From Azolla caroliniana (Eukaryota > Plantae > Polypodiophyta), in NCBI GenBank assembly GCA_043228905.1, contig JBHGNT010000005.1, forward strand, positions 16,616,001 to 16,680,000: a stretch of DNA of 64,000 bases, in the 5' to 3' direction. Below the pieces are notes generated by a model. The model was not told the DNA's origin. It searched no databases and saw only the letters and a program-made list of their open reading frames with translations. Positions 1 to 64,000 of the stretch are shown here, piece after piece (positions within the stretch are counted from its first letter, which is position 1; each line of letters begins with the position of its first letter). The position numbers and the translations under genes were made by a program.

Positions 1-589
1 AGATGGGTAGGCTCTTGCAGAGGGCATGCCAAGCAAATGGCTAGAGATATCAATAGCATTTCAATCAAGACTAATTTGAGGTTTATATACGGTTGTGCAA
101 TATGTAGGATGGAAGACTTACATTGCATCCATATTCAGCTGCATTTGGGCGAGCTTACCTCTGGCAGATTATGTGCATGCTGGAGCTCAGAGCCTCCCGC
201 CTTACCTGGCCACAACCAGCAAGTCTGTGTAGCAAAGTTCCATGAATCAGTTAGTGCCACAAAGAATACAGCTCCAGATTCTTTGTGCTACCTATGCAAT
301 TGATCTAGTTCATTAACCTTGCCACTTTTTGGCAAAGCAGAATATCCACTTTTGGATGATTCTCATCATGGACTAAAGCATACTTTGACCACAGTGAGGA
401 AAACCTTGAAACTTCAAAATGCTTCCAAGTGTAGAAACAGATTTCATCCATCCAATCAAAACTGTTAGTAATCACCTACTATTGAGGTACATGACCAAGT
501 CACATTGACATGTTAACATAAACCGTTGTAATATTTGTTAAGTCTCCCAGGCTACATGCTCTTTTAGAGACACTAATATCTTTCTTTCG

Positions 590-660
590 TGTTGGGCTTA
601 TAGGCCATTTTTGCATCTGGAAAGATGTTATTATGTCTTTCATTTCTTCGTTCTTTCTGT
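590..660 (+). mobile_element. 3' tip of intronic RTE-X-like LINE family
   Basis: CTTATAGGCCATTTTTGCATCT followed by a TTTC-rich tail matches the 3' ends at 6500 (-), 7900 (-) and 14010 (+). Confidence 0.55.
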
Positions 661-993
661 TTGTAGACACAGTGGTTCGGAAAGTAATTGGATGTTTTAA
701 TTAATATTCAAAATAGGTATTGCATATTTGTATATTATTACTGAATGTAATATCGACATGCCATAACCAATACAATAGTTAATATAACACTACAAATACA
801 GAAATAGGTGATATTACTGTTTGGGAAAGACATTGCATGTGTAAGGAAAAATATTTTTGGTTAGACGCTGGTAACTACCACTGTCTGGTTCAGGATACAC
901 TTTGTATTACATTATGAAGAATGCTTCATTAATAATGAATGCCCATGTTTATTCATTTTAGAACTTATACCCTACCTGCCTCTCTTGGAACAG

Positions 994-3900
994 AGATTGA
1001 TGAATACTATAGTGATGTCAAATATGACCGCATTGCAATCCTCAATGCTCTAGGAGCATACTACAGCAATCTTGGGAAAGTTGAAACAAAACAACGTGAG
1101 AGGGAAGAATATTTTATCCGAGCAACACAATACTATAATAAGGCATCTAGAATAGATCAGGATGAACCGACAACATTTGTTGGTAAAGGTTGGTATTCCA
1201 TTGTTGTATTATTCATAATAGACCCTGGAATGTTTCTGTTGTTTGTCAATTGTTCTACATTTCAGATTTCATATTATGTTTTTCCAGGACAGTTATTGTT
1301 GGCGAAGGGGGATCTTGATCAATCCTCGCATGTTTTTAAAATTGTGTTGGATGGTAGGCCAGATAATGTTCCTGCATTATTGGGTCAGGTAAATTTCTCA
1401 GTGCACATATGGCCTTGTTAAATTATCCTTTATCTGGTCGTATAATGAGATTAATTTGGTATTATGCACAGGCATGTGTTGAGTTCAATCGTGGACATTT
1501 TCAAGAATCTTTAGAGCTTTATAAGGTAGGCAGATTGTGCTAACAGTTTTGACATGGTATCCTTGTTGAAATGCCCTTGATTGCTATCATAACAGAGAGC
1601 ATTGCGTGCCCATCCACGTTGCCCACCTGCAGTAAGGCTTGGTTTAGGCATTTGCCGCTATCGTCTTGGACAAATGAAGAAAGCTCGGCAAGCTTTTGAG
1701 CGAGTATTGCAGGTATTGCGGCTGTGTTAATGTTTAACAAATAATTGCTGATAGGCATCAAATGCATCTTCTGTTATATGATATATTTGTCTCCATCGCT
1801 CTATTAGATAGCAGGATCTTACTGAATAGTTTGATCATAAAACCGTCTTCCTTAATAAATATCATCCTGTCTATTATTGCCTGCATGATAATCTCTCACA
1901 TAGGTCTCCAAAGCAAGGGAAGCACCTGTGATAGTGAGAGATAATGACCTTTATCTGTTGATGAGTTCGGGGCCTACGTGCATGGCAAATCTTCAGGATG
2001 GCCCATGAGGCCAGGGCCATCTTATAGTGAGGTTGGGGTGGTGAGGCCGGGACCTAAGTGCATGGCAAATTGCTATTGCCCAATCTACTGTAACCCCTTT
2101 TGCTATGTCCTGGTCAGGAGCCTATTTGTGTAGCCCTTGATTGACTTGCAGCATGAGTAGGAATAGTGGGCATAAAGAAAGATGTTAATATATCTTTCTA
2201 TGAAGGCAATGTAGATATCTGATAGGCATGAGCTTTTTGCTTGTTTTTATTTATTGTGATTTGATTTGTTCGTTACAATTAACTGGATTTAAATTCTTAT
2301 TGTGCATTTTGTGGTACCCCTATGGTCAAAATTTAAGCCTAGAATTTTGTGTGGTGGTGAAGGTATATACTTATAACTGTATTCCAACTTCAACGGATCA
2401 TATGTTAATCTAATCGGTTGTGGAGTCCATGACTCCAATGCCTTTCAGGTTTTGGGTTCCTGAACCTTTTCACACACATTTTAAGCACCATTTCGTTTTC
2501 TCATAGATTCAGCTGCATATGAAGAAATAAACATAGGATATCCAATACTTGTGTTCAATTCAGTCATCATCCCATTAAATTGGTTTTAAATTATAATCAT
2601 TAGTTCTGGATCTGAAAAATATATTCACTCTCCGTTTAGATTTCAGCTCTTTGCTCTCCTGATTGAAACCACAATTAGCAAATGTAAATATGTTACTTGC
2701 GTTGGTTCATGTGGCAGTTGGATCCCGAGAATGTCGAAGCTCTGGTAGCTCTGGGTGTGATGGATTTAAATACCAATGAACGTGAGTTTAATGCTGAACT
2801 TCATGCTTTGCGATTGTTGAGATGATTGATTTACTGACACTTCTGTACTTTATAATGCAGCTGAAGGGGTTCGGGAAGGGTTAGAGAAATTAGCAAAAGC
2901 TTATGAAATATATCCATTCTGTGCCATGGCATTGAATCATCTGGCAAACCATTACTTCTTCACAGGGCAACACGTTTTGGTGGAACAGCTTATGGAGGTT
3001 GCCTTGGCATCAACAGACAACTCGATTCTAAAATCTCATTCTTTTTACAATCTTGCAAGATCTTATCATGCAAAGGTTAGGCATGAATTAGAAGTGGTGT
3101 TTTTGTTTTCTTCCTGAATATGTTTGGTTTCGTATGCGATCCCAATAATTGATGTTTTTTCTAACATTTTTATGCTAAATTTGGACTGTCATAAAATTTA
3201 TATTGTTTACTTTCTGGTTTTATTAACAGACTAAGGTTTTCAATACCACTATTGGTACCGTGTTTGTATTGTAAAATGGGGATGCAAAATTAGGAAACTA
3301 GTTTTGGAAATAGAGGGTTGTATTGTGTTCACAAAGAAACAGGAACTATATTCACTATTTTGTACTCAGGGTGACTATGAGACAGCAGCACTTTATTACC
3401 GGGCATCAGTGAAGGAACTGAAGAGCCCAAAAGACTTTGTTCTACCTTTTTATGGTGAGTATGTGATGTTAGTCCCATGGATTTGGTTAAATTCTTGGTG
3501 ACATTCGATATTTGTGTTATTGGATCATAAAGTGGAAATGGAATCATGAGCATGTGTTTGAGTTGTTTTAATCTATTTAATCTGTTCCCTGAACTTGTAT
3601 TGAGACGTGTTGAGTGAACACGATACCCATCCATTTCATGATTGCGTCAGCAAGAAAAAGTCATATCTTTATGACTTTAGGCTCAGAATTATTAATTTAA
3701 TCAATAATGAGTAGTTTGTTTTATTTGCCTTTGAAGTTTTTCACTGTTTTTTGAAACTTACTACAGGCCTGGGCCAGGTTCAATTGAAGCTTAATGACCT
3801 AAAAAGTGCGATGTCAAACTTCGAAAAAGTGATGGAGGTTCAACCTGAGAGTTGTGAGTGTCTCAAGGTTAGTTTTACTGTTCTTGAAATTGAATTACTT

Positions 3901-6900
3901 GATACCATTTTGGATTACATGATGTATTTTATCTGGTGTTTCTTGGAAGGCTATAGGACATATACATTCTCAGCAAAGGAACCATGAAAAAGCTTTAGAA
4001 AATTTCAAGAAAGCAACCAGAATAAATCAACATGATGCTGAGGTATCATGAAGTTTCGCTATCTACTTATGATATATTATTCTAATTTCGCACTCTTGTA
4101 GTTCAGCAGCTCCATGAGATACCACAAAATGGGTTGCATATGGTAGTGTAAGCATATAATACATCCTGCTTAAAGACGTCCATTTCGTTAAAATGTGAAT
4201 ATTGTTGCACAATTAAGATTTTTTATTACTCTGAATTAAATATATGTATTTAAAACTTGTGAGAGGGTAGGCTCTGAAGAATGAAGCACATAGGGACTGG
4301 TTATGGGCTCTGGGGGGGCAGAAATGCAGATATGGAACTTAAAGGAGGCAAGGTATGGGAAGAAATAGCATGGGTAGAAGGGGAGGCTGGCCTTGGGGAG
4401 AAAACACTAAGGGATAGACCCTTTTAATTTTTCTAGTAATGACAATGGTAGAAAACACTCAGGGATGGACCCTTCAAGTTTTCTAGTGATGATTCAAGTA
4501 ATGACAACTCTTGGTTTCCTAGCCTCGTAAGGCAGAAATGACACTTGGTGAAAATCCAATGCAAGCTATCAGTCGGAAACCAAAGCTGAGAAAATGTGGC
4601 ACAGCCATGAACTTTCAATGGACCACATATGTCAGGCCGAAAAGCTCTGTAGATTTCAAAGGCAAAGCCATTAATGTTCACATACATGAATCCTTGAGCA
4701 AAGCTTTCTGTTAGCTCTTACATCACCACTTTCGAGGCAACATAGTTTGAACCTTGTGGAATGGCACCCTTGGCTGATGGAAGAGATTAATTCTCCACAT
4801 ATAGAGCTTTTGTTGTCATCTTGACATCACCTCAAAAGTTGATATCATTGAATGGCAAGGTCGAGTCTTGTAACGGTTGAGGATGACAAGGTTGGCCTTG
4901 TAATGGTTGAGGATGACAAAGTTGGCCTTGTAACGGTTCAGGATGTATCTCATTCTTCTCAACAATATTTATTTGGCATTTTCTACAAATCAGCAGAGAT
5001 ATAATATGTCCCATTGTTATTGTCTAAGTCCATATTGTAATTCAGAAGAACCATGGGTTCTCAGATTCAAAATGTTTCTGGAGGTCAATGCAAACGACAT
5101 GGATCTTAGTTGCTTTCTCAGCTTACTTGGATGCTTGATAAGGTGTCAAAGAAATGGGTAGTAAAAAGACGAAAGAGGTGGTGCAAGAAGTGTCAGGTGT
5201 AGGCTGACATTCCACATTCTGCTTATCCTGTCGTATATGTAAGAGGAGTAATATGAAAGAAATGGTCTGAGGTTCCATTTAAAAGAATGCACTGTTGGAT
5301 GGTGGATATAAGCATTTAAAAAATATTTGATTGATAGGGGATAATAAAGTTGATTTTAAATAACAACTATTTATGATTCATGATGACTTTGGCAAGATCC
5401 TGTACCAAAGTATTTATAATTATAGGATATTTCATGTAACATTGTTTCTAAAGTAATTGTGGTTTTTGAACCTGGAAGCTTCAAAATCAGTTCCTTTTTT
5501 ATATTTAAGGCATGGATAGAGATGGGGGAACTTCTAGTATCAACTGATATAAGTGGAGCTCTTGATGCATTTAAGATGGTATATTCTTTTTGAGCATTAC
5601 ATGTTCTCTCATTCTTTGTATGGTGGTTCATGAAATCTGGAATAAGATATCTGGAATTTTGATAGGCATTGAACTTGCTGAAAAAGAACCCTGCAAAAGT
5701 GTCAATCGAGCTACATAACAACATAGGCTTGCTACATTTTGAGCGAGGGGAATATGATGTAAGAGATTCCGAGCAGTTTTTCTTTCTTCTTAGCTTTTTG
5801 TTTAATTATGCATACTACTTTTGACATAATTATATATTATTTGTAGTTGGCTCAACAAGCTTTCAAAGAGGCATTAGGAGAAGGTGTATGGACTGATCTT
5901 GATGCTGTACTTCTTAAAAGCATGGACATATATGGGTTCTCTGGTTTTTCAAATGATTTTGCAGGCAATGATTTCTTCCATCGCTTCGAAGATCAAGGGA
6001 TTTCTCTAGATATACCTGCAGGGAAAGTTACAATTCTCTTCAATCAAGCAAGACTTTATGAACAAACCCATCAAATAGAGAAAGCGGCAGTTCTATATAA
6101 ATTGATTCTTTTCAAGGTTAAATTACAATTATCTTATGAGCTGTTTGCAGTAGCTTAGCCACTCACACAGATATAATTCCATTCCCCTCCCTTGTTATGC
6201 GTATGTATCCAGGAGAAGAATTTACAATGAACTACAAAGTTGCATTTTCTGAAGCGTTGTATTTGTTTGTGCAGTATCCAAACTATGTGGATGCATGCTT
6301 GCGACTTGCTGCACTTGCTCGAACAAGTAATAAAATGAGTGCATGTTTGGAGCTGGTAAGTAGGCATCAGTTATTTAAAGAGAGTTAATCTTGTTTTAAC
6401 TCAGGACACACCCCATAGTTGAGACTGAGTATAGAGCTAAAATTTATTACGTTAATTGCTCTTTGACTTGCAGTGGCCTGCAAGAATATCTGGACGAGAG
6501 AAAGAAAGAAATATTAATGTCTTTTAAGAGGCCAAAATGGCCTATAAGACCAAACTAGGGATTACATCTTAAGTGTTGTCTCGTCTTTGAGAACAAATCA
6601 AAATAAAATAAATATTACTTAGTAAATATAAAAGTAAATAAGATAAAAAGAGTCAAAAGAATCTGGTTTTTGGCACATGTGAGATTCTCTAGTTAGATAT
6701 ATTATAACTTTTGTCTTCGAAATATCTCTAGCATGGATCGACCCCAGAATGGAGAGGACTCCAAAGCAAGGGAAGCATGTGAAATTCTCAAGTTAGATAC
6801 ATTATAACTTTTTTCTTCGAAATATCTCTAGCATGGATTGATCCAGAGTGGAGAGGTCTTCGAAGCAAGGGAAGCACCTGTGATGGCAGGAGATAATGGC

Positions 6901-9900
6901 CTTTATTTGTCGATGTCAAGGATGTTGAGGTCGTGGTCTATGGGACCGGGGCCTACATGCATGACAAATTGTGATTGCCCAATCTATTGTAATCCCTTTG
7001 TTATGTCTTGGTCGGGTGCCCATTTGTGTATCACTTGATTGACTTGTAGCATTAGTAGGAGTGATGCGGCTAAAGAAAGTTGTGATTGTTCTTTGTGGAT
7101 GGTTTATGTGGTTGTATTATTGTCCTTCAACAACTTTTCCCTGTGTCTCTTGAGTTCTAGCAGGAATGTTCTAGGCACCATTGGTCCTCATATTCCATTA
7201 CCTTGCATAGCGAGCCAAGGCCTTGTTTAAAGAGGCAATGGTATCTCCCTGTGATTTCATAAAAGACACTACAGTGACAAACATAGTGTTCTTCGGATTC
7301 CATTTTGTGATGACACAATTGACAAATTCTTTCTTCTAGAGGTATTCATGTATATCTTCCTACCTCAATCTCTAACTGATTTGATGAAGTTCGCAGCTGC
7401 CCTATCATACTATGCAACACATACGATAGATGTATGTCCATATAAGGTGGCCTGATGATGAATCTATCCTCCGATGTGTGTAAAAAGTGTGAGTGGGCCA
7501 TCTTCGTACCTAAGTGATATTTTGGGGCTGATCCATGTTATCTTGTTTTCCAAGTTAATAATATCAGTTCGGATCACTCTATTCTTTTCAACTTTGGTCA
7601 TATTTAGATGGGGAGAGTCCAAGCTATATTGGAATGGGGATAGTGCATTTATACTTATGCCATGTGACTCGAACCATTGCTGCATTTCAGCATACCAACA
7701 ATGAATGTCTCTATTTTCAGCCAGTTGTCTTGATGACATGAGTGCCGGTACCTTCATTTAGGGAGCTCCCAAAGACGTTATATACAGTCTCTCGAGAGCA
7801 CCAAGGGCTGCATATCCACGAGAAAGTTGGGCACAAGCAGCCTCCCGTAAGGAGAACCTAGGCTCGCAGAGAAAACAGAGACGGAAAAAACAGCTAAAGA
7901 AGAAGAAAGAAGAAAGAAAGATATATTAACTTCTTTTAAGAGGCCAAAGTGGCCTATAAGACCAAACAAGAGATTACATCTTAAGCGTTGTCTCGTCTTT
8001 GAGCACAAATCAAAATAAAATAGATATTACACAGTAAATATAAAAGTAAATAAGATGAAAAGAAAAGAAACGAGGGAATCTGGTTTTTGGCACATGTGAG
8101 ATTCTCAAGTTAGATATATTGTAGCTTTGTCTTCGAAAGATCTCTGGCATAGGTCAGTCCAGAATGGAAATGTCTCCGAAGCGAGGGAAGCACCGACGAT
8201 GGCGGGAGATAATGGCTTTTATCTGTCGATGGCAAGGGTATCGAGTTCGTAGTCCATGGGGCCGGGGTCTACGTGCACAACAAATTGCTATTGCCCGATC
8301 AATTGTAACCCCTTTGTTATGTCTTGGTCTGGAGCCCATTTATGTATCCCATGATTGACTTTTAGCATCAATAGTAGGAGTGATGGGGCTAAGGAAAGTT
8401 GTGATTGTTCTTTTTGGATGAGATTGTATGGCTGTATTCTTCAACAACTTTTCCCGATGTCTCTTGAGCTCTAGCAAGAAAAGTCCTAGGCATCGTTGGT
8501 CCTCATATTCCGTTACCTTGCGTAGTGGGCCAAAGCCTTGTTTAAAGAGGCAATGATATCTCCCCCTGATTTCATAAAAGACACTACAATGACAAACATA
8601 GTGTTCTTCAGATTCCACTCCTTAATGACACAATTGACAAATTCTCTCTTCTAGAGGTAGTCGTGTATATCTGCCTACCTCAATCTGTAACTGATGTGAT
8701 GAAGTTCTTTGCTGCCCTATCACACTACGCAACGCATAGGATATATGTATGTCCATATAAGGTGGCCTGATGATGAATCCATCATCCGATGTGTGTAAGA
8801 AGTGTGTCTTATAGTGGGCCATCTTTGTACCAAGTGGTATTTTGGGGCTGATCCATGTTATCTTGTTTTCAAGTTAATAATATCAATTCGGATCACTCTA
8901 TTCTTTTCCACTTTGGTCATATTTAGATGGGGACAGTCCAAGCTATATTGGAACAGGGGTAGTGCATTTATACTCATGCCATGTGACCCGAACCATTGCT
9001 GCATTTCAGCATACCAACAATGAGTGTCTCCACTTTCAGCCAATTGTCTTGATGACATAAGTGCCAACCTTGGGTACCTTCGCTTAGGGAGCTCCCAAAG
9101 ATGTTGGATAAATGTCACTGATCGGAACAATGCCTCGGTTATTATAGGTGCTGCTCCCATCTCTGCCCGGATTATATCGTGGGGCACCGATGCTTTGCTC
9201 CTTATCATGCAAGAAATCATTGACACTAAAGCTCTCTCTAAATTTTTCCAATGATTTTCCTTGTTAAGACTCGGTCCCCATGTTTCTACTCCATAGAGAA
9301 GAGTTGGTGTGACAAGTGTATCAAATAACCACAACTTAGTTCGTGGCTCTTGGAACTACAGATGTGCACATTGTCTCTCGAGAGCACCAAGGGCTGCATA
9401 TCCACGAGAAACTCGGGCACAAGCAACCACCTGTAAGGAGAACCTAGGCCCTGTAAATGTTATTCCTAGGTATGCGTAAGAATGTGTGTATTCCACCTTT
9501 TCCTCTCCCAAGAAGAATTCTGGTTCTGATCTTGTTACCCATGCTTGAGTGGTGTTAAACACCATCACTTTAGTTTTATCCATGTTGATTGACAAACCTT
9601 TGTTTGTACAAAATAGTTTTAATGCATTTAGATGTCTTTGTAGTTCCTCCGGAGAGTCAGAAATCAGCACAATAGCATCAGCATATAGTAATATTGGTAG
9701 GCGTGCTCCCGAACCCCCGAATCTCTCTATGTAATGTGATACCTCATCTATATAGAGACCGAAGAGAGTGGGTGATAGTGGGCATCCTTGCTTCACTCCA
9801 ATTGTGCTAGCAACCGCCTCGGACAAGCCCTTGAAGACCGCACTTTTCTTGACACGGATTCATAGAGTGCATAGATTCCCCATTGCATATTTGTAGGAAC

Positions 9901-12900
9901 ACCATGGGCTTCTAGCCGATGCATTAGCTGAGCGCATGGCACAGTGTCGAAGGCTTTTCGGAAATCCACAAAGCAGCAATAAATCTTCGCCCACTTGAAT
10001 CAACCTTTTTTACTCCACAAAATGTAAGAAATGCCAGTGATCGGCTACAATTTGGGAAGGCCTCAGCATACCAACAATGAGTGTCTCCATTTTCAGCTAG
10101 TTGTTTGATGACATAAATGCCAACCTTGGGTACCTTCGTTTAGGTAGCTCCCAAAGACGTTGGATAAATGTCACTAATCGGAACAATGCCTCGATTATTA
10201 TAGGTGCTGCTCCCATCTCTGCCCGGATATATCGTGGGTTACCGATGCTTTGCTCCTTATCATGCGAGCAATCATTGACACCAAAGGTCTCTCTAAATCT
10301 TTCCAATGATTTGCCTTGTTAAGACTCAGTCCCCATGTTTCTACTCCATAGAGAAGAGTTGGTGTGACAAGTGTATCAAATAACCATAGCTTAGTCCGTG
10401 GCTCTTGGAACTACAGATGTGCACATTGTCTCTCGAGAGCACCAAGGGCTGCATATCCACGAGAAAGTCGGGCACAAGCAGTCTCCTGTAAGGAGAACCT
10501 AGGTCCTGTAAATGTTAGTCCTAGGTATGTGTAGGAGCGTGTGTATTCCACCTTTTCCTCTCCCAAGAAGAATTCTGGTTCTGATCTTGTTGCCCATGCT
10601 TGAGTGGTGTTAAACACCATCACTTTAGTTTTGTCCATGTTGATTGACAAACCTTTGTCTGTACAAAATAGTTTTAAGGCATTTAGATGTCTTTGTAGTT
10701 CCTCCGGAGAGTCAGAAATCAGCACACTGTCATCAGCATATAGTAATATTGGTATAGCTATACCTGCTAGGTGTGCTCCAGAACCGCCGAATTTCTCTAT
10801 GTAATGTGATACCTCATCTATATAGAGACCGAATAGAGTAGGGGATAGTGGGCATCCTTGCTTCAGAGAAATCACCTAGATCTGGTAGTAATGATCCCCC
10901 CTTGTGATAAAACAACCCATGTAAACAGTATCACAGAAATAGTGATAGATACGCTTGACTTCTTGCCAATGCTTGACACCTGGAATATGCATAAACCAGC
11001 TCATTTGCGAGACTGAAAATTGAATATCAGGCCGAGTGATGCACAAATAAATCAAGCATCCAACAACCTGCTGATAGAGAACAACATCAAATGCATCACC
11101 AATATTATGAATTGTCAATTGCAAGCCCGTTTCCATAGGTGTGGCAATAGGTTTACAATTTCAAACCCAAAGTGCTGCAATAATATGTCAATATAATTAG
11201 TTTGAGATAGAGCTATTCCACTATCAACCTGTTTGAACTGATTGCCCAAATAATGGTGTAAATGCCCCAAATCTGACATCTCAAAAGAGTCATGTAATTC
11301 AGCAGATGAATGAAGGGGGCTTGCAGAAGGAATTGGCGTGATCAATGTGCAGAAAATGAATTGAACTGACAGTGCGCAGAGAAGAAAATGTGAACCTTGA
11401 TTGCATGCTGTCTGCTGATGGTGATCTGGCTGATTTGTTGAGAATGCCAGCCTGTGCTGATACCAATGTTAGTCACAAACGTTTTGCTGGGATGCCTTGT
11501 GTAGAGAAAGCAGAGAGGGAAAAAACAGAAAAAGGAAATGTAACTCCTGTTCTAATGTTAGGTGATACAAAAATAATATATTGTAGGCTAGGGTAAAGAA
11601 CCTTAGTGAGGGAAAAAGACCATAGCAACCTATGTGTCCATAAACGTCACTACCACAACATATCAACATTATAGCCTTGGAATATAGTACAGGAATGTAA
11701 TCTTTGTTGAGAAGAATCAGGTATCTGATAACCTACATGTGTGCTGCCAGATTTCTGATGCAATCAGGATGGATGAGAACAATTTGGATGCTTTATCTTT
11801 TCGGGGAAATGTAGAATTGAAGGCAGATGACTGGCTGAAGGCTAAGGAGACCTTCAAATTAGTTCAACAGCAAACAGATGGCAAAGATGCTTATTCCTTG
11901 CTAGCTTTGGTAACGAAGCATCAAAATTTAAAGCTCTTTGGTTATAGATTACATTGTTATATATCTGCCAATTTATTATACAGGGAAATTGGAATTACTA
12001 TGCAGCTGGGAGAGGTGAGAAGCGGGATTCTAAACTAGAAGCGACTCATTTGGAGAAAGCAAGGGAGCTGTTTCATAAGGTACTTTACTGGAGAAATGGT
12101 AAAAGTGGAGGGTAATGCTTGTAAGGAAGTTTTGCAATGAAATATTTTAAAAACACCAAATTGGAAGTCGAATTCAAAACAGTGACCTAAATGGAATAAA
12201 TGGGAAGGAAATATTTAATGACATACAATCAACTGGTGTTAACCTTAACCATCAAGTGATCTGTTTAGAAAGTACAATATAATGCAGATTAATGTTTGTA
12301 TAACTTGAGAAAAAGTTATGTCATGATTCAGTCATGCACCATAAGTTCAAGATAAGATACATCCTTATGAGGATTACCAACTAACTTAGAACAAATATCA
12401 TGTTATGTTTTCTTCTATTTTGCTAACATTAAGCAATTTATATGGTTGAAGGCTTTGTCACAAAACCCAAACAATATGTATGCAGCAAATGGTATTGGTA
12501 TGGTGCTAGCAGAAAAGGGTCAATTTGACATGGCAAAAGAGATATTCACACAGGTACTGGTGCTACATACACACATGATAACAGAAAAAGAGCCTCCATT
12601 CTGTAACTCATAAGTGACTGTCTACTGAACTGCGACTTGAATTTACAATTTATAGGTGCAAGAAGCAGCAGCAGGTAACATAACTGTTGAGATACCTGAT
12701 GTATGGGTGAACTTGGCACATGTTTATCTAGGTCAAGGCCAGTTTGCATTGGCAGTAAAAATGGTAAGATATTGCTTTTCTCTTCTGAATCTGGAAAGAA
12801 AGTTCAGTGCATGTGTATATCATACAATCTCTTTCCTTGGCTGATAAGATGATATCCAGATTTGCATATCACTGTGTACACTGGAAGTAACTGTTCTTCA

Positions 12901-15900
12901 TATACTTAAGATTGAATAATGAAACCATTTGGGAATACATATAAGGTGGACTTGTATCGTGCACCTTTGTACCTAGTTGCCCTTTCTGGATCATGATGTA
13001 CCTTCATCACCTACCACACAACTGATTTAACTTCAGGTATGGCACAAATTGCAAAGGTACTAAATGATTATCCCAAGCAGCTCCCACTGCCCATCCCCAT
13101 GGCTCACATTACATGAATCTACCTTTGAATGTAAGAAATGCCATTGATCTCTTACAATTTGGGAAGGTCCAACATCGTAATGTGTTGGTAGGTGAGCACT
13201 TTATCTATGCATGTGATACCTCTCCCCCATTTGGCATATCTCTTTAATAGAGCTAAGCGTTAAAGTTTTCCTACTAGCTGAACAGAAGATTCCATTATAC
13301 CAATCTTCAAGAGTGGAGAATAATGATTGGCCATTACTTGACTAAACTATATGGCTCAATCCTAGAATCAGAATTGGGAGTGTGGACATAGAGGAATGGT
13401 TTTTGAAACACGTTCACAATTTTGAATCCTTTAAGCCCTTACTGAGGAAGGTCCAGAGCCCATAAAAAAGAGGATTTATTGCTGCTTTCTGGAAAGTCTT
13501 TAACACTGCTCATGCAGTGTCTAGAAGCTCTTGGTGTCCCTGTAGATATGCATTGGTACACATGATTCTACACATATCTAGGAGTAACATTCATGGGGCC
13601 TTGTTTCTCCTTATGGAAAAGGCTACTTGTGCTATATTTTGTAATCCTTGGTGCTATTGAAAGACATTGTGCACATATGCAGTTTCGAGAGCCATGAACT
13701 AAATTGTGACTATTTTATACACTTGTGACACTGAATCTTCTCTATAGATAAAGAACCGGATCTTCCGCCATTGCAGGTGATTCCTTTGGCTCAGCGACCT
13801 CTCCATTCTTGATCGATCTGGGCTAGACATCTTTCGAAGGCAAAAATTACAATATATCTGATTTGAGAATCTTACATGTATGATGACGAGATTCTTTACA
13901 AACATCTTAGTCTATTTCAATTTACTTTTTTTGCGTAGTTACATTTATTTACTTTGGTCTGTCGTTTCTCAAAGACAAGACAACATTTCAAGATGTAATA
14001 TCTTGTTTGGTCTTATAGGCCATTTTGGCATCTTAAAAGACGTTAATATATCTTTCTTTTTTCTACAAAGTAGAATCTGAGGACTGAGTCTTCATAAGAT
14101 AAGTAGCTGGACAGATTTTGAGAGACCAGTGTAGATGATTGGTTGCATGATAAGGAGCAAAGCATGGGTGACAATAATACAATCACAATCACAATCACAC
14201 AAGCTCATTAACAAAGAACAATCACAACTTTCTTGAAGGGCTATACAAATGGTCTTCATAACTTGCTCATGCTACAAGTTAATGAAGGGCTATACAAATG
14301 GTCCGTTGACAAGGACATTCTTGCCACCCTTGTCATCGACAAATTAAAACTATTATCTCTTGCCATCACAGGTGCTTTCCTCACTTCTTCTAAGTTCTCT
14401 CCATTCTGGATTGCTGGGAGAGATCTTTTGAAACCAAATTTATAATCTATTTGACTTGAGAAGCCTATATGTATAGATAATGAATTTCACTTGTCACTTT
14501 ATACTTCCTTATAATGTAACTACATTTATTTTGGCTGTTGCTTCTAAAAAATGAGACAACATTTTAAGATGTTATCTCTTGTTTGGTCTTATCGTCGATT
14601 TTGGCATCTTAAAACACATTAGCCTATTTTTATTTCTGACTTAGTCATATCCAAAAATGGATGGACCATTCAGGCCATAGTCAAATGGTGGAATTGCATC
14701 TATATCCATGCAATGTATATGGAATCAGTCTAGAAGAATGATAGGAAGTAATGCTTCCGAATACCAATATATTCTTATGGAAAAGGAAAGTGTTTTGCTT
14801 AGTATTCAGCCAGCACATTTTATTCAGGGTCTTGAGCTTCGAGAGTTGGTCTTCTTGATTGTTTTGAAGGTGTTTTAAGATATCTCATCTGCATCTTTTA
14901 TTCCAACCTGTAATTTGATCAAGATCTCTAAATTCACGGTGCATGAATATCCTTGAATAATAATGATGAGTCCAAATGACTAGCTAGTCTCTTTGGACTT
15001 TGCTGATTTAATATATGAGATTGTGTGGATTAAAGATGTACTTCGTTGTTTTCTTGATGCTGAAAGTGTCTGGAAAATAGGTCTATGTCTTTTCCTAATT
15101 GTTATTCGTCTTGATTCTCTACTGCTGTGCATGTGTATCATTGGGCTATAACTCCACCAGTATAGCTAGTCAAATCTGGATCCATAGCTGGATGATTGTG
15201 ATGTTTGAGATGGAATGCTGTTGATTATATTTGTCAGACCAGTCAAGTGTTATTCATTGAAGAGTAGTAAAGATCTTTAGTCATTTTACGTAACGTCTGG
15301 ATTTCTCATACAAGTTTATCATTTTTGAGATATTTGATTTCTGATTGTTACAATGCCTTTAATGGATAATGCTATTTGTTTCAACATTATTTTCAAAGCT
15401 TTTGAGATGTTTGACTTCTGATTGTTACAATGCCTTTAATGGATAGTGCTATTTGTTTCAACGTTATTTTCAAAGCTAAGGACAATGTTATTGGAACTGG
15501 TCCACTGATGGATTTCTAAAATTCTTCTTTTGAAGTCGAGCATATGTACAACAGTATAGATGCTATTATTCACCATAACCATGCCTGGTGCTAAGTGCAA
15601 TTTCTTGTTCTCATTTTCTTTTTTTCAGTATCAAAATTGTTTGCGCAAGTTTTATCATAATACAGAGCCACAAATACTTCTGTATCTGGCACGAACATAT
15701 TATGAAGCCGAACAATGGCAAGACTGCAAATGTTCACTCCTACGTGCAATCCACCTTGCACCTTCAAATTATATGCTTAGGTTTGATGCAGCAATTGCCA
15801 TGCAGAAATTCTCCACTGCAACCCTCCAGAAAGAAAAACGTACTGCTGATGAGGTCAACATACATCAATTTCTTTGAAGCTGGTTAATATCACTCACTTC

Positions 15901-17408
15901 AACGCTCATGGCATGCATCTCTAAACATAATTGAAAATTGTGTATTTTTGTTATTCAGGTCCGACAATCAGTATCAGAGCTTAAAAATGCTTTGCGCCTT
16001 TTTAGTCAACTATCTGGGATGACTGGTCATCATTCTCATGGTTTCGATGGCAAGAAAATTGAGATGCATGTAGAATATTGTAAGCATTTACTGGAGGCTG
16101 CAAAAGTTCACCTTGAGGCTGCAGAGCGTGAGGAGCAGCAACATAAACAAAAACAGGAGGTTGCGAGGCAACTTGCAATGGCGGAGGAAGCGAAACGAAA
16201 AGCCGAAGAAGAACGGAAGATAGAGGTTGTTGCCTGTGAACTGTTTTGGAAAATATTGTTTTTAGTTGATAGATTTGAATCGAGCTCTTATTTTTCATGT
16301 TTTGCATATATGTGTGGAAGATGGAAAGAAGGAAACAAGAAGATGAGATGCGAAGGGTCCTTGAAGAGCAAGAGAACTTTGAACGGTTGAAGGTAATACG
16401 CATGATTCTTGATTTTTCATGAAAAACTTAAATTAATACTGGTGACATGCTGAATTTTTGGCCTCCCTAACCTATTTTTCAATTTAAAGATAAGGAATCA
16501 TATGCATATATAAATACATTCAGTTAAGCATACACATGTAAATACATATATCTGTTATATGCTAGCGGAGAATCTGATTCTTTCCTGGGCTCTATGGCAT
16601 CCCATTGTGTAGATTTTTTCAGACTGGTATTATAAATTGAATTGAATCATGAATATATATTTCTGGTAGATATACTGGAAAAGAGGAAAATGACAAATCG
16701 ACTAAAGTATATGGATCTTTATTGGAAGCCAAACCGAAGAATATTGTGTTTTAAAACTAGGGGATTATTGATCAAATTAGAAAAGAAAAACTCGGTGTAT
16801 TCTATGTAGGACATTATAGAAGTTATACTTGCATCACAATTCTGTGATTATGTTTCAAGTTGAATTTGGAAAACTCTCTTTCTTCTATAATTACATGCAC
16901 ATTCATATTTCAGGAGGCATGGAAGGTAAAGAGCCGCGATAGGTTCCAGGTGGATGATAATGAGGGTGATGGTGGCATGTCTGAGAAGAAAAAGGAGAAG
17001 AAGAAACGAAAACGTGAGAAGAAACAGAAGTCTTATTCACTAGACAAAGAACAGGAGGTCGAGGATGATGCAAATGCCACACGGTACTCATCGGATGATG
17101 AGAATGCTGGTACTCAGAATGCAATTGCAGCTGCTGGCCTGGAAGATACTGATGAAGAGGATGAATACAATGAGGAACGTGACACACCAATGGGGAAGAA
17201 ATCAAGGAAGCAACAAGCTCTCTCTGAGTCTGAAGATGATTTTGCTCCTCCTGCAAAATCAGCTTCAGGAAAGGGACGAGATGAAATTGAAGAAGCATTT
17301 GGAGCTAGTGATGGTGAAGTAGGGGATAACCACCCACAGGGGTCTGATAGTGGGAATGAAGAGCTTGAACGAAAAAGGCGAATGTACGATTCAGAAAGTG
17401 ATGAATAA
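994..17408 (+). CDS. CTR9: CTR9/VIP6/ELF8 homolog, TPR subunit of the RNA polymerase II-associated PAF1 complex; 5' exons lie upstream of the window
   Basis: 21 GT-AG exons join in frame: 994-1188, 1288-1388, 1472-1525, 1596-1712, 2718-2781, 2861-3075, 3370-3454, 3767-3867, 3950-4042, 5510-5578, 5666-5758, 5847-6116, 6275-6355, 11751-11909, 11984-12079, 12452-12553, 12656-12763, 15629-15853, 15959-16225, 16321-16392, 16914-17408 (TAA). Peptides recognised as plant CTR9: [71 protein letters not shown], and an acidic/basic tail with AAAGLED. Confidence 0.95.
1900..2215 (-). mobile_element. LINE 3' region fragment (same family)
   Basis: AAGCAAGGGAAGCACCTGTGA through ATTGCCCAATCTACTGTAACCCCTTT is collinear with 6860-7100 and 8175-8420. 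Confidence 0.75.
4865..4945. repeat. about 30-bp tandem repeat, roughly 3 copies
   Basis: CTTGTAA(C/T)GGTTGAGGATGACAA(G/A)GTTGGC repeated. Confidence 0.8.
6495..7865 (-). mobile_element. RTE-X-like non-LTR retrotransposon copy A (5'-truncated, internally deleted)
   Basis: Collinear with copy B; TTTC tail near 6500; internal tandem duplication at 6677-6880; ORF2 C-terminal remnants (HCWYAEMQQWF, EEHYVCHC). Confidence 0.85.
7895..10062 (-). mobile_element. RTE-X-like non-LTR retrotransposon copy B (degenerate ORF2: RT plus C-terminal CCHC), with an inverted 5' segment
   Basis: RT motifs IYCCFVDFRKAFDTV, GVKQGCPLSPTLFGLYID, LLYADA, KTKVMVF. C-terminus SSHQLQIEVGRY...ERICQLCH...ESEEHYVCHC. (TTC/TTTC) tail at 7897-7921. 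Clade assignment is an inference from motifs. Confidence 0.88.
10063..10866 (-). mobile_element. RTE-X-like LINE copy C (RT fragment)
   Basis: KQGCPLSPTLFGLYID...LLYADD; closely similar to 9007-9795. Confidence 0.88.
10876..11668 (-). mobile_element. Deleted Ty1/copia remnant: short 5' LTR (11467-11668), PBS and RT fragment
   Basis: On the minus strand, LTR TGTTG...TAACA is followed by PBS TGGTATCAG (tRNA-iMet type). RT remnants FEMSDLGHLHHYLG and YQQVVGCLIYLCITRPDI. Confidence 0.8.
13100..14065 (+). mobile_element. Old, multiply deleted LINE copy (same RTE-X-like family)
   Basis: NVRNAIDLLQFGK at about 13128-13167, IYCCF at about 13475, 3' end GGTCTTATAGGCCATTTTGGCATCTTAAAAGA plus TTTC tail. 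Confidence 0.75.
14290..14640 (+). mobile_element. Degraded LINE 3' UTR fragment (same family)
   Basis: TTATCTCTTGCCATCACAGGTGCTTTCC and TTTGGTCTTAT...TTTTGGCATCTTAAAA match the family 3' UTR. Confidence 0.65.
15323..15478. repeat. about 78-bp tandem duplication in a CTR9 intron
   Basis: TTTTGAGAT...TTTTCAAAGCT occurs twice with few mismatches. Confidence 0.85.
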
Positions 17409-19236
17409 TAAAGCTTAAACCTGAACTAGTTTTTGCTTACCTTCTTGAATTTGATTGGGTGTTTTTGTATCATGATATGAAAATGTTGTACAATGTAAAG
17501 CTTGCAAAGGTACAATGATCGCATTATGATTCAGAGTGCCACGGTATTGGGGTAGAGAAACATCTCTTATTGATGGATCCTGTATAATAGATGTTGGTGT
17601 GGTGTTTTACCTCTTGAAGATTGGCAATTGTAATTGTCTTAAGACCACTGATCGAACTCATTGTGTTCAGAGGTTGAAGAATGTACAACTAATTAGAAAT
17701 ATTGAAAAAAAGAGAAGCCGCTTGAGGTACACTATGATCTATCAACCAGATGAGATCGAACGCACCTTTCTTGACGTGCTACTCACAAGTGGCAAGCATG
17801 GACTGGTATCATTTATATGGTTTCTGGAATTGATGTAACCACTTCAGGCTCCCATGCGAACTGGAGAAAGGTGATATCTGGATTTAGTGGATGCAGTAGA
17901 GGCAAGGTTCTTAAATGGAGCTAGCTAAATGGACTATCATCAATTATGTGGTTAATATTGTGCAGATCTAAGGAGGCTGACATGTCAATTGGATCGTAGT
18001 TAAATGGAGTCATTGGTGCTAAATTGGTGTGGAGTCATACTTAATCCACTTTCTTGTAGCCCAATAAAATAGTTTGTACAAATTGAGGATTAAAGTATTC
18101 GTCTTATGTTGTCCCTTCTCTATTATAATCGGAATTATATATTAATTAATTGCAATATGGTAACAGAAAAGGAGTCAATTGGATCCTAGTTAAAACAGTC
18201 ATTGGTACAAAACTAATTAATATTTAATCCACTTTCGCAGAAGAGAAATAAAGTATGTTATCTTATCTTTCTCTCATAATGGGTATTGTATATGAATTAT
18301 ATGTAGAAATTTGTGCATATTTCCACTAGTTTTTTAGTATGTAGTAAGTAATATGTGCAACAAATTCGTGGTATGTTTTGGTCATTCTTTCACTCCATGC
18401 ACTTTATGGAGCATAACCAGGTAATATAAACCTATTTGAGTGTTCTCCTTCTAGTTCCACAGATGGTTGGTATGGCCCATGTGCATTGTATCATGTTAGT
18501 CGTTGCATTCCTTTTGCTTGTTGCCAATAGTGGTGTTGGCATTCCTTGTTACCAATGGTAAATCCTAAAGTAAGAAGTCTTTGACCAAAATTGCAATGGG
18601 TTCATTTAAAGATTCCTTGGATGCATAGATTGACACATGTGTCCTCTTCTCGATGTTGATATTTGCAATATTCGAGAATATGAAATGGCCCCAAGAATAT
18701 TATAAAACAATTCGTTTTGCAAAATAAGTATAAAAAAATAATTTATTTATTTTTTGAAAAAAGAATAAGAACAAATATTTAATACACTAAAAAAAGAACA
18801 ATCATTCATTAATAGATTGTAAAAATATTGTGGTATGCATGTGTTCCTTTGTGCCACCCTTTTAGCTCACCCTTTTTAGGTTGCATGTACCCAAGTCGAC
18901 CCACCCTTTTAGCACACCCTTTTTAGCCAAGCCAACCCAAATGGGTTCCGTTGTATCAACTATAAATTGATTAAGAAGTAAGAAGCTAAGTAGACTGGTT
19001 TTGATATCTTATGTGCATTTCACAATATGATTAGTAGTAAGCCTCCTTTATGGTGTCAAATAAAAAGCCGGGGAGTTTATGAACCTTTATTTTATTTATT
19101 TATTTATTATTTAAGTGGTTTGTTTGACTATACTTGTAGGGAGGACTTATAATGTATTAATTACTCATATTGATTCTTGCAATGAATGTTACCAACCAAG
19201 CACAACATTAGGGAAGGGCATTGACCAACTAGCGCC

Positions 19237-21204
19237 CATGCTACCGTGTATAGAATTTGTTGTAAATTCCTAAGTTCAAGGTTGTTCCTTGGCTTTAACC
19301 CGTGAATATTATAATTATAGATTGACATATTCGCATTCATGGGGTCTCCCCCACAAATACATACGAATACGAATATGAATGCATGAAAAAATATTCATTT
19401 AAAACAAAAATAAAAGTACTCATTCATAGAGCTGCGAATAGAGAACAACGAACAATGAACAACGAACAATGAATTGCAAATATCAAACAGTGAACAATGA
19501 ACAGTTGTGTATGCGCCTACATCCTTGCCTCCACCTGCACTTTGTTCCTTGCAAATTAGGGTTTGGTTGAAATTCACCCCACTTTGAAATCAGTCAGTCT
19601 CTCTTCTCATCTCATCTATTAGAGAAGGCACAACCATGGGTTTAGTTTATGAATGTACTCAAACATATCATAGAAGAAATAAACCACATTAGATGTAGAA
19701 CATATCATGTGTTAGGAAATAGGTCCCTTTGGATGGGTAGAGCACGAGTCGGGTCGGATGGAGTCGATTAGGCACTGACTAGAGAGACAAGCCGAATCAG
19801 TTGATAGCTAACTCGATTGAGGTTGAAAAATTGATTGATCGATAACCGAATCGGCTAAAGGTGATTGGGTTATATTTGTAAATAGGTTATGTCGCATCTA
19901 TTTGGGCCAAAGTTGTTAATAGCCTTAAAGTTGTATTAGTATAAATACAACTCGGGCAAATCATTATAAAAAAGATGGACATGTACAATTTGCATTGTTG
20001 TAACTAGTGCAACAATGTGTGTGCAACTAGAATGTAAGAGAGAGAGAGAGAGAGTTGTAACTTTGTAGCCGTCTATCAGACGAAGAAGAGTTACTTAAGG
20101 TTATTGCCTTAGAGTTTCTTATTTTTGGTGTATTCCTCTTACCTTAGTGACTCGGTTGGAGTTTGTGGACTCCTGTGGTTTTTCCCTTTTAGGTTTCCAA
20201 GTAAAATCTTGTGTGTCTTTAATTTCTACTTTGTCTATTGTCTCGTGGTTGTCTTGATCTCTGCACATCTCACTCGCACATGTGGACCGGTTGTGGCCGG
20301 CTTCATATTTTGCATTATTCTCAACATAATGCTTGATGAAATTAGAGGAATATTTATGCAAAGATAGACAATGCTACAATCATCGTTGCATGCAACCGGT
20401 TTTATTTTGCATCCAATTTGGAGAGAGAAAATTCAAGATATTGATGACAAGGCCAACACAAGTTGGATGGAAACTATTATGTGTTATACTAATGGTGGTG
20501 TATATCTATGTGGTGTTTTATTGGATGAATTCTATGCTTATAGAACTCAAGAAAAAGTACGTTTCAAGTTCTTATGGAAAATGATTCGAATAGAATGCAT
20601 AATGCAATTAAGGGGTGGGAAACATTTGGAGGATGCACTTGAAAATTAAAAAGACTTGCAATTTGTGTGCTTTCTCAAGGTTCATTTGTATCTTCTTGTG
20701 AAAAAAATTGGAGCACATTCTCATTAATATATACCAAAGAAGAAATAGATTGACTCATGTCATGTTGAGAAATTGGTTTATATACATACAAATCATTGTC
20801 TCATTAGAAGAAGAATAAGGGAAAGGGGATTATGCCTCATTGAAGTAACATTAGATATGATCAATAAAGATGATGATGATGAAAAGCTTCTGAGAATGCA
20901 AAACCAAGATAATGATGAAGTTCGTGAGGATATTATTGATGAGCTTGAAGATATGGATGGTGAATATGATAGTGCATAGACTCGTAAATTTAGAAGAATT
21001 ACTTAGAAGTTAGAAGTCTTTAACTACAACTTTTCTTATGTCGGTGTGATTTTGGACCCTATTTCTATTAATGAGTAATTGTTCTTTTTTTAGTGAATTA
21101 AATTTATTTTTTTCCAAAACGAATGGTTTTATAATTTTCTTGGGGCCATTTCTTATTCTTGAATATTGCGAATATCACGCATGAAGAATATCACGAATAG
21201 CATG
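19237..21204 (+). mobile_element. Degenerate hAT DNA transposon (transposase C-terminal remnant about 20330-20979), interrupted by a solo LTR
   Basis: LHATGFILHP motif and hAT dimerisation-domain remnants (LAICVLSQG..SSCEKNWSTFSLI, VEKLVYIHTN). Imperfect terminal inverted repeats CATGCTA; GAATA subterminal repeats. No 8-bp TSD seen. Confidence 0.7.
19710..20326 (+). mobile_element. Solo LTR, copia family X
   Basis: TGTT...AACA ends; TSD TCATG/TAATG (1 mismatch); TATAAATA near 19940; terminus shared with the LTRs at 25216, 30020 and 43174. Confidence 0.85.
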
Positions 21205-21414
21205 CATGTGTTAATCTATGATTATAATGAAGATGAATGTATGAAAGGGCCCTTGGAATTGTAGAACATCTCACAACAAAAATAGATTCTCCAAGCTCAG
21301 CTCTACCTAACACTGTAAGGGTAAAGTTGACATGTTTATTCTTGATTTTATAATTGTGTGTACTAATTTCTAATATTTCTATCAATGAAAGGTCACCAAG
21401 AGCCTATGAAGAAG

Positions 21415-23867
21415 TGTAACGTTGTATGGAAATTTTATGGAAAGGGGAAGAAATGCAGAATTTCCTATAACGGTTGGTCATGCATATTCTCACATACTTT
21501 GAGTGTGGTAAAACTAATAAGTATGACTAATGGTATGTACATGTGTTTTTAGACAAGGATGAAATTACAAACACAACCTCCCTAATAGAGTTTACTACAG
21601 AAGTCAAGGATGGCGTGCCGAATACGGTGATATAATGGATGTATTCAACATTATCCCATTCTACAAACTAGTATAAGCTATTTTAGTAAATAGCACAAAG
21701 GGCAGTTGCCCTAACTTGGTTAGTATATAACCAAGTTTGTAACCTAGTTTGATGTTGATGTTGCCATTATTGTTGTAACTACCATTCTTAAATAATACAA
21801 TTATATCTTGTGCCTCTCTGTTGTTCTCTGTCACTCTCTCCTTTGGTGCAAGTTGTCTCTGTTACATTTTTGTTCTCGATCTCTTCTCATGAACTTGTAG
21901 TCTATTAGCATATAATGCTTTAATGTACATGCTTCACTTGACGACTTAGTTTTCAACAATTGGTATTAGAGCCACATGTTCTTTCTCGCTGATGGTCGTC
22001 ATTCATCCTTCCATCATCAACACTTTTGATTTGACTGTTAAAGACTTTACGTTTGTCGGATCTCTTGAACAAGATCTACAAGATTTCAATTGGATTGAAA
22101 TCTTTTGTTCAACAACTGCAGATTTACATCTTGTGAGAGGAAGAAGCACTTTGTTAAGTTCATGCTCATTTCAGCTAGACCATACTTCAAGTAAATCATA
22201 CGGTTGTGCCTTTCTTTCTGTCGTAGCCACACTACTCGGAGAAGAACCTCGAATCAGTAGACTCAGTTCGTGTTCAATTCGGCTAGATAATATTTCTAGT
22301 AAAACAGACGGTTGTACCCTTTCCCCTGATTGTAGTTACTTCGAAAAGGACTTCCGACTAGTCGACTCATGTAAAAAAAAAAAGGCTTCCACATCCGGCT
22401 CGTCGGAGATGAGTCTTAAGAAGTTCGAGGGCATGAACGTCAATTTCTGGAAGGAGCAAATGTAGGATTACATGATTGTGAAGGGTCAGATCGACCCAAT
22501 CGAGAATGAATTTGATCCAGATAAATACAAGCCAAATGAGTGGATGAAGCTTGATTGTGTGGCCCGTGCCACCATTCGGATGCACATGTCCGAATCGGTT
22601 TAATATACGGTGTAGTCATGTCTGATAACATACTAGCTATGGAAGAGGCTAACGAATACATGTGAAAAGAAGGCGGCCGTCACAAAGATTTATTTGATTC
22701 AACCCCTCTACAATCTTAGGATGAAGGAATCCAATTCAGACCAGGAACACCTTAATGAATACGAAAGCATAAATTCCCAATTTTTAGCTTAGGGGATGAC
22801 CATTGATAATGAGCGAAAAGCTCTTGCTCATGAGCAGTCTTCCCCTTTATGGGAAACTTTTGTTATGATCGTGTGTAATGTGTCTGCTACGATCGTCACG
22901 TACTCCGAGATCACCAGCTCCATCTTGTCAGAAGATGCTCAGAGGAAATCATTCGTACACGAGTCAGTTAGTGATGCCTTTGTAGTACGGAGTTCGCCCA
23001 ACCAACCAAACAATCAGGGGAGAAGTTCTTCTAGAGGGCCGAACAATGCTAAGAGCTGAAGCAAATTGGGGATACTCGAACATGCAACTATTGCAAGAAA
23101 GCCGAATGCCATGCTCTTAAGGCCAAAAATGAAAAAGTTCAGAAACCAGGGAAAATAACAAAGGAAGTCAAATTTCCGCGCAACTTCCATTGTCGGGCTT
23201 TTCAGCCGAAGCTCTTTCGGACAACCCAAATATTCTAGTCATTGAAAACATGGTCGACTCAAAAGTTTTGTATACAACTGAGGAAGCCACGAGTTGGCTT
23301 CTGAATTTAGGAGCCTCTTATCATGTGACCCCTCATTAGTCATAGTTTTAGCATTATTCAAGTCAGAATGCTGACTCGGTCCGAGCTGGCAATTCATAGT
23401 GCCATAGTCAGCATTGGCACAATAGAAATTAACCTTCCGGGTGGTTCTACTTTAGTACTACACAACGTCTCGCATGTTACTGAACTGACATGGTCACACA
23501 TTTTAGTGGGACAACTTGATGAAGTAGGCATGCGTGCCAACTTCTCATCAAGAGGGTGGACACTCCATAGAGGGAACCTCTTGCTTACTCGAGGACCAAA
23601 GGTACACTCATTGCACCCACTATATGTCAGTCTCAGAGATTTTAGGTAGATATTCCAATGTTGTCCCTATGGCATGGCCGACTCAGTCAACTAAGCAAAG
23701 CCAACATCACACACTTATTGAGAGCTGGCGACATCCCTAAACGCTCCTTCTACAACCACCAATTTTGTGAACACTGCCAATACAACAAGCACGTCACAAC
23801 CTTACATCCGCCCAAAGAACCGAGAGAGTCGAATCCACTCGGCTTAGTCCATTCAGACTTTTGTGGG
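21415..23867 (+). mobile_element. Ty1/copia element A, 5' part (LTR to 21958, PBS, degenerate gag-protease-GAG_pre-integrase)
   Basis: ...TTCAACA then PBS TGGTATTAGAG at 21961. Gag KFEGMNVNFWKEQM, protease WLLNLGASYHVTP, LWHGRL..CEHC and LVHSDFCG. LTR start approximate. Confidence 0.8.
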
Positions 23868-24085
23868 TGTTGAGAATCAAACTCAATGTCCTTAGTGTGG
23901 GAAAACACCTTAGGAATAGCCAAGTGTGTGAACTTCCCACCACTTTGTATCATAACTTATGTGTCATAGAAGTTAAGTCCTACGACACATACTTACTAAC
24001 TAGTTAAGTCTCCATCTCCTCTTCCTTGTAGTTGTTGGTTGTTTATTCTCTTGTTAATACAATTTTCTTGTTTCTGTATATCATG

Positions 24086-24181
<96 letters not shown>

Positions 24182-25215
24182 ACACCTCTTTCGCTGCACA
24201 GAACCACACCTGATTCTTTACATGGTATTAGAGCGATTGGTAGCTTGATCCAAGCCCATTTGTGTGTGTTGTGCTTACGCCAACGTTCACGAAGAACCGA
24301 CCGATCACTGTAGCAGCAACCTTGCATAGCTCATATCATAGAGAAGAAGAAATCACAAGTCGACCATCATGAACACCAATGTGGGAAACTCTCTCCCCAA
24401 CGAAAAACTAGACAAAAATAACTTCGCATCTTGGGAGTACAAGATGCACCAATACCTTGTTGGTCAAGGCTATTGGAGTTACATTGAGGGAGTACAAGAA
24501 TCGCAACCCTACCCAACATGGGAGCAAGCGGCAAGTAGTGTGTTGTATAGCCTTGCATCATGCGTTCATGATATCACATGCTTGGCTATATCTGAGAGGC
24601 CAAGATGCTGAAGGAGGCATGGGGAAACCTGAAAAAGATCTTTGCGGCCAACATGACTGCATAGAAACTTCAACTCCGTCAAGACTTGAATAACATTCAA
24701 CAGAGGGATGTGTCGATTGGAAGCTACACCTTGAAGATCAAGGAGCTGTGCGACTCCCTCAGGTCGATCAATGTCAACATTGACGACGATGAAATGATGC
24801 AAATATGCCTCAACAGCCTACCACCCCGCTTCGACACAATAAGGTCGGCCATCCTTGCAAGGGAGATTCCTTCCTCCTTCTTCAATCTCCAGTCGATGAA
24901 AATCACGTCCAAACGAGGGGAAACGTATACAAGAAGGACAAATTCTCTATTCGAACTCAAATGGAGCGAGGGGACATGACTATGGAAGAAGTGGTCAATT
25001 TGGCCAAGGCCGACACAACCAAGGGTAGTCCCATGAGCACAATTTCTAGTACCACCAAGACGTCTCGAACATGCGAGGAGCGCCTGGTAGAAGGGGGAGC
25101 AATCATGCTGGACCAGGCCGACAAAACAACTCTGTTTAGTGCGGATATTGTGGAAAATTCAGCCACCACGAGGCAGAAAAAGTGAGTTGGCTTTCACAAG
25201 CAGATTGTTAGTTTT
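23868..25215 (+). mobile_element. Ty1/copia element B nested in A (LTR 23868-24222, PBS, degenerate gag)
   Basis: TGTTG...TTACA then TGGTATTAGAGC; gag EKLDKNNFASWEYKMHQYLVGQGYW. The LTR contains a (CT)n(CA)n tract at 24091-24180. Confidence 0.85.
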
Positions 25216-26055
25216 TGTTGAGGATCCTACCGGACACAACCAGTTAACACTCGTGTGTGTATATGGGTGCGAAGATCAAAGTTAACAATACACAGATAAT
25301 AAAAGACAGAAGTACAGAAACACAAGATGTTTTACATGCAAAACTCGGAAAGGGAAAAACCAAAAGAGTCCACAAACTCCAAGAAACGAATCACTATAGT
25401 GAGAGGAATACAAGGAGACTCGTAGGCAACGACATTGAGCTCGTCTTCATCTAACAAACGGCAGTACAGTTACAACTCTCACTCTCTGTGTCTGTCTCTC
25501 TCTCACTCACTTAGTTACAGAGGTAGTTACTCACTATAACTTATTTAACAATGATCATTACCCACTTTCATAACTACTTGCCTTAACTATATTTATACTC
25601 ATATGCACATATGGCTATTTACAAATATAGCCCAGTTGGATTCGGCCGATTCATCTATCAACTGAATCGATTATCGTTCGATTATCAATCATTTGATTAT
25701 TCGACCTCGACCGAGTTACCTATTGAGTCCATCCGATTCGACTCATGCTCTTCCAATCCAGAGGGACTAGCTCTCCCAACAAACTCCCCCTTCACTCCAG
25801 TATGGTGTGCTTCGTCAATCGGAACCTTTGTCGGCATGCATTCATCTTCTTTGTTGGTAGGACCTTCGTCAGCATATCCGATCCTTTGTCGTTCATATGG
25901 ATCTTTACTAGAGCAAACTCATTTTCTTCTACTTGCTCTCAGAGCCAATGGTATCTCCTCTATATATGCTTGGTACTTGAGTGATATGTGGCATTCTTCA
26001 CAAGGTGGATGGTAATTTGGTTGTTACAGTAGAGTTAGAATTCCTCCTGCCAAAT

Positions 26056-26550
26056 TTTTAGCTCTCCGATGAACTCTGAAAATGATAGCGTACGGAAGCT
26101 AAGACAATCGGCTCGTCCGGATAACAACAGACAACAGAAAACAGAGATGAAGGTTTAATGGAAACCTTAAACACACATACACGGGAGAGACGGAGAGAGA
26201 GCAGAACAAAACTCAATTTCAAAAATAATACTCTGTACATACAATGTACTTAGAGAGAACTTTTATACAAGTCCTTAAAAGGATTAACCGAAGTACTAAC
26301 ATGTACTTCAATGCTCGTACGAGCGACTGACACTAACTGCAAGGAATATGCCTACGTACTAGGCTCGAACCGTATGCCTCCAACGGCCTACTGGTTCACA
26401 CTATTCCGGAGTACGATCCGGTTCTCCAGTCCGGCTCTAGGTTCCAAATACCGATCTATCTAGACACCAATCCGATTATTCGTTCTGTTTACCGATCCAG
26501 CTCTGGCTTATTCAGCCACTGCGGATCCGATTGAGCTTGCCCGTTCAACA
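26056..26550 (-). mobile_element. Solitary LTR-like insert within the copia C RNase H
   Basis: About 495 bp interrupting the RNase H frame (IIWMKE...QEEF). Minus strand starts TGTTGAAC; minus-strand TATAAAA near 26265. No TSD. Confidence 0.6.
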
Positions 26551-29500
26551 AACTCCTTCATCCAGATTATTTCCTTGCCGGCTTCTGCAGGAGCCATGTA
26601 CTCGGCTTCCGTGGTTGATAACGCCACGGCCTTCTACAACTCGATTTCCATGAGACAACTCCCCCTACATATGTCATTACGTATCCAAACGTGGATCGGT
26701 TGGTATCTACATCAATCAACATGTTCGAATCAGTATAACCTTCCATTATGGGGTTACCTGAGCCGAATCAGAGGCACACACTCGAGGTGCCTCTCAGATA
26801 CCGAAGTATCCATTTCACCACAACCCAATGTTCTCTTCTGGGATTGCTAATATACCGGCTGACGACTCCGACAACGTATCCAATGTCCGGCCTTGTACAT
26901 ACTACTGCGAACATAAGGCTTTTGACGACTGAGGCATAGGGGACCTTATTCATCTCAACCTTCTCCACTTTCGATTCCGAGCATTGAATCCTCCAACATA
27001 CAACAAGAGGATGAGAAAGTCTCTTCCATCATATTTCTTAACAAAGACACAATGATCAGCTTGTGTCTTGTTGAACCTGTGATCCACCATGAAGGATTAG
27101 AATTTCCGGTACCATTGCCAGGGGAGCTTCCTTCGGTTTGTATAAGCTCTTCCTTAACCGGTTTAGGGTGAGTAGGTAAAGTAGGTGAAAAGACCGAGCA
27201 TGAAAGGGTTAGATCCCCAATACTATCAACACCAGATTCATCTTCAGCATGATGCACGACCAGTACAGCAACGACACTACTGCATGAACCCCAATTACGC
27301 GGCCAAAGTAAAGGACGAAATCTACAAACTCCTTCGGGTAGGGTTCATTCAGCCAGTTAAATGGGGAACATGGTTAAGCCCTATTGTTGTCGTCACAAAG
27401 AAAAATGGTCAAATACGGGTATGTGTTGATTACCGCAAGCTGAATGCAGCAACCATCATGAATGCCTTTCCTCTCCTGTTCACAGATGGGGTGCTTGATG
27501 CGGTGGCCGGCCATGAATGCTATAGTTTTTTAGATGGGTTCAACGGGTATAATAAGATCCACATGCACCTTGATGACCAAGAAAAGACAACATTTGTAAC
27601 CGAATGGGGCGTTTTCGTGGCAGTAGTCATGATGTTCAAATTAAAGACGACACCGGCCACCTTCCAATGAATCATCACCGAAATTTTTGACGATTACATT
27701 CTGGCCTTTATGCAAGTCTTTCTCGATGATTTTGCCGTGTACGACCAGTAGATTAAGCACCTCGGGTACTTACGCCTTTGTCTTGAGTGATGCCAGCAAG
27801 CTCGGCTAAGCTTAAACCCCACCAAATGTGTATTTTACGTGTCGAGCGGCACTCTACTTAGACACATTGTCAACCGCGACGGAGGTGCTATGGACCCCAA
27901 CAAAGTACAGGCCATCTTGAATGCTCCAGCCCCAGACCACATCAAAAGCCCTTTGTTAGTTTCTAGGCCAAATTAGGTGGCACATTCAAATGTTGCATTA
28001 CCTTGCCGAATTCGCCACACCCTTGCACGCAGCGGTCCATCGGGTTCCATTTCGATGGTCATCAACGCAAGAAGACGCTTACCGATCCCTTGAGGTAATG
28101 CTATCACACGCACCAGTGGTGCAACCTCCCGATTGGTCACAACCCTTCCACGTCTTTGTGGATGCGTCCGACGTGGCCATCGGGAGTGCCCTCATGGAAA
28201 AGATGCCTCCAAATTGGTATCGATCAACATACTATGCTAGCCGACGTCTCTCAACAACCGAGAAGAATTATTCGACAACGGAACATGAGGCACTAGGCAT
28301 GGTATACAATATCACAAAATTTCGGCACTATCTGCTCGACAGAAAATTTACGTTCCATGTGAATAACTCGGCGTTACTATACCTCATCAACAAGCTGACA
28401 CTAACTGGCCGATTGGAATGGTGTATGTTACTCCTCCAGGAATTTGAATTCGACATACACCAATGGCCAGGCGTGCAGCATATGGTAGCAGACTACCTAA
28501 GTCGGCTCGAATCGGGGGAACCAACGGAAACGGTTTATGATGATTTGCCCGATGCCAACCTCTTCGGCATTGTTGCGGCCATACCACATACCGAAAGCGA
28601 GGATGAATGGATAAATGACATGATGTAGTTCCTCAGCATCGGACTTCCACCCGACCACCTGACCTTAGATGCCAAGAAACGATTGGTAGTCCACAACCGA
28701 AACTGTTGCCTGTTAGCGGAAATAGTCTACCACAAGGGCTCGGACGGCATCCGACGCCGCGTAGTGCGACAATTTGAAAAAGATGCGATCCTACGGGAAG
28801 CACATTATGGAATCACCGGCGGGCACAATGCCAGAGATGCCACGACACAAAAAAATTGGCAAAGTGGGTTATGGTGGCCCACAACGAAAAAGGATGCCCA
28901 CGAATTCTGTAGACAATGTGATTTATGTCAACGCATGGGTCAACCCTCCAAGTAACCTGTATGCCTCACCAACCGATTCTCCCATTAGAACCTTTCCAGA
29001 AGTGGGGATTGGATTTCGTTGGTCCATTCAAACTGGCCACGTCTCAAACCGGCAATAAATACATCATCGTGGCCACCAATTATTGCACAAAATGGGTCGA
29101 AGCAAAGGCATTGTGCGACAACACAGTCATGTCTACCACCAAGTTCATTTATGAATATCTATGGTGTCAATTTGCCTATCCAATCGAGCTCATTAGTGAC
29201 CAAGGAGGTCACTTTCTCAATCGACCTATTTGAGAACTCACCACACACTATGCAGTAGTACATAAGAAAAGCACGCCATACTATCCATAGGCAAACGTCC
29301 TAGCCGAGTCAACAAATAAGACACTACAGACCATCCTCAAGAAGATCGTGAATGAAAACCGAACCGATTGGAACGACAAGCTCCGTAGTGCACTCTGGGC
29401 CTACCAGACGGCGTTCAAAACAAGTATCAGATCCACTCCTTTTTGTCTGGCTTTCGGGTGGGAAGTTGTCATGCCAATAGATTTCCAGGTGCCGAGTTTA

Positions 29501-30019
29501 CGAGTCCAAATTACCGAACGATTGCCCAATCCCTTTGTTGGTCAGCAGCACGGTCGCGACCAGCCCGAGGTGGGTGAAACGGAGGATTTCGGGGGCCCAT
29601 CACCTCAATTCCGGTAATTACTCTACCTACTGCCCGAAATTGTATCCTATGTAAAAAATAAAAATAAAAACCGCTAACTGGAGTATTTAAAGAGCATGCA
29701 CGCCACGCAAGAAAAGAAAGAATAAACGGTTCTAGAGACGTGTGGTATTAAAAACTTATTATGGCAAGATAGATTTGGAATCCAGGGCACAAGGCCACGT
29801 CTCGAGAAATGAGATACCTACAAAAAGGACACCACATGCATAACACTCACTCACACACAGATACACAAAGCCCTCAAGCTCTCTCGTCTTCTGCACAAAC
29901 GTTATCCCACTCTCAGACTCTATGCACAGAAGCTTTCTCCCAATCCTTGTCTATGTACCCCCATACTCACTCCTCCTCTTCCTCTCTTGAAATAATCATG
30001 CCACCCGAAGTGTCCAAAG

Positions 30020-30577
30020 TGTGCGGAATAGTGCTCGGCCACAACTGAGTCTCACTCACTCAATGGAAGAAAATAGAAAAATAGTAATAAGACGACACCG
30101 AGTATTAACGTGGAAAACCCTAATCGGGTAAAACCATGGGAGCCCACGGACTCCAACTATCACTATGAGAGGAAGTGTACAACTGGAGACTCAAAGGCAA
30201 CGACCTCGAGCTCTAGCTTTCCCAACCGGCGGTTACAACATAAAAGCTTTCTTTATCTCTATATCTGTATAACGATACAACACAACAACTACAATGATGA
30301 TCACAACACATAACAGTGTTGCCCTACTTATATTTATACTTATATAACTTTGGGGCTATTTACAAATATGACCTCAACGGTCACGTCTAAACATATTTAC
30401 TAATATGTTCCTATTTGTTGGTTCCTACCGGATCCGGCCGAACTCCTTCTGAATCCATCCGATCTAGTCTCTGGATACCCTCCGGATTCATCCGGTATGG
30501 ATCCTTCCTTCGTCCTGTCTGATCCGTCTCGTTTGGTTCACATTCCGATCCCATCCGGAGGGACCTATTTCCCAACA
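30020..30577 (-). mobile_element. Solo LTR, copia family X
   Basis: TG...CA ends, perfect TSD CAAAG, similar to the 25216 and 43174 LTRs. Confidence 0.92.
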
Positions 30578-31036
30578 CAAAGACCTCCACACCTGGCTAA
30601 ATAGGCACGACCTGGGCAGATACCTCTGTGCAGTGGATGCACTTCCCCACCCCGACGCGCAGGAGATCGCACGCCGAGTGCATCTTGACACCATCACCAA
30701 CAATCAAATTTGATCGGTGTTGGGCCTATAGCGAGGAGGAGAACATGACATCGAGGCTCCGCCTCTGAACATCCTCAAAGAATATTTCAGGGAGTACTCG
30801 GTGTCGGCCAAGGCGTATCAGACTCGTGGTGGGCCTAACAAGTTCTTTGGTGATCTCGCCAAATTCTTTTGGAGTTTGGTTGCGCACACGCTAACACGTA
30901 TAGCATGCCACAGAAAAAGGCAAGCATCATCATCACGCCATACAGAGGCGGTGCCATCGATTGGGGCATCATTATCGGGGAGGGAGTTTGTGCCACCTTG
31001 ACAACTTTTCAGTCAGGTAAAAGGTTCTTACTTGTT

Positions 31037-31493
31037 TATGAGAGACATGAACTAATGGAAGCATTAGATAAGGATAGAATATAGATAAATAGATAGAAAG
31101 GAGAGAGAGAAAGAAGGGTGTCGATCCACACGACCACCCCCGAGCGAAGGGATCGAGACAGACTTGAGCCTCGATCGGCGTCCCCTACCACCACCATGGC
31201 GTCGAGTCGTACCTGGTGCTGGCGCGCTCGCTACAAGAGTTGACCCACCACAAGACAAAGTCTCGACGTAGTCAACAAGATAATGAAATGAGGGTGGCTA
31301 GGCCTCTTATTTATAGCGATACCCAAGGCCCCCAGGCAAGTTCACACTTGGCCTAATGGGTTGTCGCAATCCCGAGGATTAAAAGTAATCCTCCCCTTCT
31401 TTACACTCTCGTTTAACCCTCACACTTATCCACGTGTATAGAATACTACGGTAAATTCTCACCACAGGATATTATATGGTCATGCCCGTAACA
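31037..31493 (-). mobile_element. Solo LTR (different family)
   Basis: Perfect TSD TTGTT; right end ...GTAACA; left TG mutated to TA; minus-strand TATAAATA near 31310. Confidence 0.8.
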
Positions 31494-34400
31494 TTGTTGT
31501 AGCACATTACTTAGTTGTGCTTTACACCACCCCCCCCCCCCCCCAATCCAGGACCACATCCCGCCGAAACCTCACCCTCCCTATTCCACCCACCCATGCG
31601 AAACGCCAACGAGCTCTTTAGTTAGCTCAGGAGGAATGCCATGATGACACACCTGCCCGAAACCCTGCATCGCCGCAGCCGATACCAAATGCCAAGACCT
31701 AGGAAGTTGAAGACAATATCACCATAAGAGGGCACAAAAAACATAAGTTATCTGCCCTAGTGGAAAAACCAAAACTAAAAATGGCCAACCTGCGGTCGAA
31801 CCATCGAGAGGACACTCAGACAACCACAGGCAATAGCCAAGAATCCTCCGTGGAGCAATCGATACGGCTCTGAGAAGAATCTGCGAATACCTGCCAAGAA
31901 ACACCACAGGTTGCAATGCCATAACGAAGAAAAAACTCAAGGGGCCGGGAACCTGCAACTTGTCGTTGCTCCCTACAAAACCATTGCGATCGCCACAGAC
32001 AAGTCCTTGTCCTTCACAGGAACTACGAAGCAAGGACAACCTTCCCGGTTCTTGGAGGAGGAAGTCATGACCTTCAAGGATTTGCCCGCTGAGTCCTACA
32101 AGCTCGGTGTAATTTTACAACACGGCACGGTGTACGAGCTAATCGACTTTCTCGCTCGCCTCCAGGTTGTTGCCGCGGCACGCATGGATCAAGACCATGT
32201 TGAACAAACAGATGGTCCAGCGGGCATTAGCAAACGAGCTCGAATCGGACGAGGAGTCGCAGCTACCAGACCCCAACATGGCCTTGGTCGAGGTTTACCA
32301 TGAATTGGAGAAACCAACCCGCGCTGCGAAAGACATGGTCGTCGACAACAAACAAGCGTGCATACAAGCCAAATTGCCAACGGAGTTATGGTAGACCTCG
32401 GAAAACTGCTTGACCAAGCTTCAACAACGGCTCCAAGCCAAATTGCCCACGGAGTTATGGTAGACCTTGTCGGCTTACCACCCCCCGCTTCCAATCTCGT
32501 CAAAATATCTAGATTCTACACAAACGGACGACACCAACACTCCCACATTGATGGATGTGTCCACTCAAACCGAAGAACTAACCAACTTGACCACGATCAC
32601 GTTAACGGTCATCGTCCCAACCCGCAACTACGATGAAGAGCTCGCGGCCCAAATGGCGATTGTTGAGAAGGCCAAGGAGTGATACGAAATAGCCAAAGCT
32701 GAAGCGAACCAATTCCGGGCACAAGCCACAGTGTGAGGCCGAACTCCAACAATTGCTAGAGGCACGGACGACCCAACTCTAGGACGTAGAGAAGAACGTT
32801 GTCGCGACTCTCAAGGCCGTGTAGGACCTTGCATCAGCAAAGTTAGCGGAAGCGGAGGAAGAGTATCAAAAGACATCTCGCCAAAAACCTGAAGAAATTG
32901 ACTCCTTGTAGAGCAAACTCTCGGAACTCCAGGTCCGCTCCAATCGGCACATTCACCTGTTAGACGAAACCAAGGAAGCAGCAAGACGTAGTAGCAGAGT
33001 CCCTTCTTCAGCTACAAATCTCCGCGACCCTAGAACTCAAACGACAACAAAACCGTTATATGCAGGAGTTCGCCGACAATTCAGACTGTCTCCTCTAGCG
33101 CTACGACTAACATACGAAGGAGATGGAGGTAAATCTTGCCAACGTTACCACGTCGTGCAAGATCCTCAAAGTCAAATTCCAACAGGACACGGCGAAGGCC
33201 AAGGAGGACTAGACACCCTCCGTGTCAAATACGAAATGGGCAAAACCCAAATCAAGGCAATAGTGGCAAAACACCAGTTTAAACTGAGTCGCAAAGTCAA
33301 AGAGGCACTCGCTCGAGCCTGGAATGAATGGGCGGCTCAACCAGCCAAATTACAAGTCTTTTGAGCAGACGCCGAAAATCGGAGAAAAGAGGGTCGCGAT
33401 TTCTACAAGATGGATGAGAACAACATTAAGATCCTCCGCGAAGACCTCATCGAGGAATTCCACGCCCTAGTACAAACACACACCACGACAATCAGACACC
33501 TCCTCGAGGAATTCAACGACGATCAGACATTGCTAAGACTGGAATCGGAAGCCTATGAACGCAAGCGCATCCAAGGTAAAAATGAAGCAACAATAGCCGA
33601 ACAAACATCAACAAGCCCCAAGACCGAGGAAGCAGCCCAGGAGCAGAAAAAAGAACAGGAAATACGACTGAGAGTAGACACCGAACAAGGCATTGAACAG
33701 GCCACAGAACTCCAACAGGAGGCGCCAACTCCAACATCCACGCCGGTCACTCAAGATCAACAACTCGACGTAACGAGCGAGTTACACGCCGACATATGGC
33801 CAACTAGAGAGCCATCCCAAACCCTGACGCAACCACCTACCCTTGTGAGTACCAAGCCAACGGCCGAAGAGGCGACCAATCTCCAAACCAAGTCATCACA
33901 ACACCCAGAGGACATCCTTGCATTTTTGGAAGAAGATTGAAAGTACCATAGTAATGTTTTGGCTTCTTATCTTTTCGATTTTAACCTTTTGCAAGTTTCG
34001 GAGTTTGGTTTGACGTGCGAAGCCATTGTCCCACGGGCGTGCCAGGTGTTATCCATGGGACAAAGGGCATGAAGTGTGAAATTCATCTAAAGAAACGAGT
34101 AGGTAAAGTAGGTGAAAAGACCAAGCATGAAGGGGTAGATAAAGGAAATACGCATAGCCATGAATGGAGGCAAAAAACGGGACATCGCGCCGAGAGGAAA
34201 CGAAAACTATAAAAAGCGAGTAGCAACAATAGGAAGGGCGGGGGGAAAAAAGAGAGGTGTTTATATATCTTTAAGAGAGGGAAATACTCCTATTATACTA
34301 GGGAGAGAGAATTTTTATATGTATGTCTATTGTTTTCCTGTTAAAGGGAGTGAATAGAAATTTCGGCCGTGAGCCGTGTAATCGTTTACGCAATAATCTT

Positions 34401-35750
34401 ATAATACACAATTGTGGGTCTATCTTTCGTGTCATTAAACATTCATCTTTACTGCTGGGTTTTCTGTCCAAGTTATACGTATAAGTTGTAAGACTGGTTG
34501 TGGTCGGCCATTCTCATAGACGATCTGCCTATTCGGCCCTATTTTCCTTCCTACATAACCAAGCTTCCTTGACTCAATTACCTAGGAAGTAATCGAAGGT
34601 GTATCTCCGAAGAAGAGATAACACATACCAGGTTCTCCTTTTCTTTCTCCATAAATCCCTCTGGTTGGTGTATGTAGATTTCTTCCTCTAAATCTCCATG
34701 CAAGAAGGCAATTTGAACATTTAACTACTCAAGTTCTAGGTTCATGCTGGCCACAATGCTCAACACCGTCCGTATCAATGCCATCTTTACTACCGGGGCA
34801 AATATTTCATCGAAATCTACACCCTTCTTCTATTGAAAGCCTTTTACGACAATTCGGGCTTTGTATCTAGGTGGATTCCCGCCATCTCCCGACTTCAATT
34901 TGTATACCCACTTATTTCGGAGTGCCCTTTTCCCTTTCGACAACTCGGTCAACTCATACGTGTGGTTCTCATGCAAGGAATTCATTTTGTCTTGGATGGC
35001 ACTCAACCGCTTTCGGCTGTGGGTATCGCTCTTTGCTTCCTCGAAGCTTTCCGACTCCCCCTCATTGGTTAACAACACATAGGCTCTCTCTCAAAGGGTA
35101 TCTTCTGCCTCCATTCGAAGCAGTTGGCTCCTGTTCGGCCTCTTTAGTCGGCTCTTCATCCGAGTCGGATTCGAAACCTCGTTCAACCAACTGTCTCCTT
35201 TCAACCGGTTGCTCTTGTTTCTTAGTCGGCCCTCAGATGCCGATATGCCACTTCTTTGTCGAACCACACCCTTTATGGTATGTCACCTTCCAGTGGTACC
35301 AAGGGAGACCTATTTATTATGTAAATGATCATCATCAACACCTTAACCTAGTATAGCTTCGGCAATTTAGCATGTGCTAACATACATCAGACCCTTTCCA
35401 TGATAATATGGTTCATTCTCTCGGCTAGCCCATTCAACTTCGGCGTCTTTGGCACTGTGTACTCAAGCCGAATACCTTGAGATTGGCAGTACTCCTCAAA
35501 TTGCCCTTGGTATTCTCCTCCGTTGTCTGTCCGGATCGCCTTCAACTTCCGTCCGGTTTCTCTCTCAACTCTTGCTTGAAACTCCTTGAACAAGCTCAAC
35601 ACTTGATCCTTCTTCTTCAACACATAAGCCCACAACTTACGACTATGATCGTCAATAAAGGTAGTAAGAAGTCCAAGAGGTGAGTTTGCCATGACAAACG
35701 TAATGGTAAATACAAAGGAAGCAATGATCATGAAAACATGATAATGGGGG

Positions 35751-36110
35751 TGTGGTGGCATCAAATATCACGAATGGATTAGGCCCAATATAGACTTTGG
35801 TTGTAATGGTATGTACACATGTGTATGTGTATGTTTTTAGCTATAAGAGTATGTACACATGTGCATGTGTATGTGGGCGTATGTATGTATGCAGGTATGT
35901 ATGTACGTATGTATGTGTGTGCGTGTAGAGGGCAAACTCCCTTTAAGGATATTCTTGTAATTTTAGATAATCAATACAAGTGCTAAATCGACTTTATTTG
36001 TGTGTAATTGTTTGTTTTTCGTAATCGGTCTTGTCACGAGCTCTAGGTAAGAGTTCTTTGTCACTTTGCGTGTGTCTGATTCGGGTTAAGTTTGTTTGTT
36101 CATTGAGATC
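35751..36110 (+). mobile_element. Possible LTR remnant
   Basis: GGGGG tract then TG start; TGTA-rich simple repeats; U5-like T-rich end. Boundaries uncertain. Confidence 0.3.
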
Positions 36111-37179
36111 ATGCATATTTCATGCTTTTTTACATATGAGCTATTTAGGTGTTTAGGTTTAGGTCCAAGAGGATGAATGCTCACATCTCCTGTCTTCCGT
36201 AAGAGTTCTGATTCATAAACAAACTTTGACACACACTAGTGGTGCTAAAACATGAAAGGAAATCCCTTATGTGGACAAAGTAGTCCATCAAGCACTTAGC
36301 TATGTTGACAAAGACGTCAATTCTTAGAAACTATTAAGAAAAAATAGTATCGTGTTAAATAAAGAAGGTTGTAGTCCTATTTACGGCTATTCAGTATATA
36401 TGAAAATTATATTTATGGTTATAACCTTAACAAGAAGTGGGGCTATTATCCGTGGACGTTGTAACCAGGAAATCATTTAATGATGATATTCTATGAATAT
36501 GGTAACAAAAAGCACAAGTTGTTTAACGTTCTAGGAAGGCATTGTAAGTCTATTGAAACAAAAAGCATTTCATGGTTTCGGGTTTTTGTTTTGTTTAACA
36601 AATATGAAGCATATACATGTACATGTACATATCCATATACATATATACATATACATATACATATACATATATCGAGAATTAACATTTTTCCAAGAAGAGA
36701 GAGAATGAATAGAATAGAACATAGTACGTAATATACTCGAATGCATTGGCACCCATTCTTTTCCATACGAATGAAAACGAATGCATAAGTTTATCAACAC
36801 ATTCTTATGTTTTTTTTTTTTTTATACACTTTTTACCTTAAAATTTTTTACCTTATAATAAATAAAGAATACAAAATTAAGGTATTTACCATACATATCG
36901 AGGGGGGTTTACCACACGAGAATGTTTAAACCATTCTCAACTGCGAATGCACGTATGGTACGTATGGTTCATACTTATGGAATAGAATGAAAAATTTCAA
37001 TAATGAATGACTTTTTCCTTCTGTCAAGTCATTATTTGCACCCCTTCCTCTGTTCTTCCTTTCTTCACGAAAATAAAACAGAGGAAAACTGAAGGAAGCC
37101 AACACAGAATAAAGCAGAGCACAGAAGAAGAAGAAAGAAGAAGAAGAAGAAAGAAGAAGAAGGCAAGACAAGACAGAGG

Positions 37180-40100
37180 ATGCATTCCTTTCTCTACAGG
37201 CTCAATGCTGTCCTCACCTTCTCTGTGTTGGCCCTCGGCGCCATCTGCTTCTCTGCTTCCATGACTGATATCATCCACACTTCCAATCCAACTGTCGATA
37301 TCAAGGTAAAAAAAAACCCCATTTCCTTCTTCTCCTCTGCTTCTGAAGACTTTTTGATTTTTTTTTCTCATCGATCTAGATTGCTTTGACTACTTCTGTG
37401 TGTATTTTTGTACATGGGTTTCGGATGAATCCGTCAGATCCGAAACCTTGTGGCGCATGTCACGATCTCAAAAAATTTACGGCTTCCATTGTAAATTAGC
37501 TACCTTTTTTTCCTCAACAGTGTTTCTTCTCTGCATAGTGCATTGCGATAACTTTTATGTGTATTTTTCATACATGGATTTCTTATGAACTGTGGCTATA
37601 CTTTCGTAAATTAGACTTTTATTTCTGTTAACATTATCCTTTTAGCTTATTGCAGAGAACATGAAGTAAAGTTTGGGTTTGATAAACGTCACGTCCTTAA
37701 TTTCAGTAAACTGGAATTAGCTTTCTGCATGTTTAAGCATCATTAATTGCTGGAAGATGAAGTAGGATTTGGATTCTGTGTAAGGAACATCTTTTGGAGA
37801 AAGCATCCTGTTTTAGAAGTTTATCTAATCATCACTTAGCATTTACCCTATTGCAGAAAACATAAAATTAGGGTATTGAGTTTGTAATCATCATCCTGCA
37901 GCTTTTTCAGAAATGTGAACCCATCCTTATAATACGCCGAAAAGCTAAAGAATGTGAACATGCTATGTGCAAAAGAATCTCAAAGTGACTATCTAATGAT
38001 TGTCTTGCATCAAGGACATTCTTAATCACTTCTCGAATTGTGGCTTCAGCACACTTGCCATTATTGATTCCCTTCACTTTTCTTGATCTTGTGAGCAGGT
38101 TGTGAAGTTTGAAGGATTACGGAGGACGCATGGAGGGAATGATGAGGTGAATTGATTAATCTGTGTCTCAACTAGTACTTTTTTGAGATAATCATGAAAA
38201 TGTCTGGTGTAACTTTTTCCTGCTGGGATGGGAACTCAAGGCATTATTAGAAAGTGTTCAATATGGAGTCAAGTGGGTATTTTTGTGTTAGATTTACATA
38301 TTGGTTGATTCCATGTCTATTAGACTTCTCTATGGTTGCTTCAATTTCTATGTTAAATGAGGTTTCTATTCTTTTCTAGCTTATATTTGAGTTAAAAAAC
38401 AGTGATACTTATCCACCATGACGATTGATGATTGTCATTTACTCTATAAAGGTAGAGCATATGTCCTGAAAGATAGGGTATTGCAATGTAAAGAATCCTG
38501 TGAGTCCTAAGAGGCAGCATTCAGGAGTTGACAAGACTATATATCTTATTTGAAAGAACATATACAGGTTCAGAATCTAACAATCAAGATGTTATAATAA
38601 ATAGTAATAAAAGGCAAGTTGAAAGATTAAGAACAAAAGGGATTACTTCATTCGCATGAAATTACTGGAGAGGAATGGAATATTATGTCCATGCATTTTG
38701 TTGGATTACATAAAACATAAATGCACAACCATTATTTGGGTAAATGCTAAATTAGATTAACCAATTTATCAGGATCATGATTGATGATAACACATCATGA
38801 TTGGCAAGGTCGTTTATTGGAAATGCATATCCATTAATGGTCTATTGGAAAATATAGCAACTGATAGGAATGTAAAGCTAGTAGTCATTTCTGAAGGGAG
38901 TATTCAGGAGGTTAGATGCCAAACATACCATCAATAGTGTCAAATCCTAAGATTAGTTGTGAGCAAGAAGGCAAACTAAATAGGGAAGCATATGTATCCA
39001 GAGAAAAGTTTGCATATAACAACAATCTTCCAATAAGATGCAATCCATTTATGCAACTGTTTCAGGGTTAACCATTGGGTACTTTTACAGTTGATCTGCA
39101 AAAGGAAAATCTTTTAGATACAAAGGATTGATTTCCTGGATATTTCTGAAGGGGAGTAATCAGGAGGTTAGATGCTAAATATACCATCAATACAGTGTCA
39201 AATCCTAAGATTAGTTGTGAGCAAGATGGCAAACTAAATAGGGAAGCATATGTATCCAGAGAAAAGTTTGCATATAACAACACTATTCCAATTAGATGCA
39301 ATCCATTTATACAACTGTTTCAGGGTTAATCGTTGGGTACCGTTTACCGTTGATCTGCAAAAGGAAATTTTTTTAGCTACAAAGGATTGATGTCGTAGAT
39401 ATTTCTACCATAAGGCATACAAAGAAAACATCTACTGATTAGGTTAATCTACGATGATGTAGATTTATCTTCGAAGGAGGCACACAATCTTCCTTAGGAA
39501 TGCCTGAACTATATAAAGAAACCATTTATAAGGGACAATTGTTACATAACATTGAAGTACATAGTTTAGTAGTATGGAAAGCACATGCTTTCATGATCAT
39601 TAACATTCAGCTTGGGCCACATTGTTTGGATTCATATTGTTCATTATCGTATTGCATTTTCTATATATTAAAATTTAGAAATTTGTATGATCATAAGGTT
39701 TATTCCACAGCATTTGTTGTCTGGAGGGAGGTTGTACAGTGTATCATGGCTCTATTTTGAATCTTTCGGTAAGTGTTTGGGGGAATATTCTTTCCTAATC
39801 AGCTGAGTCCCATGCATTATAAGAGGGTCCCACTGCATTTGTTATCTGGAGGGAGGTTGTACAGTGTATTATGGCTCTATTTTGAAGCTTTGGATAAGTG
39901 TTTGGAAACATTTTCTTTCCTAATCAGCTGAGTCTCATGCATTATAATTTATAAGAGGACCTCACAGCATTTGTAATGTGGAGGGAGGTTGTACAGTTTA
40001 TTATGGCTCTATTTGGAAGCTTCGGATAAGTGTTTGGGAAAATTTTCTTTCCTAATCAGCCAAGTCTCATGCATTATAAGAGGATACCGCAAAGATAGGA

Positions 40101-40865
40101 AAGTAACAGAACAGTATATAGATTGCTATCTGATTTTGTTCCCAAATTATCTTTAAAATCAGGTAGGAGTCTACTAGAGCAACGCACAAGTGTTGAAGTT
40201 TAACACACTACTGTTTGATAAAAAAATTCCATTTTTTTTGCCAGACTCGGATGTTACTAAATATATCGGCAGATTTGACGTCTTTGTTTACATGGAACAC
40301 AAAACAGGTGCTCAAATGTATCCATGCATAAAAATATTCAAGTCCCTTTCATAAATCCTTTTCTGTTTTGAATGGATGTGTTATTGTAATACTCATTTTC
40401 CACTACACAGCTTTTTGTGTTCGTGGCTGCTGAATATGTAACTCCCAAGAATTCATGGAATCAGGTAAGGATAATCTTTTAAATCGCTGCTGTCGCTTTC
40501 ATTTGATTTCAAGACAGTCCTCCCTGATGCTTTTGTATTGAAACAGATTTCATTGTGGGATAGCATCGTCACATCAAAAAAGGATGCAAAATTTAAGCTT
40601 CTCACTTACAACAAATATTCAATGATTGATCAAGTAGTGCTTTGAGGCTGTGGATTTGCAACGTTATTACTTCATTCTTTTCTTATTAAAGAGTATATAT
40701 ATATTTCTTACATTTGACACCAATATTTGTTTTTCTTAGGGAAATGATTTACGAGGTGCAGAGTTCAATCTTACAATGTATTGGCATGTCATGCCAAAAA
40801 CGGGGAGGATGTTTGAGGGGAAGAGTTCTCTTGCCGGATTCCAGTTTCCGAGTACCTATTTTTAA
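37180..40865 (+). CDS. SPCS3: Signal peptidase complex subunit 3 (SPC22/23), 167 aa
   Basis: Six GT-AG exons: 37180-37305, 38099-38146, 40245-40307, 40411-40464, 40547-40633, 40740-40865. Protein MHSFLYRLNAVLTF...[29 protein letters not shown]...IDQGNDLRG..LTMYWHVMPKTG. Confidence 0.95.
38888..39405. repeat. about 254-bp tandem duplication in SPCS3 intron 2
   Basis: ATTTCTGAAGGGAGTA..CAGGAGGTTAGATGC starts at about 38888 and again at about 39142; copies highly similar. Confidence 0.9.
39706..40082. repeat. about 125-bp tandem triplication in SPCS3 intron 2
   Basis: GGAGGGAGGTTGTACAGT..ATGGCTCTATTT..TTTCCTAATCAGC..CATGCATTATAA occurs three times. Confidence 0.9.
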
Positions 40866-42049
40866 TAGATAGCAAAGGTTAGGTCAATGATCAATTATAT
40901 ATCTAGAAATATATGGACACTAGCATATTACCTCAAAGTTTGGGAATTCATGCTCATACCATGTTTCATCGACAACAAGTTGCTAATATCGCCATCTGAA
41001 CTAAATTGTCTCAAGTAGAGATTTCTTTTTCCAGTTTTGTATTACAATCGGGGTTAAGATATTGAGCGAGTTTAGCATTTAGAAAGCGAGTGTGTTAGAG
41101 AAAAAAGATTCGTCATAGCAAATTTATCTACCACTGCCATCATTCCTTTATCACTAGTTTGTATATGGAGCCATACCATGTGCAACACTTCACAAGTTTC
41201 ACCACTGTTTGTATTTTGTTGATACACAATCATATCAGCATTTTTTGTTAATCATGATTGTCCTTTTCTTAGAAGGAACTTATAATGAGCAATAGATGGA
41301 GACTTCTGTTTAAAAAACATATATTATCATATGGATTAGCTTTGAACAAATTCTAATCCTTTAAAATAAATAGGTGTATGTATTGAATCTCAAATATATA
41401 TTGAGCTTTGTTGTCTTTCATTACTATAATGTAGCTCCAAACATTCTTATCATTCTTAAAATATTTTTTTATTATTATGACATGATTGTTGTATAACGTA
41501 GAAAGCTTATACGATTAAAAATATAGGCCCCAAGTAGAAAGCAATAGAACTGGTTGACCAGCATTTGGTTGGATTGAAGATCCTACTAGGTCAATTAAGG
41601 TCCAAACATTCTTATCATTCTCAAATTATTATGACATGATTGTTGTATAATTTGATTAAAGCAATGCCTGTTAACTATTCTCTCATATAATTGAATCCAT
41701 CTGAAATCTTTTTTGCCTCTATCCATTTACTCATATACATAGTGGATCCAAAATCTTATTATGGTTCAAAGTTGTTCAATCATCAAGTTATTTAGTGGGA
41801 CTAGATTTGTAATTGATAAATGAACTTCCATGAGAGATTCTTAGAAAGGCTTGACTCTATTGAATGTGAGTTGATGAGAATATAGAGGCGCCAAATGTCT
41901 CTTATTAGTGAAGATCCACAACCAAACATCATTAGAGCAAGGCACCTTCAACCCCTTTTGAAACATTTGAGGAGATCCCAAGAGGGAAGAATACAAGACA
42001 AACTCTAAGTAAGAACAGTATACCTACATTCCCCAAGTTCAATCTGACC

Positions 42050-43679
42050 TCCGGAATTTGTTGCACATCTTTCAACACAAGTTAGCACCCGGTTGAAGTT
42101 AACAAGCACACAGCTCCAATACTGACAATTCGGCATGCTCCTTCATTTCCCATCTTCACAAGACTGTGGTCTTCGATTGTGTATGATGAGAAGTATTTTC
42201 AATCGGGGGTAAAGTGGAACGACACTCCAAAGTCAATCACCCACGTGGTTTCATCGTTGACAAGGTGCACTTCATTCTACTCACTGATCAGTAGCAATTC
42301 TTCCTCACTTGTCGCGATAGTTGAGGTGCTTTTCTATCTGAAATCTTCTTTGGCTCCGCACCATTAGCTCCCCCTTTCTCTTTTTGGAAGTGTCAACAAT
42401 TCTTCTGGAAGTGTTGGCAATTCTTCTGGAAGTGCCCAGGCTTCCCACGATAGAAGTAGGTAGGCCTCCCCCTAAACTTCGACCTCGTCCACGACTTTTC
42501 CCGGTTCTAGGGACTTCTATTCTAGCCTCTTCCCCAGTTCATGTCGCCTTCTGTGACTAAGGCCTTCGGGTCGGTTACAGATTCTCTGTCTTTCCAGCGA
42601 GCTTCCTCATTTAGCAAGCTCGACTTCACTATCTCTAGGGATAGATGTTTCCCGTCTGGTCCGGCATTGCCCAAAGTGACAATGAACGTCTCCCAACTGT
42701 CCAGAAGGGATCCTAGCAACAATAGCGCTAATACCTCGTCAACAAGAAGTACTTCTAGAGAGGTGGTTTGGTTGATCAATCCTTGGAAGGCATTCAGATG
42801 CTCTACCATGTTGGAACCATCGTGATACCAAAGTCTCAGAATCTTCCGAAATACTGAGACTCTATTGACAACATTTTTGTTCTCGAACATAATGTCGATC
42901 TTCTCCTAGAGGACATCCACCTTGGTCTCTTCGTTGAAGTTGTTATATAGACTCATGTCTATAAAACATCTAATGTAAGTTGCTGCCTTCAGATGCATGA
43001 CTTCCCAAGTCGATGAATCAATCTTGTCAGGCTTGGTCTTACAGTATTGCACTGGCAACCATAAGTCTTTGTACACCAACATGTCTCGCATCTTCGACTT
43101 CCACATAGAGTAGTTGGAGTCGGTTAACTTGAACATTCCTCTGAGATGTCCATCCATCGTTCTGATGCCAATTTGTGAGGATCCAATCGGCTACAACCAG
43201 TTCGCACTAATGCATATGTGGGTGCAAAGATCAAAATAACAGAGAACATAATACGAAAGACTTAAGTACAGAGACATAGATATTTTACATGGAAAAATCT
43301 AAAAGGGAAAAACCACAGGAGGCCACAAACTCCAAACAATATTATTATGGTAGAAGGAAAAATACACAAGAGACTCTCAAGCAACAACCTTGAGCTCCTC
43401 TTTGTCAGACGACGGTTACAACAAAGTTATAACGCTCTCCTACTCTTAGTTACATAGGCCTCTCCATGTAATGAGTTGCCCTAGTTGTATTTATACTATT
43501 ACAACTTTAAGGCTATTTACAAATTTGGCCCAAAATTAGTGCGACAAAACCTATTTACAAATATGGCCATTTCTGGATACTGATCCGGATACTGGTTCAG
43601 ATCCGGTCTTTCTTCTTCCTCGAATCCAACTGATCCGGCTTGTGCTCGCTTCCCATCCGGAGGGACCTGTTTCACAACA
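42050..43679 (-). mobile_element. Ty1/copia family X, 5' half: LTR 43174-43679, PBS, degenerate gag-protease
   Basis: PBS TGGCATCAGA; gag begins almost immediately (MFKLTDSNYSMWKSKMRDML); zinc knuckle remnant; protease WVIDFGVSFHFTP. Confidence 0.88.
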
Positions 43680-44190
43680 TAGAGTAAACTATCAATTAGC
43701 CGTGTTTATGTTATACTATGGGATTGTTAGCATTTCTGGCCATTGTTTTGGTGTGTAGATGGACCTTGGATGCCCAAATCTTTTTATTTTTTAATACAGT
43801 GTGAAAAGGGGTCACACTTAGATGTATTTACACATCTATACTCACTTTTGAAAGTGAGATAAAGGGGGGGAATGGGTATTTTTCTATTGCAGAAAAGAAA
43901 AGCGGGTATTGTAGACATTATACTCTCCTTCTTGGTCTGCTCCATCAACACTATTGTGTACACGATTGAATGCCAACATTTCAATAATGGCCCCCATAAC
44001 CATGTGTTGTGAGTCTTTGGTGGTTGTTTTTGTGTCTTGTTAGTTGGGTTTAGTTGTTAGAGGAAATATGACATTCCTTTTTACATAGTGTGTAGGATCT
44101 ATGTATCGACGGAGTTAATCTCTCCTTGATGTCATTTGCAGGGCTCGGACCGGCCTATACTCTTTTGATGGCGAATCAAGCAAAGATGGT

Positions 44191-44522
44191 TGTTGAACAC
44201 CTTTGAGCCTCACACTCACTTAACAATTAAAAGATGCTTAAGAACAATATCTCTCCTCACTCACTCTCATAGACAATAGAAGCAACGAATATCTTTATTA
44301 CCCGTCTTACTAAGAGTTCTAGTGTCACGAACCATGGCATCTAGCACCAACAAGGAAGAGAGATTAGTGTTTCTCTACTAAACACTATTAGTAATGTCTC
44401 GTAAGTTTAAAGATTATACGAAGAGAAGAGAGGAAGCTTGAGCTTACAAATGGAAGAACCCTTACAAAGACTCCATAGTGTGGTTTATATAGGTTTTACG
44501 TTTAGGGTCTGGCCCTTTCACA
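44191..44522 (-). mobile_element. Probable solo LTR
   Basis: TGTTG...TTCACA ends; minus-strand TATA near 44487. No clean TSD. Confidence 0.45.
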
Positions 44523-45836
44523 TTTGGCTACCTATTGGCTTCCTTTTCCCTTGATTGTTTCCTACTACTTCCTCTTTGTAGTTCCTTTCGCCGTACAACG
44601 TCCTTGTTAATGCGCCCTTCTTCACAACCGATCATGATGCAATCCAAGTGCTTAACACATAGTACTCTAACTTGTTTATAGTAGAACTTTGGTGTACAAG
44701 TTTTACTTTGATAATGAATTATTTCTAGACTAGGTTCCGTGGTTTTTACCTTCTTGAGGGTTATCCACGTTAAAAATGTATCGTGCATAGTTTTCATTGT
44801 GTATCTTGTTGTTTTCTTTGAATAATTTTGCACAACGTAATCTTTGTCTCAAATAAGTGATAACGTGCTATTGAGATTCTAATCAAGTGGTATTGGAGTA
44901 GGATTTTAGCACTTTCTTATGGAGGCAAATTTTACCACAATGGTTTCCTTGAATGGCACAAACTATCACAAATGGAAATGTACGATGAAAGATCTTCTTT
45001 TTGTTAAAAATCTACACTTCCTTGTTTTTGCAACGACTAAACTTGCGAGCAAAACCACCGAGGAATGGTTTTTTGAGAACCAATAGATATGTGGTTTTAT
45101 ATCCGACAATGGATAGTAGATAATGTCGTAAACCATGTTGTGAATGAAATAGATGTCGAAGTTCTATGGAACAAACTCAAAACATTTATGCATCTAAGAT
45201 AGGTAACAATAAATTGTTTTTGCGTAAACAAGTGATGCATTTAGTGTATAAAGAAGGTAATTCCATCTCTAATCACTTAAATGAATTTCAAGGATGTTTT
45301 GACAACTTTTTGGTATGGGAGTAAAATTGGATGATGAAATTCTTGCACTTTGGTTGTGAAACACCCTTCCTAATTCATGGGAAACTTTTAGGGTATATTT
45401 TCCTAATGCAACCTCGAACGGAATTGTGATTATGGAGTATGCAAAGAGCGGTGTGCTAAATGAAGAGATGTGATGAAGGACACAAGGGACATCACCACAT
45501 TCAGAGGTCTTGATGGTTGACAAATGGAGTAAGCATACAAGCCAAGGTCAAAACAACCGAGGGAGGAGTAGGAGTAAATCAAAGCCCAAGTATAAAAGAT
45601 TTAGAATGTCATTTTTGAGGTATAGTTTCAAATGGAAAAATGAAAACCACACATCTGGTGTTAAGCATGAGAAGAAAGGTAATGATGATAATTCTACTTG
45701 TGTTAATAAAACTTCCTCAGATGATTTGCTCGTTGTTTATGATGAAAACCTAATTAATCTTTCTTACAATGAAAGTAATTGGGTTGTTGATAGTGGGACA
45801 TCGTTCCATGTCACATCAATGAGGATCACACTTTGA
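44523..45836 (+). mobile_element. Ty1/copia 5' fragment (LTR to 44885, PBS, degenerate gag-protease)
   Basis: ...AATCA then TGGTATTGGAG; gag MVSLNGTNYHKWK..MKDLLF; TLPNSWETF; protease WVVDSGTSFHVT. Confidence 0.82.
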
Positions 45837-46062
45837 TACAATGCTCTACCTTTGATCATATTTGTCCATGCTTTCCACATATCTTCAGCCAAACCCAATA
45901 TTTGTACGAAATCCTCGCACAACCACAATGGGCACTCTCGATTACAACATTCATTGCTAAAGTTCTTGAACATCGAGAGTTGCCGCCACTTTCACATGTA
46001 TTATGTGAAATGCAATATTTTTGGTCTCATAAGTCATATTTGACCTCCCAAGATGATAATAG

Positions 46063-46064
<2 letters not shown>

Positions 46065-46130
<66 letters not shown>
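46065..46130. repeat. (CT)n microsatellite
   Basis: Pure CT run. Confidence 0.95.
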
Positions 46131-46134
<4 letters not shown>

Positions 46135-49100
46135 TTTGTTTGGGTGAAAACATACAATTATATTAATAAATGTTAGTAAAAACACTACAATAGTACCACA
46201 ACATGGGTAATGGGACATGTTGAATTGCCAATAGGTAAGGTGAACACTCCACTAATGTAAGAATTTTGATTTGCTCTGATAAACAAAACTTCCACACCAA
46301 TATTCCATCAGCTTTTAGAGATATGCTCTAAGTCCATGTCTTGATGAAACTTTGTTTTACCCACCCTTTTGAATTCTAACATCTTTAGGTTATTCAATAA
46401 GTTATTCTCATATATGTGAACACTTTAAATGTCTAAAGGCCCTCATAGGTCATAAAGAGATAAGACCTTGTCCAAAACATAGTAAGCTACAAAGTAACAA
46501 TTTAAGATGGAGAGTAAATAAGTTACAATTTGTAAAGCATGATGGTAGGTAGAAAATAAGGTCACATTCTCAAAATATTAGATAGCTCTAATAAAATTTG
46601 TGTGTGTGTGTGTGTGCGCATGTGCATGTTTGTGATGTAGTTTCTGGGTTCATGAAATATATCATACACACACACACACTCTCTCTCTATCTAACAAACA
46701 ATTTACTTAAGTCATTGTAGAATATTACTAATAAATTTTCATTTTGAAGAATAAATACAATTTGCTATCATTAATGAGACTTGAAGCAAGTAGAGATTTT
46801 ACAGTATATGAATCTCTCTTTTTCTCGTATGGCTTCATAAGCTGTAATTTTCAAAAGGCCTTCTAAGATAAAGTATCATTTATTCCGAGGTTTCGCGTGC
46901 AAGTATTATCCTCATACTAAAGAAAAAGGAGACCTTTATTACATATGAAATGTCCACTAATTTAAAAACTTCAATTAAGGCAAGAAGCGAGAGTACCCTG
47001 TCAAATCTTGACAAGGCTTTAAATGTTACTTAATAAGTTTTGGTCCATCGATTTGCACGATTTCTCGAATTATTAAGACACAAATAGGAGCTATAGAAGA
47101 CCGTAAGGCTTAAGTCTCTCGAATAAGATTGGTCCTTTTTACGATGGTTTGCGAACTACGAATATCTTTTTTTCGAAGTTTATTGCAAGCACTAAGTATT
47201 GTCATGGTTTCTAGATAACATAGTCCATTTTCTCGTCGTTTTTCATTGGTGACATGAGGGATTTTGCATAGAACCCTTTGACGTCCGTAAAGTAAAAGAA
47301 TTCAATAAAGAGAGAAATGAGTACCAATGTTGAATGCTCATTAAGAGGATGATGAGGGGGTGGTGTCAATTATTAATCAACTTATAAGAAGCATAAATTT
47401 ATTTGAATAGCTTGACCTTGCACGACAAAGTGTCATTAATGATCCATAAAGTGAAAAAAACAATGAAGAGAATAATGTGTTCAATGTTTATTACAAGATT
47501 AATGACTACGAAGGTTTCGGTTACTAAACGGCAGATAAGAACAATGAAATGTTTCATCAAGGTACTATCAAACAATTCAATTTCATGGGCAACGGTGTTC
47601 AATTGATTTTAGTTTTATGTATTTCTACGAAGATCATGAAGATAGGATTGTTTTTCAAGGAAACACAACTTGTTAGTAGTCGAGAACATTAAATTGGATG
47701 AAGATGGCTATAAATTCGACTACTGAGAGGTGAGTTAGACTCTCTTGTCAATGTTTGAGCCTTCCATCAACTTAAAATTAGTGTGTCTCTTCCTTGAACA
47801 CGCCTAGATAGCTAGATTCTTGTGCAAGGTTTGTGTCCTCCATCCTTCTTTCATCTGATAATTATGTCCCACTAAGGCCACATCTCCAACAAAATAAGAA
47901 GTTTATGGTTGTTTGCAATGGTCCTGAATAGAACTCATCTCATAAGTTATTTTGACATGAACAATTTCCCCTTTGACCAGAACATAAGTTCATCTCCTTG
48001 TTGAATGCCCAACAATCAATTGATGAATATTAAAAACAAATACTCACATGCAACAACTGTGATAGATTTTATAGGTCATGTTCGATCGTTGTCACTACAG
48101 GAAAAGGCAACTAGAGATTGGAACCTTTGAAGGAACAAGGAGGCAAGAAGACAATAGAAAGGATTGATACAATAGTGAGTGAGTACAATAGATTCAATAG
48201 AGCTTGGCAGAAGGACATTACATCTATGACAAACATCAAAGCTAATGCCTTCACACGTGCACGTGAACGCCAACAACATATGCTTAGGAACTTATAAAGA
48301 GAGAGGCTTCCATAACTCTCTGGCCTCCTTTCTATGTCTTCTCTTTTAATGGCTCATTAGTGTTTCAATTTGATGAGTCTTAGAAGGGAGAACACACATA
48401 CATGTATATAACATAAATGGTGAGTAACCGAGGTGGAACTACCAGCCCCCACGCTGGCTGTTTCTGACTCACTTACCACCCTCAGGAGTTGTCTCGTACT
48501 AGCCATCACCGAAGGGCACCGTTTTTAGCTTGGGTACTTACATTAAGTATTCAGTCCGAATGGCGATGTAACTAGTCTCATTTTCTTGAACTTGATTGGA
48601 GGGAGATTCCCCGATCTATGTATAAGCCTCCTTGTACAATCTCTTTGTAATAATCCTTCCTAACTAATGGGAAAGTAACTTCATTTTGGAAATAAAAAAA
48701 CCAACCAAGGCTTCAAATTTCAATGTATGTATCAGTATGTATGCATCTAACTTGTAAGTATATATAGTTTTGGGTAGTACTACACATGATTTGCTGGAAT
48801 GTCCATTGATTGACTCAAATTCTGAGAGGAAGGAAGAGAAAAATTCTGGTCCATGGATTTGCCAAATCTCTGTTTCTCTCTCTCTGTCTCAGTCTGCTTT
48901 AGAGACATTATTATTATTGAAAATAATACACTCTGTTCTTCTTCTTCTTCTTCTTCTTCTTCTTCTTCTGCTGCAGCATTTAAAGCCCACATATATATAT
49001 GTAATAGCTTTTTAATGGCCTCTCGGTATTTATTTCTGAGAATTGGAAAGCATTTGGTTCAAGGCTTTTTATTTAATGTGTGTTTTCTTTACATATATGT

Positions 49101-49297
49101 ATATATGTACATATGTATGTATTGTAATTTGTGACTTGTCTTGCAGTTGCAGTGGACGTCCTTTTCATCCTTCCTTAGTCTCTGTTAATTCAGAAAGCAT
49201 CGCCATCACACATGAATGAATGAATGCGTGAATACCCCACCCATCTTTCCACCTCATAAAAGCAAACCTATTTCAAATCCCTTCCTTCCTTCCTTTC

Positions 49298-50689
49298 ATG
49301 GTTTCTATGAAAAAGCATCTTAACACACACAAACACACACACATATATATAGACCCATTTCAGGTGCTACTTCCTCCATTGCTTCTTCACCATATTTTGT
49401 TTTCTTGTAGCAGAGACAGAGCACATCATATGGAAATCATCCTTGTGAAGGACTTGAATACTAATCAATGCTTCAAACAATCCTTTATCTTCTCTTGTAA
49501 TAATCAGTTGTTCCATCCTCACCCTCATCATTATCAATGTAATTGTGATCAGGATGAGCTGAATCTCTTCTTGGAAGGCCCAACCTTGGCATCTGCATGG
49601 GAATACCGCCACCAGATAAGGCCACCCAAGGATTCATCATATCTACCGGAGATCCATGAGTTTAAATTCAGCATACCTTTCTCCGAAGAAATGAGCGATT
49701 GTTCGAAAATGGGAGCCCTCGGAAGAAGTGAGCAAGCTCGACCCGTTGGGTTGGGTTATGCGGTAGACCATAATGCACCTTCTAAGGATCATATATGGGC
49801 TCTAGGTATGGAGCGGTTCAAAGCACGGCCTAATGTCCTAATCTCTACAGAGGACTGCAATGGTTCTCACCCCCAAGAACATGTCTGTGTACAAGAGGCT
49901 TGTGCTTCCAAATCATTCATCACTAAGGGAGAGGAGTTGGGAAATACGGTTATAGATGCCAAACATGTTACAAATGGCACAAAGTTTGAGCTGGGTTCAG
50001 GTAAATCACCATCACCATCATGCAAGAGAAAGTGTGGTGTCAGATTAAGCAATCCTGGAGAGAAGCTGAGAGGAGGACACCATAGATTTCTCATAAGGAG
50101 GAAAGGAGGCCTATGCAATGATACCGGAAATCCGAGCGCATTCTATGAATCTCCATCATTCCGCAAGAGAAAATGTGGTGCACGATTAAGAGATGATGGG
50201 GAAGGACGTTCTAAATTTGTCATGAGTCGGGAAGGAAGCTCAGCTCAGCTCATGAAGTATGTGGCAAGGCTTAAGTCCTTGTTTTCACTCAAAAAGCATC
50301 ATGAAATACCAAGAAATCCTCTGTTTTCCATTTCACCTGAAGCAGACAATGTTGATGAGGATCATCCCACGCCGTCCATTGGAGCATGCTCTCTAGCCTC
50401 TTCATCATCCTCATCTTTCTCAAGTTCTTCTCATAAAATCAAGCAAATACCACTGATGTTTGATCAGACCTTGTTCCGTACAGCATCAAGCAAGAAAAAA
50501 CATTCCTTCAAATCCCCGAGCAGATATCAAAAAAGAGATGAAGCACAGATTCAACGAGGTCTGAATGCTGGGTCCTCATACATCGATGTTGAGGACTCCA
50601 TCAGAGGAGCCATTGAACATTGCAACAAGTCTTCCTCTACCCAAACAGGTAAATTCCTCATTTGGGTAACCCTTAAATCCTTTGGGTAG
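49298..50689 (+). CDS. MAKR/BKI1-family membrane-associated kinase regulator-like protein (likely start ATG 49430)
   Basis: 463-codon ORF. EFKF motif (cf. MAKR EFEF), LMKYVARLKSLF (cf. KYLKKVKPLY), Ser-rich and basic linker, C-terminal DVEDSIRGAIEHCNKS (cf. BKI1/MAKR AIQAAIAHCK). A possible donor at 50649 could alter the last residues. Confidence 0.75.
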   Translation: MVSMKKHLNTHKHTHIYIDPFQVLLPPLLLHHILFSCSRDRAHHMEIILVKDLNTNQCFKQSFIFSCNNQLFHPHPHHYQCNCDQDELNLFLEGPTLASAWEYRHQIRPPKDSSYLPEIHEFKFSIPFSEEMSDCSKMGALGRSEQARPVGLGYAVDHNAPSKDHIWALGMERFKARPNVLISTEDCNGSHPQEHVCVQEACASKSFITKGEELGNTVIDAKHVTNGTKFELGSGKSPSPSCKRKCGVRLSNPGEKLRGGHHRFLIRRKGGLCNDTGNPSAFYESPSFRKRKCGARLRDDGEGRSKFVMSREGSSAQLMKYVARLKSLFSLKKHHEIPRNPLFSISPEADNVDEDHPTPSIGACSLASSSSSSFSSSSHKIKQIPLMFDQTLFRTASSKKKHSFKSPSRYQKRDEAQIQRGLNAGSSYIDVEDSIRGAIEHCNKSSSTQTGKFLIWVTLKSFG

Positions 50690-51886
50690 ATGACCATTTG
50701 GAATCTGAAGGTGGATGTACGTTGATATTAGATTCAGTTCAAAATTAGCCTGCATCTTTTGGAAGGTTTATGTTCTGTTTGGAAAATGTAAATGCTGTAA
50801 ACAGGAAGACACAATTTCATTTTTATTTGATTGAACATGTAAGAAAACATGCTCATACGGCAAAGAACAGCTATTAAAAAGACATCTCATTCTTGGCCCT
50901 TCAGCCAGTTAAAGATTTTCATTCAGACACCTTCCGTTGAAGGGGTTTATTAATTCTCCGAATTTATAAGACATATAAAAGGAAATAAACCTCTAAGAAT
51001 AATTGAGTTTTTACAATTTGTACATAGCTTGTAGTTTAGAAGAAATATTCCATAACAGTGTGGTAGAAATACCAGCGCTTTTGGTGATGGATCCCTGCAG
51101 CATTGTGGCTAGAATCTCACATCAGATCTACAACAAAATGGATCCCATATCCACTTATAATGAAGTTCATCTTTATTCTTGAACTGTTGGAAACCCAACT
51201 GGCACTCAGAGTGTGATCCATCACGAGCATCTACAATAGATGATCAGAAAAAGGAAAAACCATTGGTTAATCATTCCTTATGGAAAAAAATAGCTTAAAA
51301 TGAAACATCTGGCTCGTAAATGTGGATAGCCCATTTTAAGATCAATGGTAGTTACTCTTAACAAGAAGAAAGAAGACACCACACCAGCTTATGAACAATT
51401 CAATCTGCACAAGCATTTGGGAGGAAATAATTTGAAAGAACTTGTCTATACCTTGGTGTAGGTTTATTATTCAGCTTTGTTGAACGTATTTCAGGTACTC
51501 AAAGCTCTTACTAGTTTTGTCTTCCCATTTATTTTCCAGCGCCAATAGTCTTATGCATTAGTTTCAAGCTCAGGGCTCTCTTCTAGAATGACCTCTGGCT
51601 CTCTTCTTGAATGGCCTGTATGTATGCCATTCTTTTTGTAAGCATCATTGAAGCAAAAAACAAAGGATGTTTGCTAGGCAGAAGCAAATGTTGATATCGC
51701 TGAAAAGAAGCAATACCTAGAGGTATTTGTATGCACCTTTATAAGGTGGAAGTTTGTAACATTGACCTGCTGCCCTTATTCCTCCTGTTATAGACCAGAA
51801 GAACCATTGGTCTAGATTTCAATGCTCAAAGCATGGTCATTGTAGTGTATGTTTTTTTATGTTAGTAGTCGTGATCTCTGGCTTAC

Positions 51887-54800
51887 ATTGACATGTATTC
51901 TCCCTGAAACCATATGAAAATCTGTCCTCTGGGAGTTTTTGACTGGGCTGGAGTGGCTGTTACTGCTTTCAGGATTGCTTGCTGCAGAGGAACCAACGCA
52001 CGCTTTGGAAAGACCTTGATCTCTATGTTTGAGCTTTACTGAAATGGATTCAGATGCAGGCCAACTGTCTTCAGAATCTAGAACATTGACATTGCGACTA
52101 GCCATATTGTATGCTTTCTTGTTGGATCTGGCCTCCACACTATTTCCTTGTACAGACATCGGAGAAGGCTGCGAATTTGCTCCAGCTTTTGGTGTGGTAA
52201 ATTTTCTAGTGGATGAATTAGTACCAAAAGCTTCATTCTTGTTTATTGCCACCCTGTTTCGATCATCATTCTTTTCGGAAAGCTTAATACTCCTTCCATC
52301 CGAGTGCTTGTTTTCAACAATTGGAAGGTGCTTCTTTTGACTTAATTGAACTCTTGAAAGTGGACTTTTTTTTCTAATTCTGAATGCTTCCGTCTTGGGT
52401 AGGTGATGGTGGTGTTCACTATCACCACCACCGCCACCTCTTGATGGGGACACATGTCTCTTTCCAGGATAGGATTTTGCAGAATTTGCTAGCATCCGGA
52501 AGACTTTGACAAGTTCTGCCCCAATAATTTTACACTTTTTCTCTGCCATTGTCGCACATTTCAAAGCTGTTTCTACATTTCCATTGATATGCTGAACTTT
52601 TGTGTCAAGTATACTGCAATCAAATATATCCGATGTTTAAATAAGCAGACATTAATCGACTCACATAATGCAACAACCTTTAACATAAGACTGACTTCTT
52701 TAAAACCAGATCTCTGAGTTTTATTATGTAAGAAAAATTGCATGAGCAATTTGCTGGTTTATGGTTTGTTTCACCTCACCACGTGATCCTTTTCTTTCTA
52801 TAAGACAAACTAATACAATTTCAAAGTTATTATAGTTATCAAGCAATGTTTTCACAACCTACCGAAGATTTGTATAAGTGGCTGATGCAACGTGCTCGAT
52901 ACGGCTCTCAACTATAATTATCCTTGTGTCAACAGACATTCCAACCCCCTTTTCCCTTGTATCCAAGTTAGTTAAACTCCTGTTTGCTTCTAGTGGCGAC
53001 CATCTGCCTTCATCTGAATTTATTTTTGTTGACATATGTTTGTAGTAGCTTACAAAGGGATCTTTATCAACTAATTCGGATAATCTTTTCTCAATGTTCA
53101 CATCATGCGTGCTTGATGTTTCGAGCATTCCTAGTCTAGTCTCAACTTCATTCAAAACCCTTGCAGCTGTATCATACTTCGGAACCCATTCTGCAACAGA
53201 TTTCTCTAATCCTTCCATCTTATCCAAAAATTCATCAAGCTTACTAGATAAATCTAGTTGTGATCCTTCCAAGCTCAGAACCTTTTTATACATATCATCA
53301 CATCTGATCAAACAAATGACAAATATGATAAGAAAAATGATATGCTGGAAAATTTTGGTAGTTATGAGTGAATACAGAAAATGATTTTGAAGAGGTATTG
53401 TCAAGATATATGCTATATTTCTGATCCAACTGTTGCTATATTTCTTCTAATGCTTTATGAAAATTTGGAATAATGGTTTAAAAGCCTAATAAAGGTTCCT
53501 ATGTTAACTCATAGTAGGATTGCTCAATGAGGTGCTCTTAAGTATCACAGTAACTGCTTCCAGAGAAATTTATAGATCTAGTATGTTGAGTTGATGGATA
53601 TGTGATATGTGCTCATATAAGGCCTTGTTTAGGACTCAATATAAGGCTAGAGATAGTAGGACAAGCCTTCATATTGGTTCCTAATCAAGGTTATGTTTGT
53701 GAACTTAACAATATGGACATCTATCTGCATATCTTTGAGATTCATAAATTGTAGGCTCATGCTAGATGCAATTCTTTCTCAAATGTTAAGTGAATGAATG
53801 ATGTTCTGAATGGCACAGTTAACATAATGATGCCATGGCCATGAAAACTAGAAAACGAAGCATAATCAAAGAGAAGACAATGAATCTCATTTTATGTGCT
53901 GAGAATGATATACCGATGGTTTGTGGAGGCATTTTTCCATTTTGTTTGAGTTAACTCGGAGAGAACTTCATCAGAAAGCCTTAAAGTCTTCTGTCTCAGT
54001 TCAGTCATGTCATGGAGAACATATTTAGCTTTCATGGAAAAACTAGATATTTCCTCTGAGAGGAGTCTGATTGAATCTGTTTCCTTCTCTGCTTTCGACT
54101 GAGTAATGTGAAGTCTTTCTAATTCATTTTCAAACTCTTGCACAACTTTGTTTATCTTCTTCTTTGCTGTAGTCGCAGCTCCAAGAACAGATTCTTTCTC
54201 TCTATGGATATGCTCACACATTTTCATCACCTCAAGCTGTACAGAGGATGTGTCTTTGTCAATGTTGAGACCATCCTGCAATTTCCCACTTTTTTTCTTA
54301 ATGTTAACTTCAAGCTTATCCTCCAAAGATTGTGTGAATATATGGCCCTGCTGAAGCTCAAGAATTCTGGTTTGTAAGCTTTGAGGGGAAGTTGTCTGCA
54401 TGGACTCTTCTCTTTTCTGTTTAGAAACTTGAACATGCCTTTCAAGTTCATTAAACCTAGCTTGCACCTGTGATTTGAGATCTTGGATTTGGGTTCTTAC
54501 TTCATCTAGCCCGCCTAAGTAAAGCTGAGATAAGCTCTCTACCCTCTCCATGATCAATGTTCCTTGTCTTGTTGTGAGTTCACTGTTTAAGAAGCTTCTT
54601 CGCCCTTTCTCAACATCATCCTTGAATTTTTTCAATGCCTCCAGATCAGAGAAGCCTTGCTTAAATGATTTCTCTAGGGTTTGCACCACATGCTTCAGCT
54701 CTGAGTCCCTATTCCACATGCTTCTGCCTTTCTTAACATCAGCAATGAATTCTTTCAATGATTCTACATCATATTCACCTTGCTTGCATGACTTTTGCAA

Positions 54801-57800
54801 GTCCCCTACCCTGTTCTTCAAGTCATTTTCAGTATTAAAATGCGCCTCTTTCCATAGTTGGTCTAAATCACCTATCCTGTCTTTCAACTCTTTTTCAATC
54901 TTCACGATGTTCAATCTATTTTTTTCTATATCAGAATGACTGTCTTTCCATGACTTTTCCAAGCTCTTTGTCACTTTCTTCACATCCATGTATTCTTTAT
55001 AAAGCAATTTCTCAAAGCTTTGCATTCCTCCAATTTGATCCTTGCATTGCATAACACCTTCTGTGTTGATCTTATCAATTGCCAATCTTATCTCACTCAT
55101 TTGAGCCTCGGTTTCTTTCTTCAGACCATCAAGAATGCATCTGGAGTTCATTCCATCTTTTCTTATGGTTTCCAACTCTTCTTTGAAAGCCTTATCATCT
55201 TTACACCTCATACTCTCTTTATCTAATTTGGATTTAACTTCTTCAACCAAATTCATCATCGTTTCCATGTGACCTAGTGTTTTGGCTCTCACTGCTTCAC
55301 CTTCTCTGTGGAGAGCAGAGAGTTCACTCTGCATTTCACTGATAACCTTCTCCTTTCCTGCACAAGCAGTCTCCATGAGAAGTGAGAATTGCTTCTCGAG
55401 TTTTCCCTCCAGCATTAGGTTTAGCTCTGCTGCTGCTCTCTCACAAATATTTTCCTTAGCCATCTTTTCTTTTAAATCCAGCTCAATGTCTTTCTTCAAA
55501 TTCCCTACATCAATCTTGATGCTTTCTTCAAATTTCTTCATAGATTCTGCCACAGCTTCATCAACTTGCTGCTTTATCTTGGTCTGTAGATTGTTCGAAA
55601 ACCATGAATCAATGTGTCCCTGAGAAGAGACATCATGACCACAACACAATAAGCTAAAATTTTATCTACAGGCTTTGGGTGAGCTTTTAGCTAAGAATTA
55701 CATGCATGAAAAATGCAGTTTCTCTTGTTCGGAAGAAACAAACATAAGCCTCTGAATTAAAGTTACTACAAGAAAGAAAAGCAAGTCAATAATAACCTAG
55801 AGATACTTACTTCAATAAGAAAATTTGTGGAACCAACAGTTGATTTGAATTCATCTGCAAACAAGAAAGGACATGAATTTCGTTAGTATTCCATGCTCAA
55901 TCAACATAAAAAGATAAATGAACTCTTCATCAAACAAGCCAACCTAAGAAGCTGTATTGTATCTAGTACATCAACAGCTGTATTAAATATAATCAGACAT
56001 GCCATATATGAATATGTAGTTCACCAATATACAACAAACAGCTATTTTGATCATCAAACAAGCTATCTATAGCTATTATAGCATCATCAAAATATATAAT
56101 CAATCAGCTGTATTGTATCATGAGTGGTAAATCTCAAGGAAAAGATGTATCACCATCAGCATTACGAGAATTGAACATTGGTCTTGAAAAGTTGTCATAA
56201 TCAGGCAGCTGATGGTTGAGAGTAGAATCATAGTCAAAAACAGGATTGCAAAATGTCATTTCTTTTGAATTAGAACCGGCACCCATACTGCGATAAAACT
56301 CATGAGATAAGAATTTGAAAGGCTGGTGTTGGGAAGTGCTGATAAGAGATGAATCTGAAGCTGGGGGTGAATTTTTTCCTAATGAATCACTCAGGCTTCT
56401 AAAACTCTTATTATTATTATTGCATGGTTCACCTTTCGCACCACATGAAGCAGAGGAAGACACAGAAGAATCTGACATGGCATCTTGTGAGAATGAATTT
56501 CTAGATATAGTGAATCCTTGTTTCCTGCATGGCTTTTCAACATTTTCATCAACATCACCATCATTGTGATGTCGTGTGTATCTATCAATATCCTTGTCTA
56601 TGAAATCCTTCACTTGAAGCTTCCCTAATTGATCATGTTCCGATTCGAAACTCGAGAATGTAGTATTCATACCTTCTGCTTCTCCGGCTTCAGATCGTAT
56701 TTGGTCATTGGGGGGATTACTAGTACTACTCCGCTCAGGATGATCGTCAAGCTCAACATTTTTTGCTAAGTTCCAATTACCCTCGTTAAACTTCACCTTT
56801 TTCTTTAACTTCAAATCATATCTAAGCTTTTCTGCTTGAATTTCTTTGCCTAGCTGCAACCTTGCTTTCGAAGAGCTTTCTGATGCCCTTACCTCATCAT
56901 AGTCACTACCTTCAAGATGTTGAAGAGGTAATCCATTCTGTGATTCATTTTGGCATGAAGTTGGATAATACTGATGCATTCTTTTGGCACGATCACCGTT
57001 ATCATCATTGCCATTGTCATCATTAGTAAACAATTCCCTTCTTGAGCCACGTGTGACTGCACAAGACGAAACATATCGTTGAGTAGCTCTATCTCCTTTG
57101 AGCATCTCTTCAATGATATCCTTTGATGGAACCTCGGGTGGAAAGCTGTATGAGCTCGTTTTCAAGGCAAGCCTCCTCTCCACATTCATAATCTCTTGAT
57201 ATAAACTTTCACCACCCTCACTATCATGCAAACTTGACTCGAGGCATTCTAGGGTTTTTTCCATATTCGCAGACAGCTTTAGAGAGTCTTTTATGTCCAC
57301 TTTCTTTAACTTTTTTACACCCTTTGCAGTGTATAAATTGTTTTCTTCATTAGAATAGAAGAGTTCCTGGAATCTATTTTGCAAAGCATTAACAGCTTCT
57401 TCTTCTTCTTCTTCTTGTCGATTGGCATTGTTATTAATTGACTGTAACGAGGGAGATGATCTCCTCTGAACATGTACCTGTGGAAATGGAGATACCCTTG
57501 TGTTACCAATCTTTGGGTGGCTTAATGAATAATGAGTATCTCTTCCTTCGTCCATTGAGAAGATGCCCTGCTCTTCCTCAAGAGAAACATGATTGTCTTC
57601 TGAATTGGTCTTCAATCCACAAGTAGCAGCTGCTATCCAACTTGCACAATCATCATCAGAAGATGAAGCAGGGATTTGTAGGCTAGAAGCAAAGCCTCGT
57701 TCAAGTTCAACCTGGGACTTCAACCGCCTTATCGAACCATCTGGTAGCACCATGGATTTGAACCCATTGTCTCCCGAAAAACATGCTTCCACTTCAGTTT

Positions 57801-58899
57801 TCTCTTTTAATTTTGTTTTCTCTCTCTCTTTCTCTGTTTGTTTTGAGGGTCCAGGCGGTAACAAGGGAAAGTTAAGATCATCATCATCATCATTATAGTC
57901 ATCCGTGACTTGCTTTCGAAGGGGCATTAGTGGCCAAAGGTTCAAGGCCACTGAATCACCACTTAAGGAATCATGAGGACATCGATTGGATTCATCATCC
58001 ACAATGTACAATACCTTTCCCCTCAAGTGATCACCACCTGACATTTCTGTGGCTATTTCATTCTCCATTTCAGCAGCCGATGATAGAGGATATCCACATG
58101 CTCGTGATGAGAAGTTCTTTTTATGTGTGATCTTGTCAATATACTTGTTCGATGTGGCCTCATTCAATGACATGGACCTCTTGAAATTCCTAAAGCTAGT
58201 TGATTGGTCGGAATTAGTTGATGTTTCGCTTGGGGTGGTACCTGCGGGCGAGCAAGAGCAAGACCGAGGTCGAGTCATGTGGCTTCTCTTCTCGTTATGA
58301 TATAAAGGTGCTGTTTTCGTATCATATGCAGGTGGAGATCTAGACCTTGTTCTAGCAGTTCTAGGAGTGTGAGGAGATGATGCTGCATAGGAAGGAGGGT
58401 TTAATATATTATTATTCATCGAATGCGAATGCGAATGAGGTGGGCTTAGATTAATCTGCTTCTTTAATGGCTTAAGAAGCTCATTTGAGGATGTGAATGA
58501 TCTTTTTACATGAGACCCACGTATACTGCTGAATTGCAGAGGACGATGATTCGGAATCTCAGGCGAGGATGCGAATGATCTTTTCACATGATTAGTAGGC
58601 CCACCTCTAGTATGATGACATCTCCAGGATAAGGAAGGGTGTGTCCCTTGGATCTCGGAGACCCGTTTCTGCACGTCCTGAAGGTAGGATTCTAGCTCTA
58701 CAATGTCCCTTTCACCTCTGGATTTGGAGGTAGAGTAGAGGGGGTGCAGGGGCAACGTGTTGGAGACAAGGGCTTGGAAATCGCGAAGGTACTCGAGTTC
58801 CTCAGAGATGATCCGGGAGCTCCGGGCAGCAGCTGCTTTCTGCAGAGAAAAGCGAGCATTGGAGACGAGGGAGGGGAGGTCAGGGGGAAGAGTCCTCAT
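51887..58899 (-). CDS. Large (about 1900 aa) protein of unknown function: disordered N-half, long coiled-coil C-half; 3' end unresolved
   Basis: Phase-consistent GT-AG exons 58899-56154, 55854-55811, 55619-53914, 53303-52863 and 52613-51887 link the 921, 585, 181 and 235 aa ORFs. Further exon-like segments at 51784-51717, about 51616-51451 and from about 51231 contain stops. Confidence 0.8.
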
Positions 58900-58925
58900 G
58901 ATGAATCATCATCATCATAATCAGA

Positions 58926-58975
58926 GGGCTAGGGCTAGGGCTAGGGTTAGGGTTAGGGTTAGGGTTAGGGCTAGG
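58926..58975 (+). repeat. Telomere-like hexamer array (CTAGGG)3(TTAGGG)4 just upstream of the coiled-coil gene ATG
   Basis: Read directly from sequence. Confidence 0.9.
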
Positions 58976-59294
58976 TCATGAAGCATAGTGTCACTGTGGA
59001 GGATGGATGCAGCAGGGGGAGGAGAGGCAAGCGTCGTATGAAGGAATGGAGCTTCCATGGAGAGCTAAGCCGCGGCTGGGCTGTGCTGTGCTGATTAAAG
59101 ACGACAGGGGAGGGAGGATTAAGAACAGGGGAAGAGAGAGAGAGAGAGAGAGAAGGATGTCAGCTGGCAACGGTCTTTCAACGGTTGCTTTTCTTCTCCA
59201 TGGGAAAGGAAGACATGAATGAAGAAAAGGAAGAAGAAGAGGAAACCTTCTCTTTTTTTTGCCGCCATCAAGAAATTGTAATAGGAAATGGAGA

Positions 59295-59297
<3 letters not shown>

Positions 59298-59349
<52 letters not shown>
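59298..59349. repeat. (GA)n microsatellite
   Basis: Pure GA run. Confidence 0.95.
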
Positions 59350-59351
<2 letters not shown>

Positions 59352-59578
59352 CAGTTGGTAAAAGGTCACCCAGTGGAGAGACCGCGAGGTCTTGGGTTCA
59401 ACCCCTCGCTACCTTCCACACTAGCACCTAGTGAATTAAGAGATATGTATGACGTGTATATCATAGAGAGGGCGAGAAAATCGGGTCTCGATTCGAGAAC
59501 CCAGGACGTAGACGCTTGTAGTTCGTAACAACTTACGAATAGGGTAAGCTAATTACGATAAAAAGAAAGAAAGAGAGA
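59347..59578 (+). mobile_element. Putative tRNA-derived SINE
   Basis: A-box AGCTCAGTTGG (59348) and B-box GGTTCAACCC (59395) at tRNA-like spacing; no complete cloverleaf; A/AAAG-rich tail 59559-59577. Confidence 0.6.
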
Positions 59579-60684
59579 TTGTAATTAAAAATGGGCCATG
59601 CATTTGCAGTGTTAGCTTGGATGGACGGCCTTTGAGGAACGACCTCAAATGTTGTCTCAATGGCCTGCCACATGCATGTTTCACGGAGGATGACACCATG
59701 GTTTCGGCCTCACAAGCTCACATATCTTCATGCCCGCATCTACCTACACACACAATCGTCCCTCGCGTCCTTGAATCCGTCTCTCACCTTTGCTAGGAGG
59801 CGATCAGATGTTTTAGGCGCCCTTTCTTCCTAATCTTCCTCTTAACTTTTGCTTAATGTTAATTACGATTCTAACAACCATATTGACAGGTATATATTGC
59901 TCGACTGATGAGATTTCATAGGTTCATTTGCCCTGATATTGGTGGAGTCAACAGGCGAATGTCTACGACCGTACATTTAGCGAATGGCATCATGTAGGTT
60001 CATTTTTGCATTAGCAAAGTTACAATGTGCGTGTCTCACGCGATACATTGATTGGCATATCATGTTGATGCGACTACATACATTCTGCACAAAATTTTTT
60101 CTTGGTAATGCAAAATTAGCGATCCTACTCTAGTTAACCCAACTATCCAACATATGTTCGTAACTCTACTACCCTCAATTGATTAAAATTAGCTATAGAA
60201 TGGTACTTAGGTTATGCCTATAATATACTCAAGCTTATTCACTTATATTCCCAGCTATCCTACACTTAACTCATTAAAACTAGTTATAGAATGTTCCTTA
60301 GTTTACGCCTATAATATACTCTAAAACCTATTTCACTTGACATTGCAAACATTTGATTACATAACAATTTCAATATAAATAATGTACATCCAAGTTTTAA
60401 GTGCATGAATGACCATTAGAAGTTTTTTTCTTGAATTGAATACATAGAGACATTGAGTAGAATAAAATTTCCTACTCCCAAAAGCAATAGGTTCTTCGCT
60501 TTTGTAAAGAACGATGCCCATTGCTTACTCATTAGATGGGGTTATATAGTGTAATCGTATGGGCAACACAAACATGTTCCTTGAGTATGGATGTAAAGAA
60601 TTCTTGCAAATGATCATTCTAAGGAATTATTTTAGTAGATGTATGCTTTTGACATGTTAAATGATCAATAAATGATGTTACACT

Positions 60685-61324
60685 TGTTATCGATTAGGAA
60701 CACGGTCTACAATTAGTCCTTCGACCTAGACCTCAAAGTGACTGTGTTGCAACGAATGGTACCGTTGTACCGTAATACTTAATGGGATACATCTTGTATC
60801 CTAGTAGCATATAAGGGAGACGGCTACAATCGAACTCCTTAGACCGTGCACTAGTAACCACACTGTCACTCACACCTACGCTCTTACGATTACGCTACGC
60901 CACCAAGAAGCACAGACACACATTAGATTAACCACAGATACGCACAAGGATAAGAGAAGATAAAACTCTATTAAGATGCGCTTTCTGCATTCAAAATTAC
61001 ACGCTACCTCTATCAGAGGATTTCTGCCCTTTATATACACAAGGTCTTTTAGCCGTTCACGCTTCACGCGTAAACCGTTTACATGCGTTACGTTTTTACT
61101 ATATTCTATATTTCTGCGCTCCTGTCCGTCGATTACTATTCCGACGGACAACACCTGGCATGCCTGTGGGACAGTGCCATGGCACGTTGGACCCACCCCT
61201 TTAATCTTCCTCCAAAAAGGCCCTGATGTTTGGTTTTGCTCTAGTGTCCGGGTCCGGGGACACGTTGTTGTGTGGTTCCACTACTTGCTCGGTAAGGCTT
61301 CCCATGGTGTCGTTGGCTTCTTGT
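60685..61324 (-). mobile_element. Truncated LTR-like sequence abutting the duplication breakpoint
   Basis: Starts TGTTATCG on +; minus-strand TATATAAA near 61031; GC-richer U3-like part toward 61324. Confidence 0.45.
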
Positions 61325-64000
61325 GTTAAAGAAAAAGGTGAAGTTTAACGAGGGTAATTGGAACTTAGCAAAAAATGTTGAGCTTGACGATCATCCTGAG
61401 CGGAGTAGTACTAGTAATCCCCCCAATGACCAAATACGATCTGAAGCCGGAGAAGCAGAAGGTATGAATACTACATTCTCGAGTTTCAAATCGGAACATG
61501 ATCAATTAGGGAAGCTTCAAGTGAAGGATTTCATAGACAAGGATATTGATAGATACACACGACATCACAATGATGGTGATGTTGATGAAAATGTTGAAAA
61601 GCCATGCAGGAAACAAGGATTCACTATATCTAGAAATTCATTCTCACAAGATGCCATGTCAGATTCTTCTGTGTCTTCCTCTGCTTCATGTGGTGTGAAA
61701 TGTGAACCATGCAATAATAATAAGAGTTTTAGAAGCCTGAGTGATTCATTAGGAAAAAATTCACCCCCAGCTTCAGATTCATCTCTTATCAGCACTTCCC
61801 AACACCAGCCTTTCAAATTCTTATCGCATGAGTTTTATCGCAGTATGGGTGCCGGTTCTAATTCAAAAGAAATGACATTTTGCAATCCTGTTTTTGACTA
61901 TGATTCTACTCTCAACCATCAGCTGCCTGATTATGACAACTTTTCAAGACCAATGTTCAATTCTCGTAATGCTGATGGTGATACATCTTTTCCTTGAGAT
62001 TTACCACTCATGATACAATACAGCTGATTGATTATATATTTTGATGATGCTATAATAGCTATAGATAGCTTGTTTGATGATCAAAATAGCTGTTTGTTGT
62101 ATATTGGTGAACTACATATTCATATATGGCATGTCTGATTATATTTAATACAGCTGTTAATGTACTAGATACAATACAGTTTCTTAGGTTGGCTTGTTTG
62201 ATGAAGAGTTCATTTATCTTTTTATGTTGATTGAGCATGGAATACTAAAGAAATTCATGTCCTTTCTTGTTTGCAGATGAATTCAAATCAACTGTTGGTT
62301 CCACAAATTTTCTTATTGAAGTAAGTATCTCTAGGTTATTATTGACTTGCTTTTCTTTCTTGTAGTAACTTTAATTCAGAGGCTTATGTTTGTTTCTTCC
62401 GAACAAGAGAAACTGCATTTTTCATGCATGTAATTCTTAGCTAAAAGCTCACCCAAAGCCTGTAGATAAAATTTTAGCTTATTGTGTTGTGGTCATGATG
62501 TCTCTTCTCAGGGACACATTGATTCATGGTTTTCGAACAATCTACAGACCAAGATAAAGCAGCAAGTTGATGAAGCTGTGGCAGAATCTATGAAGAAATT
62601 TGAAGAAAGCATCAAGATTGATGTAGGGAATTTGAAGAAAGACATTGAGCTGGATTTAAAAGAAAAGATGGCTAAGGAAAATATTTGTGAGAGAGCAGCA
62701 GCAGAGCTAAACCTAATGCTGGAGGGAAAACTCGAGAAGCAATTCTCACTTCTCATGGAGACTGCTTGTGCAGGAAAGGAGAAGGTTATCAGTGAAATGC
62801 AGAGTGAACTCTCTGCTCTCCACAGAGAAGGTGAAGCAGTGAGAGCCAAAACACTAGGTCACATGGAAACGATGATGAATTTGGTTGAAGAAGTTAAATC
62901 CAAATTAGATAAAGAGAGTATGAGGTGTAAAGATGATAAGGCTTTCAAAGAAGAGTTGGAAACCATAAGAAAAGATGGAATGAACTCCAGATGCATTCTT
63001 GATGGTCTGAAGAAAGAAACCGAGGCTCAAATGAGTGAGATAAGATTGGCAATTGATAAGATCAACACAGAAGGTGTGATGCAATGCAAGGATCAAATTG
63101 GAGGAATGCAAAGCTTTGAGAAATTGCTTTATAAAGAATACATGGATGTGAAGAAAGTGACAAAGAGCTTGGAAAAGTCATGGAAAGACAGTCATTCTGA
63201 TATAGAAAAAAATAGATTGAACATCGTGAAGATTGAAAAAGAGTTGAAAGACAGGATAGGTGATTTAGACCAACTATGGAAAGAGGCGCATTTTAATACT
63301 GAAAATGACTTGAAGAACAGGGTAGGGGACTTGCAAAAGTCATGCAAGCAAGATGAATATGATGTAGAATCATTGAAAGAATTCATTGCTGATGTTAAGA
63401 AAGGCAGAAGCATGTGGAATAGGGACTCAGAGCTGAAGCATGTGGTGCAAACCCTAGAGAAATCATTTAAGCAAGGCTTCTCTGATCTGGAGGCATTGAA
63501 AAAATTCAAGGATGATGTTGAGAAAGGGCGAAGAAGCTTCTTAAACAGTGAACTCACAACAAGACAAGGAACATTGATCATGGAGAGGGTAGAGAGCTTA
63601 TCTCAGCTTTACTTAGGCGGGCTAGATGAAGTAAGAACCCAAATCCAAGATCTCAAATCACAGGTTCAAGCTAGGTTTAATGAACTTGAAAGGCATGTTC
63701 AAGTTTCTAAACAGAAAAGAGAAGAGTCCATGCAGACAACTTCCGCTCAAAGCTTACAAACCAGAATTCTTGAGCTTCAGCAGGGCCATATATTCACACA
63801 ATCTTTGGAGGATAAGCTTGAAGATAACATTGAGAAAAAAAGTGGGAAATTGCAGGATGGTCTCAACATTGACAAAGACACATCCTCTGTACAGCTTGAG
63901 GTGATGAAAATGTGTGAGGATATCCATAGAGAGAAAGAAGCTGCTCTTGGAGCTGCAACTACAGCAAAGAAGAAGATAAACAAAGTTGTGCAAGAGTTTG
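61325..64000 (+). pseudogene. 5'-truncated inverted duplicate of the coiled-coil gene (reverse complement of 56809-54131), continuing beyond the window
   Basis: Near-identical sequence including introns 1 and 2; one 3-bp AAT indel and scattered SNPs; lacks the first about 700 codons and the promoter. Confidence 0.92.

Follow-up and report, generated by a model that had tools for sequence, protein, structure and literature searches.

LTR retrotransposons and retroviruses follow the textbook rule of a primer pair, formed by a tRNA for one strand and a polypurine tract (PPT) for the other. In the window analysed here, a stretch of 64,000 nt of Azolla caroliniana (GCA_043228905.1, contig JBHGNT010000005.1), the long terminal repeat (LTR) of a gypsy element at 34047..34623 is instead preceded by the sense 3' end of a tRNA-Arg followed by GG, and it has no purine tract, as a preliminary description had reported and as the sequence confirms. 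The question raised by this locus is what such an element uses to start its plus strand. Here it is proposed that it belongs to a PPT-less Ty3/gypsy clade, in which a tRNA-like cassette, on balance, probably allows a second host tRNA to prime plus-strand synthesis.

The anatomy of the element is established. The 3' LTR (34047..34623, +) has 577 nt and the ends TGTTATC...GATAACA, as read from the sequence and from other copies, which past 34623 either diverge at once or run into a + strand primer binding site (PBS). The TATA-like box CTATAAAAAG is present on the + strand at 34207-34216, starting where it had been placed. A two-base spacer, GG (34045..34046, +), separates the LTR from the tRNA-like cassette (34005..34044, +), which is matched by model R1, of which it is a training member, and the inserted hairpin of which is imperfect in this copy. 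The 3' end of the cassette is the 17-mer GTCCCACGGGCGTGCCA at 34028-34044 (+); this motif had been recognized, with a start (34029) one base short. Over the 30 nt leading up to the LTR, no purine run exceeds 4.

Upstream of this junction, the window copy has a broken pol (27200..29524, +) encoding reverse transcriptase (RT), RNase H (RH) and the zinc finger and core of integrase (Pfam RVT_1, RT_RNaseH, Integrase_H2C2, rve), which P0005 and P0009 match at 57-74% (tblastn). It is followed by a broken extra ORF, sense to pol and ending in ...AFLEED (30564..33940, +; tblastn of P0002, ORF list), which is a homologue of P0002 (1011 aa) found in five pieces at 31-58% (tblastn, matched part 30564-33937) and contains one or more nested solo LTRs that break it up. 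The Pfam matches and the P0002 homology thus bear out the earlier assignment of both to the + strand. A 5' LTR remnant, corresponding to LTR positions about 51-94, was found at 27170..27214 (+; blastn, 93% over 45 nt, to 34097-34140); the direct remnant described before is therefore present, but its end had been set at 27204. The last 15 nt of the remnant (27200-27214) double as the pol codons MKGLD, where the preserved part of pol begins, and MKGLD is encoded with near-identical letters in the relatives L012, L015 and L017, so the internal deletion likely occurred via that microhomology. Missing by deletion are gag, protease and the 5' PBS.

The insertion is flanked by the two halves of a host Ty1/copia element, the right half with integrase and RT (34624..35767, -; Pfam rve and RVT_2, translation) and the left half with RT/RNase H (26500..27161, -; translations), which picks up the translation at the point where the right half breaks off. 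An 83-aa piece of the left half had no Pfam match when tested, and we take the motifs in 26500..27161 to be those of copia. The window gypsy copy is a dead, internally deleted insertion within a copia element, its left end lost and showing neither PBS nor target site duplication (TSD). No tRNA gene was found by ARAGORN across the window.

The window also contains part of a second, diverged subfamily copy on the opposite strand, with a 3' LTR of 469 nt (60685..61153, -), the ends of which are 80-93% like the LTR ends of L020, L021 and L024. Two bases before this LTR lies another tRNA-like cassette (61156..61195, -; sequence comparison, R1), preceded by the tail of the extra ORF, ...RAFLEED (61196..61324, -; translation, self-blast), which is truncated by an inverted duplication of host DNA (self-blast).

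The window element is a non-chromovirus Ty3/gypsy. The domain order gag-protease-RT-RNase H-integrase was recovered by Pfam from the window pieces together with P0005 and P0009 (the protease match being weak), and no chromodomain family was detected in P0005, P0009 or L081. The second RNase H family (aRH) is also absent from these three, which places the clade outside Tat/Ogre/Retand; of the earlier suggested link to Ogre/Tat, the tRNA type held and the element identity did not. The linker between RH and integrase has 108 aa vs 91-98 aa in relatives, and the RH catalytic motifs are intact. The extra ORF has no Pfam family at the curated cut-off, and its N-terminus gave only atlas leads below 0.9 (PF20167 and PF03078). 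In a quick tree of RT-RH, built with no labelled Athila reference, the clade stands apart from the angiosperm proteins of Malus, Sesamum and Abrus and among liverwort-named and metagenomic proteins.

As in the plant non-chromoviruses Athila, Tat/Ogre/Retand, Phygy and Selgy in the available text of PMC6317226, the order is GAG-PROT-RT-RH-INT without chromodomain and the PBS is of a non-Met type; a length of 9-14 kb and a large extra ORF are likewise shared with this group. In that source (Neumann et al. 2019), tRNA-Arg is the main PBS type of Ogre (89%) and TatIII (64%), whereas Athila uses Asp/Asn, Phygy Trp and Selgy Ala. The clade differs from Athila by its PBS of three other types, and from Phygy and Selgy, which are short and lack the extra ORF, by an ORF of about 1000 aa and an Arg-type PBS. 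With Retand it shares a long region with extra ORFs between pol and the 3' LTR; however, the Retand ORFs are antisense and carry TRP28 in the portion seen of PMC11963269, while the ORF of the clade is in sense orientation and, as above, matches no Pfam family.

Related copies were found in 80 metagenome loci, all from one series of assemblies, the deep loci being likely collapsed from many copies; scans of viral contigs with an RH piece, alignments A1 and A2 and the junction pattern gave no relatives. Sixteen loci have a + PBS after the 5' LTR, as do contigs of the window LTR itself, where it lies five bases past the right end of the LTR (three of four runs, with 8, 13 and 7 contigs); at its expected place, L010 and L032, although they have gag, contain other DNA. 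The order PBS, gag-pol, extra ORF, cassette is intact on six contigs. Twenty-six loci include the integrase end, 14 of them with no more than 1,509 nt beyond it and hence uninformative on the 3' junction; the other 12 extend 3 kb or more past integrase, and all of them run into the cassette and never into a PPT. From 16 junction rows, one (L023) was dropped because it lies inside gag-pol, and the remaining 15 have no PPT, their purine runs over the final 30 nt ahead of the LTR reaching at most 3-4. Nor was a purine tract of at least 9 found at a shared position within 300 nt of the LTR among the junctions compared. In two cases purine-rich ORF ends raised the possibility of a displaced PPT upstream of the cassette, which was discarded, since no tract has a shared position.

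The combination anticipated in the preliminary description, a + PBS after the 5' LTR with a sense tRNA motif before the 3' LTR, was thus seen in many copies. This bears on the alternative, also raised there, of a one-off inversion or a chimera, to which a copying accident of the primer tRNA end or a minus-strand element with antisense pol can be added. The window copy taken alone suits it, being 5'-deleted without PBS or TSD, and a minus-strand reading of the junction does give PBS geometry. However, the cassette is on the pol strand in the two diverged window copies and in 14 related loci, and L081 has a variant of it, which refutes the inversion or chimera; among the loci examined, none had pol in the orientation of the motif read as a PBS with a PPT at the other LTR. 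In addition, all three 5' LTRs with an outer flank are preceded by host DNA and not by the cassette, relatives with open gag-pol frames (L012, L033) carry it, and it persists where the 5' PBS fits another tRNA. This group of explanations is considered very improbable. Direct LTRs with TG...CA ends are represented by the remnant and the full LTR of the window and by LTR pairs in L012 and L081; the two flanks of L081 differ from each other in the comparison for a TSD of 4-5 bp, its left flank being possibly a chimeric join.

The 5' PBS is of TGGCACGCC type in nine loci, TGGCGACCAC in six and TGGCGACTCCGC in L081, while the 3' tail is constant as the GGCGTGCCA type, with GGTGTGCCA in L081. Because the 5' site switches among three tRNA-type ends and the 3' cassette stays fixed, the cassette is not a copy of the element's own primer. 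On the quick tree, every one of the six subclades with data has the cassette, as does L081, a sister branch at 66% RT-RH identity.

The cassette of 40 nt is a copy of a tRNA T-arm and acceptor plus an inserted covarying hairpin, in the order T-arm 5' strand and loop, inserted hairpin, T-arm 3' strand, acceptor 3' strand and CCA. Its 17-nt tail is 92% identical among nine subfamily representatives, vs 26-27% in the flanking blocks, and the chance of the last 10 bases at a fixed site is about 2e-7; together with the same junction in the second window copy, this excludes a chance motif. All 14 clade copies match the tRNA-Arg(TCT) end at 15-17 of 17 positions with one gap, the window 17-mer at 17 of 17 with a one-base gap, the reference being the tRNA of L082, an IMG/VR contig. 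Model R1 detects the L082 tRNA, which was outside its training set (E 0.0045), and the TGGCACGCC-type PBS is complementary to the end of this same L082 tRNA-Arg(TCT). Both TGGCGAC types of PBS are presumably of tRNA-Arg, and the tRNA identity behind the TGGCGACCAC PBS is likewise our assumption, a pattern search for that tRNA giving no match. L083 was discarded as a tRNA gene, since it matched the T-arm pattern and was rejected by ARAGORN. Rfam at the gathering threshold had no match in five loci. The one-base gap is not used here as an argument against an ordinary PBS, since regeneration of the PBS from the tRNA does not occur in Ty1 and Ty3, according to the available sections of PMC5371799.

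From the position and conservation of the cassette, we infer priming by a second tRNA. The site before U3 is where the plus-strand primer of Ty3 lies (PMC5371799, in part), and the 2-nt spacer, present at 14 of 15 junctions (4 nt in L011), agrees with the position of a plus-strand primer end. Since the cassette has tRNA sense, it can pair with a tRNA solely as minus-strand DNA and never as RNA. In the proposed route, the minus strand would begin normally at the 5' PBS; after strand transfer, RT would copy U3 and the cassette and RNase H would clear the RNA, so that the minus DNA exposes a PBS-like single-stranded site of 10-11 nt beside a hairpin. The tRNA-Arg(UCU) would pair with this site, the hairpin possibly opening for pairing over at least 17 nt, and its CCA would be extended by RT across the 2-nt spacer into U3. 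RNase H would then remove the tRNA as at the start of the minus strand, and integrase would trim the ends to TG...CA. In folds with DNA parameters, the minus-strand tail is unpaired over 9-10 nt beside the hairpin in 9 of 15 copies, and the folding z-scores, from -1.5 to +1.4 over the two strands, reach significance on neither, shuffles not being exceeded. As the hairpin covaries intramolecularly and the T-loop letters vary, the pairing with the tRNA is sure for just 10-11 nt, and such a structure is equally compatible with an RNA mimic acting in cis.

A serious rival, not named in the preliminary description, is priming in cis by the genomic RNA's own cassette, acting as a tRNA-shaped PPT without a second tRNA: RNase H would cut behind the CCA, as in the removal of a tRNA primer; with the hairpin of the RNA folded again, plus-strand synthesis would start from the 10 nt of tail still paired to the minus DNA. 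The position and spacer of the cassette equal those of a PPT, and the base missing relative to the tRNA needs no explanation here. The hairpin is selected as a structure, with both-sided changes in three of seven pairs (12 cells), matched by none of 500 shuffles, and in L002 and L005 a compensatory change of the outer pair loses the tRNA match at -17, sacrificing tRNA identity. Local structure also guides the choice of primers by the Ty3 RNase H (PMC5371799, available sections). However, an RNA always matches its own DNA, so that cis priming does not require a tRNA-like tail to be kept over 34% RT-RH divergence. Likewise not required is the bias of the tail substitutions, 9 G>A vs 2 C>T (about 5 vs 2 as independent events), where G>A is the tolerated change (tRNA G to DNA T) and both C>T are in contigs with broken gag-pol. 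L081 retains a 15-nt tRNA-like tail including CCAC beside an unrelated hairpin, and the + strand RNA folds are less uniform than the - strand DNA folds. Against the second-tRNA reading, in turn, stand the C>T mismatch of L081 at -7, its different hairpin and the lack of an R1 match to it. Cis priming is therefore regarded as possible and rather doubtful, and priming by a second tRNA as the reading to prefer.

The cassette could also have no role as a primer and serve packaging, dimerisation, RNA circularisation, 3'-end processing or synthetase binding, the plus strand starting from a non-purine or internal site. Its tRNA-like shape in the RNA sense would fit such functions, as would the 8-11 nt over which, in the TGGCACGCC subclades, it is complementary to the PBS of the same element. 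However, of the 10 loci that have both sites, 4 can pair over no more than 1-4 contiguous bases and keep the tail regardless. A fixed distance of 2 nt to U3 is needed by a primer end and not by a packaging signal, and no further conserved sequence that might act as a primer turned up within 300 nt, making a non-primer role unlikely.

Among known systems, canonical elements such as Ty3 also have a tRNA-type PBS past the 5' LTR, a primer site before U3 and the order RT-RNase H-integrase (PMC5371799, in part); the clade differs in its plus-strand site, where a hairpin-bearing copy of a tRNA 3' end, in sense orientation, takes the place of a purine-rich sequence. Ty3 further has a bipartite PBS, a segment of which in U3 hybridises with the tRNA as RNA (same source), in contrast to the clade cassette, which lies outside the LTR in tRNA sense. 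The self-priming Tf1/Sushi, Tcn1 and TAR show that a canonical primer can be replaced by another RNA; there it is the minus-strand primer, and here the plus-strand primer site (PMC6317226, available text). A tRNA-like site at the 3' LTR is not described for plant non-chromoviruses in the parts of PMC6317226 that were available, and no precedent for plus-strand priming by a tRNA was found in a targeted literature search.

For the history of the family, the sequences suggest, with somewhat more for this scenario than against it, that the lineage abandoned the PPT and has both strands primed by host tRNAs, two different ones in the older branches, the window branch having later switched its first site to the second-strand tRNA. 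If so, both strands would rely on the host tRNA supply and both ends would be open to control by tRNA fragments. Such copies would be overlooked or placed in reverse by annotation tools that require a PPT or take the orientation from the best PBS. Either leading mechanism, second tRNA or cis mimic, would be new for the LTR-element class as far as the literature was searched, and the clade offers a natural test of how RT and RNase H recognize plus-strand primers. A successful high-copy clade in which a tRNA site, or else a tRNA-shaped RNA, has taken over from the PPT would mean that the textbook rule can be broken.

The gypsy copy of the window carries pol on the plus strand, with pieces matching RVT_1, RT_RNaseH, Integrase_H2C2 and rve, and an extra ORF on the same strand that aligns over 30564-33937 to P0002, a 1011-aa homologue; the GG spacer, the 3' LTR (34047-34623) and the TATA-like box on the plus strand were also found where the preliminary description had placed them. 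The tRNA-type 17-mer that it reported before the LTR is real and starts at 34028 (34028-34044), not 34029, and the LTR remnant at the start of pol is present with an extent of 27170-27214, not 27170-27204. The insertion site of this copy is a copia element on the minus strand, with rve and RVT_2 matches, whose reverse transcriptase reads ...KENLV to the right of the insertion and RLRKSL... to its left in translation. Because the copia RT is split across both flanks, the LTR remnant and the 3' LTR bound one insertion, a single gypsy element from which the left end, gag, protease and PBS are gone. At the deletion junction, LTR and pol have a word of about 15 letters in common. The copia flank and the LTR remnant are separated by TTTAGGGT (27162-27169), which matches neither, resembles a plant telomere repeat and may be repair filler. 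A nested solo LTR of 474 nt (TG...CA, 31033-31506) with a TTACT duplication is present inside the extra ORF, and further nested repeats are found in the gypsy region at about 29536 and at 30047-30578. The second of these has related repeats at 19872-20266, 25214-25628 and 43172-43679.

The window also has a second, diverged gypsy copy on the minus strand (60685-61324), with the same order of parts as the first: the extra-ORF end FLEED, the tRNA tail, 2 nt and the LTR, whose TATA points away. It is cut off by the inner edge of a 2.7-kb inverted duplication of host coding DNA (54131-56809 and 61325-64000, 99.25% identical), either a recent duplication or an assembly artefact. Elsewhere, several fragments of LINE-like RT (6499-10875) lie in the introns of a multi-exon TPR-rich host gene (939-17408), presumably CTR9-like.

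Relatives were collected by a gag-pol alignment scan as the best 80 of 415 confirmed metagenome stretches, all 80 from one assembly series in which contigs of high depth probably each merge many copies, plus the GTDB contig L081; the nearest long loci have pol DNA 70-71% identical to the window. Among these, the integrase end is present in 26 loci. Twelve of them extend 3 kb or more beyond it, and every one of the 12 arrives at the 40-nt tRNA-like cassette (34005-34044 in the window; L002 and L005 end inside it and L081 has a variant), with a PPT in none. Six contigs (L005, L012, L013, L031, L033 and L081) hold PBS, gag-pol, extra ORF and cassette on one strand. An accidental or inverted origin of the cassette, including the inversion or chimera considered earlier, is contradicted and very improbable. 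The order cassette, LTR, PBS, gag in five other contigs, one of them circular (L001), may reflect assembly joins across the collapsed LTR. The cassette is separated from the 3' LTR by 2 nt in 14 of 15 junctions; in these 15 the longest purine run of the last 30 nt is 3-4, and purine tracts farther upstream of the cassette sit at no shared place. A role of the cassette outside priming explains neither this fixed spacer nor the absence of any PPT, and is considered unlikely. All three 5' LTRs with an outer flank are preceded by host DNA and not by the cassette, which is therefore internal to the element. In L015, inverted pol-related DNA (75%; 1-615 and 4714-5319) is found upstream of the 5' LTR.

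L081 (G001:C10), the sole copy from outside the metagenome series, is a complete gypsy element of plant type whose two LTRs are 93% alike; it has pol and the extra ORF in one 2444-codon frame and no clear TSD at its flanks. Bacterial genes lie to its left, ABC-transporter-like ORFs adjoin and the contig belongs to a Chloroflexia MAG; it is likely chimeric or contaminated.

Other copies of the window LTR were compared in Logan contigs from four runs, representing at most three samples, one of which may be the source of the window. At the left junction (34016-34044), summed depth in X1 was 28,073 vs 44-53 for window-identical contigs, depth not being copy number, and the cassette-LTR junction is clearly common to many copies. 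The 40 best-supported differences listed (with 234 further rows beyond them) all fall outside 34028-34046; at 34023 and 34026 most depth differs from the window, and the majority letters make the hairpin arms complementary. At the right end, 7, 5 and 1 contigs diverge directly after 34623, with a random-flank-like agreement of about 0.5 in the first two groups. The continuation CA-ATT-TGGCACGCC was found in 8 contigs of X1, 13 of X2 and 7 of X3 (agreement 0.64-0.70) and was not seen in the 2 contigs of X5. Since contigs run from the LTR end into TGGCACGCC, this LTR family has a normal plus-strand PBS after the 5' LTR in addition to the inverted site that precedes the 3' LTR, the combination anticipated in the preliminary description and seen both in X1-X3 and in the relatives.

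The cassette follows the pattern GTGG(G)-variable-CGA-C/A-(4-bp stem, short loop)-T-GTCCCAC-GGGCGTGCCA. The reference tRNA-Arg(TCT) predicted by ARAGORN in L082, an IMG/VR contig and thus not the host's tRNA, ends GTGGG-TTCGA-GTCCCAC-A-GGGCGTG-CCA; 14 clade tails match this non-host end at 15-17 of 17 positions with one base left out, and the L081 tail at 13 of 18 without a gap. The model R1, built from 13 cassettes, recovered 16 cassette positions in 416 kb (the 13 training sequences and three near-duplicates), followed, with E 0.0045, by the L082 tRNA and, with E about 0.5, by three minus-strand 5' PBS sites; it did not match the L081 variant there. The tail is 92% identical among nine representatives, whereas the blocks on either side are 26-27% identical. 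The inserted stem covaries, with 87.9% of 91 cells pairing and 12 cells changed on both sides, values that 0 of 500 shuffles reach and slid controls (33-41% pairing) do not approach, the structure having been drawn from the very sequences scored. Pairs with double change and pair types do not exceed the shuffles, and folding energies in the cassette region are not unusual on either strand. The element's own RNA, tRNA-half-shaped and left by RNase H, may serve as primer, a less likely but serious rival reading, which would explain both the selected hairpin and the base missing relative to the tRNA.

The 5' PBS is of the TGGCACGCC type in nine loci, TGGCGACCAC in six and TGGCGACTCCGCTGGGGA in L081 among the best 80 of 415 plus L081, the latter two presumably being tRNA-Arg sites too. 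The stretch of the 5' PBS that matches is short outside L081 (about 10-13 nt), and the 5' LTR-PBS spacer varies from 2 to 7 nt among subfamilies (L007, L009, L042, L012, L022, L081), the 3' spacer staying at 2. In the available text of PMC7798630, TGGCGACTCCGCTGGGGA is the exact complement of the published iPBS primer 2395. A quick RT-RH tree (55 rows, SH-aLRT support only) confines the TGGCACGCC PBS to one 13-row subclade that includes the window, with TGGCGACCAC in earlier branches and the same 3' tail in all. This constancy of the tail while the PBS differs by branch suggests that the cassette is likely older than the PBS type of the window, and means that it cannot be a copy of each element's own primer. 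Nor need it pair with its own PBS, given 1-4 contiguous pairing bases in 4 of the 10 loci with both sites.

The domain search found neither aRH nor a chromodomain in the clade, whose RNase H motifs are intact, which places it among non-chromoviruses outside Tat/Ogre; the Ogre/Tat link drawn in the preliminary description holds for the tRNA type only. Its combination of PBS type and large extra ORF corresponds to none of Athila, Phygy and Selgy in the accessible tabulation of Neumann et al. (PMC6317226). The nearest named relatives come from Riccia, Calypogeia and Adiantum, which points to a non-seed plant as the probable host. The extra ORF (30564-33940 in the window; P0002; L012 7515-11096, L033 6958-9885, L020 3301-6123) is conserved and kept open in relatives and encodes about 1000 aa in sense: an N-terminal domain is followed by a long, charged middle, and the end is acidic (...ILEEE/FLEED). 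The ORF matches no Pfam family at the cut-off, and its N-terminus gave weak atlas leads (PF20167, 0.88; PF03078, 0.85).

A primer for the plus strand needs an end lying a few bases short of U3 and the same sense as the RNA. In Ty3, according to the available text of PMC5371799, the primer just before U3 is the PPT, and the cassette of this clade holds the same place and sense. No precedent for a second, inverted or plus-strand tRNA site was found in the literature, most subscription papers being beyond reach, or in the accessible portions of the plant-element classification and Ty3 literature. The tRNA-type site at the PPT position is thus real and clade-wide, and is unexplained by known priming. 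Here it is proposed, with a slight leaning in its favor, that a host tRNA-Arg would pair with the cassette complement on minus-strand DNA and prime the plus strand. Such priming in trans would explain why the tail has stayed true to one tRNA over an RT-RH divergence of 34%, and also its G>A lean (9 vs 2; about 5 vs 2 as events) and the switch of the PBS towards the same tRNA.
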